From positions 416,001 to 480,000 of the forward strand of contig CAVURN010000005.1 of assembly GCA_963743915.1 (NCBI GenBank): a stretch of DNA of 64,000 nucleotides, given 5' to 3'. Under the pieces are notes generated by a model. The model did no database searches. It was not told the origin of the DNA and saw only the letters and a list, made by a program, of their open reading frames with translations. This stretch comes from an uncultured Actinomycetota bacterium. Its GTDB lineage: Bacteria; Actinomycetota; Actinomycetes; JAHEKZ01. Shown piece after piece: positions 1 through 64,000 of the stretch. The translations under genes were made by a program, and so were the position numbers. How positions within the stretch are numbered: the first letter of the stretch is position 1; the number at the start of each line of letters is the position of its first letter.

Positions 1-110
1 TCTTCCTGCAGCATCACCGGAGCGATCTGCGACCGCTGTGCGTGCGGAGAAGACCCGATGACTTGCGGTGCCGGGCCGGTACGCATGGGGAACTCGCCGG
101 ACGCGTCCAT
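1..110 (-). CDS. 5' part of a luciferase-like/DUF5519-type hypothetical protein running off the window edge
   Basis: Manual translation from ATG at 110 gives MDASGEFPMRTGPAPQVIGSSPHAQRSQIAPVMLQE; the RxGPxP...PHxQ..Q.AP..LQ pattern resembles this family; it starts 7 bp after the wrbA stop. Confidence 0.35.
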   Translation of the reverse strand, partial: MDASGEFPMRTGPAPQVIGSSPHAQRSQIAPVMLQE

Positions 111-117
111 GAGCCGC

Positions 118-726
118 TCACCCACGACGAAGCCTTTGGGCGATGTCGATGACCCTCTCGGCGAGATGCGTGAGGGCTTCGGTCTGCGTGGCTTCCAGCG
201 GATGGGGATCGGAAGTGCCGGTGACATGAGACACGCCATAGGGGTTTCCATCAACGAACTTCAGCGGTGCGGTGTATCCGGGTGGAACCAAGACACCTCC
301 AAAGTGGTACACACTGTTGTACAGCGCAAGCAGTGTTGACTCTTGACCCCCGTGGGCCGTCTGACTCGAGGTGAACCCGGCGTACGCCTTGTCCGCTAAC
401 TCGCCGCGCACCCAAGGCTGGCCCAAGGTGTCGAGGAACTGCTTCAACGGTCCGGCCACATTGCCGAACCGGGCCGGGGTTCCCAGGAGAACGCCATGCG
501 CCCAAACGAGGTCATGGTGCGTAGCGACCTCGACATGTGTCGTAGCCTCGGAGTGCTCAACCCAGGCCGGGTTCTTTGCGATCGCCTCGCTCGGCGCCAA
601 CTCTGCGGCCCGGCGCAATCGAACTTCAGCACCCGACGAACGTGCAGCATCCGCCAGGACCTGTGCCATGGCGTGAAGCGTGCCGGTTGCCGAGTAGTAA
701 ACGATGGCCATCCTCGTTGACGACAT
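118..726 (-). CDS. wrbA: NAD(P)H:quinone oxidoreductase, WrbA/flavodoxin-like
   Basis: IVYYSATG FMN loop, GTPARFGN, HGGQESTL, GNPYG motifs; 202 aa. Confidence 0.9.
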   Translation of the reverse strand: MSSTRMAIVYYSATGTLHAMAQVLADAARSSGAEVRLRRAAELAPSEAIAKNPAWVEHSEATTHVEVATHHDLVWAHGVLLGTPARFGNVAGPLKQFLDTLGQPWVRGELADKAYAGFTSSQTAHGGQESTLLALYNSVYHFGGVLVPPGYTAPLKFVDGNPYGVSHVTGTSDPHPLEATQTEALTHLAERVIDIAQRLRRG

Positions 727-859
727 CTCCCTAGCCTTCTATCCACGGGGTAAGCAGTGTCGTCAAATCGTCGATGAACACCGGCTCAGGAGCATGCTGC
801 TGATCGGTAGAAGTTGAGGTCCCGGTCTACTACACCTGCACACTTGCACCGCTGGACTT

Positions 860-1981
860 TCAGGCCCGGGCAAGCAGCTCCACCAAGTCCGAGAATGCGG
901 CCAAAGAGTGTCCGGCGACGAAGTCGTCGACGTGCGGAAGGACGGCCCTCACCCCCCCTTGCACCGGCGCGTAACCCACCTTGCCGCGATGAGGATTGAC
1001 CCAGACCAAGCGGTGGGTCAGCCGATGAAGCCGAGCTATTTGCATTGCCAGCAAGGTGAGGTCACCGGTTTCCCACCCGTCACTGAACACCACGACCACG
1101 GCGCCGCGGGCCATGCCTCGCTGCCCCCAGTGATCCAAGAACGCCTTGATGTCATCACCCAATCGAGTACCACCAGCCCAATCGGGGACTGCCTGCCCAG
1201 CCGCCACCAGTGCCGCCTCCGGGTCATGAATCCGAAGCTCTCGTGTCAGGCGTGTAAGCCGGGTGCCGAGGGTAAAGACCTCGACATCTCCCCCCCTGCT
1301 GGCCGTCATGATCCGGTGAGACAGACGCAGGAGCGCATCGGCATAGCTGCTCATCGAGCCCGACACGTCGACGAGCAGTATTACCCGCCGAGGACGTGTC
1401 CCCCGCCGGCGCCACTCGACCGGCCCGGGTTCACCCATGCGGCGGAGCATCGTCCGCAGCGTGCGATGTGCATCCACCTCTCCCCGCCGCCACGTGATTC
1501 GGCGGTGCGTGAGTCGGCGCGGGGCGACCGGCTGCAACGTAGCCATCTGCGCGGCGAGTTCCGCCCTCTGCGATTCATTCAGCTCACCAACGTCACGATG
1601 CCGAAGAACCTCCGTGGCACTTGCCCTACCGGCAATCGGTTCGGCGTCGGGATCGGCGGCCGCGCAACCGTCTTCGTCCGGCAACAGCGAGGGAACGGGC
1701 TCATCGAACATGACCGGCTGCTCCGAGTCTTGCGGCCCTTCGCCGACTCGGAACCAGACGTCGAAGACCTGGTCGTAGCGAGCAAGGTCGCTGGGGCAGG
1801 TGCAAAGCGTCGCACGCCCTGCCCAGTACGTGGTCAGTCGGTCGGAGACACCGAGCAAAGCGACTGCCTCAAGCCACGCGCGAGACCGATCGACGGTGAC
1901 CGGCACCCCGGCGGCGCGCAATGCGCGAGCAAAGCCAAGCAGAAACTCGTCAGGCTGATGTTCGAAGTCCAGTGAGGTCAT
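860..1981 (-). CDS. CoxE-like VWA domain protein
   Basis: MIDAS DVSGSMS, WAGGTRLG, VFSDGWETG, VWVNP motifs; coupled to the upstream MoxR ATPase. Confidence 0.88.
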   Translation of the reverse strand: MTSLDFEHQPDEFLLGFARALRAAGVPVTVDRSRAWLEAVALLGVSDRLTTYWAGRATLCTCPSDLARYDQVFDVWFRVGEGPQDSEQPVMFDEPVPSLLPDEDGCAAADPDAEPIAGRASATEVLRHRDVGELNESQRAELAAQMATLQPVAPRRLTHRRITWRRGEVDAHRTLRTMLRRMGEPGPVEWRRRGTRPRRVILLVDVSGSMSSYADALLRLSHRIMTASRGGDVEVFTLGTRLTRLTRELRIHDPEAALVAAGQAVPDWAGGTRLGDDIKAFLDHWGQRGMARGAVVVVFSDGWETGDLTLLAMQIARLHRLTHRLVWVNPHRGKVGYAPVQGGVRAVLPHVDDFVAGHSLAAFSDLVELLARA

Positions 1982-2865
1982 CAGACGGTCATCAGTTCGA
2001 CCGCGGCTGCCTGCACGCGAGATGTGTTCTCGCGATTCTTCACGATGGCGCCGACGGTCGCCGCAGCGGCTTCAACATCAAGATGTGCGACACCGAGCCG
2101 CTCGAGGGCCCGCGCCCAGTCGAGGGTCTCGACCAGACCTGGGGACTTCGGAAGCCCACTCCTGTGTCGCAGCTGGTGGACAACGTCGACCAACTGTCGG
2201 GCCAGGGTCTCGGAGACATTGGGCACACGATGGCGGACAATCGCAACCTCGCTTGCCAGACTCGGATGGTCCATCCAGTGATAGAGGCAACGTCGCCTGA
2301 GGGCGTGGTGCATCTCACGCGTGCTATTGGATGTGAGCACGACCACGGGAGGCAACGTCGCGGCGATCGTGCCTAGTTCTGGGATTCTCACCTGGTAGGT
2401 CGAGAGCACCTCCAAGAGCAAAGCTTCAAACTCTTCGTCCGCACGATCCACTTCGTCGATCAGCAGGATCGCCGGCGCTGCTCGGAGCGCATGGAGAATA
2501 GGCCTTGAGAGCAGATACTTTTCGTCGTACAGACACAGTCTGGCGTCCTCCACATTGGACCCATCAGACACCGCTTCGAGACTGCGCAGATGCAATATCT
2601 GGCGCGGAAAGTCCCAGGCGTAGAGCGCCTGGCTGGCTCCAACGCCCTGATAGCACTGGAGACGGAAAAGTGGCCAGCCCGTCGCGGTAGCGAGCGCCTC
2701 GGCGAAGGCGGTTTTGCCAGTGCCCGACTCCCCTTCGAGGAGAAGTGGACGCTGCATCTGGAGGCAAAGGAACGCTGCCGTCGCCAACCCCTCGTCGCAG
2801 AGGTATCCAGCATCACTGAGCAGTCGTGCGACGTCGGCCGGCCCTCCCAGCTCCAATGGATCCAT
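1981..2865 (-). CDS. MoxR-family AAA+ ATPase (CoxD-like)
   Basis: Walker A GESGTGKT, RLQCYQG, Walker B LLIDEVDRAD, ALRRRC; start taken at MDPLELG. Confidence 0.9.
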   Translation of the reverse strand: MDPLELGGPADVARLLSDAGYLCDEGLATAAFLCLQMQRPLLLEGESGTGKTAFAEALATATGWPLFRLQCYQGVGASQALYAWDFPRQILHLRSLEAVSDGSNVEDARLCLYDEKYLLSRPILHALRAAPAILLIDEVDRADEEFEALLLEVLSTYQVRIPELGTIAATLPPVVVLTSNSTREMHHALRRRCLYHWMDHPSLASEVAIVRHRVPNVSETLARQLVDVVHQLRHRSGLPKSPGLVETLDWARALERLGVAHLDVEAAAATVGAIVKNRENTSRVQAAAVELMTV

Positions 2866-2875
2866 GCATTCCACG

Positions 2876-3436
2876 CTACAAGGTGGGGTGATCATCCGGC
2901 ATCGGCATGTCGACGTCGGTACCGGTGGCCAAGTCGAAACACTCCACCATTTCCACGGCATGAATTGCCAGATACCTGCGGGCGCCGCGGTCGCCCTCCG
3001 CCCTCTTGGCTACCTCCTTCCAGTGATCTCGGCCGATAAGTACTGGATGGCCGGGCACCCCCAAGTAGGACGCTCGTCGGAGGGTGCCAGTCGTCACCGT
3101 CCCAGTGAGCACCCGTCGAACGACGTCCGCTCCAACGTCAGGCAAGTCGACCAAAGACACCAGCGCCGCGTCGGCCGATTCCGGCAGCGCGGCCAACCCG
3201 GCCCGCAGCGAAGCACCGATCCCCTCGGCCCAGTCCAAGGCCACGATCTCCTCGACGTCAGCATCAAGGAGCAAACGCGCCTCGTCGGCCGCTGCCCCGA
3301 GTACAACGCTGACCGCGCCGCAGCCGCCGTCCCGCAGAGCGTCGATCGACCGAACCAGCCACTGGTCTACCAGCGCCTTTGGTCGACCCATTCGCCTTCC
3401 TGCCCCTGCCGCCAGGAGGAGGCCGTGGACGCACAT
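2876..3436 (-). CDS. Molybdenum cofactor cytidylyltransferase-like nucleotidyltransferase (MocA/MobA family)
   Basis: LLLAAGAGRRMGRPKAL, LVDLP, GHPVLIG, GDRGAR, DVD motifs; TAGACT -10 box 7 nt before the ATG (leaderless). Confidence 0.88.
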   Translation of the reverse strand: MCVHGLLLAAGAGRRMGRPKALVDQWLVRSIDALRDGGCGAVSVVLGAAADEARLLLDADVEEIVALDWAEGIGASLRAGLAALPESADAALVSLVDLPDVGADVVRRVLTGTVTTGTLRRASYLGVPGHPVLIGRDHWKEVAKRAEGDRGARRYLAIHAVEMVECFDLATGTDVDMPMPDDHPTL

Positions 3437-3504
3437 ACCGGCGAGTCTAGGTCGGCCTCAACCGAGCAACAACGGAGCCGCCAAGGGCCCACCCTCCGTT
3501 TGCG

Positions 3505-5973
3505 TCACTCACTGGTACGAGGTCTGCTTGACTTGGGGTCGTAGAGGGGCCGAAGGGATGCCAGGGCAGAAACTCTCCTTCCGCCGACCTCGATGGCATA
3601 GTCGCCATCGACAAACCACGACGAGTCAACGACTTCCGGAGCGCGGACCCAACCCAGGGCCACGGAGCCGCCTAAAGTGTGGCCGTACTGTGCGGACGTG
3701 ACCCTGCCCACGAGTCGATCATCTCGGAATATTGGCTCATCGTGGAACAGCATCGACTCAGGATCCTCGAGCAGGAACTGGACCAGGCGACGATGGATTG
3801 CAGCGTCGCGGGCACGACATAGCGCATCGCGACCGATGAAGCCTCCCGGCTTGTCCCATCGCACTGCGAATGACAACCCTGCCTCAAGGGGATTGTCACC
3901 GGAGGAAATGTCATGTCCCCAACTACGGTAGGCCTTCTCGAGCCGCAGTGAGTTCATCGCGTGATACCCGACCGGAGTTGGGGCTAGGTCAGAGTCCGCC
4001 TCAGTCAGTACGCTCCACACGTGACGGGCGATGTCCGCCGGGATCAGTAACTCCCATCCCAACTCTCCGACATAGGTAATCCGAGTAGCGCGAACATAAC
4101 CGAGCCCGAAATCAATTTCACGCGAGGCGCCGAACGGGAAAGCATCGTTGGAGAAGTCCGCGTCGGACAGCGACGCGAGGAGTCGTCGGGAGTCCGGACC
4201 CATGACAGCTAGCATCGCCAGTCCCGCGCCAACGTCTGCCACGGTGCACCGATCGTCCGCGGTGATGTTCCTCTTGAGATGCGCTAGGTCGCGACGGACT
4301 GTCGCAGGACCCGAGAGAACCAAGAACTCATCCTCAGCTACCCGGGTGACCGTTACATCCGCCTCTATGCCGCCATCTGCGTTGAGCCACTGCGTGTACG
4401 TGATCTGCCCTGGTTCGGTGTCCACGTCGTTGACTGAGAGTCGCTGAAGCACTTTGGTAGCGTCTCGACCCTGGACCAACAGCTTGCCGAATGATGAGGT
4501 GTCAATGAGTCCAACATGGTCCCGAATGGCCTTATGTTCCGCGGCAGACTCTTCAAACCAGTTAGGCCTTCCGAAGGAGTATTCATAGCGCCCCTCAATT
4601 CCATCTCGGGCGTACCAGTTGGCCCGCTCCCAACCGCCCAACTCACCAAACACGGCTCCTGCCGAGGCCGTCTGGTCGTACAGGACGCTTGTTCGCAGGG
4701 GTCGTGCGCTTTGTCTCTGCTGAAACGGCCAGTGAACTTCGTACGCAAGGTCGAGGGTCTCAACGACGCGTGCTTCGAGAAATCGACGATTCGTCTCATG
4801 GCGTTGGACTCGGGCCGGATCGGCCTCGGGAAGGTCGACCGGGCATCTCCCATCCACAAGCCAATCAGCCAGTACCGAGCCGACACCCGGCCCAGAGAGG
4901 AAGCCCACAGAATTGAAGCCGGCTGCCACGAAGTAGTTTCGAAGTGATGGCGCTTCACCTAGGTGAAACATGCCATCTGGCGTGAAGCTCTCCGGACCGC
5001 AGAAGTGCAGGCGGATACCGGCGTCCTCCAACACGGGCATGCGTCGAACCATTCTTTCGTAGAAATGGCCAAGATGCTCCCAGTCCTCCGGCAGTTGGAT
5101 GAATCCCCCACCTTCAGGGATGCCCCTCGATGCCCACGCGTAACTCCCGGGCTCGAAGAAGCCGATCATCAGTGCCCCGGCTTCATCCTTGACATAGGAG
5201 TACTCGTCACCACTCTTGACGGTAGGTAGATTCCGGGGCAATCCATCGATGGCCTCGGTGACGACGTAGTAGTGTGACAGCGCTTGCAGCGGGACGGCGA
5301 CACCGGACTGGCTGCCGAACTCCCTACCCCACATTCCTGTGGCATTTACCACGAACTCTGCTTCGATGTCTCCGGCAGTGGTTCGAACTCCTTTTGCAGC
5401 CCCGTCAACGGACAACACGTCAGTGACTCGGACCCCCTCGAAGGTTTTCGCTCCCCGCTGGCCAGCTCCTCGAGCCAGTGACATGACCGTGTCTGTAGCA
5501 CTGCCGCGTCCGTCACGCGGGTAATGGAGGCTGCCGAGAATCCCCTCTGGTTCAAGAAGGGGATGCATGGCCAGGGTCTCGTCCACGCTGAGCAGCTCAA
5601 CCTCGATGCCGTTGCTGCGAACTGCGCTTGCCTGGTGACGAAGCTCGTCGAGGCGCTCCGGTGACGTGGCAAGGTTGATCGTGCCTGTCTCGACGAAGCC
5701 AGTCGAGAATCCGGTGTCCTGCTCGAGCGACCGAAACACCTCAAGGCTGCGCTGCACGATCTCGCGTGTTCCCCAGGTTTCGCGCGCCTGTGTCACCAAA
5801 CCTGCGGCGTGCCAGGTCGTCCCCGACGTCAGACTATTCTGCTCGAGGAGCAGAACATCGCTCCACCCCCGACGGGCAAGGTGGTAGGCAGTGCTCGCAC
5901 CAACGATCCCGCCGCCGACGATCACTACCTGAGCCCTCTTCGGAACAGCTTGATCTGGCGAGTCTTCAGACAT
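3505..5973 (-). CDS. GcvT-family FAD/folate-dependent amine dehydrogenase/oxidase (dimethylglycine/sarcosine dehydrogenase or 4-methylaminobutanoate oxidase-like)
   Basis: GGGIVG Rossmann motif, GTTWHAAG (covalent-FAD His), PESFTPD, GWERANW, C-terminal GcvT domain (YVGELGWE, LRLEKAY); 822 aa. Confidence 0.88.
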   Translation of the reverse strand: MSEDSPDQAVPKRAQVVIVGGGIVGASTAYHLARRGWSDVLLLEQNSLTSGTTWHAAGLVTQARETWGTREIVQRSLEVFRSLEQDTGFSTGFVETGTINLATSPERLDELRHQASAVRSNGIEVELLSVDETLAMHPLLEPEGILGSLHYPRDGRGSATDTVMSLARGAGQRGAKTFEGVRVTDVLSVDGAAKGVRTTAGDIEAEFVVNATGMWGREFGSQSGVAVPLQALSHYYVVTEAIDGLPRNLPTVKSGDEYSYVKDEAGALMIGFFEPGSYAWASRGIPEGGGFIQLPEDWEHLGHFYERMVRRMPVLEDAGIRLHFCGPESFTPDGMFHLGEAPSLRNYFVAAGFNSVGFLSGPGVGSVLADWLVDGRCPVDLPEADPARVQRHETNRRFLEARVVETLDLAYEVHWPFQQRQSARPLRTSVLYDQTASAGAVFGELGGWERANWYARDGIEGRYEYSFGRPNWFEESAAEHKAIRDHVGLIDTSSFGKLLVQGRDATKVLQRLSVNDVDTEPGQITYTQWLNADGGIEADVTVTRVAEDEFLVLSGPATVRRDLAHLKRNITADDRCTVADVGAGLAMLAVMGPDSRRLLASLSDADFSNDAFPFGASREIDFGLGYVRATRITYVGELGWELLIPADIARHVWSVLTEADSDLAPTPVGYHAMNSLRLEKAYRSWGHDISSGDNPLEAGLSFAVRWDKPGGFIGRDALCRARDAAIHRRLVQFLLEDPESMLFHDEPIFRDDRLVGRVTSAQYGHTLGGSVALGWVRAPEVVDSSWFVDGDYAIEVGGRRVSALASLRPLYDPKSSRPRTSE

Positions 5974-6289
5974 GAATGAATCGTCTCCGTTGCGCGCACA
6001 GGGACTCTATGGGTCTTCCGGCGAATTCGTCGCAGAACTTGTTCGATCCCTCAGTGCCGGTGCCCTTCCACTCCCTGCGGGTGGATTTCAGTGTCGGGGT
6101 GTCCAACGCCAGACCACTGTGCGCCTGTCGCCCTCTGCCTAGCCACCAGCCCCGGCGATCCCGGTTCCACCCGACCTCCGACTGCAGCCAAAGCATTGCA
6201 CGTCGAAGCCCACGGCCAACGACCGGCGCGGCATCTCCAGGTATCGAGTGGACAGAGATAGACCGAGTTGGAGTGCGACACACCGAGCC

Positions 6290-6625
6290 CGAGGACGTCA
6301 CTACCTCTTGGGCCTCACGGAGCCGCGGCGGAGTCGACGGAACGGTCTACTCCTCGCCGCTGCGCACCGGCCTCACGGAACGGATCGACAAGAAGACCGC
6401 CGAGATCCGACCCGTACGCCAAGATCCCGCCCGCCACCTCTACGGGGAGGCCGGCCAAGTGGGGATGGCCTGGGGAACCAAGTTCGCCATCGCCTCGCTG
6501 CGCTCGCCGATGAGCGGTCACCGAGTCGTCCTCGGCGTCGAGCACGTCCCACCCCGCGGTGGCGGTGGCGAAGCCGTGAGATTCGTCGACCTGATGGTCG
6601 ACCTTGCCGGTCGGTCTCCGGGGAG
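6290..6625 (+). pseudogene. Fragment of a DDE-transposase-like actinobacterial protein
   Basis: Coding-like high-GC3 segment GVDGTVYSSP...WGTKFAIASLR...RVVLGVEHVP..GGEA with no credible start or C-terminus; DGT resembles a first catalytic Asp; family assignment from memory only. Confidence 0.35.
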
Positions 6626-6717
6626 CTCGGCACCCACGCCCGACATCAGCGTGCTCAGCGCCGCGAAATCGCTGCCGGACAGGCCCCAGGAGTCGAACCG
6701 GCGCCAAAGTGGGCCTC

Positions 6718-6723
6718 TAGACT
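6718..6723 (+). promoter_or_regulatory. Probable -10 element (TAGACT) of the tRNA-Arg gene
   Basis: TANNNT hexamer about 70 bp upstream of the tRNA. Confidence 0.35.
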
Positions 6724-6793
6724 TGCTCCGCCTCGGTCCGGACAGATCGCGGCAGGGTCCAGCAGGTTTCCCACAAGGAATCCCGCACGTCCC

Positions 6794-6866
6794 GCCCTCG
6801 TAGCTCAGGGGATAGAGCAGCGGTTTCCTAAACCGTGTGTCGCAGGTTCGATTCCTGCCGGGGGCA
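6794..6866 (+). tRNA. tRNA-Arg (anticodon CCT)
   Basis: Acceptor GCCCTCG/CGGGGGC, D arm GCTC-AGGGGATA-GAGC, anticodon arm GCGGT-TTCCTAA-ACCGT, T arm GCAGG-TTCGATT-CCTGC; CCA not fully encoded. Confidence 0.97.
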
Positions 6867-6875
6867 CCGTGGTTT
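6862..6875 (+). repeat. 14-bp target-site duplication GGGCACCGTGGTTT, copy 1 (overlaps the tRNA 3' end)
   Basis: Identical to 8245-8258; directly flanks the TGT...ACA ends of IS element 1. Confidence 0.88.
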
Positions 6876-8244
6876 TGTATTACTCCGGCTGATACGTGAC
6901 ATTTCGGCTTCGGCTGATCGCGTGACAGTGTTTCGGTTGATGGGTTACAGCTGCTTCGGTTGATTGGTGACACTCCCTGGATGAGGGAGATCAGTGTGGC
7001 TGAGCAGAGGTATCAGGCGGTTCTGGCGGTGCTTGCCGATGGCGAGACGGTGACCGATGTGGCGGCCCGGTTCGGGGTCTCGCGGAAGACCGCTTCATGG
7101 CTGGTTGCGCGAGGTACGAGGCCGGCGGGATGGAGGAGCTGGGGGATCGGTCGCATCGGCCGCGGTCGTGTCCGCATCAGATGTCGGCGGATGTGGAGGT
7201 GATGGTCGCGCGGTTGCGGCGGGCGCATCCGTCGTGGGGTCCGCGGCGGTTGGTGTTCGAGTTGGCCAAGGCGGGGGGTGGACCCGGTGCCGAGTGAGTC
7301 GGGGGTGTATCGGGCGCTGTCGCGGCTGAGACCTGGTTGATCCGGACGCGCGGCGGCCGCGGGAGCGGAAGTGGAAGCGGTGGGAGCGGGGCTCAGCCGA
7401 TGGAGTTGTGGCAGATGGATGTGGTGGGTGGGTTCGTGCTCGCTGATGGGCGGCGGGTCAAGGCGTTGACCGGGGTCGATGACCATTCCCGGTTCTGCGT
7501 GTCGGCGTTCTTGATGGTGCGGGAGTCCTCCAGCGCGTCTGTGAGCGGTCTGACGTTGGCGCTGCGGACCTATGGGGTTCCCGGGCAGGTACTGACCGAC
7601 AACGGGAAGGTCTTCACCGGGCGGTTCAACAGACCGCCGGTGGAGGTGCTGTTCGACCGGGTGCTGCGGGAGAACGGGATCGAGCATCTGCTGACCCAGC
7701 CCCGGTCCCCGACCACGACGGGGAAGGTGGAGCGGTTCCACCGGGCGATCCGGACCGAGTTCCGCACCGACCGGGTGTTCGCTGACCTTGGCGCCGCGCA
7801 GGCAGAGCTGGACGCCTGGGTGGAGCAGTACAACCATCAGCGACCGCACCAGGCCCTGCAGATGGCCACCCCCGCGTCACAGTTCCTCAACGCCCCCGCT
7901 TCGGTGGCTCCCCTGCGCCCGGTGCTGACCCGGGGCAGGCCGGACGCTGCCCGCGGCGACGGTGACTGGGTGGCCCGCCGGGCGTCCGCAGTGGGCGTTG
8001 TCACGGTGAACTGGCAACAGGTATGCCTGGGGATCGCAGCCGCCGGACGGAACATCGATGTCTGGGTCACCGACCAGGTCCTGCAGTTCTACGACGGCGA
8101 CACCCTGCTGCGAACAGAGAAACGGAGCACTCCTGGACCAGTCCGAAAGAAGCGGGCGTCGATCCCCGGCGGCCGCGAGACACTACGAGCGAGTGGAACC
8201 AATCAACCGACCTAGAACTGTCACCCATCACCCGAAGGTCAACA
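6876..8244 (+). mobile_element. IS481-family insertion sequence, element 1
   Basis: TGT...ACA ends; imperfect 28-bp TIR (TGTATTACTCCGGCTGATACGTGACATT vs TGTTGACCTTCGGGTGATGGGTGACAGT); four CGGYTGAT-N-TGACA-type repeats at 6886, 6911, 6934, 6957; exact 14-bp TSD. Confidence 0.9.
6981..8215 (+). CDS. IS481-family DDE transposase, frameshifted in this sequence
   Basis: N-terminal HTH MREISVAEQRYQAVLAV; LWQMD, DDHSRF, LTDNGKVF, TTGKVERFH, YNHQRPH; split over three frames near 7100 and 7260-7340. Confidence 0.88.
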
Positions 8245-8258
8245 GGGCACCGTGGTTT
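8245..8258 (+). repeat. 14-bp target-site duplication, copy 2
   Basis: GGGCACCGTGGTTT directly after the ACA of element 1. Confidence 0.88.
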
Positions 8259-8259
8259 T

Positions 8260-9653
8260 TGTGTGGTCTCGGTTGAGTGGTGACGTTTCCTGCTCGCCTG
8301 AGGCTTGACGGTGTCTCGGCTGATGGTTGACACCGTCTCGGTTGATTCTTGACACCTGTTGGTTGCTGTCGTCGTCTCGTCGTAGGTCGAGGCGGAGGGA
8401 GCCCGATGGTGCTTCGGGAGCTGAGCGTGGCTGAGCAGCGGTATCAAGCGATTCTGGCGGTGATCGAGGATGGTCTGTCGGTCACGGAGGTGGCCGGCAA
8501 GGTGGGGGTGAGCCGGCAGACGCTGCATGCGTGGTTGGCGCGGTATGCGGCTGAGGGGCTGGAGGGTCTGGGTGATCGTTCGCATCGGCCGCGGTCGTGC
8601 CCGCATCAGATGGATCCGACGGTAGAAGTACGGATCACCGAGCTTCGAGCGTTGCATCCGGGGTGGGGGGCGGACCGGTTGGCGTATCGGCTGGGTCGGG
8701 AGGGGTTCGACCCGGTGCCGAGCCGGGCGGCGATCTCGCGGGCGTTGGTGCGGCTGGGGCTGGTCAACCATGACCGCCGCAAGGGGAAGCGGGAGTACCG
8801 CAGGTGGCAGCGGTCGCGGCCGATGGAGCTGTGGCAGATGGACGTGATGGGGGCGGTGATGCTCGCCGACGGCACCGAGCTGAAGGCGGTGACCGCGATC
8901 GATGACTGTTCCCGGTTCGCGTTGGCCGCGCGGTCTGGTGCGGCGGGCCTCCTCCCGTCCGGTTTGTGGGGTGTTCAGTCAGATCCTGACGCAGTTCGGG
9001 GCACCGGAGGAGGTGCTGACCGACAACGGGAAGGTGTTCACCGGCCGGTACTCGCTGCGCCCGATCGAGGTGCTGTTCGACCGGATCTGCCGGGAGAACG
9101 GCATCACCCATCGGCTGACCGCACCCCGGTCACCGACCACGACCGGCAAGATCGAACGGTTCCATGGCACCTTCCGACGCGAGCTGCTCAACGGGCGGGT
9201 GTTCGACTCGATCGCCGACGCCCAGCAGCAGGTCGATGCCTGGCTGGTGGAGTACAACACCGACCGTCCCCACGCCTCCTTGCAGCGGCGGACCCCGGCG
9301 GAGGTGTTCAACGGTCGCGACCCCGATGCCGGCCCACCGGTCAAGGTTGACCAGGTCCTGGTCCGCCGCGACGGTGACGGCTGGATCAGCCGTCGGGTCG
9401 CCTCCAACGGGATCATCTCCGTCGCCTGGCAGCAGATCAGCTGCGGCAAGTACCGCGCCGGCGAGATCGTCGACGTCCATCTCCGTGACGGCCTGGTCGA
9501 GATCTGGTCCGGCAACGACCTGATCCGCACCGTCGTCCGCGACAACGAAAGGAGCGTCCGCAAGAAGCGGGCCAGCAAACCCGCCCAAACATAGACTCAA
9601 GGCGTCAAGGATCACCCGAGCAGAAACCGTCAAGCATCAGGTGAGACCCGACA
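8260..9653 (+). mobile_element. IS481-family insertion sequence, element 2 (different from element 1)
   Basis: Left end TGTGTGGTCTCGGTTGAGTGGTGACG vs reverse complement of right end TGTCGGGTCTCACCTGATGCTTGACG; four subterminal repeats at 8270, 8295, 8317, 8339. Confidence 0.9.
8406..9594 (+). CDS. IS481-family DDE transposase, one frameshift near 8930
   Basis: MVLRELSVAEQRYQAIL HTH, LWQMD, IDDCSRF, LTDNGKVF, TTGKIERFH, YNTDRPH. Confidence 0.9.
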
Positions 9654-9705
9654 GGGGCACCGTGTTCTGTGTGTGGTCTCGGTTGATGGTGAGCGTTCCG
9701 GTCTC
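9654..9705 (+). mobile_element. Diverged third copy of the tRNA-end repeat (GGGGCACCGTG-TTCTG) followed by an orphan IS481-type left end
   Basis: TGTGTGGTCTCGGTTGATGGTGA at 9670 nearly matches the left end of element 2; no transposase follows. Confidence 0.65.
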
Positions 9706-9819
9706 GGCCGACCCCAGACTGCGCCCGGTCACCGGAAAGCGCCAGGCGCGATCAAGGTGTAGCAGATCGGGTTATTGGGCATGGGGACGGTGAAACCTCA
9801 TGGAAGGACTGAGGTCATC

Positions 9820-10200
9820 ATGTCCATCTATCAACGCAAGCCGCACTTCGCAAAGGCATACTCGTTCGCCATTGTCACTGGTCTGCTCTTTCTGGTGAGC
9901 TGGCTTGCCCAGTTCCTGACCCAGATGCAGGTCGCTCGGGACGAAGCCAGTCAGCATGGCCAACCGTTCCTCTGGTCCGACTACCTGCCTCAGTTCTTCG
10001 CGTCGACTTTCGAGAACTGGCAGTCGGAGTTCCTGCAACTGATCTGGCAGGCCGCCGGACTGGCCTTCTTCTACTTCTGGGGCTCGTCACAGTCGCGGGA
10101 GAGCGACGAACGCCTCGAGGCGAAGATCGACACGCTCCTCCGGGAGCGAGGCGTCGATCCTCGTCAGGTCAACCAGGATCCCGTGGAAGAGGTCCTGGTC
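9820..10200 (+). CDS. DUF6766-like small membrane protein; 3' end uncertain because no in-frame stop is present
   Basis: FENWQSEFLQL...GSSQSR signature with two hydrophobic segments; GAGG RBS; the frame runs on antisense to the next gene. Confidence 0.65.
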
Positions 10201-10209
10201 GCGCGACCT

Positions 10210-10986
10210 CTAGCCGGACGTGATCGACTCGCACTTGAAGACGATGATGTCGCCGCGGTCGCGGATGGCCCTGTCCCTGCCGCCTCCGCAGTAGATCCGG
10301 TCAGCACCCTCACCACCCACGGCGGTGTCGGTGCCGTATCCGCCGGTGATGTGGTCGCTTCCCGGACCGCCCTTGACTCGATCGCGCTGGTCGCCCGTTC
10401 GGATCCAGTCGTCACCGGCTCCGCCGCGCACCCGATCGTGCCGGAAGCACCGTTGAAGAAGTCCGGACCTGAGCCCAGCAGAGCGGTGTCGTCGCCACCA
10501 TCACCCAGCACGGTCAGCGAGAACTCAGCGGACAACGTCGACCCGTCGACGAAGTCGTCGCCGAGTCTGGGCCAGACCTCCACGAGCAGGCGGTTGTCCT
10601 CGCTGATGCCGTACGGAATCGGGCACTTCGCAGCAATGCCAGCGGACGCCCTTGATCTCCGTGCACTGCGCCGGCAGCGCGTCGATGCGGTCGGTTCCCC
10701 TGTCCGCGAAGCGGAGCTGGTCGCCGACCTGGGTGATCACCAGGTGGCTGTTCTGCTGACCGGCGCGGTAGCGGTACCCGCAGTCGGTCTTGAGGATCCT
10801 GGCCGCGTTCTTCATCGCCAGGTGGGGGTTGCGCCCGAGGAGCTCAGTGGTGAAGGAACACGTGTCCGGACCTGCAGCCGGTTGCTGGGTCGCGGCTACA
10901 GAACTACCGCCTGTCATGAGCGAAGTGATTGCGACGGCCGTGAGGGCGGCCAGGGTGCCTGCGAGTCGTGCGTCTCGCCTGAACAT
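10210..10986 (-). CDS. Secreted RTX/hemolysin-type calcium-binding-repeat protein, paralog 1 (frameshifted)
   Basis: Signal peptide MFRRDARLAG..; GDGGDD, GGAGDD, GGPGSD, GGEGAD nonapeptides; close paralog of 11247-12023; frame breaks near 10440 and 10590-10640. Confidence 0.75.
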
Positions 10987-11246
10987 CAATCTCCCGAGGT
11001 CGACGACAATGCTGGCCAACGTACCGAGAACGCCTGAGCCATCAAAACGGGACGCGGTACTCGTCGTGTTGCCCCTATTTGTGGGGATACGCGAGGTGTC
11101 ACCCGCCTGGGTGCACGCACAAATGTGCCTTCTGCCCCTTGATCTACTGCCGGGAGTGACAAACCTCACGGTGAGCGATTTCGAGAAGGCTGTTGTTCGG
11201 CGCGTCCTGGGTCCGCGTCCGTTCTGAGCGAAGCGCCTCGTACGCA

Positions 11247-12023
11247 CTAGCTGGACGTGACCGACTCGCACTTGAAGACGATGATGTCGCCGGCGTCGCG
11301 GGTGGCCCTGTCCCGACCGCCGCCGCAGTAGAGACGGTCGGCGCCTTCACCGCCGACGATGGTGTCGGTGCCGTAGCCACCAGTGATGTGATCGTTTCCA
11401 GGGCCGGCCTTGACGCGATCGTGCTGGTCCCCCGTACGGATCCAGTCGTCTCCGGCACCGCCCTGTACTCGGTCGTTGCCGAAGGCTCCGTTGAAGAAGT
11501 CCGGGCCAGCCCCGAGGAGGGCCGTGTCGTTCCCACCATCGCCCAGCACCGTCAGGGAGAACTCCTCGGACAGCGTCGACCCGTCGACGAAGTCGTCGCC
11601 CAGTCTGGGCCAGACCTCGACGAGCAGCCGGTTGTCCACGCTGATGCCGTACGAGATCGGGCACTCGGCGGCGATGCCGCGGACGCCCTTGATCTCGGTG
11701 CACTTCGCCGGAAGCTTGTCGATGCGGTCCGTCCCCCTGTCCGCGAAGCGGAGCTTGTCGCCCACCTGGCGGATGACCAGGTGGCTGTCCTGCTGACCGG
11801 CGCGGTAGCGGTATCCGCAGTCGGTCTTGATGATCCTGGCCGCGTTCTTCATCGACAGATAGGGGTTGCGGTCAATGAGCTCCGTGGTGAAGGAGCAGGT
11901 GTCCGGACCAGCATCCGGCTGTGGTGCGGCGACGGCGCTGCCGCCGGCCATGATGGCCGTGGTCGTGGCAATGGTGATGAGGGCGGCCAGCGCCCCAGCA
12001 AGTCGTGCGTCTCGCCCGAACAT
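11247..12023 (-). CDS. Secreted RTX/hemolysin-type calcium-binding-repeat protein, paralog 2 (intact)
   Basis: Sec-type signal peptide, six Cys, C-terminal GGxGxD repeats. Confidence 0.82.
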   Translation of the reverse strand: MFGRDARLAGALAALITIATTTAIMAGGSAVAAPQPDAGPDTCSFTTELIDRNPYLSMKNAARIIKTDCGYRYRAGQQDSHLVIRQVGDKLRFADRGTDRIDKLPAKCTEIKGVRGIAAECPISYGISVDNRLLVEVWPRLGDDFVDGSTLSEEFSLTVLGDGGNDTALLGAGPDFFNGAFGNDRVQGGAGDDWIRTGDQHDRVKAGPGNDHITGGYGTDTIVGGEGADRLYCGGGRDRATRDAGDIIVFKCESVTSS

Positions 12024-12233
12024 CAACACTTCCCATCTCCGACAACGCCGGCCAGCGACTCAGGACACCCACGCACGGGCAAACGACGCACTGACTCCGG
12101 TACGGGCGTCAAGAACCACCTGCGTGTACTGACGGTGTCGGCGCCTCGACCCGCCCTCGGTGTAGGCCGAATGGGTGAAAGGCTCGATAAGGTCGCTCTC
12201 GATCGACGAGCAGCTGCAGACGAAAGGCAGGCC

Positions 12234-13556
12234 ATGACCGCCCTTCCCCCTGCCGGCACGGATCCCAGCGCACTGATCCGGAGCAAGGAGTACCGCAGGC
12301 TGCTCATCCTCGCGGCCATCGTGGGTCTGCTCGTGTCGTTCGCGTCCTGGGCGTTTCTCGAGGTCGTCCACTGGACCCAGGTCGGCTTCTACGAGTCTCT
12401 GCCCGAAGCCTTGGGTTTCGACTCGGCCCCGATGTGGTGGCCGCTTCCGATTCTGGCGCTGGCCGGGGTGCTCACCGCGGTCGCCGTCCTGCGGCTGCCC
12501 GGCAAGGGCGGGCACGTGCCGTACGAGGGACTCAAGAGCGGAGTCACTCTCCCGATCGATGTCCCGGGAGTGCTCCTGGCTGCCGTCGCGAGCCTCGGAC
12601 TCGGGCTGGTGCTTGGTCCGGAGGCGCCCCTCATTGCCCTGAGCTCAGGTGTGGCCATCTTCGCCGTCAAGCAGCTCCACAAGGACTCCTCGGACCAGGT
12701 CATCCAGGTGATTGCCGCGGCTGCGGCGTTCGCCGCCCTGTCGAGCATCTTCGGATCACCGGTGGTCGGCGCGGTCATCCTGATCGAGGCGGCTGGGCTC
12801 GGCGGCGCCATGCTTCCGTTGATCCTGCTTCCCGGACTCATGGCGGCCGGCATCGGCTCTCTGGTGTTCGTCGGGATGGACAGCTGGGCCGGGCTCAACA
12901 ACAGCGACTACACGCTGACGGCGTTCACTCTGCCCACCTACAGCAGCCCGACGGTGAGCGACTTCGCGTGGACGGTCGCGCTCTCCCTGGTGACGGCAGT
13001 CGTCACCTTCGGGATCATCCAGCTCGCCCGCCTGTCCGCCGTCCGCGTCGGGAGACATCCCTGGGCACTGATTCCTGCGGCTGCCGTCCTCGTGGGACTC
13101 GTCGCCATCGCCTTCGCGGAGATCACCGACGAGACCTCCAGCCTGGTGCTCTTCTCCGGGGAGGACTCGTTCGGTCAGCTGCTCGATCCCACGACCAGCC
13201 TCTCGCTGGGCACCTTGACCCTCTTGGTGCTCTTCAAGGGCGTCGCGTGGGCCTTGTCCTTGGGCAGCTTCAGGGGCGGCCCGACCTTCCCGGCGCTCTT
13301 CGTGGGAGCGGCGGCCGGCCTCATGGCGGCACACCTACCTGGCTTCTCCGAGACCCCGGCGGTGGTGGCGCTCATGGCAGCCTGCGCCGTCGCGGTGCTT
13401 CGCCTGCCACTGTCGTGTGTGGTGATCGTGCTGCTGCTCACTGGATCAGCAGGACCCGCAGCGGCGCCGATCATCATCGTGGCGGTCGTCGTGGCCTACC
13501 TGACGATCGAGTGGCTGCACGCCTGGCGCGGAGAGCCTGCTCGAGCAGCGGCTTGA
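12234..13556 (+). CDS. ClC/EriC-family chloride channel/transporter
   Basis: LGPEAPL and FRGGPTFP motifs, many TM helices. Confidence 0.85.
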   Translation: MTALPPAGTDPSALIRSKEYRRLLILAAIVGLLVSFASWAFLEVVHWTQVGFYESLPEALGFDSAPMWWPLPILALAGVLTAVAVLRLPGKGGHVPYEGLKSGVTLPIDVPGVLLAAVASLGLGLVLGPEAPLIALSSGVAIFAVKQLHKDSSDQVIQVIAAAAAFAALSSIFGSPVVGAVILIEAAGLGGAMLPLILLPGLMAAGIGSLVFVGMDSWAGLNNSDYTLTAFTLPTYSSPTVSDFAWTVALSLVTAVVTFGIIQLARLSAVRVGRHPWALIPAAAVLVGLVAIAFAEITDETSSLVLFSGEDSFGQLLDPTTSLSLGTLTLLVLFKGVAWALSLGSFRGGPTFPALFVGAAAGLMAAHLPGFSETPAVVALMAACAVAVLRLPLSCVVIVLLLTGSAGPAAAPIIIVAVVVAYLTIEWLHAWRGEPARAAA

Positions 13557-13630
13557 CGCCGGCCCATCCACGACTCCGCACACACGTCGGGGCCGCCGCA
13601 CCGAGAAGTGCGACGGCCCCGACGAATGCG

Positions 13631-14500
13631 CTACTTCTTCAGGTTCCAGTTGACGATCTTCGAGTAGATCTTGGGCGCGATGCCCTTGAGAACCTTGCCC
13701 ATGGTCTTCTGCGAGTCGTAGACACTGGCGTGCTTGATGGCCGCCTTCTTGCCGGCACCAATGTTGTCGTGGAGCTCGGCGAAGAGCAGCAGGTATCGCG
13801 TCGCGTCCGCCGGCACCTTGACGGTGTACTCCAGACCGTGGCGCAGTCATTGCCCGCCAGTCCCAGGAAATCGGTCACCGTGGTGGCCGCCGGCGCCTTC
13901 TTGCCCTTGAGCACCAGGGTGACGACCGGGTCGCTGAACGGGGCGGCGGGCGCGTCGCCACTGACCAGCCAGCGGTCGGCGTTCTCGTGGGTCGGTTCCG
14001 TGCTGTCGCGAGGATGGTCGTCCCGCTGTCCGATCCCAGATCCGTGTCGACCTGACCGTGGTGTTGACCGCCGTGGCACCCGGGATTGCGCATCTTCACC
14101 AGGTACTGAAGCGTCGGTGACGTCTGGATCGCTCGGGCGGTCCCGAACTGACGTGCAGACCCTCCACGCGGCGGGCGCGCCGGTCTTGACCACGTTGCCG
14201 TCCCGCGTGGCGAGTCCGTCGGGATCCTTGAAGTCGGTGGAACCCACCCTTACCACGAAACCATCGTCGAATCCGTCATCGGAGCCGACGAAGCCGCCGT
14301 CGTACAGAGGTGTGTACCCGTCGGTCGAGTCGCAGGTGTTTTCGCTGTTGTAGAAGTCCCAGAAGGCCACCCCCTGGGAGGAAAGCGCGGGGTCATCGTA
14401 ACTGAGGTCGATCTCGTAGGTGTGCCGCGAAGAGCGGTCCGCCCATCAGACTCAGCCCGGTCAGGCTGGCTATTCCTACCGTGACGATTTTCCGCATCAT
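13631..14500 (-). CDS. Secreted hypothetical protein, multiply frameshifted
   Basis: Signal peptide MRKIVTVGIASLTGLSLMGGPLFA; coding-quality pieces in several frames (AFWDFYNSE..., DTDLGSDSGT, RWLVSGD, RYLLLFAEL...NWNLKK). Confidence 0.55.
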
Positions 14501-14601
14501 GTCCGCACCTCAATCATCCGAATTGCGTACCTTGCGTACCCGCCCGACCCTAGTCACGTCACCCCTCCGGCGTACAGAGGTCACGCACCGTCACTTCACC
14601 G

Positions 14602-14997
14602 TCACGGGGCCCGTCGCCTCACGGCGATCACGCGTGCCAACGCCACCACGACCAGCGCGGTGCGCGCCAGACCCAGCACGAACCCCAAAGGCAGGGCGAA
14701 TCCGGTCCAGAAGACGAGCTCGAACGGGAGCAGGATCAGCGCTGCCCAGGCGCCCACCGTCAGCTGCTGCCACAGCAGCACGCCGACCACCACCTCCGCG
14801 ACGCACACGAGGAGAAACCCCACGAGGAGGGGCACGCTCGTCTCGATGCCGCTCCGCGCGAAGGGGCCGTCCCCGTACGTGGGGAAGCCGAGGAACGTCC
14901 ACACCTCACCGTGTCGGGCGAAGAAGCCGATCGCGTAGACGCACGGGAGGCCGAACCCCAGCCCAGCAAACCAGCTGAGGACGGCCGCGAGCCTCAC
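14602..14997 (-). CDS. Hypothetical membrane protein
   Basis: GTG start overlaps the upstream stop (GTGA); four hydrophobic segments; GFPTYGDGPF motif. Confidence 0.7.
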   Translation of the reverse strand: MRLAAVLSWFAGLGFGLPCVYAIGFFARHGEVWTFLGFPTYGDGPFARSGIETSVPLLVGFLLVCVAEVVVGVLLWQQLTVGAWAALILLPFELVFWTGFALPLGFVLGLARTALVVVALARVIAVRRRAP

Positions 14998-15278
14998 AGC
15001 TGGACGGACTCGACCGTCTCGACGACTCTGCCCTCGGGATTGTGCATGACCGCCCCGCCAGGCCCGGCCCAGAGCTCGCGCAGCCGCCCGTGCAGCAGCT
15101 CGGCCTCCTCGGCGGACGCGAAATGCAGGTCGATCATCACGTAGTTCGGATCGCTCGCTGGTCGATGGATCTCGTACCGCTGGACGCCACTGCCCTTGCG
15201 GTCGAGTGGGTCGGCGTCGAAGACTCTCTTCCAGTCGTCGTAGGACGGGACCGCGTGTTGGATCCTGAGGATGGCCAT
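14994..15278 (-). CDS. Small dimeric alpha-beta-barrel-like hypothetical protein
   Basis: MAILRIQHAVPSYDDWKRVFDADP...DPNYVMIDLHF; AGGAGA RBS. Confidence 0.7.
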   Translation of the reverse strand: MAILRIQHAVPSYDDWKRVFDADPLDRKGSGVQRYEIHRPASDPNYVMIDLHFASAEEAELLHGRLRELWAGPGGAVMHNPEGRVVETVESVQL

Positions 15279-15311
15279 GATGCTTCTCCTTTTGCGGTGC
15301 GGGTTGCTCAC

Positions 15312-16773
15312 TCACTCCGGCTTGTTGGCGGCATCGCCTCCGATCGAGAACGGCGTGCTGTAACCGGAGTACATCAGGTGCGCCAGCAGCCCCTCGGCAG
15401 CGTGCGGGAGGTTGTGGCAGTGATCGACCCACACACCCGGGTTGTCCGCGACGAAGGCGATGTCGTACGACTCGCCGTCGCGGACGTTGAGGGAGTCGAC
15501 CCACCACGGGCTGCCCGTCGCCTTCTCACCGTTGCGAGCCAGCACCACGGCGTGGTGACCATGCAGATGCATCGGATGCACCTCGCCGCTGTTGTTCTCG
15601 ATGGTCATCCGGACGACGTCCCCCTCCGTCACCACGAACATCGGGACATCGGGGTACAGGTGTCCGTTGATCGTCCACCACAGTCCCGGGCGTCCGTCGA
15701 GGAACCCGGGCCGCCTGTCCACTACGTACTCGAAGGTGCGGTCCGCGACGTCCGGGTCGAAGTCGAGCGGCGCGGAAGTGCCGTACGTCAAGGGGTCCAC
15801 GAACTCGCGGGGAGCCTCATCGGCCACCAACGTCTCGGCACCGGGCCCGACGAGCAGTGCGGCATTTCCCCCGAGCTCGACGCGGGCGCCGGTTTTCGGG
15901 GTGACCACCTCGAGGTCGGCACGTCCGCCGGCCGTCACGGTGAGCGCTTGGCCGTCGACCGGCTGCGGCTCGTTGACGTCGTACCCGTCGATCGCGAGCA
16001 CGCGGTAGCGCGCCCCCGTGACCCAGACCGACATCGGTCCGTTGTCGGTGTTGACGACCCGCACCCGGACGACGTCACCCGGCGCGGACTCGACCGCCAC
16101 GTCACCCTCTTCGCCGTTCACCGTCCGGAGGCCGTCGTAGATGTGCACCACGGCCGGAATGTCGAGGTCCTGCTGCTCCTGCTCACTGGGGTGGATCACG
16201 ACGGCGCCGAAGAGGCCACCGATGACCTGCTCGTGCGAGACCTGGTGGGAGTGGTACCAGTAGGTGCCTGCCTGGTCGGCCACGAAGCGGTAGGTGAAGC
16301 TCTCCCCCTCGGGAACGGCGTCCTGGGTGACACCGGCCACCCCGTCCATCGGGTTCGGGACGTCGATGCCGTGCCAGTGCAGCGTGATCCCGTCCGCCAC
16401 CGACTCGTTCTGGAGTCGGACCTCGACCAGGTCGCCCTGCTGCGCCTCGATCATCGGCCCCGGGGACTGTCCGTTGAGCGTGTAGCCGTCGACACTGCGC
16501 CCTGATGCCAGGGTGAACGTCTCCTGGCGCGCGGTCAGCTCGACAGTGACGTTCGCCGGCCGGTCGTCGGCCACGCCCAGGTCGACGATGCTGACGCCGC
16601 CGGAATGGTTGCCCATCTCGTGGTCAGTGGGCCCGCCACCGTAGTCGGCGTATCCCATCTCCATGACCGAGTACTCGCTCGGGCAGAAGGCTCGTCCACC
16701 ACAGCCACCCCAGTGGCAGCACGATCGCGGCTGTCGCCGCGCACGCGAGCAACAACCGACGACGACCGCTCAC
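15312..16773 (-). CDS. Membrane-anchored multicopper oxidase (one frameshift near 16683)
   Basis: Cu motifs HWHG, WYHSH, HPMHLHGH, HCHNLPH; N-terminal MSGRRRLLLACAA...TM lies in another frame. Confidence 0.88.
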
Positions 16774-16807
16774 CGCTCCATCCGCTCGGTGCCGGTCAGC
16801 GGATCGG

Positions 16808-17272
16808 TCAGACCGGCTCCCGCACCGCCGAAGCCGTGGGGGCCGCTTCGGTGGCGGAGGTGACCCGCTTGCCGGCCATGAAGGCCAGGGAGAACAGGAT
16901 CAGCGCGTTCAGACCGTGCAACATCCCGAAGAGCGCATTCTCGTGGCCCAGCAGCCCGAGGCTGACCTGGACGACCACCGCGAGCAGCACGAACGCGGCC
17001 CACTTGGCACCCCCTGGCACCTTGGCGAAGAACGAGACGATCAGGAAGATCAGCGCGATCAAGGGGATGATCATCATTCCGTTCATCCCGTGCACCATGA
17101 AGCCGACCACGCCGGGGAAGTCGAGGTCGCTCTCCATGGCGGCCTTGTCGAGGACGCCACCGTCCTTGTCGACCCAGATCCCGAGGCCGGCCATGGCGTA
17201 GACGGCCATCATGGCCTGGACGGCGACTTCAGCAGCGATGAGATAGGCGAGGACGCGATAGGTAGTTCTCAT
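16808..17272 (-). CDS. His-containing four-TM membrane protein often found beside actinobacterial multicopper oxidases
   Basis: Four TM segments with FMVHGMNG and MLHGLNA His motifs; co-directional with the oxidase. Confidence 0.7.
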   Translation of the reverse strand: MRTTYRVLAYLIAAEVAVQAMMAVYAMAGLGIWVDKDGGVLDKAAMESDLDFPGVVGFMVHGMNGMMIIPLIALIFLIVSFFAKVPGGAKWAAFVLLAVVVQVSLGLLGHENALFGMLHGLNALILFSLAFMAGKRVTSATEAAPTASAVREPV

Positions 17273-17498
17273 GCAGACCCCTCGGTCGAGATTGTGGGGA
17301 AATCCGACGTGCCGCGCGGCACGGCGAGGGAAGGTGGTGGAACAGAAGGCACGCTAGAGCGTGCCATGATCATCACGCAAGGCTTCCTGCCGTCCACATC
17401 GTGCGACGGTTCCACGATCTGATGCTCCACCGGGACGCACGGGCGCCGAGTGCACCACTCTGATGGCCACCGTCGCCCACGGACCGCAGGAGTGCCAC

Positions 17499-19022
17499 AT
17501 GCTCGGTAGCCGTCTCACGCACCTGATGCTGATCGTGTCGACCACCACCGCCCTGCTGCTGAGCGCCTGTACGTCCGAGCCTGACGACGAAGCACCACCA
17601 CAGGTAGGTGAGCCGATGGAGCTGAGCGTCCTCGTCTACAACATCGAGTACAGCGGGGACAAGTCGACCGACGCCGTCATCGAGGACCTCGATGCAGACA
17701 TCGTGGGCGTGCTGGAGTCGTACAACCGGCTGCCCGAGATCGCCGAGAAGACGGGCTACCCCTACTACAACGTCGGGCTTCAGCTGCTCTCGAAGTTCCC
17801 GATCCACGAACCTTCCGGCGCGGAAGGGCTGTACGCGCTGATCGAGGTCCAGCCGGGCTACGCCGTGGCGTTCTTCAACACCCACCTCGACTACGTCAAG
17901 TACGGGCCGAAGCTGCTGCTGGACGGGATGCCGATGGAGCAGGTTCTGGCATCCGAGGACGAGGTCCGCACCGACTCCATCAGGATCCAGACCCCCGACA
18001 TGCAGAATCTCGTGGATGCCGGGTCCCCGGTCTTTCTCACCGGTGACTTCAACCAGCCCTCGAGCCTGGACTACACCGAGGAGACCATCGGGATGCGCCA
18101 AGGCATCACCGAGGCGGTCCCGTGGACCGTCAGCGAGGCCCTCTTCGAGGTCGGCATGCGTGACACCTTCCGAGAGATCCACCCCGACCCCGTGAAGAAC
18201 CCGGGCATCACCAAGGACAACCCGGACTTCCGTGCGGGCGGCTTCGGCGACCGCATCGACTACGTCTACGCGGGTGGACCGGTCACCACGCTCGACAGCA
18301 AGCTCGTCGGCGAGAAGGGCGGCCCCGACGTCGAGCTCGGGTACCAGCCCTGGACCTCCGACCACCGCGCCGTCCTGTCGACCTTCGAGCTGGCACCGGT
18401 CGCGCTGCCGACGACCGTCTCGCTCGACCGGCGGCTGCTGACCGAAGGCGAGGATCTCGGCGTCCTCTACAACGCACCCGCCACTGGTGAGGACGGCGGC
18501 GAGAACACGATCGCGATCGTTCCTGAAGGCGGCACGGCCGACGACGCACTCGAGTCGACGTCCGTCGGCGCGAAGGGAACGACCACGTTCAGCACGGCGG
18601 ACCTCGAACCGTCCGGGTACGAGATCGTCATGCTGGACGCGGAGGGCAGCGAGCTCGGACGCAATGCGTTCTGGGTGCGGTCACTGGAGGAGGACGTCAG
18701 CCTCTCGACCGACAAGCGGTCCTACGCGGTCGGTGAGCCGATCACGATGTCCTGGGACGACGGCCCAGCCAATCGATGGGACTGGATCGGCGTCTATCGC
18801 GCGGACGCCTCGAACCCGCGACAGGACGACTACCTGCTCTGGGGATACACCGGCGGACACGAGGCGGGCGCACTTCCACCGACGGTGTTCGGCGAGATGA
18901 CCCTCGGGCCCGACTCACAGGGCAAGCCGTGGCCGCTGCCGCCGGGCGACTACCACCTTCACTACCTGCTCGCCGACCAGTACAACTCCGCCGGCTTCAT
19001 CGAGATCACGGTCGAGGAGTAG
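17499..19022 (+). CDS. Endonuclease/exonuclease/phosphatase-family lipoprotein with C-terminal Ig-like domains
   Basis: Lipobox LSAC; YNI, GVLE, NTHL, GDFN, RIDYVY, SDHRAV motifs. Confidence 0.85.
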   Translation: MLGSRLTHLMLIVSTTTALLLSACTSEPDDEAPPQVGEPMELSVLVYNIEYSGDKSTDAVIEDLDADIVGVLESYNRLPEIAEKTGYPYYNVGLQLLSKFPIHEPSGAEGLYALIEVQPGYAVAFFNTHLDYVKYGPKLLLDGMPMEQVLASEDEVRTDSIRIQTPDMQNLVDAGSPVFLTGDFNQPSSLDYTEETIGMRQGITEAVPWTVSEALFEVGMRDTFREIHPDPVKNPGITKDNPDFRAGGFGDRIDYVYAGGPVTTLDSKLVGEKGGPDVELGYQPWTSDHRAVLSTFELAPVALPTTVSLDRRLLTEGEDLGVLYNAPATGEDGGENTIAIVPEGGTADDALESTSVGAKGTTTFSTADLEPSGYEIVMLDAEGSELGRNAFWVRSLEEDVSLSTDKRSYAVGEPITMSWDDGPANRWDWIGVYRADASNPRQDDYLLWGYTGGHEAGALPPTVFGEMTLGPDSQGKPWPLPPGDYHLHYLLADQYNSAGFIEITVEE

Positions 19023-19065
19023 CAGTGGGCGGCGCGGGTTGAATGCACCCGCGCCGCCACCGCAC

Positions 19066-20475
19066 TCAGCTGTTGACGACCTCGCGCCACGCCTGTTGAG
19101 ACGCCGAGTCGAGGAGGCGGAACTCTCCTCCGGGGACGAGCGAGTCGAAGTACGTGACGAACTCCGCGCCCTGGTCGGACAGGTGACGGCCGACACGTCG
19201 AAGCCAGTCAGCGCGGTCGGCACCGCCAGCGTCCCCTGGACGGAGCTTCGACCCGAGCTCAGCGATGCCGAACCCGACCCCGAAGTTCCGGGACGCCGCG
19301 ATGGCGCGGGAGAACATCGTCACCGGATCCAGGTAGTAGTCGGACTTGTTGTAGCAGTCCCATCCGATGGTCTCGACGACGTCGCGTCCCGGGAAGAAGT
19401 CGTTGAGCGACCGACCCGAGTTGGGGTTGGCGGTCCAGCACATGAGGATGACGGTGTTGTGCAGCGAGGGGTTGGCCGCCTGGTTGGCCAGTCCGGCGAT
19501 CCGCCGGTACGCCTCGCGCCACTGCTGCGCGGACATCTCACCGCGCTTCACGTCGTCCTCGGGCTCGTGCCAGTACGTCCACCAGATGTCACGGCCCTGC
19601 GGTGTGGACCGGAACCAGTTCAGCAGCTGGGCGTCGTACCGACCGGACAGCACCTGAGCCGGCGGGGCCTTGAACGAGACGACCACCGGTCGGTTGACGG
19701 CACCAGCGCGACCCGGCCAGCTGTCAGGAAGTCCTGGGTAGAACACGCGGACCACATCGAGGTTCCCGTACCGCTGGTCCGCCGCGGCTACCGCCGAGGA
19801 CCAGCTCTGCCCACCTTGGTAGACGCTCGCGCCGAACTTGGTGTCCGAGTCGGTACGCCCACTGGTGCCCTCGCCCGAACCGTCGGGTCGGACGGCAGGG
19901 CTGTCGATCGGGTTCAGGAACAGGTGGTCGACGAAGACGGGAGCGCCGGCCGGCAGCTTGGCGAACTCGACCGCCATCTGCAGCCGGCTGCTGCTCGACT
20001 CTGCGCGGTAGCGGAAGGCCACGCGCTGCCACTCGGTCCCGCTGAGGGTGAAGTCCGCCGATTGCGTGCCGATCTCCCGACCGTCACGCAGCTCGCGGAG
20101 TCGCAGTGCGCCGTGCACGGCGGGGTTCGACGAGCGGACGAAGACGACGGCTCGGTAGAGCTGGCCCTGCTGAGCATCCGGAAGACCCTGCCGCGGGTCG
20201 AGGAGCGTCACGTCCGCGGCGTCTGCCGACTCGATGCGCAACGCGAAGCGGCTGCCGACCGCGCCCGGGCTCGAGCGACTGACCTCCAGCTGACTCGCCG
20301 ATCTGATCTCCCACCCTTCGGCTCCCATGCGGAAGCCGGAGTGATCGAGCAGGTTGTCGCTGCCGCGTCCTGCTGACGACAGACCGTCGTTCACGACGAC
20401 CGCAAGACCTGCGACGACGGCGAACGCTGCGGTCACAGCGGCGACACGACGAAACGAAGCATTCAGCTGAGGCAT
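19066..20475 (-). CDS. Secreted glycoside hydrolase (GH26-like) with an N-terminal CBM4/9-like domain
   Basis: Signal/TM segment; CBM-like 'TEWQRV...VFVDHL'; catalytic-like WHEPE, IGWDCYN, GIAELG. Confidence 0.72.
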   Translation of the reverse strand: MPQLNASFRRVAAVTAAFAVVAGLAVVVNDGLSSAGRGSDNLLDHSGFRMGAEGWEIRSASQLEVSRSSPGAVGSRFALRIESADAADVTLLDPRQGLPDAQQGQLYRAVVFVRSSNPAVHGALRLRELRDGREIGTQSADFTLSGTEWQRVAFRYRAESSSSRLQMAVEFAKLPAGAPVFVDHLFLNPIDSPAVRPDGSGEGTSGRTDSDTKFGASVYQGGQSWSSAVAAADQRYGNLDVVRVFYPGLPDSWPGRAGAVNRPVVVSFKAPPAQVLSGRYDAQLLNWFRSTPQGRDIWWTYWHEPEDDVKRGEMSAQQWREAYRRIAGLANQAANPSLHNTVILMCWTANPNSGRSLNDFFPGRDVVETIGWDCYNKSDYYLDPVTMFSRAIAASRNFGVGFGIAELGSKLRPGDAGGADRADWLRRVGRHLSDQGAEFVTYFDSLVPGGEFRLLDSASQQAWREVVNS

Positions 20476-20780
20476 GGAGACTCCACATCGTTGCGCGAGG
20501 AATGACAGACACAGCAAGGGAAATCTCGACTGTCTGCCCTGACGATGGCGTCTGGGCCGAGGGCTATGTGTCGTCAGGTCGCGGTGTGCGCCGACCTAGC
20601 CTCGCTCCGTGTTTCAGAACGCTTCGACCCTTGCCCACCTCACAGCGCAGGTCAATTTCCAGGCGTGTCGTGGGCGTGTCGCCCGCAAGATTTCTACAGA
20701 GAGTGGTGAGGCGTAGTCAGACAGTGGTGACGCGCGGCAGAAGTCGCGAGTGAGAGGTTCGTCCTACATGGGGCGATTCG

Positions 20781-23700
20781 TCAGCGTTGCTCTGCAGGCG
20801 ACTCGGCGTAGAACGCCCGACGCACCGGCTTGACCGGTCGCATGAGGAACTCCGGACGCCGCAGCCCCGACGCACTGGGACCGGGACGGGTCTTCGCGAG
20901 CCACTCGTGGAAGACCTCCGACGACTTCGCCGTGTCGACGACGACGTCTCCGTACTGGTCGTCGTCGTGTGCCTTCTCGACGCGCACCTTCTGGTGCCAG
21001 CAGTGCATGCCCGACCAGGGATCCGGGTGGACGCCGAACGCCAGGTTCTGGTGCACGCCCGGGTCGTCCCAGTAGATGCGCGAGGAGTCCGGGTCGTCGC
21101 TCGCGAAGGGCTTGACGCTGTCCTTGTAGCGAAGCCGCCAATCGCCCGTCCGGCATCTTGCCGACGTCGACCAGACCCATCACCCAGCGGCTTCCCGCGT
21201 TCTCGGTGTTGCGCCACCGTCCCATGTGGTGCGACAGCGCGATGACGCCGGGACGGATGGCCTCGGTCGCCCACACCCGCGCCACGAAGTGGCCGATCTC
21301 GGTGTTCACCCTGGCCAGGTCACCGGTCGCGAAGCCGAGCCGTCCGGCGTCCTCGGTGTTCATCCAGAGCGGGTGGGTGTTGGAGATCTCGTTGAGGTAC
21401 TTCGCGTTGCCCGAGCGGGTGTGGATCATCGTGGGCAGCCGGAAGGTCGGCATCAGGACCAGCTCGCCGCGGGAGCGGTCGAGCTCGCGGTGCCCGACGT
21501 GCGACTCGATGTAGCCCGGCGTCGCGTACTCCGGCCAGCCGAAGTCGACCATGGTCGGCGAGTAGAGCTCCAGTCGCGGGACGGCGTGAGCCAGCCGGCG
21601 ACCTGCGAGCCGTCCGCCAGCTGGACGCCCGACGGCACCGGCCTCGCCCACCAGGGGTGGGGTCGAGTCGAGCGTCGTGGGCTTGCGCAGCACGCCCTGC
21701 GGGTCGGCGCGTCGCACCGTCGAGCTCGGCGTCGGTGAGCGGGCGCTCGTCGAGCCGGTACATGTCCGTGCCCGAGCTCGAAGACGCCGTAGCTTGCGCA
21801 TGTACTCCAGCGGCGTCAGGCCCTGCTGCTGGGCCGCCTTCTCCGGCAGCCCGGGCACCTGGTTGTCGAAGACCCAGCCGTAGTAGTCGTCGACCGTCAC
21901 CTTCTCGCCCGGGTCGGTCCGGGGACTCGAAGTACTGGCGGATGCCGAGCGATCCGTCCGGGTCGATCCGCCACGAGAGCTCGAACCAGAACTCGTTCTC
22001 CTCCCAGACCTCGCCAGGGTTCGACTCACGCGAGTCGCTGACCGGCGTGCCCAGCCGCTCCATGGCGACCCGCCGCACGGGCTGGCGGAAGCCGATCCAC
22101 TTGCCGCCGTACTGTCTCGTACGACTGCGTGTCGTGCCGCTCGGGGCCGTGCCCCATGGGCAGGACGTAGTCGGCGAACATCGGCGGTCTCCGACCAGGT
22201 CGGCGTCAGGGCGACGTGCAGGCCGACCAGGCTCTCGTCGGTGAGGGCCTCGATCCAGGTGAAGCCGTCGGGGTTGGTCCAGATCGGGTTGTAGACCCGG
22301 GAGAAGTAGACCTCGAGCTTGCCGCGCCCCTCCTTCAGCAGGTGCGGCAGCAGGATCGACATCTCGTTGGTCGACAGCGGGTACTCCGGCGGCCAGAGCT
22401 TCTCGTTCCACTGGTCGTGGCCGCTCGGCATGTTCGGGCCGTGCGGGATGAACTTGTTCCATCCGTTGGGGCTGGTGCCCGCCCACGGTGCCGACGCTGC
22501 CGGTGAGCACGGTGAGGAAGAAGAGCGCACGCGCGACCATCCAGCCGCCAAGGTTGCCGGCCGTCGCGGCACGCCAGACGTGCGCCGCCAGGCGGCCCTC
22601 GGCGCCGGCCACCAGCTCGGCCAGCTCCTCGACCTGCTCGACCGGGATCTGCGCCTCCTGCGCGGCGTACTCGAAGGTGTACGGCGCGTACTCCTCGGTC
22701 AGCGCCCGCTGGAACGCCGCGAAGTCGCCGGGGTCGACGTCGGGGTGCAGCTCTCGCAGGTAGGTGTCCCAGTTGATCCACCGACGGACGTAGTCCCACG
22801 CCGACCTGGTCGGTGCGCAGCAGGTAGGACGCGATCGCCAGCAGGATCGCCGCCTCGCTGCCCGGCCAGGGGCTCATCCAGAGGTCGGCGTGCGAGGCGG
22901 TGTTCGACAGTCGCGGGTCCAGGACGACGAGCTTGGCGCCGCCCTTGACCTTGCCCTCCATGATCCGCTGGGCGTGCGGGTTGAAGTAGTGCCCCGTCTC
23001 GAGGTGGCTGGAGATGAGCAGGATCACCTCGCGCGTTCGCGTAGTCGGGCGACGGCCGGTCGTAGCCCCCCCACAGCGTGTAGCCGAGCCGCGCGCCCGC
23101 GGAGCAGATGTTGGTGTGGCTGTTGTGCCCGTCGACGCCCCAGGCCAGCAGCACCCGCTCGACGAAGCCGTCCTCACCGGGACGACCCACGTGGTAGATG
23201 ACCTCGTCGCGCCGGTCCTCCTCGATGGCCCTGCGGATCCGGGCGGCGATGTCGTCGAGCGCCTCGTCCCAGGTGACCGGCTCGAAGCTGCCGCTCCCGC
23301 GCTCCCCGACCCGCCGCAGCGGGTGAGGATCCGCTCGGGGTCGTTGACCTGGTTGACGGTCGCCGGGCCCTTCGCGCAGTTGCGACCGCGTGACCCGGGG
23401 TGCGCCGGGTTGCCCTCGAGCTTCTTGATCGACAGGTCGTCGTGGTCCACGTAGGCCAGCAGCCCGCAGGCCGACTCGCAGTTGAAGCAGGTGGTCGGGA
23501 CGAGCATGTAGTGCTTCTCGACCTTGCGAGGATGCGCCTTCGCGTCGTGCAGCGACGACGTCGTCCCACGACTCGACCGGCGGGAAGTTCGAGACGGTCT
23601 CACGGATCCGGAGGCCGAACGCCTCGGGAGCGGTGTCCTCGACGCGTGAGGCGGCTGGACCTGTCGGCGCTGGACCTGTCGGGGGGTGCGGGGTCATCAC
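20781..23700 (-). CDS. Molybdopterin (DMSO-reductase family) oxidoreductase catalytic subunit, Psr/Phs/Ttr/Sre/Soe-like clade; many frameshifts
   Basis: FS0 motif CFNCESACG...NCAKG; Mo-ligand region HNSHTNICS; HLETGHYFNPH; C-terminal IHTRSGN, HPLWMN, SHHMGR; no twin-arginine signal. Confidence 0.85.
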
Positions 23701-23706
23701 GGCTCC

Positions 23707-25232
23707 TCAGGACAGCGGGACGTCTTGCGCGGCTTTGACGAACACGGACTCGTACGCGAGGAGGGGCGACCTGCGCGAGCAGACCGACGGCGACGCCGAG
23801 CCAGGCCGACGCACCGAGTGCGACCGCGAGGCCACCCGCCAGGGCCACCAGCGACAGCAGGATGCCCACGAACCAGAACGTCTTCGCGTACCGACCGTGC
23901 GTGATGATGTGCGCCGCGACCTCGGCGTTGCGGGTGGAGTGCTTGCCGCCGAACTCGACGAGCAGCATCAGCAGGTGCGGCGGCGGTCCCGACGACGAAG
24001 GTCGCGGCAGTGGCCACCACGGTGGTCTCGGAGGCGTCGACGAACGGGGCGACGACGAGCATCGCGCCGGCGCCGACCATGAGCGCCTGGGCCTGCAGGT
24101 GCCAGAACAGCACCGGTGACTGCCAGAGGTCGCGACCCTCGGCCTGGCCGAAGAGGAACGCGGTGTACCCGGCCGTCATCACCGCTGCGGGGACGCCGAA
24201 CCAGGCCATGGCCTCGACGAGGCCGTCGGCACCGAACACGTACCCGAGGAACCAGACGCTGATCACGGCGCCGAAGGCCGAGCAGCACGATCGAACCGAG
24301 GGCGAGCCACGACGTCCAGTTGGGTTTGGTGAACAGGTAGTAGAAGCGGTCGGGTCGCTTGAGGTCCCAGATCGAGCAGGACGCCGGTGACCGACGGCGA
24401 ACAGCGCCCCCAGCACCGGCGCCACGACGCCGTTCAGCGCGTTCGGCCCTTCGACGAGCAGCAGCGAGGATCGCGGCCGTGAGCACCGCACCGGACGCGA
24501 TCGCCTTCGTCCAGAGGTAGGTCCACACCCGCCAGCCCCACGGACGCGGGTGCGCGGTGTTGAGCGTGGTGCGGGCGTTGGTCTTGGGGTCGACCGGCGA
24601 AGTCGTCCTGGTTCTCGAGGCGCTGCGGGTCGGGCTGGGCCCAGATGTAGGTGTCGTCGACGGGGGCGGCCAGCGGGTTCAGGACCGCCTCGCTCGCGCC
24701 CACGTAGAAGACGTTGGGCCCGGTCTTCTGCTCCGGGCGTCCGGGTCTGCACCGGTGTGATGCTGAGGAACTTGCGGATGCCGCTGTCGGGGTCGTCGAG
24801 GTCTCCCATCCAGATCGACTCGGTGGGGCACACCACCACGCAGGCCGGCTCGAGGCCCTGGTCGATGCGGTGGGCGCAGAAGTTGCACTTGGCGGCGGTG
24901 TGGGTGTCCTCGTCGATGTAGAGCGCGTCGTAGGGACACGCCTGCATGCAGCTCTTGCAGCCGATGCACCGCTCGCTGTCGAAGTCGACGATGCCGTCCT
25001 CGCGCTTGAACAGCGCCTGCGTCGGGCAGATCGCCACGCACGGGGCGTCGGTGCAGTGGTTGCACCGCATGACGCCGAACTCGCGGGTGGTCGCCGGGTA
25101 CTCGCCCTTGTCGACGTACTTCACCCAGGTGCGGAACTGCCCGAGCGGGATCTCGTGCTCGGTCTTGCAGGCCACCGTGCACGCGTGGCACCCGATGCAG
25201 GTCCGCTGGTCGATCGCGAAGCCGTACTGCAC
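23707..25232 (-). CDS. Fused 4x[4Fe-4S] ferredoxin subunit and NrfD/PsrC-like membrane anchor (frameshifted)
   Basis: CIGCHACTVAC, CNHCTDAPCVAICP, CIGCKSCMQACP, CNFCAHR...PACVVVCP; then WGW..WTYLWTK, DLKRPDRFYY, GYTAFLFGQAEGRDLW; ends VKAAQDVPLS*. Confidence 0.85.
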
Positions 25233-25238
25233 CTCAGG

Positions 25239-25469
25239 TCACTTCTTCCGGATGGTGAAGGTGAAGACCGGTCCCTCGGTCTCGCTCTCCATGAGCTCGT
25301 AGCCCATGTCCCTGGCCCACGACGGGATGTCGCTCTTCGAGCCCGGGTCGGTGGCCTCGACCCGGATCACGCGGCCCGCCTCGACCGCGTCGATGCCCTT
25401 GCGTGCCAGCAGCACCGGCATCGGACACGACAGGCCCTTGGCGTCCACCACCGTGACGTCTTCCACCAT
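25239..25469 (-). CDS. tusA: TusA-family sulfur carrier protein
   Basis: DAKGLSCPMP motif, ATDPGS..DI..W; 76 aa. Confidence 0.9.
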   Translation of the reverse strand: MVEDVTVVDAKGLSCPMPVLLARKGIDAVEAGRVIRVEATDPGSKSDIPSWARDMGYELMESETEGPVFTFTIRKK

Positions 25470-25524
25470 CTCGCTCCTCCTGACGGTCCTCGACCGGTTG
25501 TCGTCGGCGCCCAGGGCGCCCTCG

Positions 25525-26016
25525 CTAGATGAACAGCTGGATGTCCGACCGTGACATCTCGCTCAGCGCGGTCGCGGCACCCGCGGGCTCGCCGAGCCCT
25601 GGCCGCAGCTGGTCGGGCTTGATCCCCAGAAGGTCCATCGTCATCTGGCAGGGCCAGATCTTCACGCCCATGTCGAGACACAGCTGGAAGAGCTCCTCAG
25701 GGGGCATCACCTTGTGCTGACCGGCGAGCCTGCGCATCATCCACTTGCCCGCGCCACCCATGTTCAGCTTCGAGAGCTTGGCGCGCTGGAACCCGGGAGG
25801 GTTCATCCCCGCCAGCATCTTGGTCATGGCGTTGTCCCCGGTGATGCGGACATCGTCACGCACCAGAGGGAAGAGGCCCCAGAACGTGTGGAAGACCGTC
25901 ACGTCCATGTTGTAGGCCGCCGCGGTGGAGCTGAGGATCATGGTCGGCCAGAGCTTGTCGAGGTCGCCGCTGAAGGCGATGATCGTCATCTTGTCAGGGG
26001 TCTCGGTATCGGCCAC
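25525..26016 (-). CDS. DsrE/DsrF/DrsH-like (DsrE2/YrkE-type) sulfurtransferase
   Basis: FSGDLDK, FHTFWGL, LSKLNMGGAG, conserved Cys in PCQMTMDLLG. Confidence 0.88.
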   Translation of the reverse strand: MADTETPDKMTIIAFSGDLDKLWPTMILSSTAAAYNMDVTVFHTFWGLFPLVRDDVRITGDNAMTKMLAGMNPPGFQRAKLSKLNMGGAGKWMMRRLAGQHKVMPPEELFQLCLDMGVKIWPCQMTMDLLGIKPDQLRPGLGEPAGAATALSEMSRSDIQLFI

Positions 26017-26069
26017 GCCGCCTCCTCGAAAGAGGGCGCCACCGGGACGCCAGCTCCATTCACCTTAGT

Positions 26070-26173
26070 TGCGCACATGCGCATGAATCAAGAACTTCGG
26101 GTCGATTCGTCTCACGGTCCGCCCTTCGACTCTTCCCCGGGGACAATCGATGTATTAGCGTCTGCGCATGTAA
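26070..26173. promoter_or_regulatory. Putative operator sites in the dsrE2/pdo divergent promoter
   Basis: TGCGCACATGCGCA (26070-26083) and the reverse complement TTACATGCGCAGACGCTAA (26155-26173) share ATGCGCA(GAC) with 28960-28984. Confidence 0.5.
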
Positions 26174-26223
26174 CTGGACCCCGCCGGGCACGGCGGGGGC
26201 TGATGGCCGCCTAGGAGGTTGCC

Positions 26224-27354
26224 GTGGCTCGGACCGTGACACCCACTGAGCTCTTCGCAGAGATCGAGCACGGCCACGTGCCGTACATCCTCGACGTCCG
26301 CAACCCCGACGAGTACGCCAGCTGGCAGGTCGAGGGAGCCCGCCCTGTCGAGACGCGCAACCTTCCGGTCTGGCGCGCACTCGACGACGTCGACGAGCTG
26401 TCCAGGACGCTGCCCGACAACAGCGTGCTGGTCTGTGCGCACGGCAACGGCAGTGAGCTGATCGTGGACATGCTGGCCGAAAGGGGCAAGCCGACCCGCA
26501 ACCTCGAGGGTGGGACTGCGGCGTGGGCCCAGCTGCTCGTGCCTCGTCCCCTGCCGGGTCTGCCGGAAGGGCTCGTCGGCTGGCAGATCCAGCGTCCGGC
26601 CAAGGCATGCCTGTCCTACGTCATCGGCGTCCCGGGACACGGCTGCGTGGTGGTGGACCCCGCGCGCTTCCCGGACTCCTACGTCGAGCTGGCCACCGAG
26701 CACGGCATGACGATCAAGCACGTCGTGGACACCCACGTCCACGCCGACCACGTGACAGGAGGGCCGGCACTCGCGGACGCGGTCGGCGCCACCTACTCGG
26801 TGCCGATGGAGGACACCGGAGGTGCCACTCCGTTCGAGAACCATCCGCTCGAGGACGGTCAGATGCTCGACCTCGGCCCCGTGTCGCTGCAGGTGCTCGG
26901 GATCAAGCTGCCGGGGCACACCCCTGGGACGACGTGCCTGCTCATTCCTGACCACGCGCTTCTCTCCGGTGACACCGTCTTCGTGCGAGGCGTCGGTCGT
27001 CCCGATCTCACGGGCAAGGCCGAGGAACTGGCGCGAGAGCTGTTCCACACCGTGCACGAGAAGCTGCGTCCACTCGACCCGGCGACGCAGGTGTTCCCTG
27101 CCCACTGGTCCAGTGCCGAGGAGATGGGCGCCGACGGTCTCGTCCGGACGACCATGGGAGAGGTCTTCGCCTCGACGCTGATGAACGAGGAGGATCTCGT
27201 GCGCTTCGTCACCGAGATCGTGGGGTCACTCCCCTCAGCCCCCTCGTTCTACGACACGATCCGCGAGGTCAACGCGGGGAAGGTCGTCACGGCCGAGGAG
27301 ATCGAGGTCCTGGAGATCGGCAAGAACCAGTGCGCCGCCTCCACCACTCTGTGA
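26224..27354 (+). CDS. Rhodanese-MBL-fold persulfide dioxygenase fusion (YrkH-like)
   Basis: N-terminal rhodanese (LDVR, VCAHGNGS, LEGG); THVHADH, GHTPG, GD..F..GVGRPD, PAH; C-terminal GKNQCA. Confidence 0.87.
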   Translation: MARTVTPTELFAEIEHGHVPYILDVRNPDEYASWQVEGARPVETRNLPVWRALDDVDELSRTLPDNSVLVCAHGNGSELIVDMLAERGKPTRNLEGGTAAWAQLLVPRPLPGLPEGLVGWQIQRPAKACLSYVIGVPGHGCVVVDPARFPDSYVELATEHGMTIKHVVDTHVHADHVTGGPALADAVGATYSVPMEDTGGATPFENHPLEDGQMLDLGPVSLQVLGIKLPGHTPGTTCLLIPDHALLSGDTVFVRGVGRPDLTGKAEELARELFHTVHEKLRPLDPATQVFPAHWSSAEEMGADGLVRTTMGEVFASTLMNEEDLVRFVTEIVGSLPSAPSFYDTIREVNAGKVVTAEEIEVLEIGKNQCAASTTL

Positions 27355-27367
27355 GGACGTGCGACGG

Positions 27368-28930
27368 TCACGGCTCGTCGTCACCGAGGTGCGCGGCCAT
27401 CTCGGCCCGGCACTCGTCCGCGAGGTCATCGGCGAGCACGCGTGCGACGATGCGTCGTAGCTGGGGCGGCACGGAGCAGACCTCGGCGGTGATCCCTGCC
27501 TCCCGCACCTCGTCGAGCAGCGTGCTCAACGCCATCGCCCCGGTGACGTCGAGCCGACCGAGGCCCTCGAGCTCGACCCGCAGCCGTTCGGTGCCAGGGT
27601 GCTCGGCCAACAGGTTGTTGACGGCGTCCTCCAGGCCCGGAGCCGACGCGAAGTAGAGCACGCCCGACGGACGCACGTGCAGGACACCGTCCTCGTACTC
27701 CGCGGGCACCTGCAGGTGGAGCTCACGCCAGAGGTGGACGAGGGTCGCCATCCCGACACCGAGCAGCACGGCCAGGTCGAGGCGCGGGGCCAGCGCCAAC
27801 GAGGCGACGTACGTGACGGCAGCGGTCGCGAACTGGACGCGCCCCAGGCGCCAGAAGCCGAGCACCGGGCGGATGTCGACCAGCCGCAGCACCGATGCGA
27901 TCACGATTCCGGCGAGCACCGAGCGCGGCAGGTTCTCCAGCACCGCGGCGAAGGGGAGGAATGCCAGCACCAGCAGGCCGGCCACCAGCCCGCTCCACCG
28001 GGTGCGGGCACCGGCGAGCCGGTTCAGCGTGCTGCGCGAGAACGAACCGCCCACGGGGTATCCACCGGCCATCCCGGCGGCAAGGTTCGCGACGCCCTGC
28101 GAGACCAGCTCGCGGTCCGAGCTCCAGTGCTGCCGGTCCTCGGCGGCCAGCCGCCGCGAGATGGCGGCCGGTTCGGCGAAACCGACCAGGGCGATCACCA
28201 GGGCGGGCACGACCAGCTGCAGCGAGTCACCCCAGGGCAGGTCGAGCGGGTTCGGCACACCCGAGACGGAGACCGCACCCACCGTGGGGCCTCCCAGGTC
28301 CGTAGTTGCGGCGAGCACCACCGCTCCCCCGACCAGCAGCGGCACGATCGGGAACGTCGCCGGCAGACGTCGCACCAGCAGCATCGCCGCGACTGTGACG
28401 ACCGCCAGCACGACAGCCGACGGCGTCCACGCTCCCGGGTCGGCGAGGGCGTCGAACGCCGCCTGTCCGGGACGGTTGCTGTCGGGCGGCACACCGACGG
28501 CTGCGGGCACCTGGGAGAACACGATGAGCAGGGCGGCGGCCGCGGTGAACGCGGCGAGGACCGGTTGCGACATCAGGTACGCCAGGACGCCGCCACCCGA
28601 GATCCCGAGGACGAGCCGGATGACACCGACGAACAACGCCAGCAGTGCCGCGAGGGCCACGTAGCCCGGCGAGCCCGCCGCCGCGAGTCCGGTGAGGCCA
28701 CCCAGGACGAGCAGGGAGGTGATGGCGACCGGGCCGGTGGCCAAGTAGGGCGACGAGGCGAAGAAGGCCGCTCCCACCGGAGCGGCAACGGCTGCGAGGA
28801 GTCCGGTGGTCGGAGGCAGACCGGCGAGGGAGGCATAGGCGACCGCCTGCGGGATGAGCACGACGCCGACACTGAGCCCGGCGACCAGGTCACCGACGAC
28901 GGGCCGCGTAGGGACCTCGCGTCGTGCCAC
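27368..28930 (-). CDS. SulP/SLC26 anion transporter with STAS domain
   Basis: DLVAGLSVG..LIPQAVAYA..AG, TGP, GGSFSRS, STAS LYFASA/DVTG. Confidence 0.9.
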   Translation of the reverse strand: MARREVPTRPVVGDLVAGLSVGVVLIPQAVAYASLAGLPPTTGLLAAVAAPVGAAFFASSPYLATGPVAITSLLVLGGLTGLAAAGSPGYVALAALLALFVGVIRLVLGISGGGVLAYLMSQPVLAAFTAAAALLIVFSQVPAAVGVPPDSNRPGQAAFDALADPGAWTPSAVVLAVVTVAAMLLVRRLPATFPIVPLLVGGAVVLAATTDLGGPTVGAVSVSGVPNPLDLPWGDSLQLVVPALVIALVGFAEPAAISRRLAAEDRQHWSSDRELVSQGVANLAAGMAGGYPVGGSFSRSTLNRLAGARTRWSGLVAGLLVLAFLPFAAVLENLPRSVLAGIVIASVLRLVDIRPVLGFWRLGRVQFATAAVTYVASLALAPRLDLAVLLGVGMATLVHLWRELHLQVPAEYEDGVLHVRPSGVLYFASAPGLEDAVNNLLAEHPGTERLRVELEGLGRLDVTGAMALSTLLDEVREAGITAEVCSVPPQLRRIVARVLADDLADECRAEMAAHLGDDEP

Positions 28931-28959
28931 TATCCACCTCCCCTGCTCAGCCTCTACGG

Positions 28960-28988
28960 TACGCACATATGCGCAGACACTGAAGTAT
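28960..28988. promoter_or_regulatory. Putative ArsR operator in the sulP/arsR divergent promoter
   Basis: TACGCACATATGCGCAGACACTGAAGTAT, an imperfect palindrome sharing its core with the 26070-26173 sites. Confidence 0.5.
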
Positions 28989-29048
28989 GCCCAAGGAGCA
29001 GGCGACGCCCCAGGGTTACACTGACCGCACCGCACAACAGGAGGTGCC

Positions 29049-29408
29049 GTGGACCGCGAGACTTCGCTGGAGATCCACGAGCTGCACGCGCGGATCTGCA
29101 AGGCCATCGCCGACCCCAAGCGACTGCTCATCATCAACGAGCTGCGCAACGGCCCTCTCACGGTCGGTGAGCTCTCCGACGCGCTGGAGATCAGCCAGTC
29201 GAACTGCAGCCAGCACCTTGCGATTCTTCGCGAGCGCGGAGTCGTCACGGCGGAGCGCAACGGCACCAGCGTCAGCTACGAGCTGCGAGGCGACAAGGTC
29301 GTCCAGGCGGTGGACCTGCTGCGCGAGTTCATGGCGGAGGAGCTCGGCACCCGTAGCCGGCTGGGTCGTGCAGCGACGCGGGTGCCGAAGGCGCGCAGCC
29401 GACGCTGA
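29049..29408 (+). CDS. ArsR/SmtB-family transcriptional regulator with two Cys
   Basis: CKAIADPKRLLII, TVGEL, SQSNCSQHLAILRERGVV wHTH; GGAGG RBS. Confidence 0.9.
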   Translation: MDRETSLEIHELHARICKAIADPKRLLIINELRNGPLTVGELSDALEISQSNCSQHLAILRERGVVTAERNGTSVSYELRGDKVVQAVDLLREFMAEELGTRSRLGRAATRVPKARSRR

Positions 29409-29410
29409 CC

Positions 29411-30454
29411 TCAGGTTGTCCCGTCGAACGTGAACCGCTCGAAGGGAGTCGTGCACGCGTGACCGCGTGCCAGCCACATGGACCGAGTCTCCGACTCGCA
29501 CACCATCGCGAAGAGGATCGTCGCGCCCTCGTCACCTTCGTCCGGGTCCGGATGGACACAGATGTGCTGCCCCTCCGCGTCGTGGTCCGCCAGGAGCGCG
29601 GTCATGCCCTCCACGGTGACGCTCGTCGTCTCCGACAGCTTCTGCGCCCGCGCCAACCTCGACTGACTTCCTGCTGACGGGGCGCAGGCCTTCGCTGCGA
29701 CCGTCGGGGCGAGGGAGTGGTTCGTGTGCACCGTGAGGTCGAGCCGGGCCGCTGTGGTCGCCGTGGTCTCGATCACGCAGGCATCCCCACCGGGAAAGGC
29801 ACACAGATAGGAGTACCCTCCGGCGCGGTGCTCCGGGGTCGCCCGCTCGAGCGCATCGGCTGGATCGCGTGCGTCGAGCAAGTGGCGCGCGACCAGCGCA
29901 CGGGGCACTCCGACCTTCTCGTCCAAGGCCGAGAGCGACATCGTGCCGAAGGCTGCCCCGTGCTCGTTGAGCCCGACCAACGGCAACGTTCCCGCCACCA
30001 TCGGCGCCAGCACGGCCGGAGCGTCGTCGGACACGTCCAGGACGAGGCCCACGGCGCCTTCGTCCCCGGCGTACCACTGCTCGTTGTGGCCCAGCAGTGT
30101 CCTGCCGTCAGACCGCAGCACGACGTCGGTGCATCGCTCAAGGGGTGTCGCGGTCACATTGCCGAGCTCGACGACCCCGTAGACCTCCTCGAAAGCGTTG
30201 GCGAAGAAGACGTCGAGAAAGGGCTGGTCCGCTCCCTCCGCCATCCCGTGCAGCTGGTCGACCAGGTGCGGGAAGGCGGAGGTCGCTGCTTCGACGTAGG
30301 GGGCGAGCAGGACCTCGAGCGACGCGCGATCGATACCGTGATTCGCCAGGTAGCGGCGGTTGAAGTCCACCGACCGGGCGATGCCGTTGCCGAACGCCTC
30401 GCCCATCTGGGCGCCTCGCTGGTGCGGCGTCCCCGCCACGCGGATCACACTCAC
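29411..30454 (-). CDS. C45-family autoproteolytic acyltransferase/hydrolase (Ntn hydrolase)
   Basis: GTPHQRG, nucleophile Cys in ERCTD, GHNE, GLNEHG, HTNH, ICVH motifs; start overlaps the Rieske stop. Confidence 0.8.
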   Translation of the reverse strand: MSVIRVAGTPHQRGAQMGEAFGNGIARSVDFNRRYLANHGIDRASLEVLLAPYVEAATSAFPHLVDQLHGMAEGADQPFLDVFFANAFEEVYGVVELGNVTATPLERCTDVVLRSDGRTLLGHNEQWYAGDEGAVGLVLDVSDDAPAVLAPMVAGTLPLVGLNEHGAAFGTMSLSALDEKVGVPRALVARHLLDARDPADALERATPEHRAGGYSYLCAFPGGDACVIETTATTAARLDLTVHTNHSLAPTVAAKACAPSAGSQSRLARAQKLSETTSVTVEGMTALLADHDAEGQHICVHPDPDEGDEGATILFAMVCESETRSMWLARGHACTTPFERFTFDGTT

Positions 30455-31584
30455 TCGGGCATCGGCCCCCGCACCCGCAGGTACCGCTCGGCGAACCGGT
30501 GCAGGAACGCGTCCTGAGGTGGGTACACGCCCTGGACGAAGCCCGGTGACCCGACTCCCCGCTGAGCGCGTTCGCACACCGCCCAGTCCTGGACGCTGAC
30601 CAGGTCGAGGAAGTCGACCATGTCGGAGCAGTCGAAGTCCGGTGCGTCCACGCTCTCCGGTCGGAACAGGTACTCGGACACGATGGTGGTGAGAGCGGGT
30701 CCACGCGGATAGAGCGTGTACACCATGGCACCCGTCGACACCAGGTTCATCATGACGTTGGGGAAGACGGAGTAGCCCCAGTACGTCCGACGGTCGAGGT
30801 CGGTGAGATCGGGCAGGATCGGGAGCGACGACGTGCCGGACAGCGTGAAGGTCGAGTAGCCGTCGTCCAAGGTGGCGCCGAGGTCTGGTCGATCCGGGTC
30901 GAAGACCATGCCCTTGCGGTACATGGGCACCAGGTTCGACAGCTCGGGGTGCACGCCGGGACAGTGCAGGCACTCGTTGAAGTTGTCATGGATGATCTTC
31001 CAGTTGGCCCGCACCTCGTACTCGATGCGGCGGCCGAGCCGGAGCTCACCGACGTGGTACCGCTCGTACTCCAGGGGACCGTCGGGCTCGTCGGCAAGCT
31101 GGTCGAGCAGCGGCTGCGGGTCGGGTCCGAGATGGACGAAGACGAACCCTTCCCACTCGTCACAGGCGACTGACCGGAGTGGGTACCGGCTGCGGTCGAA
31201 GTCCTCGGTGTCGCGCACGTTCGGCGTCCCGATCAGTCGACCCTCGAGGTCGTACACCCAGTTGTGGTACGGGCAGCTGAAGGCGCCCTTGGTGCTGCCG
31301 ACCCCTTCGTCGCAGAGCACCGTTCCTCGGTGCCGGCAGACGTTGTAGAAAGCACGGACGACACCGTCCTTGCCACGGACGACCAGGACTCCGGTCCCAG
31401 CCACGTCCCGGGCGAGGTAGTCGCCGGGCCGTTCGATCTCTTCGGCGCGTCCGACACAGAACCAGCTGCGTTGGAACACCGTCTCGCGTTCGCGCTGCCA
31501 CACGGACGAGTCGTGGTAGTCACGCCCCGGCAGGCCAGGAAACGTCTGGTCGATCGCGACACCGGCGATGGTCTCGTCGAGCAT
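30451..31584 (-). CDS. Rieske non-heme iron oxygenase alpha subunit (GbcA/choline monooxygenase-like)
   Basis: CRHRG...CPYHNW Rieske motif; NWK...NFNECLHCPGVH and QDW mononuclear Fe ligands. Confidence 0.88.
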   Translation of the reverse strand: MLDETIAGVAIDQTFPGLPGRDYHDSSVWQRERETVFQRSWFCVGRAEEIERPGDYLARDVAGTGVLVVRGKDGVVRAFYNVCRHRGTVLCDEGVGSTKGAFSCPYHNWVYDLEGRLIGTPNVRDTEDFDRSRYPLRSVACDEWEGFVFVHLGPDPQPLLDQLADEPDGPLEYERYHVGELRLGRRIEYEVRANWKIIHDNFNECLHCPGVHPELSNLVPMYRKGMVFDPDRPDLGATLDDGYSTFTLSGTSSLPILPDLTDLDRRTYWGYSVFPNVMMNLVSTGAMVYTLYPRGPALTTIVSEYLFRPESVDAPDFDCSDMVDFLDLVSVQDWAVCERAQRGVGSPGFVQGVYPPQDAFLHRFAERYLRVRGPMPE

Positions 31585-31669
31585 GCACAACCTCCTCGAG
31601 CGGTGTGGCCGCACCCTCGCCCCGATTGCACCGCCCCGTTGCCTGGGAGGTCAAGGCATACTGACGCGG

Positions 31670-32854
31670 GTGCGCCTCCGTGTGGTCATCCTGGTCTACC
31701 TGGCGCTCTTTGTGGGTGAGCTCTCCTGGTCCGGCGTCACGCCGCTGATCCCGTCATACATCGAGCAGTACGACCTCAGCGACTTCGAGGGTGGGCTCGT
31801 GCTCTCGGTCGCCAGTCTCGGCATCCTCCTGGCCTCGGTCCCGGCGGGGTACGTCACCCGACGGATCGACGCGCGCACGCTGACACTCGGCGCCATGGCA
31901 GTGATCGGGCTCTCGGGACTGGCGATGGCTCTGCTGCCGAGCTACCCGGCGATCATTGCGGCACGCCTCGTGTTCGGGCTGGCGTTCGGCACGCTCTGGG
32001 TGTCCATGGCAGCGTGGCTGGACGACGCGGCGGGCGAGGAGAGCCCCCGGGTGCTGGCCCTGACGACGTCGGTCGTCGGACTGAGCGCCATGCTCGCGCC
32101 GGCCTACGCCGGTTGGGTGGCCGACACCTGGAGCCTCAGCGCACCCTTCGTGGGTCTGGCAGCCGTGACCGGACTCCTGCTCGTCCTCCTGTTGGCCGAC
32201 CGCTCCGGCACCGGCCGTCGCAAGGACCCCGCCCCGCCGCTCAGGGACCTGATCCGCGCCTCGCGAGCAGACCCCGGACTGAGCACGATGCTGCTGCTCA
32301 CGGTCGCCGCGGCGGTGGTGTGGATGACAGCAGACCTGCTGGTGCCCCTGCGGCTCGACGACGGCGGTTACGACGCAGCGGCGATCGGGCTCGTGTTCGC
32401 CGTGTCGTCGTTGGTCTTCGTGGTGTCCGGAGCCGTGACCGCACGCGGCGCCGACCGCTGGGCCCGCCCGGGCGTCGCCGCGACGGCCACCCTGGGGCTC
32501 GCGGTCTGCACCGCGCTGCCCGCCATCCTCGTCGGCGTCCCGGTCGCCCTCGTCTTCCTCGTCGGGGCCGGCGTCACCACCGGCATCATCGGCGCGCTCA
32601 CGTTCCCCTTCGGGCTGCAGGCGGTTCAGCGCGGAGCCGTGACGGTGGCGCTGATGAGCGCCCTCGCCAACATCATCTGGGCTCTCTCCGGCATGGCCGG
32701 CCCCACGATCGGCGGCGCCTTCGCCGAGTGGGCGGGAGACCAGATGGCCTTCGCCGTCCTGGCGGCCGTCAGCCTGCTCGTCGCGGTGGTCGTCGGACGC
32801 CGCGGCTACGCGGCGCGAGCCTCCTTGGCCGGGCGCAGGTACACGAACCAGTAG
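31670..32854 (+). CDS. MFS transporter
   Basis: About 12 hydrophobic helices, MFS-type loops; CATACT -10 box 7 nt before the GTG. Confidence 0.82.
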   Translation: MRLRVVILVYLALFVGELSWSGVTPLIPSYIEQYDLSDFEGGLVLSVASLGILLASVPAGYVTRRIDARTLTLGAMAVIGLSGLAMALLPSYPAIIAARLVFGLAFGTLWVSMAAWLDDAAGEESPRVLALTTSVVGLSAMLAPAYAGWVADTWSLSAPFVGLAAVTGLLLVLLLADRSGTGRRKDPAPPLRDLIRASRADPGLSTMLLLTVAAAVVWMTADLLVPLRLDDGGYDAAAIGLVFAVSSLVFVVSGAVTARGADRWARPGVAATATLGLAVCTALPAILVGVPVALVFLVGAGVTTGIIGALTFPFGLQAVQRGAVTVALMSALANIIWALSGMAGPTIGGAFAEWAGDQMAFAVLAAVSLLVAVVVGRRGYAARASLAGRRYTNQ

Positions 32855-33678
32855 ACGAGACCGACCAGCAGACCGCCCCCGATGATGTTGCCGAGCGTGG
32901 CGGCCGTGAGGTTGCTGACGAAGCCGCCGACGTCCAGCGACGCCAGCTGGTCGGGGGTGAGCCCGGCGTCCAGTGCACGCTCCTCCAGCCCTTGCTCGTC
33001 ACGGAGCAACAGCCCCTGGGGGATGAAGTACATGTTGGCGACCGAGTGCTCGAACCCGGCGGCGACGAACGCGGCGATCGGGAAGATGATCGCGAAGACC
33101 TTGTCGACCACGCTCTTCCCCGCCATGGCCAGCCACACCGCGAGGCAGACCAGGACGTTGCAGAGGATTCCTCGGACGAAGACCACCTCGAAAGGCAGCG
33201 AGGTCTTGGTCGCTGCGATCGACAACGCGGACACCCCGACCTCGCCCCCGCCGAGCGACCAGCCGTCACCGACCCACACCATCACGACCACCGACACGGC
33301 CCCGACGAAGTTGCCGGCGAAGACGACCCCCCAGTTGCGCAGAAGCTGGACCAGGGTGATGTGACCGTCGACAAGGCTCATCACCACGAGGTTGTTGCCG
33401 GTGAACAGCTCGGCACCCGCAACCACCACCAGGATCAGCCCGACCGAGAACGCCAGACCCGCCAGCCATCGGGTGGGGCCAAGGCCGACTGCAGAGCCCG
33501 TCCCGACGACGGTCGACAGGACCGCCCCCAAGGCGATGAACGCCCCGGCCAGGACACCCAGCGCGAAGGTCGGCAGCAAGGCGCCGCGCGCCTTCGAGAC
33601 GCCACGCGTCTCGACCAGACGCGCGATCTCTGAGGGGGTGTACGCCTCGACCCCGGTCATCGGTGAGGGCTGCGTCAT
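32806..33678 (-). CDS. Formate/nitrite transporter (FNT) family channel
   Basis: AELFTGN, GNFVG, GILCNVLVCLAVW, GFEHSVANM, TLGNIIGG. Confidence 0.92.
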   Translation of the reverse strand: MTQPSPMTGVEAYTPSEIARLVETRGVSKARGALLPTFALGVLAGAFIALGAVLSTVVGTGSAVGLGPTRWLAGLAFSVGLILVVVAGAELFTGNNLVVMSLVDGHITLVQLLRNWGVVFAGNFVGAVSVVVMVWVGDGWSLGGGEVGVSALSIAATKTSLPFEVVFVRGILCNVLVCLAVWLAMAGKSVVDKVFAIIFPIAAFVAAGFEHSVANMYFIPQGLLLRDEQGLEERALDAGLTPDQLASLDVGGFVSNLTAATLGNIIGGGLLVGLVYWFVYLRPAKEARAA

Positions 33679-33758
33679 CGGGCCTCCTGCCTCGCGTCCG
33701 CGAGTCTTCCGGTAGGACGCCCTACGCTGATGCCGACACACCGGAGAGAGGAACGACC

Positions 33759-34055
33759 ATGTCGACCAGTGACGGCCCGGCACCTGTGCCGGAGATTCCC
33801 CGATTCCCCGATGGCAAGCCGATGGTCGACACCGCCGGTCGGCCGGCGAGCCCCAAGAGCCGCCTGGCGGCGGCACTCCTTGCCTGGTTCCTCGGCGTGT
33901 TCGGGATCCACCGCTTCTACGTGGGGAAGGTCGGCACGGGGATCCTGATGCTCCTGACCTTCGGGGGACTCGGCATCTGGGCGCTCATCGACTTCGTGAT
34001 GATCCTGCTGGGCTCCTTCAGGGACAAGGAAGAGCGGTACCTGGCCAACTGGTGA
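33759..34055 (+). CDS. TM2-domain membrane protein
   Basis: KSRLAAALLAWFLGVFGIHRFYVGKVGTG...GIWALID. Confidence 0.88.
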   Translation: MSTSDGPAPVPEIPRFPDGKPMVDTAGRPASPKSRLAAALLAWFLGVFGIHRFYVGKVGTGILMLLTFGGLGIWALIDFVMILLGSFRDKEERYLANW

Positions 34056-34076
34056 CCTCCGTCACCGACCGGGGTC

Positions 34077-35063
34077 TCAGGCTTCCCGCACCTGCAGGAG
34101 CACCTTGCCGATGTTCTCGCCCTCGGCGAGCACACGATGCGCCTCAGCCGCTCTCTCCCAGGGAAGCACCCGGTCGACGACCGGAAGCACCCGGCGGTCC
34201 TGCACCGCCGGCCACACCTGTTCCACCACGGTCTTCACGATGGCCGCCTTGTCGTCGGTCGATCGAGAGCGAAGGGTCGTGCCGTGGACGCTCAGCCGCT
34301 GGCTGAGCAGGCGTCCGAGGTCGAGCTCGGCACGCGTCCCGCCCTGCAACCCGATCACCACCAGACGTCCTTCCGTGGCCAGGCTGCGCAGGTTCTGGTC
34401 GAGGTAGCGGGCCCCGACCACGTCCAGGACGACGTCGGCACCGCGTCCTCCTGTCGCCTCCTTGACCGCGGCCACGAAGTCCTGCTCGCGGTAGTTCACG
34501 GCGACGTCCGCGCCGAGGGTGAGGCAGGCGTCCATCTTGCGGGCCGAGCCGCACGTGACCACGGTGCGGGCACCGACCAGTCTGGCCAGCTGGATCGCCA
34601 TGGTGCCGATGCCGGAGCCTCCCCCGTGCACGAGGAGCGTCTCTCCCTCCGCCAGCCCAGCCACCCCCACGACGTTCGACCACACCGTGCAGACCGCCTC
34701 CGGCAGAGCGGCCGCCTCCACCAGGCCCACCCCCTGCGGGAGGGGCATCAGCTGGCCGACGGGCACCACCACCTGCTCGGCGTAGCCGCCGCCGGCGAGC
34801 AGGGCCGCCACCTCGTCGCCGACCTGCCAGCCGTGCACCCCTTCACCCAGTGCGGCGATCCGCCCTGAGCACTCCAGGCCGAGGACCGGCGAGGTTCCGG
34901 GGGGAGGCGGGTAGTGCCCCTGGCGCTGCAGCAGGTCCGCCCGGTTGACCCCGGACGCCACCACGTCGACGAGCACCTCGCCAGGACCGGGGCTCGGATC
35001 AGGTACCTGGGTGACCCGCAGCACCTCGGGCCCGCCTGGCTCGGAGAAGGTCACCGCCTGCAC
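34077..35063 (-). CDS. NADPH:quinone oxidoreductase (zeta-crystallin/PIG3 family)
   Basis: GVNRAD, GLECSG, GGYAE, HGGGSGIG, GKVLL. Confidence 0.9.
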   Translation of the reverse strand: MQAVTFSEPGGPEVLRVTQVPDPSPGPGEVLVDVVASGVNRADLLQRQGHYPPPPGTSPVLGLECSGRIAALGEGVHGWQVGDEVAALLAGGGYAEQVVVPVGQLMPLPQGVGLVEAAALPEAVCTVWSNVVGVAGLAEGETLLVHGGGSGIGTMAIQLARLVGARTVVTCGSARKMDACLTLGADVAVNYREQDFVAAVKEATGGRGADVVLDVVGARYLDQNLRSLATEGRLVVIGLQGGTRAELDLGRLLSQRLSVHGTTLRSRSTDDKAAIVKTVVEQVWPAVQDRRVLPVVDRVLPWERAAEAHRVLAEGENIGKVLLQVREA

Positions 35064-35098
35064 GGACCCAACGTAGGGGCAGCCGGGTCGTGGCCGGA

Positions 35099-35139
35099 CA
35101 GCGGACAGGACCCCGCACGTGACGGGGTCCTGTCCGCTG
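35099..35139. terminator. Strong hairpin downstream of the fasciclin gene
   Basis: CAGCGGACAGGACCCC-N9-GGGGTCCTGTCCGCTG, perfect 16-bp stem; no U-tract. Confidence 0.7.
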
Positions 35140-35161
35140 AGGTTCGGTGACGGTGCGGTGG

Positions 35162-35800
35162 TCAGGCGGGCAGCACCGGGAGCAGCACCCGGTTGATGGC
35201 GTGGGCGATCTGCTTGTTGCCCTTGTTGATGTCGGTGACGATCACCTGCGGGTTGTCCACGCCCTTGGCCCGGTCCTTGAGGAAGATCGCTCCGTTCTTC
35301 TTCACGTTGACCGTGACCTTCTGCCCGTTGGCCATCTCGAGCTTGGCGCCGTCGGACTGCGAGGCAGCCTTGGCGTTGATCTTCACGCCCGGAACCACGT
35401 GGTAGAGCAGGACTTCCTCGATGCCGCCGAGCCCGAGCTCCGCCACGAGCTTGCCCGTGAGCTTCTCCTCGTTCTTGGCAGTGATGCCGAGGTCCTTGGC
35501 GGTCCGGGCGAACCCGGCGTCGGTCGGGATGAAGGCGGTCAGCCGGACGTCGCCGTCGGTCAGCGCCGAGACCGGTGAGCTGGGGTCGTCGCCGAGCACG
35601 GCCAGGACCGCCGCGGTGAGGATGTCGAAGTCCCTGCCCTTGTCGTCGAAGGTCGGCTGACCCTTCTTGGTGTCGGCGAGCAGGATCGAGGCCAGCGACT
35701 TCGAGCCGGGTGCCGCCTGGGCGGGAGACGCCAGCGCGAGCGGAGCAGCGGCGAGGCCACAGGCGACGGCGAGGGCGGTGACACGGGAACGCAGGTTCAT
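35162..35800 (-). CDS. Secreted fasciclin (FAS1) domain protein
   Basis: Signal peptide ending AQA; LTAFIPTDAGF, VLLYHVVPG, HAINRVLLP; GGAGG RBS. Confidence 0.9.
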   Translation of the reverse strand: MNLRSRVTALAVACGLAAAPLALASPAQAAPGSKSLASILLADTKKGQPTFDDKGRDFDILTAAVLAVLGDDPSSPVSALTDGDVRLTAFIPTDAGFARTAKDLGITAKNEEKLTGKLVAELGLGGIEEVLLYHVVPGVKINAKAASQSDGAKLEMANGQKVTVNVKKNGAIFLKDRAKGVDNPQVIVTDINKGNKQIAHAINRVLLPVLPA

Positions 35801-35893
35801 GAGGTCCTCCTGGGGACGGGGTTTAGCCCCTCTTCCCGGCACGACCGCGACCTGGATGCACAACCTGTGAAGAAGTTCGGGTCAGGCTCCGGT

Positions 35894-36508
35894 TCAGCGC
35901 TCGTCATCCATGGCGGCGACGCCGGGGATCCGGCTTCCGACGACGGTGCCGAGATCCATCGCCAGCTCGAGGTCCTCGTGCGTGAAGACCGGGACGTCCG
36001 GGCCCCGGGCGAGAAAGACCTCGCCGAGCACCCGACCCTGGGCGACCATCGGCACCCCCATGAAGCAGGGCTGCACCGGACGCGGTGACTGGCGCACGTA
36101 CTCCGTCACGACCTCGAGCTCGTCGGTGCTGAGGTAGCCACGGTGGGACAACAGCCGCTCGGCTGCAGCCGGGTAGTCGCTGAGGGGGTAGTACGCGTCC
36201 TCCGGGAACGTGACCTGGTCCGGAGCGAGCTCGCCGACGTTGACCAGGTCGCGAAAGCGGTCCCCCTCGATCAGGGTGATGTGCACGCTGCTGGCCGCCA
36301 TGATCTCGAGGATGGTGAGCGCGGCACCGTGCCCGAGCGACCGCAGGTCCTCGTGGCGATCGATGCGGACGACGAGGTGCCGGATGATCTCCGAGCGGCT
36401 CTCACCGATCCAGCCGCGGTGATAGCGCGCAGCGGCCGTCTGCGGGGCTGTCCAGACCACCGCGCACCTCCACCGCGTCTCGTACGGACACTGACTGGTC
36501 CCACACAC
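35894..36508 (-). CDS. Stand-alone GAF-domain protein (start uncertain)
   Basis: FMGVPMVAQGRVLGEVFLAR...FTHEDLELA GAF signature. Confidence 0.65.
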   Translation of the reverse strand: MCGTSQCPYETRWRCAVVWTAPQTAAARYHRGWIGESRSEIIRHLVVRIDRHEDLRSLGHGAALTILEIMAASSVHITLIEGDRFRDLVNVGELAPDQVTFPEDAYYPLSDYPAAAERLLSHRGYLSTDELEVVTEYVRQSPRPVQPCFMGVPMVAQGRVLGEVFLARGPDVPVFTHEDLELAMDLGTVVGSRIPGVAAMDDER

Positions 36509-36592
36509 AGCTCACCCCGATGGATCCGGTATCGGCCGATGTCCGCACCTCCTTGATGCGGGACGGCGTCGGCGTCGCGCTAGCGTCGGGCC

Positions 36593-37484
36593 ATGACAGC
36601 AGGCACGCACCTCCTCGAGCTGCCGGACGGCCGCACGCTCGACGTCTACCTCGGCGGTGACGAAGGTGGCTTCCCTCTGGTCATGCACCACGGCACACCC
36701 TCGGACTCCACGACGTTCGCCGACTGGGACGAGCCGTGTCGAGAACGCGGGTTCCGCCTGGTCTGCGCGAGCCGCCCCGGATATGCGACGTCCACCAGGC
36801 TCCCTGGCCGGGACGTCGCACAGGCTGCCCGGGACACCGCAGAGCTCCTGGACCTGCTGGGCGTGGACGCGTTCGTCACCGGCGGGTGGTCGGGGGGCGG
36901 CCCCCATGCGCTGGCGTGCGCGGCCCTGCTCCCCGACCGGTGCCGGGCCGCAGCGACGCTGGCGGGTGTCGGGCCGTCCGGAGACGACGAGCTCGACTTC
37001 CTCGCGGACATGGGTCCGGAGAACGTCGAGGAGTTCGGCGCGGCGCAGGAGGGGGAGGACGCACTGTGCGCGTGGCTGGCCGAGTTCGGGGAGCCGTTCC
37101 GGCAGGTGACGGCGGAGCAGATCGCCGAGGCCTTCGGCGGCCTGGTCCCCCAGATCGACGTCGACGTCCTCGAGGGCGGGTACGCGGCCCAGATGGCGGC
37201 CGAGACGCGACGCGCCCTCCAAGGCGGCTTCGACGGCTGGGTCGACGACGACCTCGCGTTCACCCGTCCGTGGGGCTTCGACGTCGGGGACATTCAGACT
37301 CCCGGTGACGGTCTGGCAGGGCGACCTCGACCTCATGGTCCCGGTCGCCCACGGCCGTTGGCTGGTGGACCACCTGCCCAAGGCGACCCAGCACATGGTC
37401 GCCGGCCACGGGCACATCTCCCTCGTCACGCGCTACCGGGACGAGATCCTCAACGACCTGCAGGACGCCGTACCTGCGACCTGA
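36593..37484 (+). CDS. Alpha/beta hydrolase (frameshift near 37297)
   Basis: HHGTP, RPGY, GWSGGG nucleophile elbow; C-terminus [10 protein letters not shown]...GHGHISL in another frame. Confidence 0.85.
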
Positions 37485-37508
37485 CCACGCTGCGCCTGCT
37501 GCTGCGCC

Positions 37509-38954
37509 TCACGCCTTCACGTACGAGGTCTTGACCACCGTGAAGAACTCGCGCGCATGCGTTCCCTGCTCACGCGGCCCGTACGACGACGCCCGTCGCC
37601 CACCGAACGGGACGTGGTAGTCGACGCCTGCGGTGGGGACGTTGACCATCACCATCCCGGCGGTGGAGTGCCGACGGAAGTGGGTGGCGGCCGCGAGCGA
37701 CGTGGTGACGATGCCGCTGGAGAGGCCGAACTCGGTGTCGTTCGCGGTCGCCAGCGCCTGGTCGTAGTCAGCCACCTCGATGACCGAGGCGACCGGCCCG
37801 AAGACCTCCTCGCGGTTGACCGTCATGCTGCTGCTCGTCCCGACCACGAGCGCCGGGGCAAGGAAGTGGCCGTCCGATGCCACGCTCCACCCGCTCGCCG
37901 CCGACGACGTCGCCGCCCTCCGTCCTGGCGATCTCCAGGTACCTCTCGTCCTGGGCCAGCTGGGTCGCGTCCACCACCGGACCCATGTCCGTGTCCGACG
38001 CGCGCGCATCACCCACCCGCCACTGACGCATACGGGCGGTCAGCGCCTCGACGAAACGGTCGTGGATGCCCGCGGTGACGATCAGTCGGCTGGACGCGGT
38101 GCAGCGCTGACCGGTCGACCCGAACGCGCCCTGCAGCGCGACCTCGACAGCCACCTCGAGGTCGGCGTCGTCGAGCACGACGAGCGGGTTCTTGCCACCC
38201 ATCTCCAGCTGCACGCGAGCACGGTGAGGCTGCGCGGACGCCAGGATGGCCTCGCCGGTGACCACCGATCCGGTGAACGTGATGCCGTCCACGCCCGTCG
38301 CCCGGTCAGCACCGGTCCGATCTCACGTCCACGACCCATGACCAGGTTGAGCACACCGTCCGGAAGCCCGGCGCGACGCAGGATGTCGACGAGCTCCCAT
38401 GCGCTCCCCGGCACGAGCTCCGCCGGCTTGAACACGACGGTGTTGCCGTACGCGAGGGCGGGAGCGATCTTCCACGCGGGGATGGCGATGGGGAAGTTCC
38501 ACGGGGTGATGACGCCGACGACACCGAGCGGTTCGCGGGTGACCGTGATCTCCAGCCCGGGCCGGATCGAGTCGATGAGCTCACCGGTGTTCCGCAGCGC
38601 CTGTCCCCCGTGGAACTTCAGGATCTGGCCGGCGCGCACCACCTCTCCACGTGCCTCGACCAGCGTCTTGCCCTCCTCGCGGGCAAGCAGGTCGCCGAGC
38701 TCGTCCGCGCGCGCGATCACCTCGTTGCCTGCGCGGTCCAGCACATCTGCGCGCTCCTGTGGCGTCGCGGACGCCCATCGCGGCAGTGCGGAGCGAGCCG
38801 CGTCCACCGCCGCCGACGCGTCGGCAACGGTCGCGTGCCCGTACTCACCGACGATGTCGGACGTGTCACTCGGGTTGACGTTGGGGGTCCAGTCGGCGCC
38901 GACGACGTCAGCGCCGCCGATGATGTTGGGCCGGCGCACAGTCGTTGAGCTCAT
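37509..38954 (-). CDS. Aldehyde dehydrogenase (alpha-ketoglutarate semialdehyde dehydrogenase-like); two frameshifts
   Basis: ITPWNFP, KPAE, FTGS, LEMGGKNP, GQRCTA, EEVFGPV, PFGG. Confidence 0.88.
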
Positions 38955-39042
38955 GGTCCGAGCGTAGGCCGCGGCCCAACGGCCCCCCGACTGTCCCCCT
39001 GCGTGGGCTCATGGCCCGCCGAGTGTCCCGCTGCGTGACGCC

Positions 39043-39141
39043 GAACCCTGTCGGCTGCGTCCATCGGCGCGATACTCACGCTTTCGGGGGCCAGGAGCCC
39101 GTGGAATGGTGAGCATCGCTCCAATGGACAGGGTGTGGGTT
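39043..39141. repeat. Intergenic imperfect inverted repeat (REP/MITE-like)
   Basis: Arms GTCCATCGGCGCGATACTCAC (39059-39079) and GTGAGCATCGCTCCAATGGAC (39109-39129) match 18/21; outer GAACCC/GGGTTC. Confidence 0.55.
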
Positions 39142-39251
39142 CCGAACCGTCAGAGTGCGTGCCGGGTGGACGGTGTCGGGCGTCGAGTGCTGACGTCGGC
39201 GCGACGCCCAGCAGGACCGGCACGCGCGCGGCAGGACACGCGGCTCTCGGC

Positions 39252-40511
39252 TCAGCCCGCGGCGGCGACCTCGTCGAGTGCCTCACCGATCGCATTCGCG
39301 GCGTGCTTCAGCTGTGGCTCACTGATCACGAAGGGTGGGGAGACCTGGAGCGATCCGTCGACGAGCGGTCGCGTGAGCACCCCCCGGTCGCGCAGGGCCA
39401 GAACCGCGCGCGGTGCGAGGGACGCGTCAGCGGCGAGGGCACCGGGGTCGATCTGGACGGCGGCGAGCAGCCCGACACCGGCCCGCACCTCGCTGACGAG
39501 CGGATGCCCGGCCAGGCTCGCGAAAGCATCGGTCACCACCGGCTCGAGGTCGCGCACCCGACCGACGAGCCCCTCGCGGTCGATCAGCTCGAGGTTGGCC
39601 AGACCGGCCGCCGCCGCCACCGCGTGGCCGGAGTAGGTGTAGCCGTGACGCCAGACGCCCGCGGTCCCGTTCCAGAAGGGCTCGGTCACCGACGGCGCGG
39701 CCAGCACCGCCCCCATCGGCGCGTACCCGCTCGTCAGCCCCTTGGCGCTCAGGACCAGATCGGGTTGCAGGTCGAACCGGGTGCTCGCGAACCACTCACC
39801 GGTGCGGCCGTACCCGGTGATGACCTCGTCGCTCACCCACAGCACCCCACGCTCGCGACACACCTCACGCGCCCGCCGCAGATACTCCTCGCCGGCGAAG
39901 TGCACACCTCCGGCCCCCAGGACCGGTTCGCAGAAGAAGGCCGCCACGGTCTCGGCGCCACGCTCGTCGATCGCCTGGGCGAGCGCCTCCGCGTCGTCCC
40001 ATGGCACGTTCACGACATCCGCGCCCCATTCGCCGTAGCCGCTGCGGTTCGGCTCGATCCCGGCCAGAGCGGTGCCGCCCCAGTGCATCCCGTGGTACGC
40101 CCGCTCCCGCGTGATGATCGTGGTTCGCGTCGGCTTCCCCTGCACGCTCCAGTACCGGCGCACGAGCTTGGCGGCGGTGTCGACGGCATCGGACCCGCCC
40201 GAGGTGAAGAAGACCTTGCTGCCCGCCACCGGCGCCAGGTGCGCGAGCCGCTCGGCCAGCGCGAGGACCGGCTCGTTGGCCATGTCGCCGAACGTGGAGT
40301 AGGCGGCCAGGGAACCCGCCTGGGCACCCATCGCGTCGGCGATCTCGGTCCGGCCGTGACCCACGTTCGCGAACCAGAGTCCGGCAGTGAGGTCGAGGTA
40401 CTCGCGCCCCGCGGCGTCGAAGACGCTGGCGCCGGAGCCACGGGTGAGCACGAGCTCACCGGCGGCCTCGACTGCGGACATGTCGGCGAAGGGATGCCAG
40501 AGGGAGGTCAC
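39252..40511 (-). CDS. Class III PLP aminotransferase (omega-amine/polyamine:pyruvate type)
   Basis: LWHPF, GLWFANVGHGR, SGGSDA, DEVITGYGRTG, AKGLTSGY, HGYTYSGH. Confidence 0.9.
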   Translation of the reverse strand: MTSLWHPFADMSAVEAAGELVLTRGSGASVFDAAGREYLDLTAGLWFANVGHGRTEIADAMGAQAGSLAAYSTFGDMANEPVLALAERLAHLAPVAGSKVFFTSGGSDAVDTAAKLVRRYWSVQGKPTRTTIITRERAYHGMHWGGTALAGIEPNRSGYGEWGADVVNVPWDDAEALAQAIDERGAETVAAFFCEPVLGAGGVHFAGEEYLRRAREVCRERGVLWVSDEVITGYGRTGEWFASTRFDLQPDLVLSAKGLTSGYAPMGAVLAAPSVTEPFWNGTAGVWRHGYTYSGHAVAAAAGLANLELIDREGLVGRVRDLEPVVTDAFASLAGHPLVSEVRAGVGLLAAVQIDPGALAADASLAPRAVLALRDRGVLTRPLVDGSLQVSPPFVISEPQLKHAANAIGEALDEVAAAG

Positions 40512-40546
40512 GAGCGTCCAGGGTAGTCAGCGGCGGAAGAGGGTGG

Positions 40547-41290
40547 CTACGCCAGCGCGGTCTGCAGGCCGAGCAGCACCGCGGCGCCGACCATCACTGC
40601 TGCGAATGCCTGGCGCAGCCGCTCCCGAGGCAGCCGGTGGGCGATGCGCGCCCCACCGAACGACCCCGCTGCGGCGCCCAGCGCCATGGGCAGGGCGACA
40701 GCCCAGTCGAGGTACTCCGGACCGCGGACGGCCAGAGCCGCCGTCGCGTTGATCGCGATCACGAGCAGACCCGTCGCGGTGGCCTCGCGGATGCCGAACC
40801 CCAGGACGAGGACGAGGGCGGGGACGATGACGAAACCACCGCCGACGCCGAAGAACCCGGTGACGAGTCCGACGGCCAGAGCGGCCGCGGCGACGACCAG
40901 AATCGACTTGCGAGGCCCTCGCACGTCGGACGCCTTGGGCTGACGCACCATGGCCACTGCCGCCGCGAGCAGCAGGAGCGAGAAGCCCGCCGTCAGAACC
41001 CGGTCGGGCAGCACGGTGGCGAGCCACGAACCGGCGACCGCTGCGACCGTGCCGACCCCGCCGAAGATCCCCCCTTCACGCCACTGCACCGTGCGCGATC
41101 CACGGTGACCGACCAGACCGCTCGCCGCGGCCAACAGGACGACCACCAACGAGACCGTGGTCGCCTCTCGCGGTGAGACACCGAACCCGAACATCAGCAG
41201 CGGAGCGGTGAAGATGGCTCCCCCGGCCCCGAGCACGCCGAGCATCACGCCGATGAAGGCTCCGGCGAGTGCGAGTTCGACGATCTCCAT
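40547..41290 (-). CDS. TauE/SafE-family sulfite exporter
   Basis: GVLGAGGA and GFFGVGGGF..VP repeats, ATATGL. Confidence 0.88.
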   Translation of the reverse strand: MEIVELALAGAFIGVMLGVLGAGGAIFTAPLLMFGFGVSPREATTVSLVVVLLAAASGLVGHRGSRTVQWREGGIFGGVGTVAAVAGSWLATVLPDRVLTAGFSLLLLAAAVAMVRQPKASDVRGPRKSILVVAAAALAVGLVTGFFGVGGGFVIVPALVLVLGFGIREATATGLLVIAINATAALAVRGPEYLDWAVALPMALGAAAGSFGGARIAHRLPRERLRQAFAAVMVGAAVLLGLQTALA

Positions 41291-41303
41291 GTGGCCGTCC
41301 CGA

Positions 41304-41663
41304 CTAGCCCACTCGGCCCGGACGTCCGGACCGGTCGACGACAGCCTGTCCGGAGCGGACCCAGGCGTTCATCCCGCCGGCGAGGTTGTACGCCTCGTAC
41401 CCCGCCTCACGCAGGTGTCGGGTGGCCCGTCGCGAACGGTTGCCGGTGCGGCACACCACGACGACCGGCTTGCCCTTCGGGATGCGCCGAGCCTTCTGGC
41501 CGAGGGTGTCCAGAGCCACGTGCTGTGCCAGCGGCGAGTGACCCGTGTTCCACTCAGACTTGCTGCGTACGTCGACCAGACCTGCGCCTTCGTCGATCAA
41601 CGCGCGAGCCTCCTGGGCCCCCACCGACGGAACGCCGCCGAAGAGCCGGGACAGCAGGCTCAT
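41304..41663 (-). CDS. Single-domain rhodanese
   Basis: LVDVR..EW..GH, VCRTGNRS, NLAGGMNAW. Confidence 0.9.
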   Translation of the reverse strand: MSLLSRLFGGVPSVGAQEARALIDEGAGLVDVRSKSEWNTGHSPLAQHVALDTLGQKARRIPKGKPVVVVCRTGNRSRRATRHLREAGYEAYNLAGGMNAWVRSGQAVVDRSGRPGRVG

Positions 41664-43132
41664 GCATGCACCGCGTCAGCAGCCGGCTGGGAGGTGCGGG
41701 CGGTCGCCCGTGACTCCAGCCAGGTCCACCCGACCTCGCGGTCCGGGGCCTCCTCGGAGGTGATGGGCAGCGACGTGTGGTACGCGTTGGTCCAGTCGTC
41801 ATCGACGTGGACGAGGTTGTCGAGTCCGTGCCGACGCAGCAGCGAGACGACGGCCGCCGCGCGGTACCCGGATCCGCAGCTCACGTAGACGGGACGGTCC
41901 TTGGGGATCTCCGCGATCCGGTCAGGCACCCGGTAGAAGGGGATGTGCAGTGCACCCACGACATGGCCGGCCTCCCACTCCTGGTGCTGACGGACGTCGA
42001 GGATGAGGGCATCAGCGTCGTTCTCCCGGATTCGCGCGACGGTGGCGAAGTCGACGCGCTCGACGGTGTCCAGGTGGTCTTCGCCGTCGGCCCAGTAGAC
42101 GGGGCCTCCGACGGCCTGGGCTGCAGGACGGTCGATGCCGATGCGCACGAGCTCGCGCTGTGCCGCCTGCACCTGCTCGGTCGTCTCACCGAGCAACGTG
42201 ATCGGCGTCCCCCACGGGATCAGCCAACCGACGTAGGTGACGAAGGCACCGTCGAGGTCGAACGAGAGTGAACCCGGCAGGTGGCCGGCGGCGAAGACCT
42301 CACGTGAACGGAGGTCGATGACCCACTCACCGCGTTCGATCCGGGCGCGCAGCTCGGCGGGCTCCGCCGGTGACGGCAGCTCGAGGTCGACCGGGGCGGG
42401 GCCGGCCGCGTTCGCAGGTCCCATGTGTGCGTAGTACGCCGGGAAGACGTCGAGCCCGGCCAGCGTCTGCTCGACGAAGGTCTTCTCGTCCTGGGTGAGT
42501 GCGGGGTTGTTGGTGGCCTCGTCGGCGATGGTGCCTGACGGCCCGTCGTTCTGCGATGCCGCACAGAAGGAACCGAATCCGTGGGTCGGGTAGACGTACG
42601 TCTCGTGCGCGAGCGCGCCGGCGAGCTTGTGTACCGAGTGCCATTGGTCGTGCGCGAGGTCCTGGGTGACGTCAGGCGCGACCAGGTCGGGACGTCCCAC
42701 GGCGCCGTACAGCATCGAGCCACCGGTGAAGACCGCTCCTGGGTGGTCGCCGCGGTGCATCGCGTATGCGACGTGGTGCGGTGTGTGGCCCGGCGTCGCC
42801 AGGACGGTGAGGGTCATGGTTCCGACATCGAAGGTGTCCCCGTCCCTTACGGGGAGGTGCTCGTACGGGACCTGGGCGTCCGCGGGCACGAGGTAGGTGG
42901 CCGAGTGACGCTGCGCGAGCTCGAGGCCACCGGTCACGTAGTCGTTGTGGACGTGCGTCTCGACGACGTAGGTCACGGTCAGGCCGTGTTCGGCCACGAG
43001 GTGCTCGACCCGGTCGATGTCGCGTTGGGGGTCGATGACCACGGCGTGCGTGCCGTCGTGGGCGATGTAGCCGCGGTTGCCGAGTCCCGGTGTCTCGAGG
43101 ACGAGGACGTGCGGGGTGCTGGTGAAGGTCAT
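41660..43132 (-). CDS. MBL-fold persulfide dioxygenase with two rhodanese domains (CstB-like)
   Basis: THVHND, GHTPHH, GRPDL, PTHGFGSFC; a pseudo-rhodanese domain, then a catalytic rhodanese with CGSGYRA. Confidence 0.88.
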   Translation of the reverse strand: MTFTSTPHVLVLETPGLGNRGYIAHDGTHAVVIDPQRDIDRVEHLVAEHGLTVTYVVETHVHNDYVTGGLELAQRHSATYLVPADAQVPYEHLPVRDGDTFDVGTMTLTVLATPGHTPHHVAYAMHRGDHPGAVFTGGSMLYGAVGRPDLVAPDVTQDLAHDQWHSVHKLAGALAHETYVYPTHGFGSFCAASQNDGPSGTIADEATNNPALTQDEKTFVEQTLAGLDVFPAYYAHMGPANAAGPAPVDLELPSPAEPAELRARIERGEWVIDLRSREVFAAGHLPGSLSFDLDGAFVTYVGWLIPWGTPITLLGETTEQVQAAQRELVRIGIDRPAAQAVGGPVYWADGEDHLDTVERVDFATVARIRENDADALILDVRQHQEWEAGHVVGALHIPFYRVPDRIAEIPKDRPVYVSCGSGYRAAAVVSLLRRHGLDNLVHVDDDWTNAYHTSLPITSEEAPDREVGWTWLESRATARTSQPAADAVHA

Positions 43133-43479
43133 CGCGCTGCTCCCATTCCGGCGCCGACCTCGCGGGGCGTCGTCTCCATCGTGAGGCCCGCAGCCCGCCA
43201 GGCGGAGGTGCCGCCGTTCACGTTGATCGCCGCGAGCCCGTGCTGACCCAGGTAGTGGGCCACCTGCCAGCTACGGTTACCCGTCGCGCAGATGACGTAC
43301 ACCGATCGGTCCCGGGGAATGTCGTCGAGGCGCAGCGGCACCAGGTGCATGGGCAGGTGCACGGCTCCGGGGACGTGGCCCGAGGCGAACTCGAACGGCT
43401 CACGGACGTCGAGGACGACGACGTCGCCGCTCCTCTGCAGCGCCGCGGCCAGCTCTCGGACATCAGCTTGGGGGACCAT
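43129..43479 (-). CDS. Single-domain rhodanese
   Basis: LDVREPFEFASGHVPGA, ICATGNRS; start placed at MVPQ after a GGAGAGG RBS. Confidence 0.88.
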   Translation of the reverse strand: MVPQADVRELAAALQRSGDVVVLDVREPFEFASGHVPGAVHLPMHLVPLRLDDIPRDRSVYVICATGNRSWQVAHYLGQHGLAAINVNGGTSAWRAAGLTMETTPREVGAGMGAAR

Positions 43480-43495
43480 TCCGGTGTTCCTCTCC

Positions 43496-43511
43496 ATACC
43501 CTGGGGGGTAT
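43496..43511. promoter_or_regulatory. CsoR/CstR-family operator 1
   Basis: ATACCCTGGGGGGTAT: ATAC/GTAT arms with a G-tract, upstream of the rhodanese operon. Confidence 0.8.
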
Positions 43512-43556
43512 CTGTCGATCCTGTGGGTGGGCGTGGCTGTTCAGGGGTGAGACGCG

Positions 43557-43826
43557 TCAGGCGAGCGCGAGGAAGAGCTTTTCCATCTGCTCGCGCGTGA
43601 GAGCAGGCTGCTCACCGCGCAGCTCGGCGTCCTGGCACTGCCGGATGCCGCTCGCGACGATCTTGAAACCGGCCCGGTCGATGGCGCGGGAGGCAGCGGC
43701 GAGCTGGGTGACGATGTCGGAGCAGTTCCGACCGTCCTCGATCATGGCGATGATCCCGCCGATCTGGCCCTGTGCGCGTCGTAGGCGGTTGACGACCTCT
43801 TGCGAGACTGCGTCCTCGATCTGCAT
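43557..43826 (-). CDS. CsoR/RcnR-family repressor, CstR-like persulfide sensor
   Basis: NRLRRAQGQIGGI, C..IVTQLAA, SGIRQC (two Cys, no Cu-ligand His), EKLFLALA. Confidence 0.88.
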   Translation of the reverse strand: MQIEDAVSQEVVNRLRRAQGQIGGIIAMIEDGRNCSDIVTQLAAASRAIDRAGFKIVASGIRQCQDAELRGEQPALTREQMEKLFLALA

Positions 43827-43907
43827 GCCGGACTCCTTCGGTGACGATGTGCGAGGGTGGCTCAGGGTCATGACCTGTCGCGACCCTCGCTCGTGGACCC
43901 GACTTTA

Positions 43908-43921
43908 TACCCCCGGGGGTA
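43908..43921. promoter_or_regulatory. CsoR/CstR-family operator 2
   Basis: Perfect palindrome TACCCCCGGGGGTA between the repressor and the divergent RibD-C gene. Confidence 0.82.
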
Positions 43922-43924
43922 CCC

Positions 43925-44530
43925 ATGTCCACTCACGACAACGGCGGACGCCACGCCCCGGTCGTCATCTACGCGGCGAGCAGCGCCGACGGCTACCTCG
44001 CACCTCCGGACGGCTCAGTGGGCTGGCTCGACGCCTTCGGCGGCGAGGGTGACGCCGACTTCGGCTACGACGCGTTCTTCGGCGGCATCGGGTCGATCGT
44101 GGTCGGACGCACGACCTTCGAGCAGGTCCTCGGGTTCGGCGAATGGCCCTATGCGGGCCGACCCACCGCGGTGCTCACCTCGCGGACCGGAGACGGCGAC
44201 GGCTGGCCGGATGGGGCTCTGCCGGACAGGGATCTGCCGGACGGCGTCCGCTTCGACGCCGGCACCGACCTCGGCAGCCTGCTCGACCAGCTCCAGACGG
44301 AGGCGCCGGAGCGGGGGACCTGGCTGCTGGGAGGTGGTGCAGTGCACCAAGCATTTCTTGCCGAGGGTCTGGTCGACGAGATCTGGACACACGTGATGCC
44401 CGTCCTGCTCGGCGACGGCATCCGGATGTTCCCCGCGGCTTATCCGTCGCAGCAGCTGACGCTCGTGGAGTCACGGACGTTCCACGGCAACGGCCCGGGT
44501 GTCGTGATGCTGCGCTACCGGGTGGGCTGA
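43925..44530 (+). CDS. Dihydrofolate reductase/RibD C-terminal family protein
   Basis: SADGYLA, VVGRTTFE, WLLGGG, LVDEI...PVLLGDGI. Confidence 0.85.
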   Translation: MSTHDNGGRHAPVVIYAASSADGYLAPPDGSVGWLDAFGGEGDADFGYDAFFGGIGSIVVGRTTFEQVLGFGEWPYAGRPTAVLTSRTGDGDGWPDGALPDRDLPDGVRFDAGTDLGSLLDQLQTEAPERGTWLLGGGAVHQAFLAEGLVDEIWTHVMPVLLGDGIRMFPAAYPSQQLTLVESRTFHGNGPGVVMLRYRVG

Positions 44531-44572
44531 CAGCTGTGGGCGCCCATGAGGCACCCACAACTGTCCATCGAA

Positions 44573-45192
44573 CTACTTGAGAGTCGCGCAGACGACCCAC
44601 GGGCGGACGATGAGCTCGCCGCTCGCGTTGTTGTTGAACCCTTCCACCAGCCAAGCGTTGGCCACGAAGGAGCCGTCCACGTCACCCTTGATGGCGTTGT
44701 AGACCTCTTCGCCACCCTTGAACTGCGCCGGCCGCGACGTGACGATCTGCAGTCCAGCGAACTCCGACTTGGCCTCGTCGGCGCGGCTGTAGCCGCCGCC
44801 CAGGGCGATCTTGTCGGGAGCGCACATGACCCACGAGCTCTGGAGCGTCGCCCCGGAGTCTCCGATCCACGTGTCGGTCGAGTTGTCGCCCTCCTCGAGG
44901 ACGGTCGCACCGGGGTACGGCCCGTCGACCTCGAGGTCGAGGACACGTCCGGTGTTGATCTTCTTGTTGACCTTGTCGGTCAGCTGGTCGTGCCGACCGC
45001 TTGGTCGCCGATGTCGTCCATCTTGACACCATTGTTGTGGATGTCGACGGACTTGATCGTTCCGTTCTTGATGTCGTCGGACGTGACCAGCCCGGTCGCG
45101 GTGGCAGTACCGAGCCCACCAAGCGTGACGAGCACGACCGCACCCGCCACGACGGCGCCGGTTCTGGTGTGCAGAACAGTACGAATACTCAT
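44573..45192 (-). CDS. Secreted hypothetical protein (frameshift near 44985)
   Basis: Signal peptide, GLVTSDDIKNGTIKSVDI repeat-like segment, C-terminal CAPDKIALGGG...WVVCA domain. Confidence 0.6.
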
Positions 45193-45300
45193 GGTTCACC
45201 CCCGGTTGTGATGGTCCGTCTCAGATGTGCGGACCGAGAATCGTTCTACTTCGCATCCACCACCTGACCGACCGGTAGATCCAGGGGCGTAGGTCCCGGG

Positions 45301-45981
45301 CTAACCCACCGACACGAAGACGTGTGACGCCCGCGTCGGGTCGAGCTCGGCGTACTCCATGCCGCTGCCCACCAGCACACCGGAGTCGGTGCGGCGCACC
45401 TTCACCACCTCACCGGGTCGAACGCCCGCGCGGCTCAGGGAGGTCATCAGCTCATGGTCGTCCTGCAGGGGCTCACCGATCCGTCCGACGGTGACCCGCC
45501 GCGACTCGTCCTGCGCCACGGTGTCGAGCCCGACCAGACCGGTCGTCGCGGTCGCAACCGGCTCACCGAGCTCGTCGAGTCCGGGGATCGGGTTGCCGAA
45601 CGGTGAGTGCGTCGGGTGGTCGAGCAGACCCAGGATCCGGCGCTCGACGGTCTCGCTCATCACGTGCTCCCAGCGACAGGCCTCCGCGTGCACCTCCTCC
45701 CACGGCAGGCCGATGACGTCGACCAGCAGGCACTCGGCGAGGCGGTGCTTGCGCATGACGCGCGTGGCCATCTCACGACCGCGCGGCGTCAGCTCGAGGT
45801 GGCGGTCGCCCTCGACGGTGAGCAGCGTGTCGCGCTCCATGCGGGCGACGGTCTGACTGACGGTGGGTCCCGACTGCGCCAAGCGCTCCGCGATCCTCGC
45901 CCGCAGGGGGACGATGCCCTCCTCCTCGAGCTCGAAGATCGTGCGGAGGTACATCTCCGTCGTGTCGATGAGGTCGCTCAC
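45301..45981 (-). CDS. ideR: DtxR/IdeR iron-dependent repressor
   Basis: DTTEMYLRTI, SGPTVSQTVARMERD, MRKHRLAE, EACRWEHVMS, SPFGNPIPG. Confidence 0.9.
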   Translation of the reverse strand: MSDLIDTTEMYLRTIFELEEEGIVPLRARIAERLAQSGPTVSQTVARMERDTLLTVEGDRHLELTPRGREMATRVMRKHRLAECLLVDVIGLPWEEVHAEACRWEHVMSETVERRILGLLDHPTHSPFGNPIPGLDELGEPVATATTGLVGLDTVAQDESRRVTVGRIGEPLQDDHELMTSLSRAGVRPGEVVKVRRTDSGVLVGSGMEYAELDPTRASHVFVSVG

Positions 45982-46014
45982 GGTGTCACGGTAGTGGTTC
46001 GGTGCTTCTGCCAC

Positions 46015-47688
46015 TCACTGGCGCTGGTGGACCGTCCGTCCACCGACCACCGTCTCGAGCACCGAGGCGGCCAGCAGCCGCTCCGGATCACTGTCGGTCA
46101 CGTCCGGGTCCACCACCACGAAGTCCGCGTGGCGTCCGGGGGCGAGCGACCCCAGCCGGTCCTCGGCGAAACAGCTCCACGCGGCGTGGGCGGTGGCGTG
46201 GGTGAGAGCGTCGCCGATCGGCAACGCGTTCTTGGGCTCGTTCGGTGGCAGCGACGGTTCCAGCGCCGAGCGCCGGGTCGTCGCGATGAACAGGTTCGGC
46301 AGCGGAGCGAAGGGCGCCGTAGGCGCGTCCGTGCCCAAGACCAGTCGAGCACCGGACGCGACGAGCGCGGCGACGGGGAACCCGCCGGCGGAGCGCTCGG
46401 GGCCGAGCATGGCGCGCCAGTTGTCCTGGATCGCGGGGTCGGCATGGACCGGCTGCATGGAGGCCGTGACGCCGAGTGCGGCGAACCGCGGGATGTCGGC
46501 CGGGGCGCAGTACTCGATGTGCTCGATCCGATGGCGCCGGTTGTGCGGCCCTGTGCCGTTCTCCCGGTAGGCGTTCTCGACCGCGTCGAGCGCTGTCGCC
46601 ACCGCCGCGTCCCCGATCGCGTGGAGGGCCACCTGCAGCCCAGCAGCGTCCGCCGCCGCCACGACCGGTGCCAGGGCTTCGTAGTCCCAGATGGGATCGG
46701 GCAGCGCGCCGTTGGTGTACGGCTCGCGGACGTGGGCGGTGCAGCCGTCGATCACTCCGTCGACGATGAACTTGATCCCTGCGACGCGGAACCGGTCCGA
46801 GGTGTGCAGTTGCGCGAGCTCAGCAGCATGCGACACCTGCGCCAGGTGCTGAGCTGTCCCGCCCTCGCGGGACATCAACCAGTGCGCGACCACGCGCAGG
46901 TCGAGCCACCCGTGGCGCTCGGCGTCCGCGATGGTCTCGAGCGCCGACGCGCCGAGGCCCATGTCGATGACCGACGTGATGCCCGAGGCGGTGAGCGCAC
47001 CGATCGCGGCGCGCAGGTGGTCGCGACGCTGCTCCTTGGTCGCGATGCGGTCCAGGTGCTCCCACGCGAGCGACTCAGCGGCGGTCTCCTCGAGGAAACC
47101 GGTCGCCTTGCCGGACTCGTCGCGGGCGATTCGACCACCGGCGGGGTCGGGCGTCGAGTCGGTGACGCCGAGCTCCTCGAGGGCCATCGTGTTCACCCAG
47201 GTCGAGTGGTAGTCGTTGGCGTCCAGCAGCACCGGCCGGTGCGACACCACCGCGTCCAGCATCGCGGCGGTGGGCTCTCCAGGCAGGGCGTCGAAGAGCC
47301 AGCTCTTGCCGAGCACCCACCGGTGGTGCGACGTCGCGAGCGCGTGCTCGCGCACGAGCTGTTGGATCTCCTCGAGCGACTTCGCCCGCACCAGGTCGAC
47401 CCGCTGCAGCGACTCCCCCGTCCCCATCAGGTGGAAGTGCGCGTCGATCACCCCTGGGATGACCAGGTGGCCGTCGAGGTCGCGCTCCTCCACGGGTCCG
47501 TCGCTGTCGCGCGCGGCCGTCGCGAGAACTTCCTCGTCGCAGCCCACGACCAGGACGCGGCCGTCGCGTACCGCGAAGGCGGGTGACCAGGGACGTTCCG
47601 GGTCCGCGGTGAAGACCTTGGCGTTGCGGTAGACGGTGGTGCCGGCGCTGGCTGGGGTGTCTGTCGTCACAGCCGCATCCTGCCGCAC
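46015..47688 (-). CDS. Amidohydrolase 3 (YtcJ-like)
   Basis: PGVIDAHFH, KFIVDG, HAIGD, RIEHIE, GTDAP, ADFVV. Confidence 0.88.
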   Translation of the reverse strand: MRQDAAVTTDTPASAGTTVYRNAKVFTADPERPWSPAFAVRDGRVLVVGCDEEVLATAARDSDGPVEERDLDGHLVIPGVIDAHFHLMGTGESLQRVDLVRAKSLEEIQQLVREHALATSHHRWVLGKSWLFDALPGEPTAAMLDAVVSHRPVLLDANDYHSTWVNTMALEELGVTDSTPDPAGGRIARDESGKATGFLEETAAESLAWEHLDRIATKEQRRDHLRAAIGALTASGITSVIDMGLGASALETIADAERHGWLDLRVVAHWLMSREGGTAQHLAQVSHAAELAQLHTSDRFRVAGIKFIVDGVIDGCTAHVREPYTNGALPDPIWDYEALAPVVAAADAAGLQVALHAIGDAAVATALDAVENAYRENGTGPHNRRHRIEHIEYCAPADIPRFAALGVTASMQPVHADPAIQDNWRAMLGPERSAGGFPVAALVASGARLVLGTDAPTAPFAPLPNLFIATTRRSALEPSLPPNEPKNALPIGDALTHATAHAAWSCFAEDRLGSLAPGRHADFVVVDPDVTDSDPERLLAASVLETVVGGRTVHQRQ

Positions 47689-47689
47689 C

Positions 47690-48367
47690 TCACGGCAGCT
47701 CGGACACAGCCGTCCGCCGTCCGAACACCCCGGGATGACCCTCGGGGAGGGTGCGGCGGATGACCAGCCAGCTGCCCCAGATGACCGCCAGCACCAGGGG
47801 CCAGCCGAGGGCCACCTTCACGACACCCAGGGCCAACACCTGGCCCGCCAGGTAGAGCGGAGTCATCACGGCGGCCCGCACGACGAAGGACGCGGCCCAG
47901 ATCCAGCTGGCTCGGCTGTAGGCCAGGACGAGGGACGGGTCAGAGCGCCACCGCGTCCGCTGGCCGACCGCCGCACCCACGATGACCCCGAGCAGCGGCC
48001 AGCCGACGACGATCGAGGTGGCCCAGATCAGCGCCGCCGCGAGGTTCGCGAGCAGGCTCGGCAGGAAGTAGTCCTCGGGCTGTCCGGTCCGAGCTGCGAC
48101 TCCGGCTGCCAAGAGCACTGCCGCCAGCCCACCGAGCACCTGGCGCAACGACTCGCGGCGAACCAGACGGACGCCCGCCACCGCAGCGGCGACGATGAGA
48201 GCCGCCAGCAGGGCCGGGGCCAGCGTGGAACCGGCAACCGCATAGGCCACCGCGAAGGTGACGCTCGGCGCTGCCCCCTCGACCGCCCCTCGTGGGCCAC
48301 CGAGCAGGTGCAGGAGACTCTCCCGGTCGTCGCCGCGACCGGTGGGGGTACTGGGGTCAGTGGCCAT
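47690..48367 (-). CDS. DUF3159 membrane protein
   Basis: LGGPRGAVE, DYFLP, GWPLLGVIVG, KVALGWP. Confidence 0.8.
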   Translation of the reverse strand: MATDPSTPTGRGDDRESLLHLLGGPRGAVEGAAPSVTFAVAYAVAGSTLAPALLAALIVAAAVAGVRLVRRESLRQVLGGLAAVLLAAGVAARTGQPEDYFLPSLLANLAAALIWATSIVVGWPLLGVIVGAAVGQRTRWRSDPSLVLAYSRASWIWAASFVVRAAVMTPLYLAGQVLALGVVKVALGWPLVLAVIWGSWLVIRRTLPEGHPGVFGRRTAVSELP

Positions 48368-48474
48368 CAGAACCCATCGTCGGCGACGGGAGTGGGTGCG
48401 TCGACAGGCCTTTCGTCCCCCGGCGCGAGCTGCGTCCCCTCGCCGATGGTGGGTAATCGCCCTACGGTCGAGAC

Positions 48475-49848
48475 GTGGCAGCGACTCGGGCGGTGATGTG
48501 GTTCCGGCGCGACCTGCGCCTGGCCGACCACCCCGCGCTGCAGGCGGCGCTCGCGTCCGCCGACGAGGTGGTGCCGGTGTTCGTCGTGGATCCGCACCTC
48601 TGGCGGCCCGCGGGCGCGACGCGGCGCGAGTACCTGCTCAGGTCGCTCAACGCCCTGGACAGCTCGATGCGTGGCGCGCTCGTCTGGCGCGCGGGAGACC
48701 CGGTGGAACGGATCCCGGCGCTGGTCCGCGAGGTGGACGCGTCCAGCGTGCACGTCTCTGCGGACTTCGGTCCGTACGGGGCGGCGCGGGACTTCCGCGT
48801 GGAGGCGGCGCTCACCGAGCTCGGGACTCCGCTGGTTCGCACGGGTTCGCCGTACGCCGTAGCCCCCGGTCGTGTCATCAAGGCGGACGGGTCGCCGTAC
48901 CGGGTGTACTCACCCTTCTATCGAGCCTGGGTGGCCCACGGGTGGCGGCAACCAGCCCCATCGGTGGACGGGGCACGTTGGGCATCCGGCGTCGTCAACG
49001 ACCCGCTGCCCATGCTGGGTCAGCTGGGTGCAGGACCGTCCGCGCACCACCTGCCCGATGCCGGCGAGCATGCGGCGCACCGACGGTGGGAGAAGTTCCG
49101 CGACGACGCGCTCGAGCACTACGCCGACGACCGAAACCGCCCGGATGTGGATGGGTCGTCGCGACTGTCGGTGCACCTGAAGTACGGGGAGATCCATCCC
49201 CGGACACTGCTCGCCGAGCTGGGCGACTCGAAACCGCACGAGGTGTTCCGCAAGGAGCTCGCCTGGCGGGAGTTCTACGCCGACGTCCTGCACCACGCTC
49301 CCGAAACTGCTCGCGAGTACCTGCGTCCGGAGTTCGCGGCGATGGAGTACGACAGCGGGCCGGAGGCCGAGGAGCGACTGCGCGCTTGGCAGCAGGGGCG
49401 GACGGGGTATCCGATCGTGGACGCCGGCATGCGGCAGCTGCTGCGCGAGGGATGGATTCACAACCGCGTCCGGATGATCGCGGCCTCGTTCCTCGTCAAG
49501 GACTTGCACCTCGAGTGGCAGGTCGGCGCCCGGTGGTTCATGCGTCATCTCGTCGACGGCGACGTGGCATCGAACGCACACGGCTGGCAGTGGACCGCGG
49601 GGTGCGGCACCGATGCTGCCCCGTACTTCCGGATCTTCAACCCGCTGACGCAAGGCAAGAAGTTCGACCCCGATGGTGACTACGTGCGGCAGTACGTCCC
49701 GGAGCTGCGTCACGTCGCCGGCGCTCAAGTGCACGAGCCGTGGTCGGTGCCCGATGGGCACGCCGACGGCTATCCCGAGCGGATCGTCGACCATGCGGCG
49801 GAGCGGGCAGAGTCGTTGGAGCGCTACGAGCGCATCAAGCGCGGGTAG
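48475..49848 (+). CDS. phrB: Deoxyribodipyrimidine photolyase (cryptochrome/photolyase family)
   Basis: WFRRDLRLADHPAL, SRLSVHL, WREFY, TGYPIVDAGMRQL, HNRVRM, PYFRIFNP. Confidence 0.92.
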   Translation: MAATRAVMWFRRDLRLADHPALQAALASADEVVPVFVVDPHLWRPAGATRREYLLRSLNALDSSMRGALVWRAGDPVERIPALVREVDASSVHVSADFGPYGAARDFRVEAALTELGTPLVRTGSPYAVAPGRVIKADGSPYRVYSPFYRAWVAHGWRQPAPSVDGARWASGVVNDPLPMLGQLGAGPSAHHLPDAGEHAAHRRWEKFRDDALEHYADDRNRPDVDGSSRLSVHLKYGEIHPRTLLAELGDSKPHEVFRKELAWREFYADVLHHAPETAREYLRPEFAAMEYDSGPEAEERLRAWQQGRTGYPIVDAGMRQLLREGWIHNRVRMIAASFLVKDLHLEWQVGARWFMRHLVDGDVASNAHGWQWTAGCGTDAAPYFRIFNPLTQGKKFDPDGDYVRQYVPELRHVAGAQVHEPWSVPDGHADGYPERIVDHAAERAESLERYERIKRG

Positions 49849-49891
49849 CGACCCAGGACTGGTGTGAAGTGCTCCGCTCAGTTCCCGGTGA

Positions 49892-50405
49892 TCACCCCAC
49901 CATCGCGGCGAGGTACCTCCGCGCGACGATCCGCTGGGCACGCTGAGCCAACGGGCTGACCAGCGAACCTCCCCACGGCGCCGGCCTCGAGAAGGCCGCC
50001 ACAGAGCCGACCACCACATCGGTCTCGAGCAGCCGCACCAGGAACGCCTCCTCGCCTCGCTCGGGATGCCCGGGCAAGGTGCCGTACGCGAAGCCCGCTT
50101 CGTCGTCGGCGTTCACCACCTCGACCACTTCGCAGCCGGCCGGGATGAGCAACGGCCCCACGCCGATCGAGAGCCGGACGCGCCGACCGACAGCGACGTC
50201 GCCCTCGGACTCGACGCGGATCCCGGCCGCCCGGTGCATCTGCCACGTCAGGATCCGCTCACGTGCAGCGGTGAACGCATGCTCACCGCGTCCGATGACG
50301 CGCGTCTCTCGCAGCACGTTCCACTCCCCTTGCGAGGCACGGCACGCCACGGGCGAGCGGGATCGACAGTCCACGCAGTCGTTCCGGATAGGTGAACTCG
50401 GCCAC
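49892..50405 (-). CDS. DUF1990 family protein (frameshift near 5' end)
   Basis: MAEFTYP start in another frame; IGRG, GFAYGTLPGHPERGEEAF, AFSRP. Confidence 0.82.
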
Positions 50406-50480
50406 CTCGCCATGGTCGCAGGCGCGCGGGTCCCAGCGGAGGACTCAGCGCGTGTACCCGGTGACAGATGGCGGCCGCCG

Positions 50481-51785
50481 TCAGCTCGGCGGCTGGAGTG
50501 TTCGTCGGCCGGTGGTGTCGATCACGACCTGCCAGCCCTTGAGGTGGACGAGTCGGTGGTGGTGGCGGCAGAGGAGCACAGTGTTCTCAAGGGTTGTGGC
50601 GCCGCCGTGTTCCCAGAAGATGATGTGGTGGACGTCGCAGTGCTCGGGCAGCCGTCCACAGCCGGGGGCGACGCAGGTGCGGTCGCGGGCGATGACGGCC
50701 CGGCGCAGCGGCGGTGGGATGGTGCGGGTGGCCCGTCCGACGTCGATCACCTGGGACGGGCCGTCCATCACGATCCGCGAGACGGTCGCGTCGCAGCCGA
50801 TCAGCTGCACCTGCGAGGCGGTCACCGGACCGGTCCAGGCCAGCTGCCCGGGGGCGATGTCGCGGCGATCGTCCGGAGTGGACGCCAGAGTGGCGTGCTC
50901 GACGATCACCGACAGGTGCGGGCGCACGCCACCCACCTGCACCTGGTTGATCCCCTCCAACCAGTCGGCGCAGATGTCCGCCAGCGCGTCGGCCCGCCGC
51001 TGCGCCGGGGAACGGCCATCAGGTGAGCCGCCGGACGCGTCCGACGTGGCATGACCGTCCCCGTGCTCACCGGACCCCGTGGGTCGACCCTTGGTGTTCA
51101 GGGCGGTCAGCAGCAGCGCACCGGAGACCGGGTCGAGCAGACCGTTGACCGCGACCATGCCGTCGTAGGTCTCCGCCACGGTCAGCCCGCGCCGGTCCAT
51201 CCGCCGGATCGCCTGCTCGTCGGCGCGGTCACGGTCCAAGCAGTGGACCAGCCGGTCCCCGACCCGGCGGAGCTGACCGGGGTCGAGGGTGGTCGCGTGG
51301 GACACCAGTGACTGCTCGGCCTCCTGCCGGCGGTCCTGCGGCACCTGGGCCAGCACCTGGCCGATCACCTGCGCGTGCCGCCAGGACACCTGCCCGTCCC
51401 GCACCGCCTCCCCGGTGCGGACCTGCTGGCCGGTGACGGCGAACGCCACCTTCGCCCGCGCGGTCGCCTCCGCCGGGGACAGCCGGCAAGCGTGACGCAT
51501 CCACGACGCCAACGTCGGATGCCCGGTCTCGGCCAGCTCACCGGACTCGGCAAAGTCCGCCGACGCCGCCAACCACAAACCCTCCAGCTGGTCGATCACC
51601 TGCCGCATCGCCACCAGCCGCTGCCCGGTCGGCAACGACTCCGCCTCGGAGGTGAACCGCTCGAACGCCAGCCGCGCCTCGTCCACCACGAACCCACCCG
51701 GTGGGAACGCTCCGTTCCTCGGCACCCCCGGCACCGCCCAGGCCTCACCCGAAGGGGGTGCGGCGGTGGTGTGCGGGTGACCCAT
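50481..51785 (-). CDS. DUF222 (13E12-repeat) HNH endonuclease
   Basis: QRRADAL, RPHLSV, CDA, RDRTCVAPGC, CDVHHI..W..GG.T...N..LLCRHHH..VH. Confidence 0.9.
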   Translation of the reverse strand: MGHPHTTAAPPSGEAWAVPGVPRNGAFPPGGFVVDEARLAFERFTSEAESLPTGQRLVAMRQVIDQLEGLWLAASADFAESGELAETGHPTLASWMRHACRLSPAEATARAKVAFAVTGQQVRTGEAVRDGQVSWRHAQVIGQVLAQVPQDRRQEAEQSLVSHATTLDPGQLRRVGDRLVHCLDRDRADEQAIRRMDRRGLTVAETYDGMVAVNGLLDPVSGALLLTALNTKGRPTGSGEHGDGHATSDASGGSPDGRSPAQRRADALADICADWLEGINQVQVGGVRPHLSVIVEHATLASTPDDRRDIAPGQLAWTGPVTASQVQLIGCDATVSRIVMDGPSQVIDVGRATRTIPPPLRRAVIARDRTCVAPGCGRLPEHCDVHHIIFWEHGGATTLENTVLLCRHHHRLVHLKGWQVVIDTTGRRTLQPPS

Positions 51786-51913
51786 CGTGGCCCTTCAGGT
51801 GGGGGCCGATCAGGCCCGGCAGGACGGAGGACAACCACTCACTCGACGTCACCTGCGGCCGCTTGCCGACCGCTCCACCAGACCCGCTCCAGACTTCGAA
51901 GGCGGACCACTAT

Positions 51914-51929
51914 TCGAACGTATGTTCGA
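51914..51929. promoter_or_regulatory. LexA SOS box
   Basis: TCGAAC-GTAT-GTTCGA, a perfect match to the actinobacterial consensus, about 130 bp upstream of the HNH gene. Confidence 0.88.
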
Positions 51930-52102
51930 TTATGGCATCACCAACCCCCCGGGTCAACCCTCACCGCGAACAGATTCTTCGACGGTCACTCGCGCGCCGG
52001 CCAGTGACGACTCGATCACGCTGAGTCACTCCCCCTAGTCCGTTCGGCAGACGCCGAGCCGTCCGGCCTTCGCGACGTCCGACGCACCCGTACCCTCCCC
52101 TC

Positions 52103-52900
52103 ATGCGGGTGATGAGCGTCCTCAGCCTCAAGGGCGGAGTCGGCAAGACGTCCGTCACCCTGGGGCTGGCGAGCGCCGCCCATGCCCGTGGGCTGCGCAC
52201 GCTGGTCATCGACCTCGACCCGCAGGCGAACACCTCAGTGGTGCTCGACCCGCCCCGCGTCCAGTTCACCTCCAACGACGTCCTCGCGGACGGGCGGGCC
52301 GGCGTCCTGGCGCAGGCGATCGTGGCCAGCGGCTGGGGGCCGACCATCGACCTCGTCGCCAGCGAGCGGGCGTTGGAGCACCGCGCCGTGCCCGAAGGTG
52401 AGGGTCATGTGCGGCTCCGCGTCACGATGCAGGGACTCGACGACTACGACCTGGTGCTGATCGACACGCCACCGGCGCTCGGCGAGCTCACCCGCAACGC
52501 GCTGACGGCCAGCGATCTCGGGCTCGTCGTCACCGAGCCGAGCCTGTTCGCGCTGCAAGGGGCACAGCAGGCGTTGGACGCCATGAGCGTCGTGCGGGAC
52601 ACCAACCTGCGACTGCATGTCGCCGGGATCGTCGTGAACCGGGTGCGCCCCACGTCGTCGGAGCACCGCTACCGGATGGCCGAGCTGGCGCTTGCCTACG
52701 GCGACCTGCTCTGGCAACCCCCTCTGCCGGACCGCGCAGTCATCCAGCAGGCGGCCGGAGCCTGCACGCCCGTGCACATCTGGCGCACGCAGGCGGGACG
52801 TGAGGTGGCCCGCATCTTCGACGAGTACCTCGACCATGTGCTCGCCACGCAGGTCGAACCCAAACCCCTCCGTCCCGTGTCGGGTGCACCGGCGTCCTGA
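52103..52900 (+). CDS. ParA/MinD-family ATPase (no adjacent ParB)
   Basis: Deviant Walker A KGGVGKTS, IDLDPQAN, LIDTPP; TACCCT -10 box 6 nt upstream (leaderless). Confidence 0.9.
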   Translation: MRVMSVLSLKGGVGKTSVTLGLASAAHARGLRTLVIDLDPQANTSVVLDPPRVQFTSNDVLADGRAGVLAQAIVASGWGPTIDLVASERALEHRAVPEGEGHVRLRVTMQGLDDYDLVLIDTPPALGELTRNALTASDLGLVVTEPSLFALQGAQQALDAMSVVRDTNLRLHVAGIVVNRVRPTSSEHRYRMAELALAYGDLLWQPPLPDRAVIQQAAGACTPVHIWRTQAGREVARIFDEYLDHVLATQVEPKPLRPVSGAPAS

Positions 52901-52928
52901 GACGCCTCGAAGTGAAGGGAGACGGCCG

Positions 52929-53249
52929 ATGAGTCGTCCCGAACCGCGCCCGGCCCTGAAGCGTGCAGACGACGGAGCCGTGCACCCCGCAGCGCCGCGG
53001 GTCGCCCCCGAGCGTCACATCCACCCCGCACCGCACGCACCCACCGTCGTGGGCAAGGAGGGCAAGGCGGGGACGAAGCCCGCCGCCGACGAGACGCCGC
53101 CCGTCGTCGCCTTCGACGGCAAGCCGGTCACGCTCTCGGTCGAGGTGCCCAAACCGCTGCGCAAGCAGCTCCGCAAGGTGGCCGAACGCGACGGACGCAG
53201 CGTCGACGACGTCGTCGTCGAGGCGCTGACCCGCTACCTCGTCGGCTGA
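52929..53249 (+). CDS. Ribbon-helix-helix DNA-binding protein with a disordered N-terminus (ParG/CopG-like)
   Basis: Pro/Ala-rich N-tail followed by VTLSVEVPKPLRKQLRKVAERDGRSVDDVVVEALTRYL; AAGGGAG RBS. Confidence 0.72.
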   Translation: MSRPEPRPALKRADDGAVHPAAPRVAPERHIHPAPHAPTVVGKEGKAGTKPAADETPPVVAFDGKPVTLSVEVPKPLRKQLRKVAERDGRSVDDVVVEALTRYLVG

Positions 53250-53326
53250 CGGCCGCGGCGGCGTCCGATGGGTGCCGCGAAACCTGCATAGATTGCAGGC
53301 GGTGTCACAGGGCACCCATGGAGGGG

Positions 53327-54463
53327 TCAGAGGACGCCGTCGTCCATCTCCGTGATGAGGGCGTCCACGACAGCGCGTAGGTCGCCGTCGTGGGCGGCCG
53401 CCACCGCCCGCTGACGCTGGTAGCTCGCACCGACTCGCAGCAGCTCCTCCACCTTGCCGAGCTCGTCGGCACACCCCAGCTCGCGAGCGACTGGCTCCAG
53501 GTCGGACGCGAGCTCGAGGACCGCGTCACGGAGCGACCGCACCTGCTGACCCTTGTCGTCCACGATGATCTCGGCGTCGAGGCCGTAGCGGGCCGCGCGC
53601 CACTTGTTCTCGCGCACCAGCCAGAGCTTGGGCTCGTGCAGGGACTCGCCCGCGTCCAAGGTTCGGTCGAACGTCTCGACCAGTGACTGCGCGAACGCCG
53701 CCACGACCCCGATCTCGCCGAGGGTGGGGATGCCGTCGCAGATGCGCAGCTCGACGGTGCCGAAGTTCGGGTGCGGGCGGATGTCCCACCACACCTCGCG
53801 GATCGACTCGATCGTGCGCGACGAGATCAGCGTCTCCATGTAGTCCTCGAATGCGTCCCACCCCGAGAGCGCGTACGGCAGACCGGCGGTGGGCAGTCCC
53901 TCGAAGACCTTGCTGCGGGCGGACGCCAGCCCGGTGTCCGATCCGAGCCAGAACGGTGAGGACGCCGACAGCGCCAGGAAGTGCGGGATGTAGGCCATCA
54001 GTGCGTTGTTGATGGGGATCGACTTCTCGGGCGCGCGCACGCCGACGTGCACGTGCACCCCGAAGATCTGCAGACGGCGCGCGAGCCACTGCATGTCCTC
54101 GACCAGCTGCTCGTAGCGGGGGTCGGGACTGATCTTCTGGGTGGTCCAGTCGGTGAAGGGGTGCGTGCCGGAGCACATGACGCCGAGGTTGCGCCGGGCC
54201 GCCGAGACCTGGACCTCCTTCAGCGTGCCGGAGAGGTCGTCGCACGCCTCGGCGACCGTCGAGCAGATGCCCGTGATGATCTCGATCGTCGATTCCAGCA
54301 GCTCATGCTTGGCCTTGGGGTGCTCCTCGCCCGGCACCGGCGCGATCTCCGTGAGGATCTCCGTCGCACCGCTCGTGAGCTCACGGGTGTCTCGGTCGAT
54401 GAGCTCGAGCTCCCACTCGATGCCGAGACTGGCTCGATCCGAGGGCTGGAACGGAATGTGCAC
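53327..54463 (-). CDS. Glutamate--cysteine ligase type 2 / carboxylate-amine ligase (YbdK family)
   Basis: LGIEWEL, SGTHPF, FGVHVHVG, SSPFW, WWDIRP, TVELRICD, ENKWRAARYG. Confidence 0.9.
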   Translation of the reverse strand: MHIPFQPSDRASLGIEWELELIDRDTRELTSGATEILTEIAPVPGEEHPKAKHELLESTIEIITGICSTVAEACDDLSGTLKEVQVSAARRNLGVMCSGTHPFTDWTTQKISPDPRYEQLVEDMQWLARRLQIFGVHVHVGVRAPEKSIPINNALMAYIPHFLALSASSPFWLGSDTGLASARSKVFEGLPTAGLPYALSGWDAFEDYMETLISSRTIESIREVWWDIRPHPNFGTVELRICDGIPTLGEIGVVAAFAQSLVETFDRTLDAGESLHEPKLWLVRENKWRAARYGLDAEIIVDDKGQQVRSLRDAVLELASDLEPVARELGCADELGKVEELLRVGASYQRQRAVAAAHDGDLRAVVDALITEMDDGVL

Positions 54464-54538
54464 GCGCCCAGGCTAGGCCCCCCGGCACCGGCACCGTCAG
54501 TCCTGCAGGCAAAGACTTCCGGCACCGGCGCCGTGGGG

Positions 54539-54712
54539 TCAGACGCCGTAGGGGTGCGAGGGCAGCCCGCCGACGCTCCAGTCATCGGTGCGGGGGGCCG
54601 GGCGGTGTCCGTAGCCGTCCCGCGCGACGATCCGGGTGATGGCGGTGCCGACGAGGAGCGCGAGGACCGCCACCGTTCCCACGAGGGCGACCCACGAAGC
54701 GATCTCGGTCAT
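54539..54712 (-). CDS. Small single-TM protein divergent from the MocR regulator
   Basis: AAGGAGG RBS; 57 aa; TM helix followed by DGYG.RP.P...W..GGLPS.PY. Confidence 0.65.
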   Translation of the reverse strand: MTEIASWVALVGTVAVLALLVGTAITRIVARDGYGHRPAPRTDDWSVGGLPSHPYGV

Positions 54713-54847
54713 TGCACAGTCCTCCTTCTCCGTGCAGGTCCGGGGATCCGGACGCTGGTGGTCCAATTCTGGCGGATTGGCTCATTTAGGAGCCGAATCT
54801 GACCAGTTGGCCTTGTGCTCCTGCAGTATGCGGGCCATGGTGGACCC

Positions 54848-56317
54848 ATGTCATGGGCCACAGATGCTGAATTGGATCAACTTCTGGCGCGGTGGCGCGG
54901 CGAGCTGCGGGGAGCCACTGGTCCACTCCGGGACCACCTGGCCACCGCTGTGCTCGAGGCCGTCGCGACCGGCGACCTCCCGGTCGGAACCCGGCTGCCC
55001 GCCGAGCGCCGGCTCGCGGAGTCGCTCGGCATCAGCCGGGGGACAGTCGTCGCCGCCCTCGACCAGCTCGTTGCGCGCGGCATTCTCGAGCGCCGACCGG
55101 GGTCGGGCAGCTACGTGCGCTCCGCTCCGGTGACAGCGGCACCACTCGCCACCCCCGTCGACCAGGTCCTGGTCGACTTCTGGATGAACCACCACAGCCC
55201 GATCGACCTCGGCATCTCCTCCCCCATCGACCCGCCCACCCTGCTCTTCGCCGGGCTGCAGGCCACGGGGAGCGACCTGCTCGGCCCCGACGGCCACCAC
55301 GGCTACTCCGCCTACGGCGAGACCGAGATGCGACGGGTTGCGGCCCAGCGCCTGACGCACTGCGGCATCGAGTCCCGGGAGGACGAGGTCATCGTCACCT
55401 GCGGCGCGCAGCAGGCGCTGCAGCTGGCCGTCCGCTCACTGGTCAAGCCGGGCGACCGGGTGTTCGTCGACAGCCCCACCTACCCCGGGCTCCTGGCGAT
55501 CCTGCGCCAGACCGGTGCCGTCCCGGTTCCGCTGCGCACCGACGCCGAGGGCATCGTCCCCGCCGATCTCGCCCGTGCCATCGATGAGCACGGTCCCAGC
55601 ATGCTGGCCACCTGCTCCTTGGTGTCCAACCCCGAGGCGTCGGTGCTGTCCCCTCGACGCCGCGACGCACTTCTCGAGATCATCACCCGCCACGACGTCG
55701 TGGTCCTCGAGGACCTCACGCTGGCGGAGACGCTGCTCGACGACATCCCCGTGGGTGCACCGCTCACCGCCGACCCGCGGGTCCGTGGCATCGCCGTCGG
55801 CTCGGCGTCGAAGGTGCTCTGGGGCGGCCTGCGCGTCGGCTGGCTGCGCACCGCCGAGACGTGGCTGCGTCGCATCGCCCAGGCGAAGGCGCTGGAGGAC
55901 TTCGGCACGTCACCGGTCACCCAGCGCATCGCGGCAGCGCTGATGCGGCGGCTCGACGAACAGCCGGAGTGGCTCGGACACCGCCGCGCCGAGCTGCGCA
56001 GCCGGCGCGATCTCATGGTCGAGCTGCTCCACGAGCACCTGCCGACCTGGGGAGTCCAGGCACCGGTCGGCGGGCTCTCGCTCTGGGTGCGGGTGCCGTC
56101 GGTGGACACCACGGACTTCGCCGCCGTCGCTGACCGCTACGGCGTGCACATCATGCCCGGCGAACGGTGCGGCATCGGCGATGCCTACAGCGACCACCTC
56201 CGGATCTGCTTCGACCGTGACCCCGAGGTGCTGCGCGAGGCGGTGGTGCGCCTCGCGCAGGCGCACCAGGACGTCGCACGCATGCCGGTGCGAATGCCCG
56301 TGGCGGTCGGTCCCTAG
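54848..56317 (+). CDS. MocR/GabR-family regulator (GntR wHTH + PLP aminotransferase domain)
   Basis: RLPAERRLA...GISRGTV, GSGSYV; TCGAQQA, SPTYPG, GSASKVLWGGLRVGW. Confidence 0.9.
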   Translation: MSWATDAELDQLLARWRGELRGATGPLRDHLATAVLEAVATGDLPVGTRLPAERRLAESLGISRGTVVAALDQLVARGILERRPGSGSYVRSAPVTAAPLATPVDQVLVDFWMNHHSPIDLGISSPIDPPTLLFAGLQATGSDLLGPDGHHGYSAYGETEMRRVAAQRLTHCGIESREDEVIVTCGAQQALQLAVRSLVKPGDRVFVDSPTYPGLLAILRQTGAVPVPLRTDAEGIVPADLARAIDEHGPSMLATCSLVSNPEASVLSPRRRDALLEIITRHDVVVLEDLTLAETLLDDIPVGAPLTADPRVRGIAVGSASKVLWGGLRVGWLRTAETWLRRIAQAKALEDFGTSPVTQRIAAALMRRLDEQPEWLGHRRAELRSRRDLMVELLHEHLPTWGVQAPVGGLSLWVRVPSVDTTDFAAVADRYGVHIMPGERCGIGDAYSDHLRICFDRDPEVLREAVVRLAQAHQDVARMPVRMPVAVGP

Positions 56318-56328
56318 CTGCCTACGCC

Positions 56329-57075
56329 CTAGTCCAGGTCGGCGAGCGCCAGGAAGCGCTCGACGGCCGCCCGGTCGCCGGCCAGCTGGACGCGCCCCTC
56401 GTTCAGCTCACGCCTGCGCCACAACGTCAGCAGCAGGTCGCTCGCCGAGCCGGTCAGGGTGCCTGGCGCGTCGGCGACACCGATCTCCCAGCGCAGGTGT
56501 CCGTCCTCGAGCCATCCGGTCCATTCGTGACCGGTGTCAGCGGAGTGCAGCGCCAGCCGCGCCTCGCCCTCGTAGGTGCTGGCCGTCGCGAGGAAGAAGT
56601 ACTCCGAGATCCCATCGGCCGCGAGGTCGGTCGCGATCGACGCGTCGTGGCGTCCGGCGGCGTCCTCGGCGTCCCACCGGTGCACGGACGTCTCGTGCGG
56701 CATGCGCCGCTGGATGAACGCCATGTCGTGCTGCGGCGCCCACGACCACACCGGAGTCGACGGGTCGGCGTCGCGCAGCACGCCGATCAGATCGTCCGCT
56801 CCCTGGCGCAACCAGGCGGCCAGCTCCGCATCAGGCGGGTCGACGACCTCAGGGCGCTGCAGCGCCTCGGGGTCCTGCACCTTCTCGCGCGCGATCCACG
56901 TCCAGAAGCGGTGCACCTCGCCGACGTGGTAGGCGAGGTCGCCGAGCGTCCAGTCCGGGCAGCTCGGCACCCGCATCGCGAACCCGGTTCTCTCGAGCAC
57001 CGACGCCAGGCGGTCGGTGTCCTCGTGCAACAGCGCGAGACGGCGTTCGAGCGGGAGCGCCGTGGCCTTCACCAT
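56329..57075 (-). CDS. Mycothiol-dependent maleylpyruvate isomerase family (DinB-like) protein
   Basis: VPSCPDWTLGDLAYHVG, RRMPHETSVHRWD, ADGISE. Confidence 0.85.
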   Translation of the reverse strand: MVKATALPLERRLALLHEDTDRLASVLERTGFAMRVPSCPDWTLGDLAYHVGEVHRFWTWIAREKVQDPEALQRPEVVDPPDAELAAWLRQGADDLIGVLRDADPSTPVWSWAPQHDMAFIQRRMPHETSVHRWDAEDAAGRHDASIATDLAADGISEYFFLATASTYEGEARLALHSADTGHEWTGWLEDGHLRWEIGVADAPGTLTGSASDLLLTLWRRRELNEGRVQLAGDRAAVERFLALADLD

Positions 57076-57260
57076 GCCTGCTCCTGATCATCGCCTTCTG
57101 CCTCAGCGGGCCGCCTGATGACGACGCGGCCCTCCCGGAGCATGCGGTCACCGGGCGACGGGGTCGGGATGACGCGTTGGTGCTGCTCCTCGATCTCGTC
57201 GTGGGCGCGTGCCGCCCCGGGGTTGAAGACCGAGTCGAGCGCACCGAGCACAGCACTCAT
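57069..57260 (-). CDS. Small DUF6191-like protein
   Basis: LGALDSVFNPG.....E......PSPGD pattern. Confidence 0.55.
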   Translation of the reverse strand: MSAVLGALDSVFNPGAARAHDEIEEQHQRVIPTPSPGDRMLREGRVVIRRPAEAEGDDQEQAW

Positions 57261-57270
57261 GCCGCCACGG

Positions 57271-58584
57271 TCACCGAGCCCGCGCCGCATCCACGTCAGC
57301 ACGCCACACCTCCTGCCGGCGGCCGAGAGGCGGCCCGCCCCGCCAGGCTATGCCACCGGGTGACGGGCGTCGTACGCCAAGAAGACCGCGGTTGCGCAGG
57401 ACGAAGGCCAGCGTCGCGGTGATGCAGGCGACCCCACCGGCGACGATCGCCACGCGTTCCCCCATGACGCTGGCGGTCGTGCCGACCACCGCGTCCCCGA
57501 GCCGGGGGCCGCCGGCGACGACCACGATGAACACGCCCTGCAGACGGCCCCGCAGCTCGTCCGGCGTCGCCACCTGAAGGATCGTCGATCGGAACACCGC
57601 GCTCACCATGTCGAACGCGCCGGACAGCGCAAGGAAGAGCAGCGCCCACGACAGCAGGCTGCTCATACCGAAGAGGGCGACCGACGCCCCGTAGCCGCAC
57701 ACCATGAGGACCACGACGAAGCCCTGACGCCGCACGCGTCCGAGCCAGCCCGACAGGAGCCCGGCGACCAGCGACCCCACGGCCGGTGCCGCCGCGAGCA
57801 GGCCGACGGTCCGCGCCCCGCCGCCGAAGGTGGTCGCTGCCAGTGCGGGGAAGAGCGCCCGCGGCTGCGCCAGGACCATGGCACACAGGTCGACGATGAA
57901 GGTCATGAGCAGGTTGCGACGGGTGGACAGGAATCGCAGACCATCCCACACCGCTGCCCATCCGGTGCGGTGCGGCTCGGCCTCGGGGGCGATCGACGGC
58001 AGCCGGAAGAGACCGTAGAGCGCAGCGGTGAAGAGCAGTGCATCCACCAGGTAGGCGGTGGTCAGGCCGTAGCTGTCGATCAGCAGCCCACCGAGCAGTG
58101 GTCCGACGGTGAAGCCGGCACTGAAGGTCATGGTGTTCAAGGCATTGGCCGCCGGCAGCAGCGGAGGCTCGATCAGCCGCGGGACGATGGCCGAGCGTGC
58201 CGGGTTGTTCACGGCGAAGAAGGCCGACTGCGCGGCGACGACGACGTACAGCAGCCACACCTGCTCGAGCGCGAGCCACGCCTGCAGGACGAGCACGAGC
58301 GAGCAGAACCAGAGCCCGGCGGACGCTCCGAGCGCGACGAGACGTCGATCGTGGGTGTCCGCGATCGAGCCGCCGTAGAGGCCGAACAGGACCAACGGAA
58401 AGAACGATGCGGCCCCCACCATGCCGACCGCGAAGCTCGATCCTGTGAGGGCGTACACCTGGATGCCGATCGCGACCGTTGCCATCTGCTGGCCGACCTG
58501 GGCGACAGTCCATCCGCCCCACATGCGCCGGTACTCCGGACTCACCCGCAGCGGTCGCAGGTCGACCACCACCCGACGCGTCAC
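57271..58584 (-). CDS. MFS transporter (EntS/DHA3-like)
   Basis: DLRPLR..PEYRR, GGSIADTHDRR, AQPRALFP, LRGRLQG, GGPRLGD. Confidence 0.87.
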   Translation of the reverse strand: MTRRVVVDLRPLRVSPEYRRMWGGWTVAQVGQQMATVAIGIQVYALTGSSFAVGMVGAASFFPLVLFGLYGGSIADTHDRRLVALGASAGLWFCSLVLVLQAWLALEQVWLLYVVVAAQSAFFAVNNPARSAIVPRLIEPPLLPAANALNTMTFSAGFTVGPLLGGLLIDSYGLTTAYLVDALLFTAALYGLFRLPSIAPEAEPHRTGWAAVWDGLRFLSTRRNLLMTFIVDLCAMVLAQPRALFPALAATTFGGGARTVGLLAAAPAVGSLVAGLLSGWLGRVRRQGFVVVLMVCGYGASVALFGMSSLLSWALLFLALSGAFDMVSAVFRSTILQVATPDELRGRLQGVFIVVVAGGPRLGDAVVGTTASVMGERVAIVAGGVACITATLAFVLRNRGLLGVRRPSPGGIAWRGGPPLGRRQEVWRADVDAARAR

Positions 58585-58657
58585 CGGGTCATCCTCCCCG
58601 CACGGTGCCGCGGTGCTTCGTCAGGGTCGTGGCACGGAGGAGCAGGCCCGGGAGTGT

Positions 58658-59587
58658 TCACGGGAGGGCGTCGGCATTGCCACCGCAGACGACCACGCCC
58701 ACCCGCGCGTCGGGCGGCGGCGTCCAGGCACCGCTGAGGAGCGCGGCGAGCGCCGTCGCACCGCCCGGCTCGGCCAGCACGCGCACCTCGTCCCACAGCC
58801 ACCGCTGCGCGACGACGATGTCGGCATCCGGGACGAGCGTGGTCGGCCCTACAGCCCCGGAGAGGACGCTCCAGGGAAGGACGCCCAAGGAGGGAGCACC
58901 GAGCGACGTGCGCGCGATGCCGGTGGCCGGGCTCGGCACCGGTCCGCCAGACGCCTGGGCCATGGCCAATGTCGGGCAGCCTTCGGGCTCGACCGGGACA
59001 ACGGTGGACGTCCCCTCCACCGCCACCACGATCCCCGCCGGCAGCCCCCCGCCGCCGACCGCGACCATCCAGTGCGTGACGTGGGCGGCCTGCTCGGCCA
59101 GCTCGAGTCCGAGCGTCCCCTGTCCCGCCACGGTGGGGGCCTGGTCGTAGGGATGGATCAGCGGATGACCCCGTTGGGCGACCATCTCGTCGGCGTACGC
59201 GAACGCCTCGCCGGGGGTGTCCCCGTGCTCGACGATCTCGGCGCCGAGCCGCCGCATCGCGTCCACCTTCGTGCGGGCAGCCGACGACGGCACGACGACC
59301 GTCGCGTGCCGACCGAGTCGGGCGGCCGCCCACGCGACCGCGAGCCCGTGGTTGCCGCCCGAGCAGGCGATGACCGCGGCGTCGTCGGCCAGCAGCAGCG
59401 AGTTCAGGGCTCCGCGCGGTTTGAACGACCCGGTCACCTGCAGCGACTCGAGCTTGAGAGTGACCGGCTGAGGACCGGACGGCGCGGGGACCTCGACGTC
59501 GATGCACGGGGTGCGACGCAGCAGCGGCTGGACGCGGCCCGCCGCGGCCGCGACGTCGGATCGGTTCAGGGACGGTGAGGACACCAC
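58658..59587 (-). CDS. PLP-dependent serine/threonine dehydratase family protein
   Basis: KLESLQVTGSFKPRG, SGGNHG, HPYD, VGGGGL, AEPGGA, CGGN. Confidence 0.9.
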   Translation of the reverse strand: MVSSPSLNRSDVAAAAGRVQPLLRRTPCIDVEVPAPSGPQPVTLKLESLQVTGSFKPRGALNSLLLADDAAVIACSGGNHGLAVAWAAARLGRHATVVVPSSAARTKVDAMRRLGAEIVEHGDTPGEAFAYADEMVAQRGHPLIHPYDQAPTVAGQGTLGLELAEQAAHVTHWMVAVGGGGLPAGIVVAVEGTSTVVPVEPEGCPTLAMAQASGGPVPSPATGIARTSLGAPSLGVLPWSVLSGAVGPTTLVPDADIVVAQRWLWDEVRVLAEPGGATALAALLSGAWTPPPDARVGVVVCGGNADALP

Positions 59588-59610
59588 CGCATCGTGACAG
59601 GCTTGCCTCC

Positions 59611-60201
59611 ATGGCTGCGAACCAGGAGAAGGACGTCCTGCACCGGTATCTCGTCGTGGGTCGTGAGGCGCTGCTCTGGAAGCTCGAGGGGCTCTCGGAG
59701 TACGACGTGCGGCGTCCGCTGGTGCCCACCGGCACGAACCTGCTGGGGCTCGTCAAGCATGTGGCGAGCGTCGCGGCGGACTACTTCGGCGACGTCTTCG
59801 GGCGTCCGTTCCCGGATCCGCTGCCGTGGTTCGCGCCCGACGCCGAGCCGAACGCGGACCTGTGGGCGACAGCCGACGAGTCCCGGGCCGACATCCTGCG
59901 GCTCTGGGACCGGGCGTGGTCGCACGCCGACGCCACGATCGAGGCGCTCCCCCTCGACGCCACCGGGGTGGTGCCGTGGTGGTCGGAGGAGTCCCGCACC
60001 GTGACACTGCACCGGATCCTCATCCACATGGCGACCGAGACGCATCGCCACGCAGGTCACGCCGACATCGTGCGTGAGCTGATCGACGGCGCCGCGGGCC
60101 TCCGTGCTGCGCACAGCAACCTGCCTGAGGTGGATGCCGCCTGGTGGACCGCCTACCGGGCCCGCCTCGAGAAGGTCGCGCAGGAGGCGTCCTCCGCCTA
60201 G
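59611..60201 (+). CDS. DinB/DUF664 family (mycothiol transferase-like) protein
   Basis: NLLGLVKHVA, HMATETHRHAGHADIVRELIDG. Confidence 0.87.
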   Translation: MAANQEKDVLHRYLVVGREALLWKLEGLSEYDVRRPLVPTGTNLLGLVKHVASVAADYFGDVFGRPFPDPLPWFAPDAEPNADLWATADESRADILRLWDRAWSHADATIEALPLDATGVVPWWSEESRTVTLHRILIHMATETHRHAGHADIVRELIDGAAGLRAAHSNLPEVDAAWWTAYRARLEKVAQEASSA

Positions 60202-60258
60202 CGGAACCGGTGTCGCGCGGTCCGCGTCCGACCCTCGACGTCGGATCGGAGGCTGGAC

Positions 60259-60792
60259 GTGTCGCTCTCCCGAACCTCACGGGCGCGAACCTCAGGGCGC
60301 TGCGTCGCGGCGAGCGTGCTGATGGCTGTCGCTGTCCTCACCGGGTGCGGTGAGTCCGCAGGACCCGAGGGGACTACAGCGCCGTCACCGTCCGACATCG
60401 CGCCGAAGGCTCCGAGCGGTCTGGATCGCGAAGGGGTCGCGGCGTGGGACCTGTGGCAGGAGCAGGCGCTGGACTCGTACACCTACACGCTCACCGTCGG
60501 GTGCTTCTGCCCCGCGCTTCTGGGCGTCGAGGTGGTGGTCCGCGACGGAGAGGTGGTGCGGCTCGACGGCAAGCCGTACGACCCGGCAACCACGGTCCCA
60601 GGCTTCGACGGACAGCCCCCTACCGTCGACCACCTGTTCGAGGTGCTCGCGCAGGACCAGCAGAGCGCCGACCAGGTGGCCGCCCGCTACGACGAGCTGA
60701 CCGGTGTCCCGATCTCGATCGAGGTGGACCACATGGCCGACGCCATCGACGACGAGATCAGCTACCGCGTCGAACGGCTCCAGCCACTCTGA
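60259..60792 (+). CDS. DUF6174-like lipoprotein
   Basis: Lipobox LTGC; W....LDSYTY....CFC, TVDHLF, YDE.TG.P, DDEISY. Confidence 0.7.
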
Positions 60793-60814
60793 CCGACGCC
60801 GTCGCTCATCGGTG

Positions 60815-61471
60815 TCAGGGAGAGAGACGCTCGATCGTCCACGCGCCGCCGGTCCGGCGGTAGCGCACACGGTCGTGCAGCCGATTGGGGCGTCCCTGCC
60901 AGAACTCCACCTCGTCCGGCACGAGCCGGTAGCCGCCCCAGAAGTCGGGAACCGGCACCTCGACGTCCGGCGGGTACTGCTCGGTCAGCTCGGAGTAGCG
61001 GTCGGTCAGCACCTGACGCGACTCGATCACCGAGCTCTGGTGCGAGGTCCACGCCCCGAGCTGGCTGCCGTGCGGCCGGGAGCGGAAGTACGCCGTGGAC
61101 TCCTCCCGGCTCACCGGGCTCACCGCCCCGGTGACGACCACCTGACGCTCGAGCTCGAGCCAGGCGAAGCACATCGAGGCCTGAGGGTTGGCCTCCAGGT
61201 GCTGCCCCTTGATCGAGCGGTAGTTGGTGAAGAAGGTGAACCCTTCGGCGTCCGCGGCCTTGATCAGCAGCGTGCGCGCCCGGGGGCGGCCACCGGAGTC
61301 CGCGGTGGCGAGGATCATCGCGTTCGGCTCGATCAGCTCGGCGGCGACGGCGTCCGCCAGCCAGCGGGAGAACTGCGCCACCGGATCGGGATCCACGTCG
61401 TCGACGTCGAGACCGGCGAGCTCGTAGCTGCGGCGCAGGGCGGCGAGGGCCGTGGGATCCATGCCGCTCAT
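60815..61471 (-). CDS. pdxH: Pyridoxamine 5'-phosphate oxidase
   Basis: [53 protein letters not shown]. Confidence 0.95.
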
Positions 61472-61639
61472 TCTGGTCGCACCCCCCGGGCGGGTCATCC
61501 GGGCGGGTCCGCCGGGGCCGGTCCGCTGGTCCTGTCCTCCGGGCCGGTGATCAGGGCGTCCGAGTGGGTCGGGTTAGATGTCGGGTGGAGCAGCGACCCT
61601 GCCCACCCCAGGTTCCCCACGCGTCGAGGAGTGCCCACC

Positions 61640-62761
61640 ATGGCGGACTCGGACTTCGTACCCGGCCTCGAGGGCGTCATCGCCTTCGAGACAGAGATCG
61701 CTGAGCCGGACAAGGAAGGCAGCGCCCTGCGCTACCGAGGCGTGGACATCGAGGACCTGGTCGGACGGGTCTCGTTCGGCAACGTCTGGGGCCTGCTCGT
61801 CGACAACGAGTTCAACCCCGGCCTCCCACCCGCCGAGCCGTTCCCGCTCCCCGTGCACTCCGGTGACGTGCGGGTCGACGTGCAGAGCGCACTGGCGATG
61901 CTCTCACCGTCGTGGGGCCTCCGCCCGCTGCTGGACGTCGACCACGACCAGGCGCGGGACGACCTCGCCAGGGCCAGCGTCATGGCGATGTCCTACGTCG
62001 CCCAGTCGGCCCGCGGCCTCGGCCTGCCGATGGTGCCGCAGAGCGAGATCGACAAGGCCTCGACCGTGGTCGAGCGCTTCATGATCCGCTGGCGCGGCGA
62101 GCCCGATCCTCTGCACGTGAAGGCCGTGGACGCCTACTTCGTCTCGGCCGCCGAGCACGGCATGAACGCGTCCACCTTCACCGCGCGGGTCATCGCGTCG
62201 ACCGGCGCGGACGTCGCGGCGGCGCTGTCCGGTGCGGTCGGCGCGATGTCCGGCCCGCTGCACGGTGGCGCGCCTTCGCGCGTCCTGCACATGCTCGAGG
62301 AGGTCGAGCGGACCGGCGACGCCGAGGGCTTCGTGCGTCACATCCTGGACACCAAGCAGCGGCTCATGGGCTTCGGGCACCGCGTGTACCGCGCGGAGGA
62401 CCCCCGCGCCCGCGTGCTCCGTCGCACCGCTCGCGACCTCGGAGCTCCGCGCTACGAGGTGGCGGAGGAGCTCGAGCGCGCCGCGCTGAAGATCCTCGCC
62501 GAACGCAAGCCGGACCGGGTGATCGCGACCAACGTCGAGTTCTGGTCCGCCGTCGTCCTCGACTTCGCCGAGGTCCCCGCGCACATGTTCACGCCGATGT
62601 TCACCTGTGCGCGCACGGCAGGCTGGAGCGCGCACATCCTCGAGCAGCGCATGACCGGCCGGCTCATCCGACCGTCGGCCCGCTACGTGGGCCCCGCACC
62701 CCGCAAGCCCGAGGACGTCGAGGGCTGGGACCGCGAGGTCAAGCCCTCCTACGCCATCTGA
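61640..62761 (+). CDS. citA: Citrate synthase 2
   Basis: [43 protein letters not shown]. Confidence 0.93.
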
Positions 62762-62855
62762 CCCACCGTTCGCTCGGCGTCGAGGCATTTCACGCTGCGG
62801 AAATCTCGGCGGCCCGCCGGGTGCTGGGTTGCCCGCGCCTCCTAGGCTGAGGGTC

Positions 62856-63974
62856 ATGGCGAATGTGACGATCCCCGAGAACCTCAAGCCGGCCGACGGA
62901 CGCTTCGGTGCCGGACCCAGCAAGGTCCGCAAGGAGCAGGTGGACGCCGTCGCCGCGCGGTGGCAGAGCCACCTCGGCACGTCGCACCGACAGGCGACCA
63001 TCAAGGACGAGGTCGGCCGGCTGCGGAGCGGGCTACGTCAGCTCTTCGCGCTCCCGGACGGCTACGAGGTCGTCCTCGGCAACGGCGGCGCCACCGCGTT
63101 CTGGGAGGTCGCGGCCTTCGGTCTCGTCCAGCAGAAGAGCCAGCACCTGTCGTTCGGCGAGTTCGGGTCGAAGTTCGTCACCTCGGTGAAGATGGCGCCG
63201 CACCTGGACGCGCCGACCGTCATCACCAGCGACCCCGGGGACGCGCCGAGCTTCCTGCCCGAGCCGGACATCGACGTGTACGCGTCGCCGCACAACGAGA
63301 CGTCCACCGGGGTCTCGGTCGACGTCAGGCGCGTCGACGGCACCGGCGAGGCACTCATGGTGTGGGACGCCACCTCCGGTGCCGGTGGCCTGCCGGTGCA
63401 GGCCACCGAGTTCGACGTCTACTACTTCGCGCCGCAGAAGGCCTTCGGCTCCGAGGGTGGTCTCTGGATCGCGCTGATGTCGCCTGCCGCGCTGCAGCGG
63501 GCGTCGCAGATCAAGGAGAGCGGCCGCTACATCCCGCCGTTCCTCGACCTGCAGACCGCGATCGACAACTCGGTCAAGGACCAGACGTACAACACCCCGT
63601 CGTTGTCGACCATCCTGATGATGGCCGAGCAGGTCGACTGGTTCAACGCCAACGGTGGCCTCGACTTCGCCGTCGGACGTTCCTCTGCGTCAGCGGAGAT
63701 CCTCTACGGCTGGGCCGACAAGGTCGACTACGCGACGCCGTTCGTCGTCGACACCGACAAGCGCTCCAACGTCGTCGGCTGCATCGACTTCGTGGAGTCG
63801 GTGGACGCAGCCGAGATCGCCAAGGTGCTGCGGGCCAACGGGATCGTCGACACCGAGCCGTACCGCAAGCTCGGCCGCAACCAGCTGCGCATCGCGATGT
63901 TCCCCGGGATCGACCCCGCGGACGTCGAGGCGCTCACCGGCTGCATCGACTACGTGGTCGGCGAGCTCTCGTAA
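62856..63974 (+). CDS. serC: Phosphoserine aminotransferase (actinobacterial type)
   Basis: DGRFGAGPSKVR, GTSHRQ, HNETSTG, DATSG, YFAPQK, QTYNTP, EPYRKLGRNQLR; TAGGCT -10 box 7 nt upstream. Confidence 0.95.
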   Translation: MANVTIPENLKPADGRFGAGPSKVRKEQVDAVAARWQSHLGTSHRQATIKDEVGRLRSGLRQLFALPDGYEVVLGNGGATAFWEVAAFGLVQQKSQHLSFGEFGSKFVTSVKMAPHLDAPTVITSDPGDAPSFLPEPDIDVYASPHNETSTGVSVDVRRVDGTGEALMVWDATSGAGGLPVQATEFDVYYFAPQKAFGSEGGLWIALMSPAALQRASQIKESGRYIPPFLDLQTAIDNSVKDQTYNTPSLSTILMMAEQVDWFNANGGLDFAVGRSSASAEILYGWADKVDYATPFVVDTDKRSNVVGCIDFVESVDAAEIAKVLRANGIVDTEPYRKLGRNQLRIAMFPGIDPADVEALTGCIDYVVGELS

Positions 63975-64000
63975 CGGAAGCTCGGGCTAGTCGCCGGACG

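Follow-up and report, generated by a model that had tools for sequence, protein, structure and literature searches.

The array behind the tRNA-Arg(CCT) gene has very probably been built up by three or more successive insertions of IS481-family elements directly 3' of that gene, the inserted elements being members of a clade that is site- and orientation-specific for tRNA 3' flanks. The window, i.e. the whole 64-kb stretch of DNA that was analysed, contains no other tRNA called by ARAGORN, and the array is laid out as follows:

6794–6868, + strand: tRNA-Arg(CCT), the target gene (ARAGORN and sequence; discriminator base at 6866 by tRNA geometry)
6861–6875, + strand: copy A of the target duplication, GGGGCACCGTGGTTT, made of the last 6 nt of the tRNA, including the discriminator base, and 9 nt beyond it
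6876–8244, + strand: element 1, IS481 family, 1369 bp, with TGT..ACA ends
6981–8215, + strand: transposase gene of element 1, in which this assembly shows four or more frame changes within the first third
8245–8259, + strand: copy B of the target duplication, with 14 nt the same as in copy A
8260–9653, + strand: element 2, IS481 family, 1394 bp, with TGT..ACA ends
8406–9594, + strand: transposase gene of element 2, assembled here with a single change of frame close to 8930
9654–9669, + strand: copy C of the target duplication, GGGGCACCGTGTTCTG, diverged
9670 to about 9720, + strand: left-end stump of a third element, which retains the TGT terminus, subterminal repeat 1 (9679) and a portion of repeat 2

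The sequence-only reading of this DNA had described a stack anchored on tRNA-Arg, and two different IS481 elements followed by a third left end at 9670 are indeed present, each of the three left ends being preceded by the tRNA 3'-end repeat. Both complete elements code for IS481-family (rve) transposases, and about 50 nt from 9670 onward are similar to the left end of element 2. The repeats that had been assigned to the tRNA end were found as claimed: GGGCACCGTGGTTT occurs in the window twice exactly (6862 and 8245) and once with two mismatches (9655), while all remaining matches need three mismatches and are at the chance level (9 found versus 7.0 expected at ≤3 mismatches). The DNA of elements 1 and 2 is only 64.5% identical, which supports the earlier statement that the array did not arise by segmental duplication. 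The insertion point, previously placed about 10 nt past the discriminator base, lies 9 nt past it.

Both transposase genes of the window are interrupted in this assembly, a point absent from the sequence-only reading. The frame changes, at least four in element 1 and one in element 2, are private to this assembly, being missing from contigs of four public metagenome runs that are 90–99% alike (1–4% different), and may be assembly errors; since near-identical public contigs do without them, the “decay” of the genes may be an assembly artefact. The age order proposed for the array, with decay growing away from the tRNA, stands only in part. The two repeats flanking element 1 are the same and the third has diverged, and in another genome, G053, a currently active copy stands between the tRNA and an old stump, but gene decay departs from the proposed order because element 1 has more frame changes than element 2. 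The newest member would always lie next to the tRNA, an order with limited support from a few cases. Similar stacks occur at six or more other loci (L007, L028, L038, L055, L065 and L119), and L065, the one stack elsewhere with three visible repeat copies, gave no age order. The DNA downstream of the array (9712–10900) is not conserved among 30 relatives; their tRNA-Arg loci are free of this element but have unrelated flanks, and no exact empty site was seen among them.

The other copies in the same genome, the mapping of which had been suggested on the basis of the array, all lie directly 3' of a tRNA and in the same orientation. A blastn search with elements 1 and 2 detects related DNA at four other loci, behind Thr-CGT, Arg-ACG, Lys-TTT and Lys-CTT, so that all four transposase-bearing copies of the genome and two further remnant loci are placed behind five different tRNA genes. 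The copy at Arg-ACG possesses an intact frame of 397 residues (P0001), and tblastn with this transposase, the one intact copy, matches only the four tRNA-anchored elements of its own genome. The duplication is 15 bp long at both Arg-ACG, where it is exact, and Thr-CGT, where it has one mismatch.

In other species, 583 relatives supplied a set of the 80 best loci, for which the flanks of the homologues were extracted, ARAGORN was run, and distance, orientation and duplication length were tabulated. At 61 of the 80 loci ARAGORN calls a tRNA that shares the strand of the gene and ends 58–209 nt ahead of it. At 67 of the best 80 the left end lies 8–11 nt (mostly 9) past the discriminator base, with one orientation throughout, and the proposal of a single-gene IS481 subgroup aiming at tRNA 3' ends thus held up in the very survey of homologues and flanks that had been put forward with it. 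Junctions, placed by anchoring on the T-loop, were callable in 67 of the 80 loci and, together with three loci of the original genome, gave 70 in total, with an offset of 9 nt in 44, 10 in 17, 8 in five, 11 in two and 6 in two, at least one of the last two being a mis-pick. For a random insertion the chance of such an arrangement is roughly 3 × 10^-5, a rough figure for about 50 tRNA genes, a 4-nt window, one orientation and a 2.9-Mb genome.

A flanking repeat with at most one mismatch accompanies 38 of the 70 junctions and measures 15 bp in 23, 16 bp in 10, 14 bp in three and 17 bp in two cases; no duplication was detected at the other 32, where the downstream DNA is shorter than 1.5 kb at seven and 1.6 kb at one (L005). 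Three of the 80 loci (L031, L067 and L068) have a complete left end and no recognisable tRNA-like sequence. At seven (L011, L012, L019, L039, L048, L050 and L057) only a sequence like the 3' half of a tRNA stands beside the element, and neither ARAGORN nor Rfam (E≤0.01) calls a tRNA there.

The targets at 59 distinct sites are tRNA-Met (17), Lys (17), Arg (12), Thr (8), Asn (2) and Gly (1), with degenerate tRNA-like fragments at two. The tRNA-Arg(CCG) gene of the original genome has a T arm and acceptor near-identical to those of Arg(CCT), yet is never a target, and a simple rule of T arm plus acceptor therefore fails to account for the choice.

The arrangement is restricted to the clade. In an independent sample of 150 genomes of the same class, relatives of at least 61% identity are found at a tRNA (Arg, Met, Lys or Thr) in 13 of 13 cases. 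None of the four long-form relatives in this sample has a tRNA nearby, the one assessable 518-residue relative has a tRNA-Met 298 nt upstream, off the fixed offset, and IS481 relatives of 29–37% identity are in the tRNA arrangement in none of the 16 assessable cases. Among 72,556 plasmids there is no relative at ≥60% identity, and no tRNA lies within 1.5 kb of any of the three plasmid relatives that come closest. A single element uses several tRNAs: G053 carries four 1363-bp copies with no mismatches among them, located behind Lys-CTT, Arg-TCT, Thr-TGT and Lys-TTT, each of them at offset 9 and flanked by a 15-bp duplication without mismatch. Their identity indicates recent insertions, and judging from these copies some elements are clearly active.

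Members of this large clade occur mainly in Actinomycetota, are 1.30–1.41 kb long (measured 1297–1410 bp) and contain only one gene of ~400 codons; besides P0001, 11 relatives have open frames of ~400 residues. Two N-terminal helix-turn-helix (HTH) regions precede the DDE (rve) core of the protein, and a beta domain (residues about 325–380) lies towards its C terminus; D140, D200 and E244 are invariant or nearly so in alignments. P0001 scores 301.5 bits against the IS481 family model NF033577 (cut-off 224), its residues 4–295 aligning with model positions 1–284, and its single open reading frame without programmed frameshift is in line with the IS481 family. About 100 C-terminal residues fall outside the NCBIfam model, and Pfam gives no match for residues 300–397. 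The predicted fold, from a model built with 59 sequences, is like that of IstA, TnsB, MuA and retroviral integrases; a first model from 20 close sequences was poor (pLDDT 52.7) and was set aside.

Of the clade's TGT..ACA ends, the left one carries four repeats resembling transposase sites and the right one about two. Terminal inverted repeats are imperfect, matching at 21 of 30 positions in element 1 and 19 of 30 in element 2. Each left end has four subterminal repeats of the form (C/T)CGG(C/T)TGA..TGACA, spaced by 22–25 bp, at 6885, 6910, 6933 and 6956 in element 1 and at 8269, 8294, 8316 and 8338 in element 2; inverted copies are found around 8194–8236 at the right end of element 1. The distance from the T loop to the first subterminal repeat is 37–38 nt, compared with 22–25 nt from repeat to repeat. 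A resemblance of the ends to the tRNA T arm, both having TTCG, was considered in a by-eye comparison and dropped, as the spacings disagree. In element 1 the ATG that is the likely start codon of the transposase gene (6981) sits in the loop of a CTCCCT/AGGGAG hairpin (6973–6989), the 3' arm of which forms codons 2–3.

The data show the anatomy, the constant offset and orientation, the duplication, one element's use of several tRNAs and the confinement of all this to the clade. The left end is joined 9 nt (range 8–11) downstream of the discriminator base, with the transposase gene and the tRNA pointing the same way, and a 15-bp (14–16) duplication takes in the last 6 tRNA bases and 9 flanking bases. 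Since the duplication includes the tRNA 3' end, the tRNA stays intact and the target is rebuilt alongside it, and a later arrival would insert between the tRNA and the older element, building a stack. In the proposed mechanism the transposase itself would read the 3' part of the tRNA gene and measure the distance from it. A bolder reading is a genuine possibility that we hold tentatively: one ~400-residue protein, without an ATPase partner, selector protein or guide RNA, would recognise a certain class of tRNA genes and insert 1.4 kb at one nucleotide position in one orientation. The trait would have arisen in at least two separate IS481 clades, the present one and a TGTGATGTCTC-ended clade that lies 3–4 nt beyond the discriminator base and faces the other way, and the element would be the smallest natural safe-harbour inserter known in bacteria, undescribed in print. 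The sequence-only reading called the targeting built-in; this stands insofar as each element has one gene, while recognition by the transposase alone stays conditional, as a host factor or the tRNA transcript may take part.

It is rather unlikely, but worth weighing, that the targeting is real and is guided by a tRNA-bound host protein, by tRNA transcription or by the transcript (as an R-loop or RNA cofactor) instead of DNA reading by the transposase. Such guidance would suit the G053 element, the four tRNAs of which differ in acceptor stems and flanks, and the enrichment of target tRNAs in U36-A37-A38 and the A31-U39 pair, which lie in the anticodon arm ~40 nt from the insertion point. The structural relatives IstA, TnsB and MuA, moreover, all use a separate target-selecting partner. 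The elements have no second gene, however, and Arg(ACG) is targeted although it lacks U36-A37; six or seven copies stand by uncalled tRNA 3' fragments that are unlikely to be expressed, although their truncation may postdate the insertion. That insertions are random and survive only behind tRNA genes, where they do no harm, is scarcely conceivable. The site is harmless and the tRNA does stay intact, but selection cannot account for the offset of 9 nt at 44 of 70 junctions, nor for the single orientation of all of them; the identical recent copies in G053 are all at tRNAs, and of the 16 assessable distant IS481 relatives, which come from genomes of the same sort, none shows this arrangement.

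Equally the tandem in the window is very improbable as an assembly artefact joining strain variants at the tRNA end, a segmental duplication or the product of a site-specific integrase. The genome does resemble a metagenome bin (five contigs, 90% complete) with indels missing from near-identical public contigs, and among the public contig pieces listed none spans the whole stretch or any junction by 31 nt on both sides. Nevertheless, the two elements are too different to be duplicates of each other, the common repeat of 14–15 bp is too short to mislead a long-contig assembler, stacks of the same kind recur at the other loci named above, and no integrase gene is found in or beside the array.

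Successive insertion by a tRNA-targeting IS481 clade can be compared with several known systems. As in the IS481 family generally, there is one DDE (rve) transposase without programmed frameshift, with an N-terminal HTH and the IS481 leucine-zipper region, between TGT..ACA ends. The type element IS481 of Bordetella pertussis prefers NCTAGN and makes 6-bp duplications, and the ISfinder range for the family is 4–15 bp for duplications and about 0.95–1.3 kb for length; the clade, with duplications of 14–17 bp (mostly 15), is at or just beyond these upper limits in both. The clade differs from the family in its strict targeting of tRNA 3' flanks, its four left and about two right repeats and its roughly 100 C-terminal residues beyond the NCBIfam model.

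Tn7-like elements need TnsB, TnsC and a TniQ-family selector, make 5-bp duplications and measure many kilobases. Some Tn7-like transposons (cyanobacterial elements; type V-K and I-D CASTs) are directed to the downstream side of tRNA genes by TniQ/TnsD or guide RNAs (PMC9881144, PMC11837452 and PMC11406308). Like the clade, they insert with a set orientation and spacing downstream of a conserved gene, which is spared, and their TGT ends bear several transposase sites in an asymmetric layout; the transposase fold of the clade resembles TnsB. The present elements differ in having one gene, a 15-bp (14–16) duplication and a length of 1.4 kb, and no gene for TnsC (AAA+) or TniQ/TnsD is found between the element ends or flanking the array.

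Long duplications are made by some IS1202 subgroups. Elements of the IS1202 family target dif/pdif sites (PMC10132070). They are likewise small IS with a set orientation, placed within a few bases of a conserved host site, but their target is the XerC/D site, and P0001 scores only 83.9 bits against the ISNCY_2 (IS1202-type) model NF033594, far below its cut-off of 250. Casposons and tyrosine-integrase islands also use the tRNA 3' end, leave its repeat and can form tandem arrays; casposon duplications are 14–15 bp. Their enzymes, Cas1 and a tyrosine recombinase, respectively, are not encoded here, and the only domains detected within the elements are HTH and rve, with no tyrosine or serine recombinase gene.

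In bacteria, tyrosine or serine integrases and multi-protein Tn7-like transposons are regarded as the agents of accurate homing to tRNA genes. The openly accessible article texts searched yielded no account of IS481 elements lying at tRNA genes. A one-gene IS that homes to tRNAs poses a problem, namely how an ordinary DDE transposase gauges a fixed distance from a structured-RNA gene, and this is directly testable because the elements are short and some are clearly active. In actinobacterial genomes and bins, such elements account for stacks of remnants behind tRNA genes, for assembly breaks at these genes, and for many of the “integrase-less islands” and directly repeated tRNA ends; as a tool, a compact single-protein inserter with a fixed orientation has obvious appeal.

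The only tRNA gene that ARAGORN finds in the 64-kb window is tRNA-Arg(CCT), at 6794–6868 on the + strand. Its discriminator A at 6866 closes the acceptor 3′ strand and is followed in the sequence by CCGTGGTTT. The sequence behind it reads as follows.

Array behind tRNA-Arg(CCT), window positions
6876: left end of element 1, TGTATTAC, directly after CCGTGGTTT
8244: right end of element 1, ACA
8245: repeat behind element 1, GGGCACCGTGGTTT
8260–9653: element 2, from TGTGTGG to ACA
9654: repeat behind element 2, GGGGCACCGTGTTCTG
9670: third left end, TGTGTGGTCTCGGTTGA, fading after about 50 nt

The 14-mer target repeat is present in two exact copies and one with two mismatches, all confined to the repeat positions of the array, and looser matches in the 64-kb window are at chance level. 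The terminal inverted repeats are imperfect (21 of 30 positions in element 1, 19 of 30 in element 2), and each of these two left ends carries four (C/T)CGG(C/T)TGA..TGACA units spaced 22–25 bp apart, of which the stump of the third element retains only the first. The open frames of both elements match the IS481 transposase model and the Pfam families HTH_23/28/32, LZ_Tnp_IS481, rve and rve_3, while the DNA of the two is 64.5% identical. The ends, the tRNA repeats, the stump, the IS481 frames and this level of identity therefore uphold what the sequence-only reading had observed, a stack of IS481 elements anchored at this tRNA.

In the whole source genome (2.9 Mb, 70% G+C, five contigs), where the window spans C5:416001-480000, blastn located DNA related to elements 1 and 2 at four further loci, each directly behind a tRNA gene called by ARAGORN and on the same strand.

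Further loci in the source genome
tRNA-Thr(CGT): full copy, broken, 86.8% identity to element 1
tRNA-Arg(ACG): full copy with an intact 397-aa transposase gene, P0001
tRNA-Lys(TTT): left-end remnants
tRNA-Lys(CTT): left-end remnant

At all five loci of this genome the terminal TGT lies 8–10 nt past the discriminator base. An identical 15-bp sequence, GGCGCGCCAGCAGTT, stands on both sides of the Arg(ACG) copy, and the Thr copy has a flanking 15-bp repeat with one mismatch. A tblastn search of the source genome returned no further relatives of P0001, and all four transposase-bearing copies are therefore tRNA-anchored.

The tRNA-Lys(TTT) locus (L003, G000:C3:532620-534300) contains three left-end remnants, two of which bracket an unrelated gene whose product shows repeated Ltp-like segments when its translation is read by eye. 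Ahead of the third lies a fragment resembling a tRNA-Lys(CTT) 3′ end, and this third remnant is almost the same in sequence as the one at tRNA-Lys(CTT). About 150 nt upstream of tRNA-Arg(CCT) (window 6654–6803) recur upstream of tRNA-Arg(TCT) in the same genome, and parts of this stretch are found repeatedly in genomes of the same genus, frequently without an accompanying tRNA. In several genomes of the genus a motif of roughly 40 nt (…CGCTNCCCCTAGTCGGGACCNACGTCCCTG…) is conserved 30–70 nt behind tRNA-Arg(TCT); L102 and L104 have its fullest form, L106 and L108 its 3′ half alone.

P0001 has at least 8000 database relatives at E<1e-10. The top 120 show 69–100% identity (100% being the query's own cluster) and are 384–417 aa long, except two of 334 and 445 aa. 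When each prokaryote species was scanned through a single genome, 583 relatives emerged, and the 80 best (54–74% identity) were kept. Their hosts are Mycobacterium/Mycolicibacterium, Nocardioides, Kribbella, Blastococcus and Acidimicrobiales, with a few bins labelled Dormibacterota, Chloroflexi, Acidobacteriota and Bacteroidota.

Upstream context of the best 80 of 583 relatives
61 loci: same-strand ARAGORN tRNA ending 58–209 nt before the gene
1 locus (L074): tRNA truncated where the contig ends, called by Rfam
7 loci (L011, L012, L019, L039, L048, L050, L057): sequence like a tRNA 3′ half only, without ARAGORN or Rfam call
2 loci (L008, L076): element behind another element
4 loci (L020, L035, L054, L072): contig begins at or inside the element
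2 loci (L051, L077): no left end
3 loci (L031, L067, L068): left end complete, no recognisable tRNA

The distance from tRNA to gene in the 61 loci is mostly 124–132 nt, and 160–176 nt in one subclade; no locus among the 80 shows the opposite orientation to the adjacent tRNA. Junctions, called from a T-loop anchor with the discriminator at T54+19, were callable at 67 of the 80 loci, or 70 with three loci of the source genome. The left end lies 9 nt past the discriminator at 44 of them, 10 at 17, 8 at five, 11 at two and 6 at two, one of the last (L059) being 9 on inspection. At 38 of the 70 junctions a repeat with no more than one mismatch flanks the element, 1297–1410 bp downstream (15 bp at 23, 16 at ten, 14 at three, 17 at two, both 17-bp repeats running on by chance into the ACA end). 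Its left edge is at or beside tRNA position 68 in most cases, so that repeat length mostly tracks the offset. No such repeat was found at 32 junctions, of which seven have less than 1.5 kb of downstream DNA and L005 has 1.6 kb.

Behind the right end in L070, L083 and L024 the target repeat of 13–16 nt stands twice in tandem with no element between, which could mark the place where an older element was excised or deleted. In L008 a tRNA-Lys-type repeat (GGCCCACC...) stands before the element, although the element lies 1.5 kb beyond tRNA-Thr(TGT); this suggests recombination between copies at different tRNA loci.

The tRNA targeting claimed from the window was tested on homologue flanks in an independent sample of 150 genomes spread evenly over the class, with matches in 42 of 151 counting the source genome. 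Forty loci were fetched: all 11 full-length matches of at least 61% identity outside the source genome plus two split copies (group A, 13 loci); matches with open frames of 518–639 aa (group B, 7 loci); and 20 loci taken by E-value from about 50 matches at 29–37% identity, with one copy per repeated element and G052:C69 skipped (group C). About nine fragmentary matches were left out (G085:C5, G117:C1 twice, G033:C13, G131:C41, G052:C199, G086:C25, G092:C1:4514851, G086:C106). The claim was supported for close relatives: in group A a tRNA (Arg, Met, Lys or Thr) ends 127–172 nt before the gene at 13 of 13 loci, with offsets of 8–10 nt and exact 14–16 bp repeats at nine, whereas none of the 16 assessable loci of group C has a same-strand upstream tRNA. 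In group B, no tRNA accompanies the four assessable proteins of 589–639 aa; one of the 518–519 aa pair has a tRNA-Met 298 nt upstream, off the fixed offset, and the other has too little flank. No relative of at least 60% identity is present in 72,556 plasmids, the three nearest, around 600 aa in length, having no tRNA closer than 1.5 kb, and phage records gave two distant matches (28% and 30% identity).

Genome G053 carries four 1363-bp copies with zero mismatches between them, at Lys(CTT), Arg(TCT), Thr(TGT) and Lys(TTT), each with an offset of 9 nt and an exact 15-bp duplication; a single active element therefore inserts at several distinct tRNAs.

A second IS481 clade, 29–37% identical to P0001, also abuts tRNA genes (L141, L146, L147; L103, L106, L108), an arrangement shared by 3 of the 16 distant relatives inspected. 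The tRNAs are Ala-CGC, Pro-GGG and Thr-CGT, and Arg-TCT in same-genus relatives. The ends are mostly TGTGATGTCTC (TGTGTTGTGCG in L147, TGATGTCTT in L108), the offset where read (L141, L146, L147, L103, L106) is 3–4 nt past the discriminator, and the transposase gene points towards the tRNA at the three loci where it was seen.

The 59 distinct target sites of the P0001 type comprise Met(CAT) 17, Lys(TTT) 9, Lys(CTT) 8, Thr(CGT) 6, Arg(CCT) 5, Arg(TCT) 4, Arg(ACG) 3, Thr(TGT) 2, Asn(GTT) 2, Gly(GCC) 1 and degenerate fragments 2. Compared with the 41 non-target tRNAs of the source genome, they are enriched in T36-A37-A38, the A31-T39 pair and G68, which is the first base of the duplication, while the 9 nt separating tRNA from element show no conservation; the offset is therefore gauged from a point within the tRNA gene. 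Six or seven copies lie beside fragments retaining only the last 28–48 nt of a tRNA, which hints that the 3′ part may be sufficient for targeting. The tRNA-Arg(CCG) is almost the same as Arg(CCT) in its T arm and acceptor, yet is never a target.

The duplication re-creates the site beside an intact tRNA, so that a newcomer would be expected to insert between the tRNA and the older element, on the tRNA-proximal side. In the window, the repeat copies flanking element 1 are identical, the third is diverged, and only a stump remains of the outermost member. The active G053 copy at tRNA-Lys(TTT) adjoins the tRNA, and beyond its duplication comes the stump, some 55 nt long, of another element. Further stacks or second left ends occur in L007, L028, L038, L055 and L065. 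The age order proposed from the sequence, newest next to the tRNA, is consistent with these few cases. Gene decay is no guide to it. In one contig, from run X2, a tRNA end is joined directly to a left end like that of element 2, with no element 1 between the two.

The sequence-only reading passed over the interruptions in the two transposase genes: in this assembly the element 1 gene has at least four frame changes in its first third and the element 2 gene one near 8930. The extra bases at 7092, 7110, 7273, 7332, 7396 and 7545 are absent from contigs of four public metagenome runs from soil and sediment (90–99% alike, 1–4% different), which carry one additional base after 7529; base 8930 is missing in one public run. 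With these differences applied, element 1 is open for 430 codons and element 2 for 415. The interruptions are therefore private to this assembly, and intact versions of both elements exist. The breaks could reflect genuine damage of recent date, or else consensus or assembly errors of the bin, which is 90% complete in 5 contigs; one +1 indel is common to element 1 and the tRNA-Thr(CGT) copy.

At 6973–6989, and at the same place in most related loci, a short hairpin CTCCCT...AGGGAG has a loop containing what is probably the ATG start codon. Its 3′ arm forms codons 2–3, and it is found in the majority of 67 loci folded; the mean folding energy is -13.1 kcal/mol versus -9.5 for shuffled sequence. 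Such a hairpin could damp translation from transcripts reading through the tRNA gene.

P0001 scores 301.5 bits against the IS481 model (cut-off 224); residues 300–397 extend beyond that model and match no Pfam family. A structure model from 59 sequences (pLDDT 87, pTM 0.70) predicts helical DNA-binding regions in residues 1–110, an RNase-H-like core at ~135–295 and a six-stranded β domain at ~325–380. Foldseek places IS21 IstA on top (8q4d, 8b4h), followed by ShCAST and Tn7 TnsB, MuA and retroviral integrases. IstA, TnsB and MuA each pair with a separate AAA+ target protein, but no such partner is encoded in the IS481 tRNA elements.

By membership the tRNA-homing elements are IS481-family insertion sequences, with duplication size and length at the upper edge of the family ranges. 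Their behaviour is similar to that of Tn7-like elements homing behind tRNA genes and of IS1202-group elements beside dif sites, but is achieved with one gene and a 15-bp duplication. Searches of openly available full texts turned up no account of IS481 elements that insert at tRNA genes.

What the first reader, a model, noticed from the sequence alone, without database searches (positions are those of the whole stretch)
20781..29408. Actinobacterial sulfur cluster linking DsrE2/TusA sulfur relay and persulfide dioxygenase to a TAT-less membrane molybdoenzyme and SulP
Seen: a minus-strand operon dsrE2-tusA-[4xFeS+NrfD fusion]-Mo subunit, a divergent rhodanese-MBL gene, a convergent SulP and an ArsR. 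The Mo subunit has an FS0 cluster motif, a Cys-type ligand region (HNSHTNICS) and no twin-arginine leader. Established: DsrE/TusA/rhodanese traffic sulfane sulfur in sulfur oxidisers and in Bacillus yrk-type operons; persulfide dioxygenases produce sulfite; SoeABC is a cytoplasm-facing, quinone-linked sulfite dehydrogenase, while PsrA/PhsA/TtrA are TAT-exported. Inference: a cytoplasmic route persulfide -> sulfite -> sulfate with electrons passed to menaquinone and export through SulP, or the reverse, a TusA-fed sulfur/polysulfide reductase. I do not know of such a module being characterised in Actinobacteria.
Basis: partly seen in the sequence, partly recalled or inferred. Interest (0 to 1): 0.75.

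Follow-up and report, generated by a model that had tools for sequence, protein, structure and literature searches.

The report
Actinobacterial persulfide-to-sulfate gene cluster
A sediment actinobacterium carries a conserved gene set that probably turns reactive sulfur into sulfate through an inward-facing membrane molybdenum enzyme of a widespread, already noted but never tested family, and the many frame breaks in it look like assembly errors.

Summary

The two molybdoenzyme genes carry 22 single-base frameshifts (20 insertions, 2 deletions). The 511-aa ORF that looks intact is not. Short-read contigs from 4 sediment runs lack these extra letters, so the breaks are most likely consensus errors (about 0.85).

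The enzyme reaches no curated family cut-off. It is 54-57% identical to the two-gene, signal-less psrBC-psrA unit (PSRLC3) of green sulfur bacteria. The literature has proposed that unit as a cytoplasmic sulfite oxidase since 2008, and the same layout is published for Marine Group A.

Across phyla the unit sits beside different sulfite-producing systems (persulfide dioxygenase, rDsr, Hdr-like genes) and different anion exporters (SulP, TauE, DASS). This supports sulfite:menaquinone oxidation (about 0.6).

I could not test its relation to Allochromatium SoeA, and no member has been assayed. This scan has reported the same family before on other genomes. Rhodococcus jostii RHA1 plasmid pRHL3 carries most of the cluster and offers a test system.

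Verdict: a new member of a known kind, of moderate interest.

The parts
20781..23697 (-). Catalytic Mo-bisPGD subunit (about 960 aa when read through), Tat-less, with the FS0 Cys motif and the Cys193-type ligand region. Broken in this assembly by 14 single-base frameshifts at about 23553, 23323, 23028, 22802, 22480, 22182, 22115, 21913, 21792, 21767, 21709, 21630, 21577 and 21141.
   Evidence: Pfam pieces in three frames. Frameshift-aware alignment to the intact G010 and G004 orthologues gives 860/958 and 858/961 identical residues and no in-frame stop. Invariant Cys residues. No leader sequence.
23707..25232 (-). Four-[4Fe-4S] ferredoxin domain (16 Cys, residues 1-~165) fused to an eight-helix NrfD/PsrC-type quinone anchor. 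Broken by 8 single-base insertions at about 24737, 24595, 24465, 24395, 24373, 24282, 23978 and 23767. The true C-terminus ...YESVFVKAAQDVPLS ends at 23707, not 23697.
   Evidence: The intact orthologue has PF13247 + PF03916. Loop charges put the N-terminal side in the cytoplasm.
25239..25469 (-). TusA-family sulfur carrier, 76 aa, with Cys15 in the CPxP motif. It ends 6 nt before the FeS-NrfD gene starts.
   Evidence: PF01206, 77.6 bits. Cys15 is kept in 32 of 33 homologues. TusA lies directly upstream of FeS-NrfD in 15 of 80 related loci.
25525..26016 (-). Soluble DsrE2-like (DrsE_2 family) sulfur carrier, 163 aa, with invariant Cys123.
   Evidence: PF13686, 149.8 bits. NCBIfam DsrE2 equivalog scores 74 bits against a cut-off of 210. 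No hydrophobic segment found. Cys123 is kept in 34 of 34.
26017..26223 (.). Divergent promoter region holding the palindrome TGCGCA-CA-TGCGCA at 26070-26083, a candidate operator.
   Evidence: The pattern TGCGCANNTGYGCR gives 3 matches at 2 places in the window, against 0.06 expected. A site with at most 1 mismatch lies in the same intergenic region in 8 of 10 loci.
26224..27354 (+). N-terminal rhodanese (Cys71) fused to an MBL-fold domain of persulfide-dioxygenase type (HxHxDH 171-176, His232, Asp250, His294), with invariant C-terminal Cys370.
   Evidence: Pfam. The closest solved chains are 3tp9, 3r2u, ETHE1 4chl and BpPRF 5ve3, ahead of the glyoxalase II chains. Residue conservation in 21-22 of 22.
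27368..28957 (-). SulP-family anion transporter with a STAS domain, convergent with the rhodanese-MBL gene. The start is inferred; the listed ORF runs on to 29266, antisense through arsR.
   Evidence: PF00916, 229.6 bits, + STAS. TIGR00815 scores 234.9 bits against a cut-off of 380. No internal frameshift against two orthologues.
28958..29048 (.). SulP/ArsR divergent promoter with a related motif, TGCGCATATGTGCG (28962-28975, minus strand).
29049..29408 (+). ArsR/SmtB-family regulator, 119 aa. His13, Cys17 and His56 are invariant; Cys53 is not conserved.
   Evidence: PF01022. NF033788 scores 84 bits, over its cut-off of 55; BigR scores 55 bits against a cut-off of 155. Conservation in 20 sequences.

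Best explanation
The region encodes a cytoplasmic route for disposing of sulfane sulfur. Inferred steps: TusA, the soluble DsrE2-like protein and the rhodanese domain carry persulfide sulfur. The MBL domain, of persulfide-dioxygenase type, oxidises it with O2 to sulfite. The two-gene molybdoenzyme then oxidises sulfite to sulfate on the cytoplasmic face and passes the electrons through FS0 and four [4Fe-4S] clusters to menaquinone in the NrfD domain. SulP exports the anion. The ArsR-family protein controls the two divergent promoters through a TGCGCA-N2-TGCGCA operator. Shown here: the gene content, its conservation, the absence of export signals, the inward topology, and orthology to the PSRLC3 / psrBC-psrA unit of green sulfur bacteria. 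Not shown: the substrate of the molybdoenzyme, the direction of electron flow, the transported anion and the regulator's ligand. The 22 frameshifts in this copy are most likely consensus errors of the assembly, so the locus is probably functional in the organism.
For: Synteny. ArsR, rhodanese-MBL, DsrE2, TusA, FeS-NrfD and Mo are all present in 8 of 8 published related loci with enough flank (L015-L020, L023, L024). Five of them have open 960-962-aa Mo genes. FeS-NrfD lies directly upstream of the Mo gene in 76 of 80 loci from many phyla; the 4 exceptions have about 1 kb or less of upstream DNA.

Topology. No Tat motif in 16 of 16 catalytic subunits, and the FeS domain starts at residue 1-3. 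The loops of the NrfD domain on its N-terminal side hold 16 K+R, against 0 on the other side.

Context in other lineages.
- MBL-rhodanese / FeS-NrfD / Mo / SulP in a Binatia MAG (L067).
- ArsR-TusA-DsrE2-Rhd-MBL-FeS-NrfD-Mo followed by two Na/sulfate-symporter-family genes in a Neomarinimicrobiota MAG (L085).
- TusA plus HdrC/HdrB/HdrA-like genes upstream in Gordonia rhizosphera (L040) (all).
- In FMO-positive (green sulfur) genomes, the unit is followed by TauE/SafE, DsrE2, rhodanese, TusA, DsrN-like, DsrC and DsrA.
The shared chemical link between these neighbours is cytoplasmic sulfite.

Other support. The MBL domain is closest to persulfide dioxygenases. In the literature, PSRLC3 is inferred to be a sulfite oxidase (PMC9324843 legend; PMC6338057 passage; PMC3906813 passages). 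SoeABC is an N-side sulfite:quinone oxidoreductase (PMC8076601 passages).

Frameshifts.
- Contigs of 4 runs leave out one letter at 9 of my 22 sites (21908, 22115, 23029, 24280, 24373, 24397, 24465, 24594, 24738). A further 22 rows were not shown.
- The number of gaps per contig equals my predicted count in 6 of 8 contigs checked. The other two have 3 more.
- Contigs of run X1 over 25003-29233 have 0 gaps.
- Read through, the Mo protein is 90% identical to its orthologue with no stop.
- 20 of 22 events are +1 insertions.
- Another long-contig assembly of the genus, G006, has 17 such events at other positions in the same locus.
- Candidate frame switches are patchy across the genome.
Against: No member of this fused family has been assayed. 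The sulfite assignment rests on gene neighbourhood and on an untested proposal in the literature. The catalytic subunit reaches no curated cut-off (best: DmsA/YnfE 163 bits against 778, PhsA 160 against 694). Its nearest solved chains are a polysulfide/thiosulfate reductase, NapA, ArrA and FdhF at nearly equal E-values, so sequence alone does not point to sulfite. I could not compare it with Allochromatium SoeA.

TusA and DsrE2 are both present in only 20 of 80 loci, and 42 of 80 show none of TusA, DsrE2, the orthologous MBL or SulP within the fetched flanks. The ArsR protein lacks the second conserved Cys of BigR/SqrR-type persulfide sensors.

On the frameshifts: the short-read contigs differ from the window by 2-5% in the broken stretch (31/608, 29/927, 11/486), against 0.2-1.4% in the flanks. 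They may therefore come from a sister strain, and one or more runs may be the window's own source. A recent real decay in this one strain is not excluded.
Confidence: 0.6

Rival explanations
1. The molybdoenzyme is a cytoplasm-facing sulfane-sulfur, polysulfide or thiosulfate reductase. Menaquinol reduces TusA- or DsrE2-bound persulfide, or thiosulfate, to sulfide. This is the reader's 'reverse' reading and the name given to the Marine Group A homologues.
For: The nearest solved chain is the Thermus polysulfide/thiosulfate reductase 2vpw (E 3.8e-29). NCBIfam PhsA is the second-best model (160 bits). tusA lies directly upstream in 15 of 80 loci. PMC3906813 calls the Marine Group A homologues polysulfide reductase while saying that the substrate cannot be told from sequence.
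Against: All scores lie far below family cut-offs, and NapA, ArrA and FdhF score about the same. The partners are oxidative or produce sulfite: an O2-dependent persulfide-dioxygenase-type domain, and rDsr and Hdr-like genes. The linked transporters are of sulfate/sulfite types (SulP, TauE, Na/sulfate symporter family). Known Psr/Phs enzymes are Tat-exported, and this one is not.
Confidence: 0.1
2. The enzyme acts on carrier-bound sulfur rather than free sulfite. It oxidises TusA persulfide or TusA thiosulfonate directly and passes the electrons to menaquinone, giving an O2-independent bypass of the dioxygenase.
For: tusA abuts the FeS-NrfD gene in the window (6-nt gap) and in 15 of 80 loci. 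TusA, DsrE2 and rhodanese also lie next to the unit in 3 of 4 green-sulfur-bacterial loci. The catalytic subunit is about 200 residues longer than the Psr chain it matches (960 against 765 aa), which leaves room for a docking surface.
Against: 60 of 80 loci lack the TusA + DsrE2 pair nearby. In green sulfur bacteria these carriers are already explained as feeders of rDsr (PMC11094781 passages). No such activity is known in the DMSO-reductase superfamily. No binding test was run.
Confidence: 0.12
3. The locus is dead in this organism. The 22 frameshifts are real and the two molybdoenzyme genes are young pseudogenes.
For: The breaks are confined to 21141-24737, while TusA, DsrE2, Rhd-MBL, SulP and ArsR are open. 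The same stretch is also 2-5% different from the nearest short-read contigs, against about 1% in the flanks. That is what relaxed selection would also give. The unit was found in only 5 of 13 other genomes of the genus (this is a floor), so it is dispensable.
Against: There is no in-frame stop, and the read-through protein is 90% identical to its orthologue, as conserved as the neighbours. All 22 events are single bases and 20 are insertions, unlike the deletion-biased decay usual in bacteria (established knowledge). Short-read contigs of 4 runs lack them. G006 has 17 similar events at other positions. About 632 candidate frame switches without a stop occur genome-wide, in patches, in a 5-contig assembly that is 90% complete. 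Contig depth over this gene is up to 5 times that of the flanks, so reads of other organisms pile up there.
Confidence: 0.1
4. TusA, DsrE2 and rhodanese serve the maturation of the enzyme (sulfur for molybdopterin or Fe-S clusters) rather than substrate supply. The link to sulfur metabolism is therefore weaker than it looks.
For: Maturation genes follow the Mo gene elsewhere: Mrp/NBP35 in L040, L044, L047 and R. jostii RHA1, and TorD/NarJ-family chaperones in L054, L056, L061 and L119. A role of TusA in molybdenum cofactor synthesis in E. coli is recalled from the literature; I did not check it here.
Against: This does not explain the persulfide-dioxygenase-type domain, the SulP/TauE/Na-sulfate transporters, or the rDsr and Hdr-like neighbours. 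The two roles are not exclusive.
Confidence: 0.08

Closest known systems
PSRLC3 / psrBC-psrA cytoplasmic polysulfide-reductase-like complex of green sulfur bacteria. The same layout is reported in Marine Group A, Marine Group II, Caldilinea, Chloroflexus and Haladaptatus (PMC3906813).
   Same: Two genes in the order BC-A, the FeS subunit fused to the NrfD anchor, and no Tat signal. In 4 of 5 FMO-positive genomes the catalytic subunit is 54-57% identical over the full length and the FeS domain 55-59% identical. TusA, DsrE2 and rhodanese lie nearby in 3 of 4 of those loci.
   Different: In green sulfur bacteria the unit sits next to the rDsr genes and a TauE exporter. Here it sits with a rhodanese-persulfide-dioxygenase fusion, SulP and ArsR, in an actinobacterium that probably respires with menaquinone. 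Neither version has been assayed.
SoeABC sulfite:quinone oxidoreductase (Allochromatium vinosum, Aquifex aeolicus)
   Same: A Mo-bisPGD enzyme with an FeS subunit and an NrfD-type anchor, held to face the cytoplasm and to oxidise sulfite made inside the cell (PMC8076601 passages). One review passage says SoeABC genes are universally present in purple and green sulfur bacteria (PMC8232776).
   Different: SoeABC has three separate subunits, and the gene order soeA-B-C is recalled.
PsrABC / PhsABC periplasmic polysulfide and thiosulfate reductases (Thermus 2vpw, Wolinella, Salmonella)
   Same: Same superfamily and subunit logic. 2vpw is the best-scoring solved chain (3.8e-29), and PhsA is among the best NCBIfam models.
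   Different: Those enzymes are Tat-exported and face the periplasm, are about 760 aa long, and work as reductases. This one has no signal, faces inward, is 960 aa long, and scores 160 bits against the PhsA cut-off of 694.
Persulfide-detoxification operons with a persulfide dioxygenase-rhodanese fusion and a thiol-based repressor (cst operon of Staphylococcus aureus, BigR-Blh of Xylella/Agrobacterium; recalled)
   Same: A regulator, sulfurtransferase domains (TusA, DsrE, rhodanese), a persulfide-dioxygenase-type MBL domain and an anion exporter. The nearest solved chains of the MBL domain are of this kind (3tp9, 3r2u, 5ve3).
   Different: Here the rhodanese is N-terminal. The Blh equivalog scores 26 bits against a cut-off of 625 and BigR 55 against 155. 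The regulator has one conserved Cys, not two. A respiratory molybdoenzyme is added that can take the sulfite on to sulfate.

Membership tests
PSRLC3 / psrBC-psrA cytoplasmic complex | Two-gene unit with the FeS subunit fused to the NrfD anchor, upstream of the catalytic subunit | tested here: met
   Window read through. Intact orthologues have PF13247+PF03916 in one ORF of 506-523 aa. The same holds in green-sulfur-bacterial loci, at 517-547 aa.
PSRLC3 / psrBC-psrA cytoplasmic complex | Catalytic subunit without a Tat signal | tested here: met
   16 of 16 N-termini lack a twin-arginine motif followed by a hydrophobic stretch. No dedicated Tat predictor was run.
PSRLC3 / psrBC-psrA cytoplasmic complex | Orthology to the green-sulfur-bacterial proteins | tested here: met
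   In 4 of 5 genomes that carry the FMO protein (PF02327), the best match is a 958-1010-aa ORF, 54-57% identical over residues 12-955, with the fused gene upstream. That these genes are the ones named PSRLC3 rests on the published description ('2 genes encoding PSRLC3', PMC5473276), not on locus tags. No reciprocal search or tree was made.
PSRLC3 / psrBC-psrA cytoplasmic complex | Sulfite-oxidising activity | not testable with these tools
   In the papers seen this is a proposal only.
SoeABC | Sequence clustering of the catalytic subunit with SoeA of A. vinosum or A. aeolicus | not tested
   No SoeA sequence could be fetched by name. Sources give no SoeA names among the hits, and NCBIfam returned no SoeA model.
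SoeABC | Three separate subunits A, B, C | tested here: not met
   B and C are one polypeptide and precede A.
SoeABC | Catalytic dimer on the cytoplasmic (N) side | tested here: met
   No signals. Positive-inside count of 16 against 0. This is a prediction, not an experiment.
PsrA/PhsA/TtrA/ArrA/DmsA/formate dehydrogenase equivalogs | Score over the curated NCBIfam cut-off | tested here: not met
   Best scores: DmsA/YnfE 162.6 (cut-off 777.7), PhsA 160.2 (694), Fdh-alpha 125.8 (666), ArrA 96.8 (1600), TtrA 81.4 (1750).
Persulfide dioxygenase (ETHE1/CstB type) | MBL fold with the HxHxDH, His and Asp metal ligands, and persulfide dioxygenases as nearest relatives | tested here: met
   Ligand columns are kept in 21-22 of 22. 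The best solved chains are 3tp9, 3r2u, ETHE1 4chl, 4ysb and BpPRF, ahead of glyoxalase II. Activity is not testable. The Blh equivalog cut-off is not met.
BigR/SqrR-type persulfide-sensing ArsR repressors | Two conserved Cys that form the sensing pair, and a score over the BigR cut-off | tested here: not met
   Only Cys17 is invariant (20 of 20); Cys53 is kept in 10 of 20; there is no C-terminal Cys. BigR scores 55.3 bits against a cut-off of 155. It does belong to the general ArsR/SmtB subfamily NF033788 (84 bits against 55).
DsrE2 (NCBIfam equivalog, membrane-bound DsrE2A type) | Score over the cut-off and two N-terminal transmembrane helices | tested here: not met
   74.4 bits against a cut-off of 210. 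No hydrophobic segment. It is a member of Pfam DrsE_2 (149.8 bits against 25) with the invariant active-site Cys.

The most novel reading that the evidence does not exclude
The tight tusA-to-enzyme linkage means that the molybdoenzyme takes its substrate from a protein carrier. It would be a TusA-persulfide (or TusA-thiosulfonate):menaquinone oxidoreductase that oxidises sulfane sulfur without O2, with the dioxygenase as the aerobic parallel route. That would be a reaction type not known in the DMSO-reductase superfamily and would give many soil and sediment heterotrophs an anaerobic, energy-conserving way to oxidise sulfane sulfur.
Probability: 0.1. Interest if true: 0.8.

Novelty: new member of a known kind. 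Interest (0 to 1): 0.4.

Why it matters
If the assignment holds, very many Actinomycetota carry a respiratory sulfite dehydrogenase that standard annotation calls only 'molybdopterin-dependent oxidoreductase' or 'formate dehydrogenase'. So do Gemmatimonadota, Acidobacteriota, Chloroflexota and haloarchaea. More than 8000 proteins match, and 122 of 301 genomes of one sampled class carry an orthologue. Metagenomic sulfur budgets that count only soeA, sorA or aprA would then miss a large share of heterotrophic sulfite oxidation. The family has been an untested prediction since it was noted in green sulfur bacteria. Most of the cluster is present on plasmid pRHL3 of the genetically tractable Rhodococcus jostii RHA1 (no SulP in the stretch shown), which makes the question directly testable. 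For this window the practical lesson is different: the broken genes are an assembly problem, not biology.

Tried and rejected
1. Getting a SoeA reference for a tree failed. These gave no SoeA label: NCBIfam, source names of 120+120 homologues, cluster look-ups of 10 representatives and the protein atlas.
2. P0125 (42% identical, 958 aa) was tried as a possible SoeA. Its relatives are the same unnamed family from Dormibacteria, Acidobacteriota, Chloroflexi and Streptosporangiaceae.
3. A search of the 'class of G042' was meant to sample Gammaproteobacteria for classical soeABC. The record title says Gammaproteobacteria, but its locus is collinear with a Gemmatimonadota locus, and 122 of 301 genomes had 56-64% orthologues. 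It said nothing about SoeA.
4. The control genomes of the genome search give no loci, so they could not serve as references.
5. Paper look-ups for Gregersen et al. 2011 by DOI and by a recalled PMC id were not held. Frigaard & Bryant 2008 and Dahl et al. 2013 were seen only as citations.
6. One literature search was badly posed and returned nothing relevant.
7. The Sulfurovum mangrovi plasmid hit (38%) has a separate nrfD, a TorD gene and a longer FeS gene. I did not follow it up.
8. I considered and rejected programmed frameshifting or editing as an explanation for the 22 breaks. The sites share no motif, and short-read DNA contigs lack the extra bases.
9. No complex prediction, structure prediction or fold search was run.
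10. Locus L022 (G033) is from an unpublished genome. Its rows are left out of every count.

Full report
WHAT IS THERE.
The window is part of contig C5 of a 2.9-Mb, 70% G+C, 5-contig genome rated 90% complete.
- An ArsR/SmtB regulator (29049-29408, +).
- A SulP/STAS transporter (27368 to about 28957, -).
- A rhodanese-MBL fusion (26224-27354, +).
- On the minus strand: a DrsE_2-family protein (25525-26016), TusA (25239-25469), a four-cluster ferredoxin (16 Cys) that continues into an NrfD-type anchor (25232-23707), and a molybdopterin subunit (23697-20781).
The FS0 motif and the HNSHTNICS stretch are present. C65, C68, C72, C102 and C193 are invariant in 13 of 13 relatives.

THE FRAMESHIFTS.
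A three-frame translation and a frameshift-aware alignment of my own show many breaks. I aligned against the intact orthologues of G010, G004 and G002.
- The Mo gene has 14 frame changes (12 extra bases, 2 missing).
- The FeS-NrfD gene has 8 (all extra bases).
- All lie between 24737 and 21141. A second reference gives the same result.
- The 511-aa ORF 23697-25232 is a chance open frame. Only its first 166 residues are real, and the true C-terminus ends at 23707.
- Read through, the proteins are 860/958 and 418/506 identical to their orthologues, with no in-frame stop. Uncorrected blast gave 57-64%.
- TusA, DsrE2, Rhd-MBL, SulP and ArsR are open. SulP and three genes further on have no internal break, and one other gene has a +1 at 37881.

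ARE THE FRAMESHIFTS REAL?
I laid Logan contigs of 4 sediment-metagenome runs on 20500-29600. The runs have 4 study codes, may belong to one campaign, and one may be the window's own source.
- The contigs leave out one letter at 21908, 22115, 23029, 24280, 24373, 24397, 24465, 24594 and 24738. That is 9 of my 22 sites, each within 5 nt. Another 22 rows of that table were not shown.
- In 6 of 8 contigs checked, the number of gaps equals my predicted number of frameshifts: 4 in 21980-22910, 3 in 22349-23064, 2 in 23289-23682, 1 in 23147-23528, 2 in 23654-24165 and 6 in 24138-24857.
- Two contigs have 3 more gaps than predicted: 9 against 6 in 21395-22009, and 10 against 7 in 20986-22006.
- Contigs of run X1 over 25003-29233 have no gaps.
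- The same contigs differ from the window by 2-5% in the broken stretch but 0.2-1.4% in the flanks. Summed contig depth there is up to 5 times that of the flanks. Several related organisms therefore share this conserved gene in the samples.
- G006, a 3-contig assembly of the same genus, has 17 single-base frame changes in the same locus at other positions, with 884/959 identity. Five more fragmented assemblies have open genes.
- A codon-position G+C hidden-Markov scan of my own finds about 632 frame switches without a nearby stop across the genome. They are strongly clustered: 5-kb bins hold up to 12, against a mean of 1.08. This locus is one of the four densest patches.
- All events are single bases and 20 of 22 are insertions. 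That is not the deletion-biased pattern of natural decay (established knowledge).
I conclude, at about 0.85, that these are consensus errors, probably caused by reads of related strains. A young pseudogene in this one strain is not excluded.

CONSERVATION.
- Close orthologues of the fused gene (E of 4e-93 or lower) were found in 12 of 40 relatives searched, and in 5 of 13 other genomes of the genus. That search used a stricter first look, so these counts are a floor.
- In 8 of 8 published loci with enough flank, ArsR, Rhd-MBL, DsrE2, TusA, FeS-NrfD and Mo are all present. SulP lies between ArsR and Rhd-MBL in 6 of them. L022, from an unpublished genome, is left out.
The best 120 are 71-95% identical and 918-968 aa long.
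- The few names given by sources are only 'molybdopterin-dependent oxidoreductase', 'formate dehydrogenase' or 'anaerobic selenocysteine-containing dehydrogenase'. They come from Nanopelagicales, Nocardioidaceae, Rhodococcus, Kribbella, Saccharopolyspora, Amycolatopsis, Frankiales, Streptosporangiales and Acidimicrobiales.
- In one genome per species, 595 of 600 candidate stretches encode a relative. The best 80 include Gemmatimonadota, Acidobacteriota, Chloroflexota, Binatia, Bacteroidota, Planctomycetota and Neomarinimicrobiota at 56-66% identity.
- Plasmid records add Rhodococcus jostii RHA1 pRHL3 (77%), the Thermomicrobium roseum megaplasmid (60%) and five haloarchaeal plasmids (48-52%).
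- Counts over the 80 loci: the FeS domain lies directly upstream in 76, and the other 4 have about 1 kb or less of upstream DNA. TusA and DsrE2 are both present in 20, with TusA abutting the fused gene in 15. An orthologous MBL (40% identity or more) is present in 12, SulP in 25, and none of these four in 42.

FAMILY PLACEMENT.
- The intact orthologue reaches no NCBIfam cut-off. The best scores are DmsA/YnfE 163 bits (cut-off 778) and PhsA 160 (694). Formate dehydrogenase, ArrA and TtrA models score lower.
- Among solved chains, the Thermus polysulfide/thiosulfate reductase 2vpw (3.8e-29), NapA, ArrA and FdhF score almost alike and cover mainly the N-terminal half.
- It is thus a separate lineage of the DMSO-reductase superfamily.
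I sampled 401 genomes from the phylum of a Saprospiraceae MAG, and 98 carry the FMO protein PF02327.
- In 4 of 5 such genomes searched, the best match is a 958-1010-aa ORF that is 54-57% identical over the whole length. It is preceded by a 517-547-aa FeS-NrfD fusion that is 55-59% identical in the FeS domain.
- This is the layout published as '2 genes encoding PSRLC3' (PMC5473276 passage) and as psrBC-psrA without a Tat signal in green sulfur bacteria, Marine Group A, Marine Group II, Caldilinea, Chloroflexus and Haladaptatus (PMC3906813 passages).
- I could not fetch a SoeA sequence, so the relation to SoeA proper is open. Earlier notes of this scan disagree on it.

TOPOLOGY.
None of 16 catalytic subunits has a twin-arginine motif or a hydrophobic N-terminal stretch, and the ferredoxin domain begins at residue 1-3. 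In the NrfD domain of the G002 orthologue, a hydropathy script found five to six hydrophobic segments. I read two weaker ones by eye, which gives the eight helices expected. The loops on the side of the domain's N-terminus, plus the C-terminal tail, hold 5+4+1+5+1 = 16 Lys+Arg. The four loops on the other side hold none. By the positive-inside rule, the ferredoxin domain sits in the cytoplasm, and with it the Mo subunit. This is the orientation hypothesised for SoeABC (PMC8076601 passages).

ACCESSORY GENES.
- TusA keeps its Cys in 32 of 33 homologues, and the DsrE2-like protein keeps Cys123 in 34 of 34.
- The DsrE2-like protein has no membrane segment and misses the DsrE2 equivalog cut-off, so it is a soluble DrsE_2 protein.
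- The rhodanese Cys71, the HxHxDH/His/Asp ligands and a C-terminal Cys370 are kept in 21-22 of 22.
- The MBL domain is closest to 3tp9, 3r2u, human ETHE1 persulfide dioxygenase and BpPRF. Glyoxalase II chains score lower.
- The ArsR protein has one invariant Cys (Cys17) and two invariant His, but not a conserved Cys pair. It misses the BigR cut-off, so its signal is unknown.

CANDIDATE OPERATOR.
Both divergent promoters carry a TGCGCA-N2-TGYGCR motif: 3 matches at 2 places in 64 kb, against 0.06 expected, and 8 places in the whole genome. A site with at most one mismatch to TGCGCA-N2-TGCGCA lies in the DsrE2/Rhd-MBL intergenic region of 8 of 10 loci, while the whole window has a single such position. 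It is a plausible operator, by inference for ArsR.

FUNCTION.
The argument for function is comparative. The two-gene enzyme stays constant while its neighbours change.
- A persulfide-dioxygenase fusion plus SulP, in this genus, in a Binatia MAG and in an Acidimicrobiia MAG.
- The same carriers plus two Na/sulfate-symporter-family genes, in a Neomarinimicrobiota MAG.
- TusA with HdrC/B/A-like genes, in Gordonia rhizosphera.
- A CsoR-family ('metal-sensitive') regulator, in T. roseum.
- In green sulfur bacteria: TauE/SafE, DsrE2, rhodanese and TusA, followed directly by DsrN-like, DsrC and DsrA.

Persulfide dioxygenase, reverse Dsr and sulfur-oxidising Hdr all release sulfite in the cytoplasm (established knowledge; PMC11094781 and PMC8232776 passages). 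SulP, TauE and the symporter family move sulfate- or sulfite-type anions.

The simplest common denominator is a cytoplasmic sulfite:quinone oxidoreductase. That is the role proposed for PSRLC3 and shown for SoeABC. I give this 0.6.

The rivals are a quinol-dependent sulfane or thiosulfate reductase (0.1), an enzyme acting on carrier-bound sulfur (0.12), a dead locus (0.1), and carriers that serve maturation (0.08; not exclusive with the others). Against my reading: more than half of the loci show no sulfur gene within the fetched flanks, sequence scores do not single out sulfite, and no member of the family has been assayed.

NOVELTY.
The enzyme type and its proposed role are in print. This scan had already reported the same family on at least ten other genomes. 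I did not find the actinobacterial module with TusA, DsrE2, rhodanese-dioxygenase, SulP and ArsR described. That statement rests on searches of the held library only; subscription papers and supplements were not seen. It is a new member of a known kind. Its value lies in its breadth, in its poor annotation, and in the presence of most of the cluster on pRHL3 of R. jostii RHA1 (ArsR, two DUF202 genes, Rhd-MBL, DsrE-like, TusA, FeS-NrfD, Mo, Mrp; no SulP in the stretch shown), where the prediction can be tested.

Noticed in passing
whole genome G000; densest 5-kb bins C1:275000, C1:650000-660000, C5:435000 (this locus), C5:360000: A codon-position G+C scan of my own finds about 632 frame switches with no stop nearby. 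They are strongly clustered in patches. Gene calls and completeness estimates for this assembly are probably affected throughout.
   Followed up: partly
window 37881 (gene 38331-37500, minus strand): Another single extra base breaks a gene outside the cluster when aligned to the G004 orthologue.
   Followed up: no
L018 (G006) 6895-11488: A second long-contig assembly of the same genus has 17 single-base frame changes in Mo, FeS-NrfD, TusA and DsrE2, at positions different from those in the window.
   Followed up: yes
window 26070-26083 and 28962-28975: A palindromic TGCGCA-N2-TGCGCA-type motif sits in both divergent promoters and is conserved in the DsrE2/Rhd-MBL intergenic region of 8 of 10 loci. 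It is a candidate ArsR operator.
   Followed up: partly
L105 (R. jostii RHA1 pRHL3), L106 (T. roseum megaplasmid), one search hits H3-H7: The two-gene enzyme, and in RHA1 most of the cluster (no SulP in the stretch shown), lies on plasmids or megaplasmids in Rhodococcus, Thermomicrobium and five haloarchaea. Within the window's genus it was found in only 5 of 13 other genomes, and the DNA beyond the Mo gene is not syntenic. The module may move horizontally.
   Followed up: no
L105 4558-5349; L044 4819-5501: In RHA1 and one MAG, two DUF202 membrane-protein genes take the place between arsR and the rhodanese-MBL gene that SulP holds in the window.
   Followed up: no
window 26224-27354, residue Cys370: The rhodanese-MBL fusion has an invariant Cys six residues from its C-terminus (22 of 22). 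It is not part of the rhodanese or metal sites and could be a third sulfur-handling site.
   Followed up: no
L054 / G042: The record is titled Gammaproteobacteria, but its locus is gene-for-gene collinear with a Gemmatimonadota MAG (L056). 122 of 301 genomes of its class carry a 56-64% orthologue. The title may be a misclassification.
   Followed up: no
window 19066-20517 (minus strand): The 483-aa ORF just downstream of the Mo gene has coding-type G+C periodicity but no Pfam family, and only a weak below-cut-off match to a phage head spike fibre domain. It is not conserved in the same-genus loci.
   Followed up: no
L040, L044, L047, L105 downstream of the Mo gene; L054, L056, L061, L119: The gene after the Mo subunit is an Mrp/NBP35 Fe-S carrier in several Actinomycetes. 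In Gemmatimonadota-like, Anaerolineae and one green-sulfur-bacterial locus it is a TorD/NarJ-family chaperone. The window has neither.
   Followed up: no
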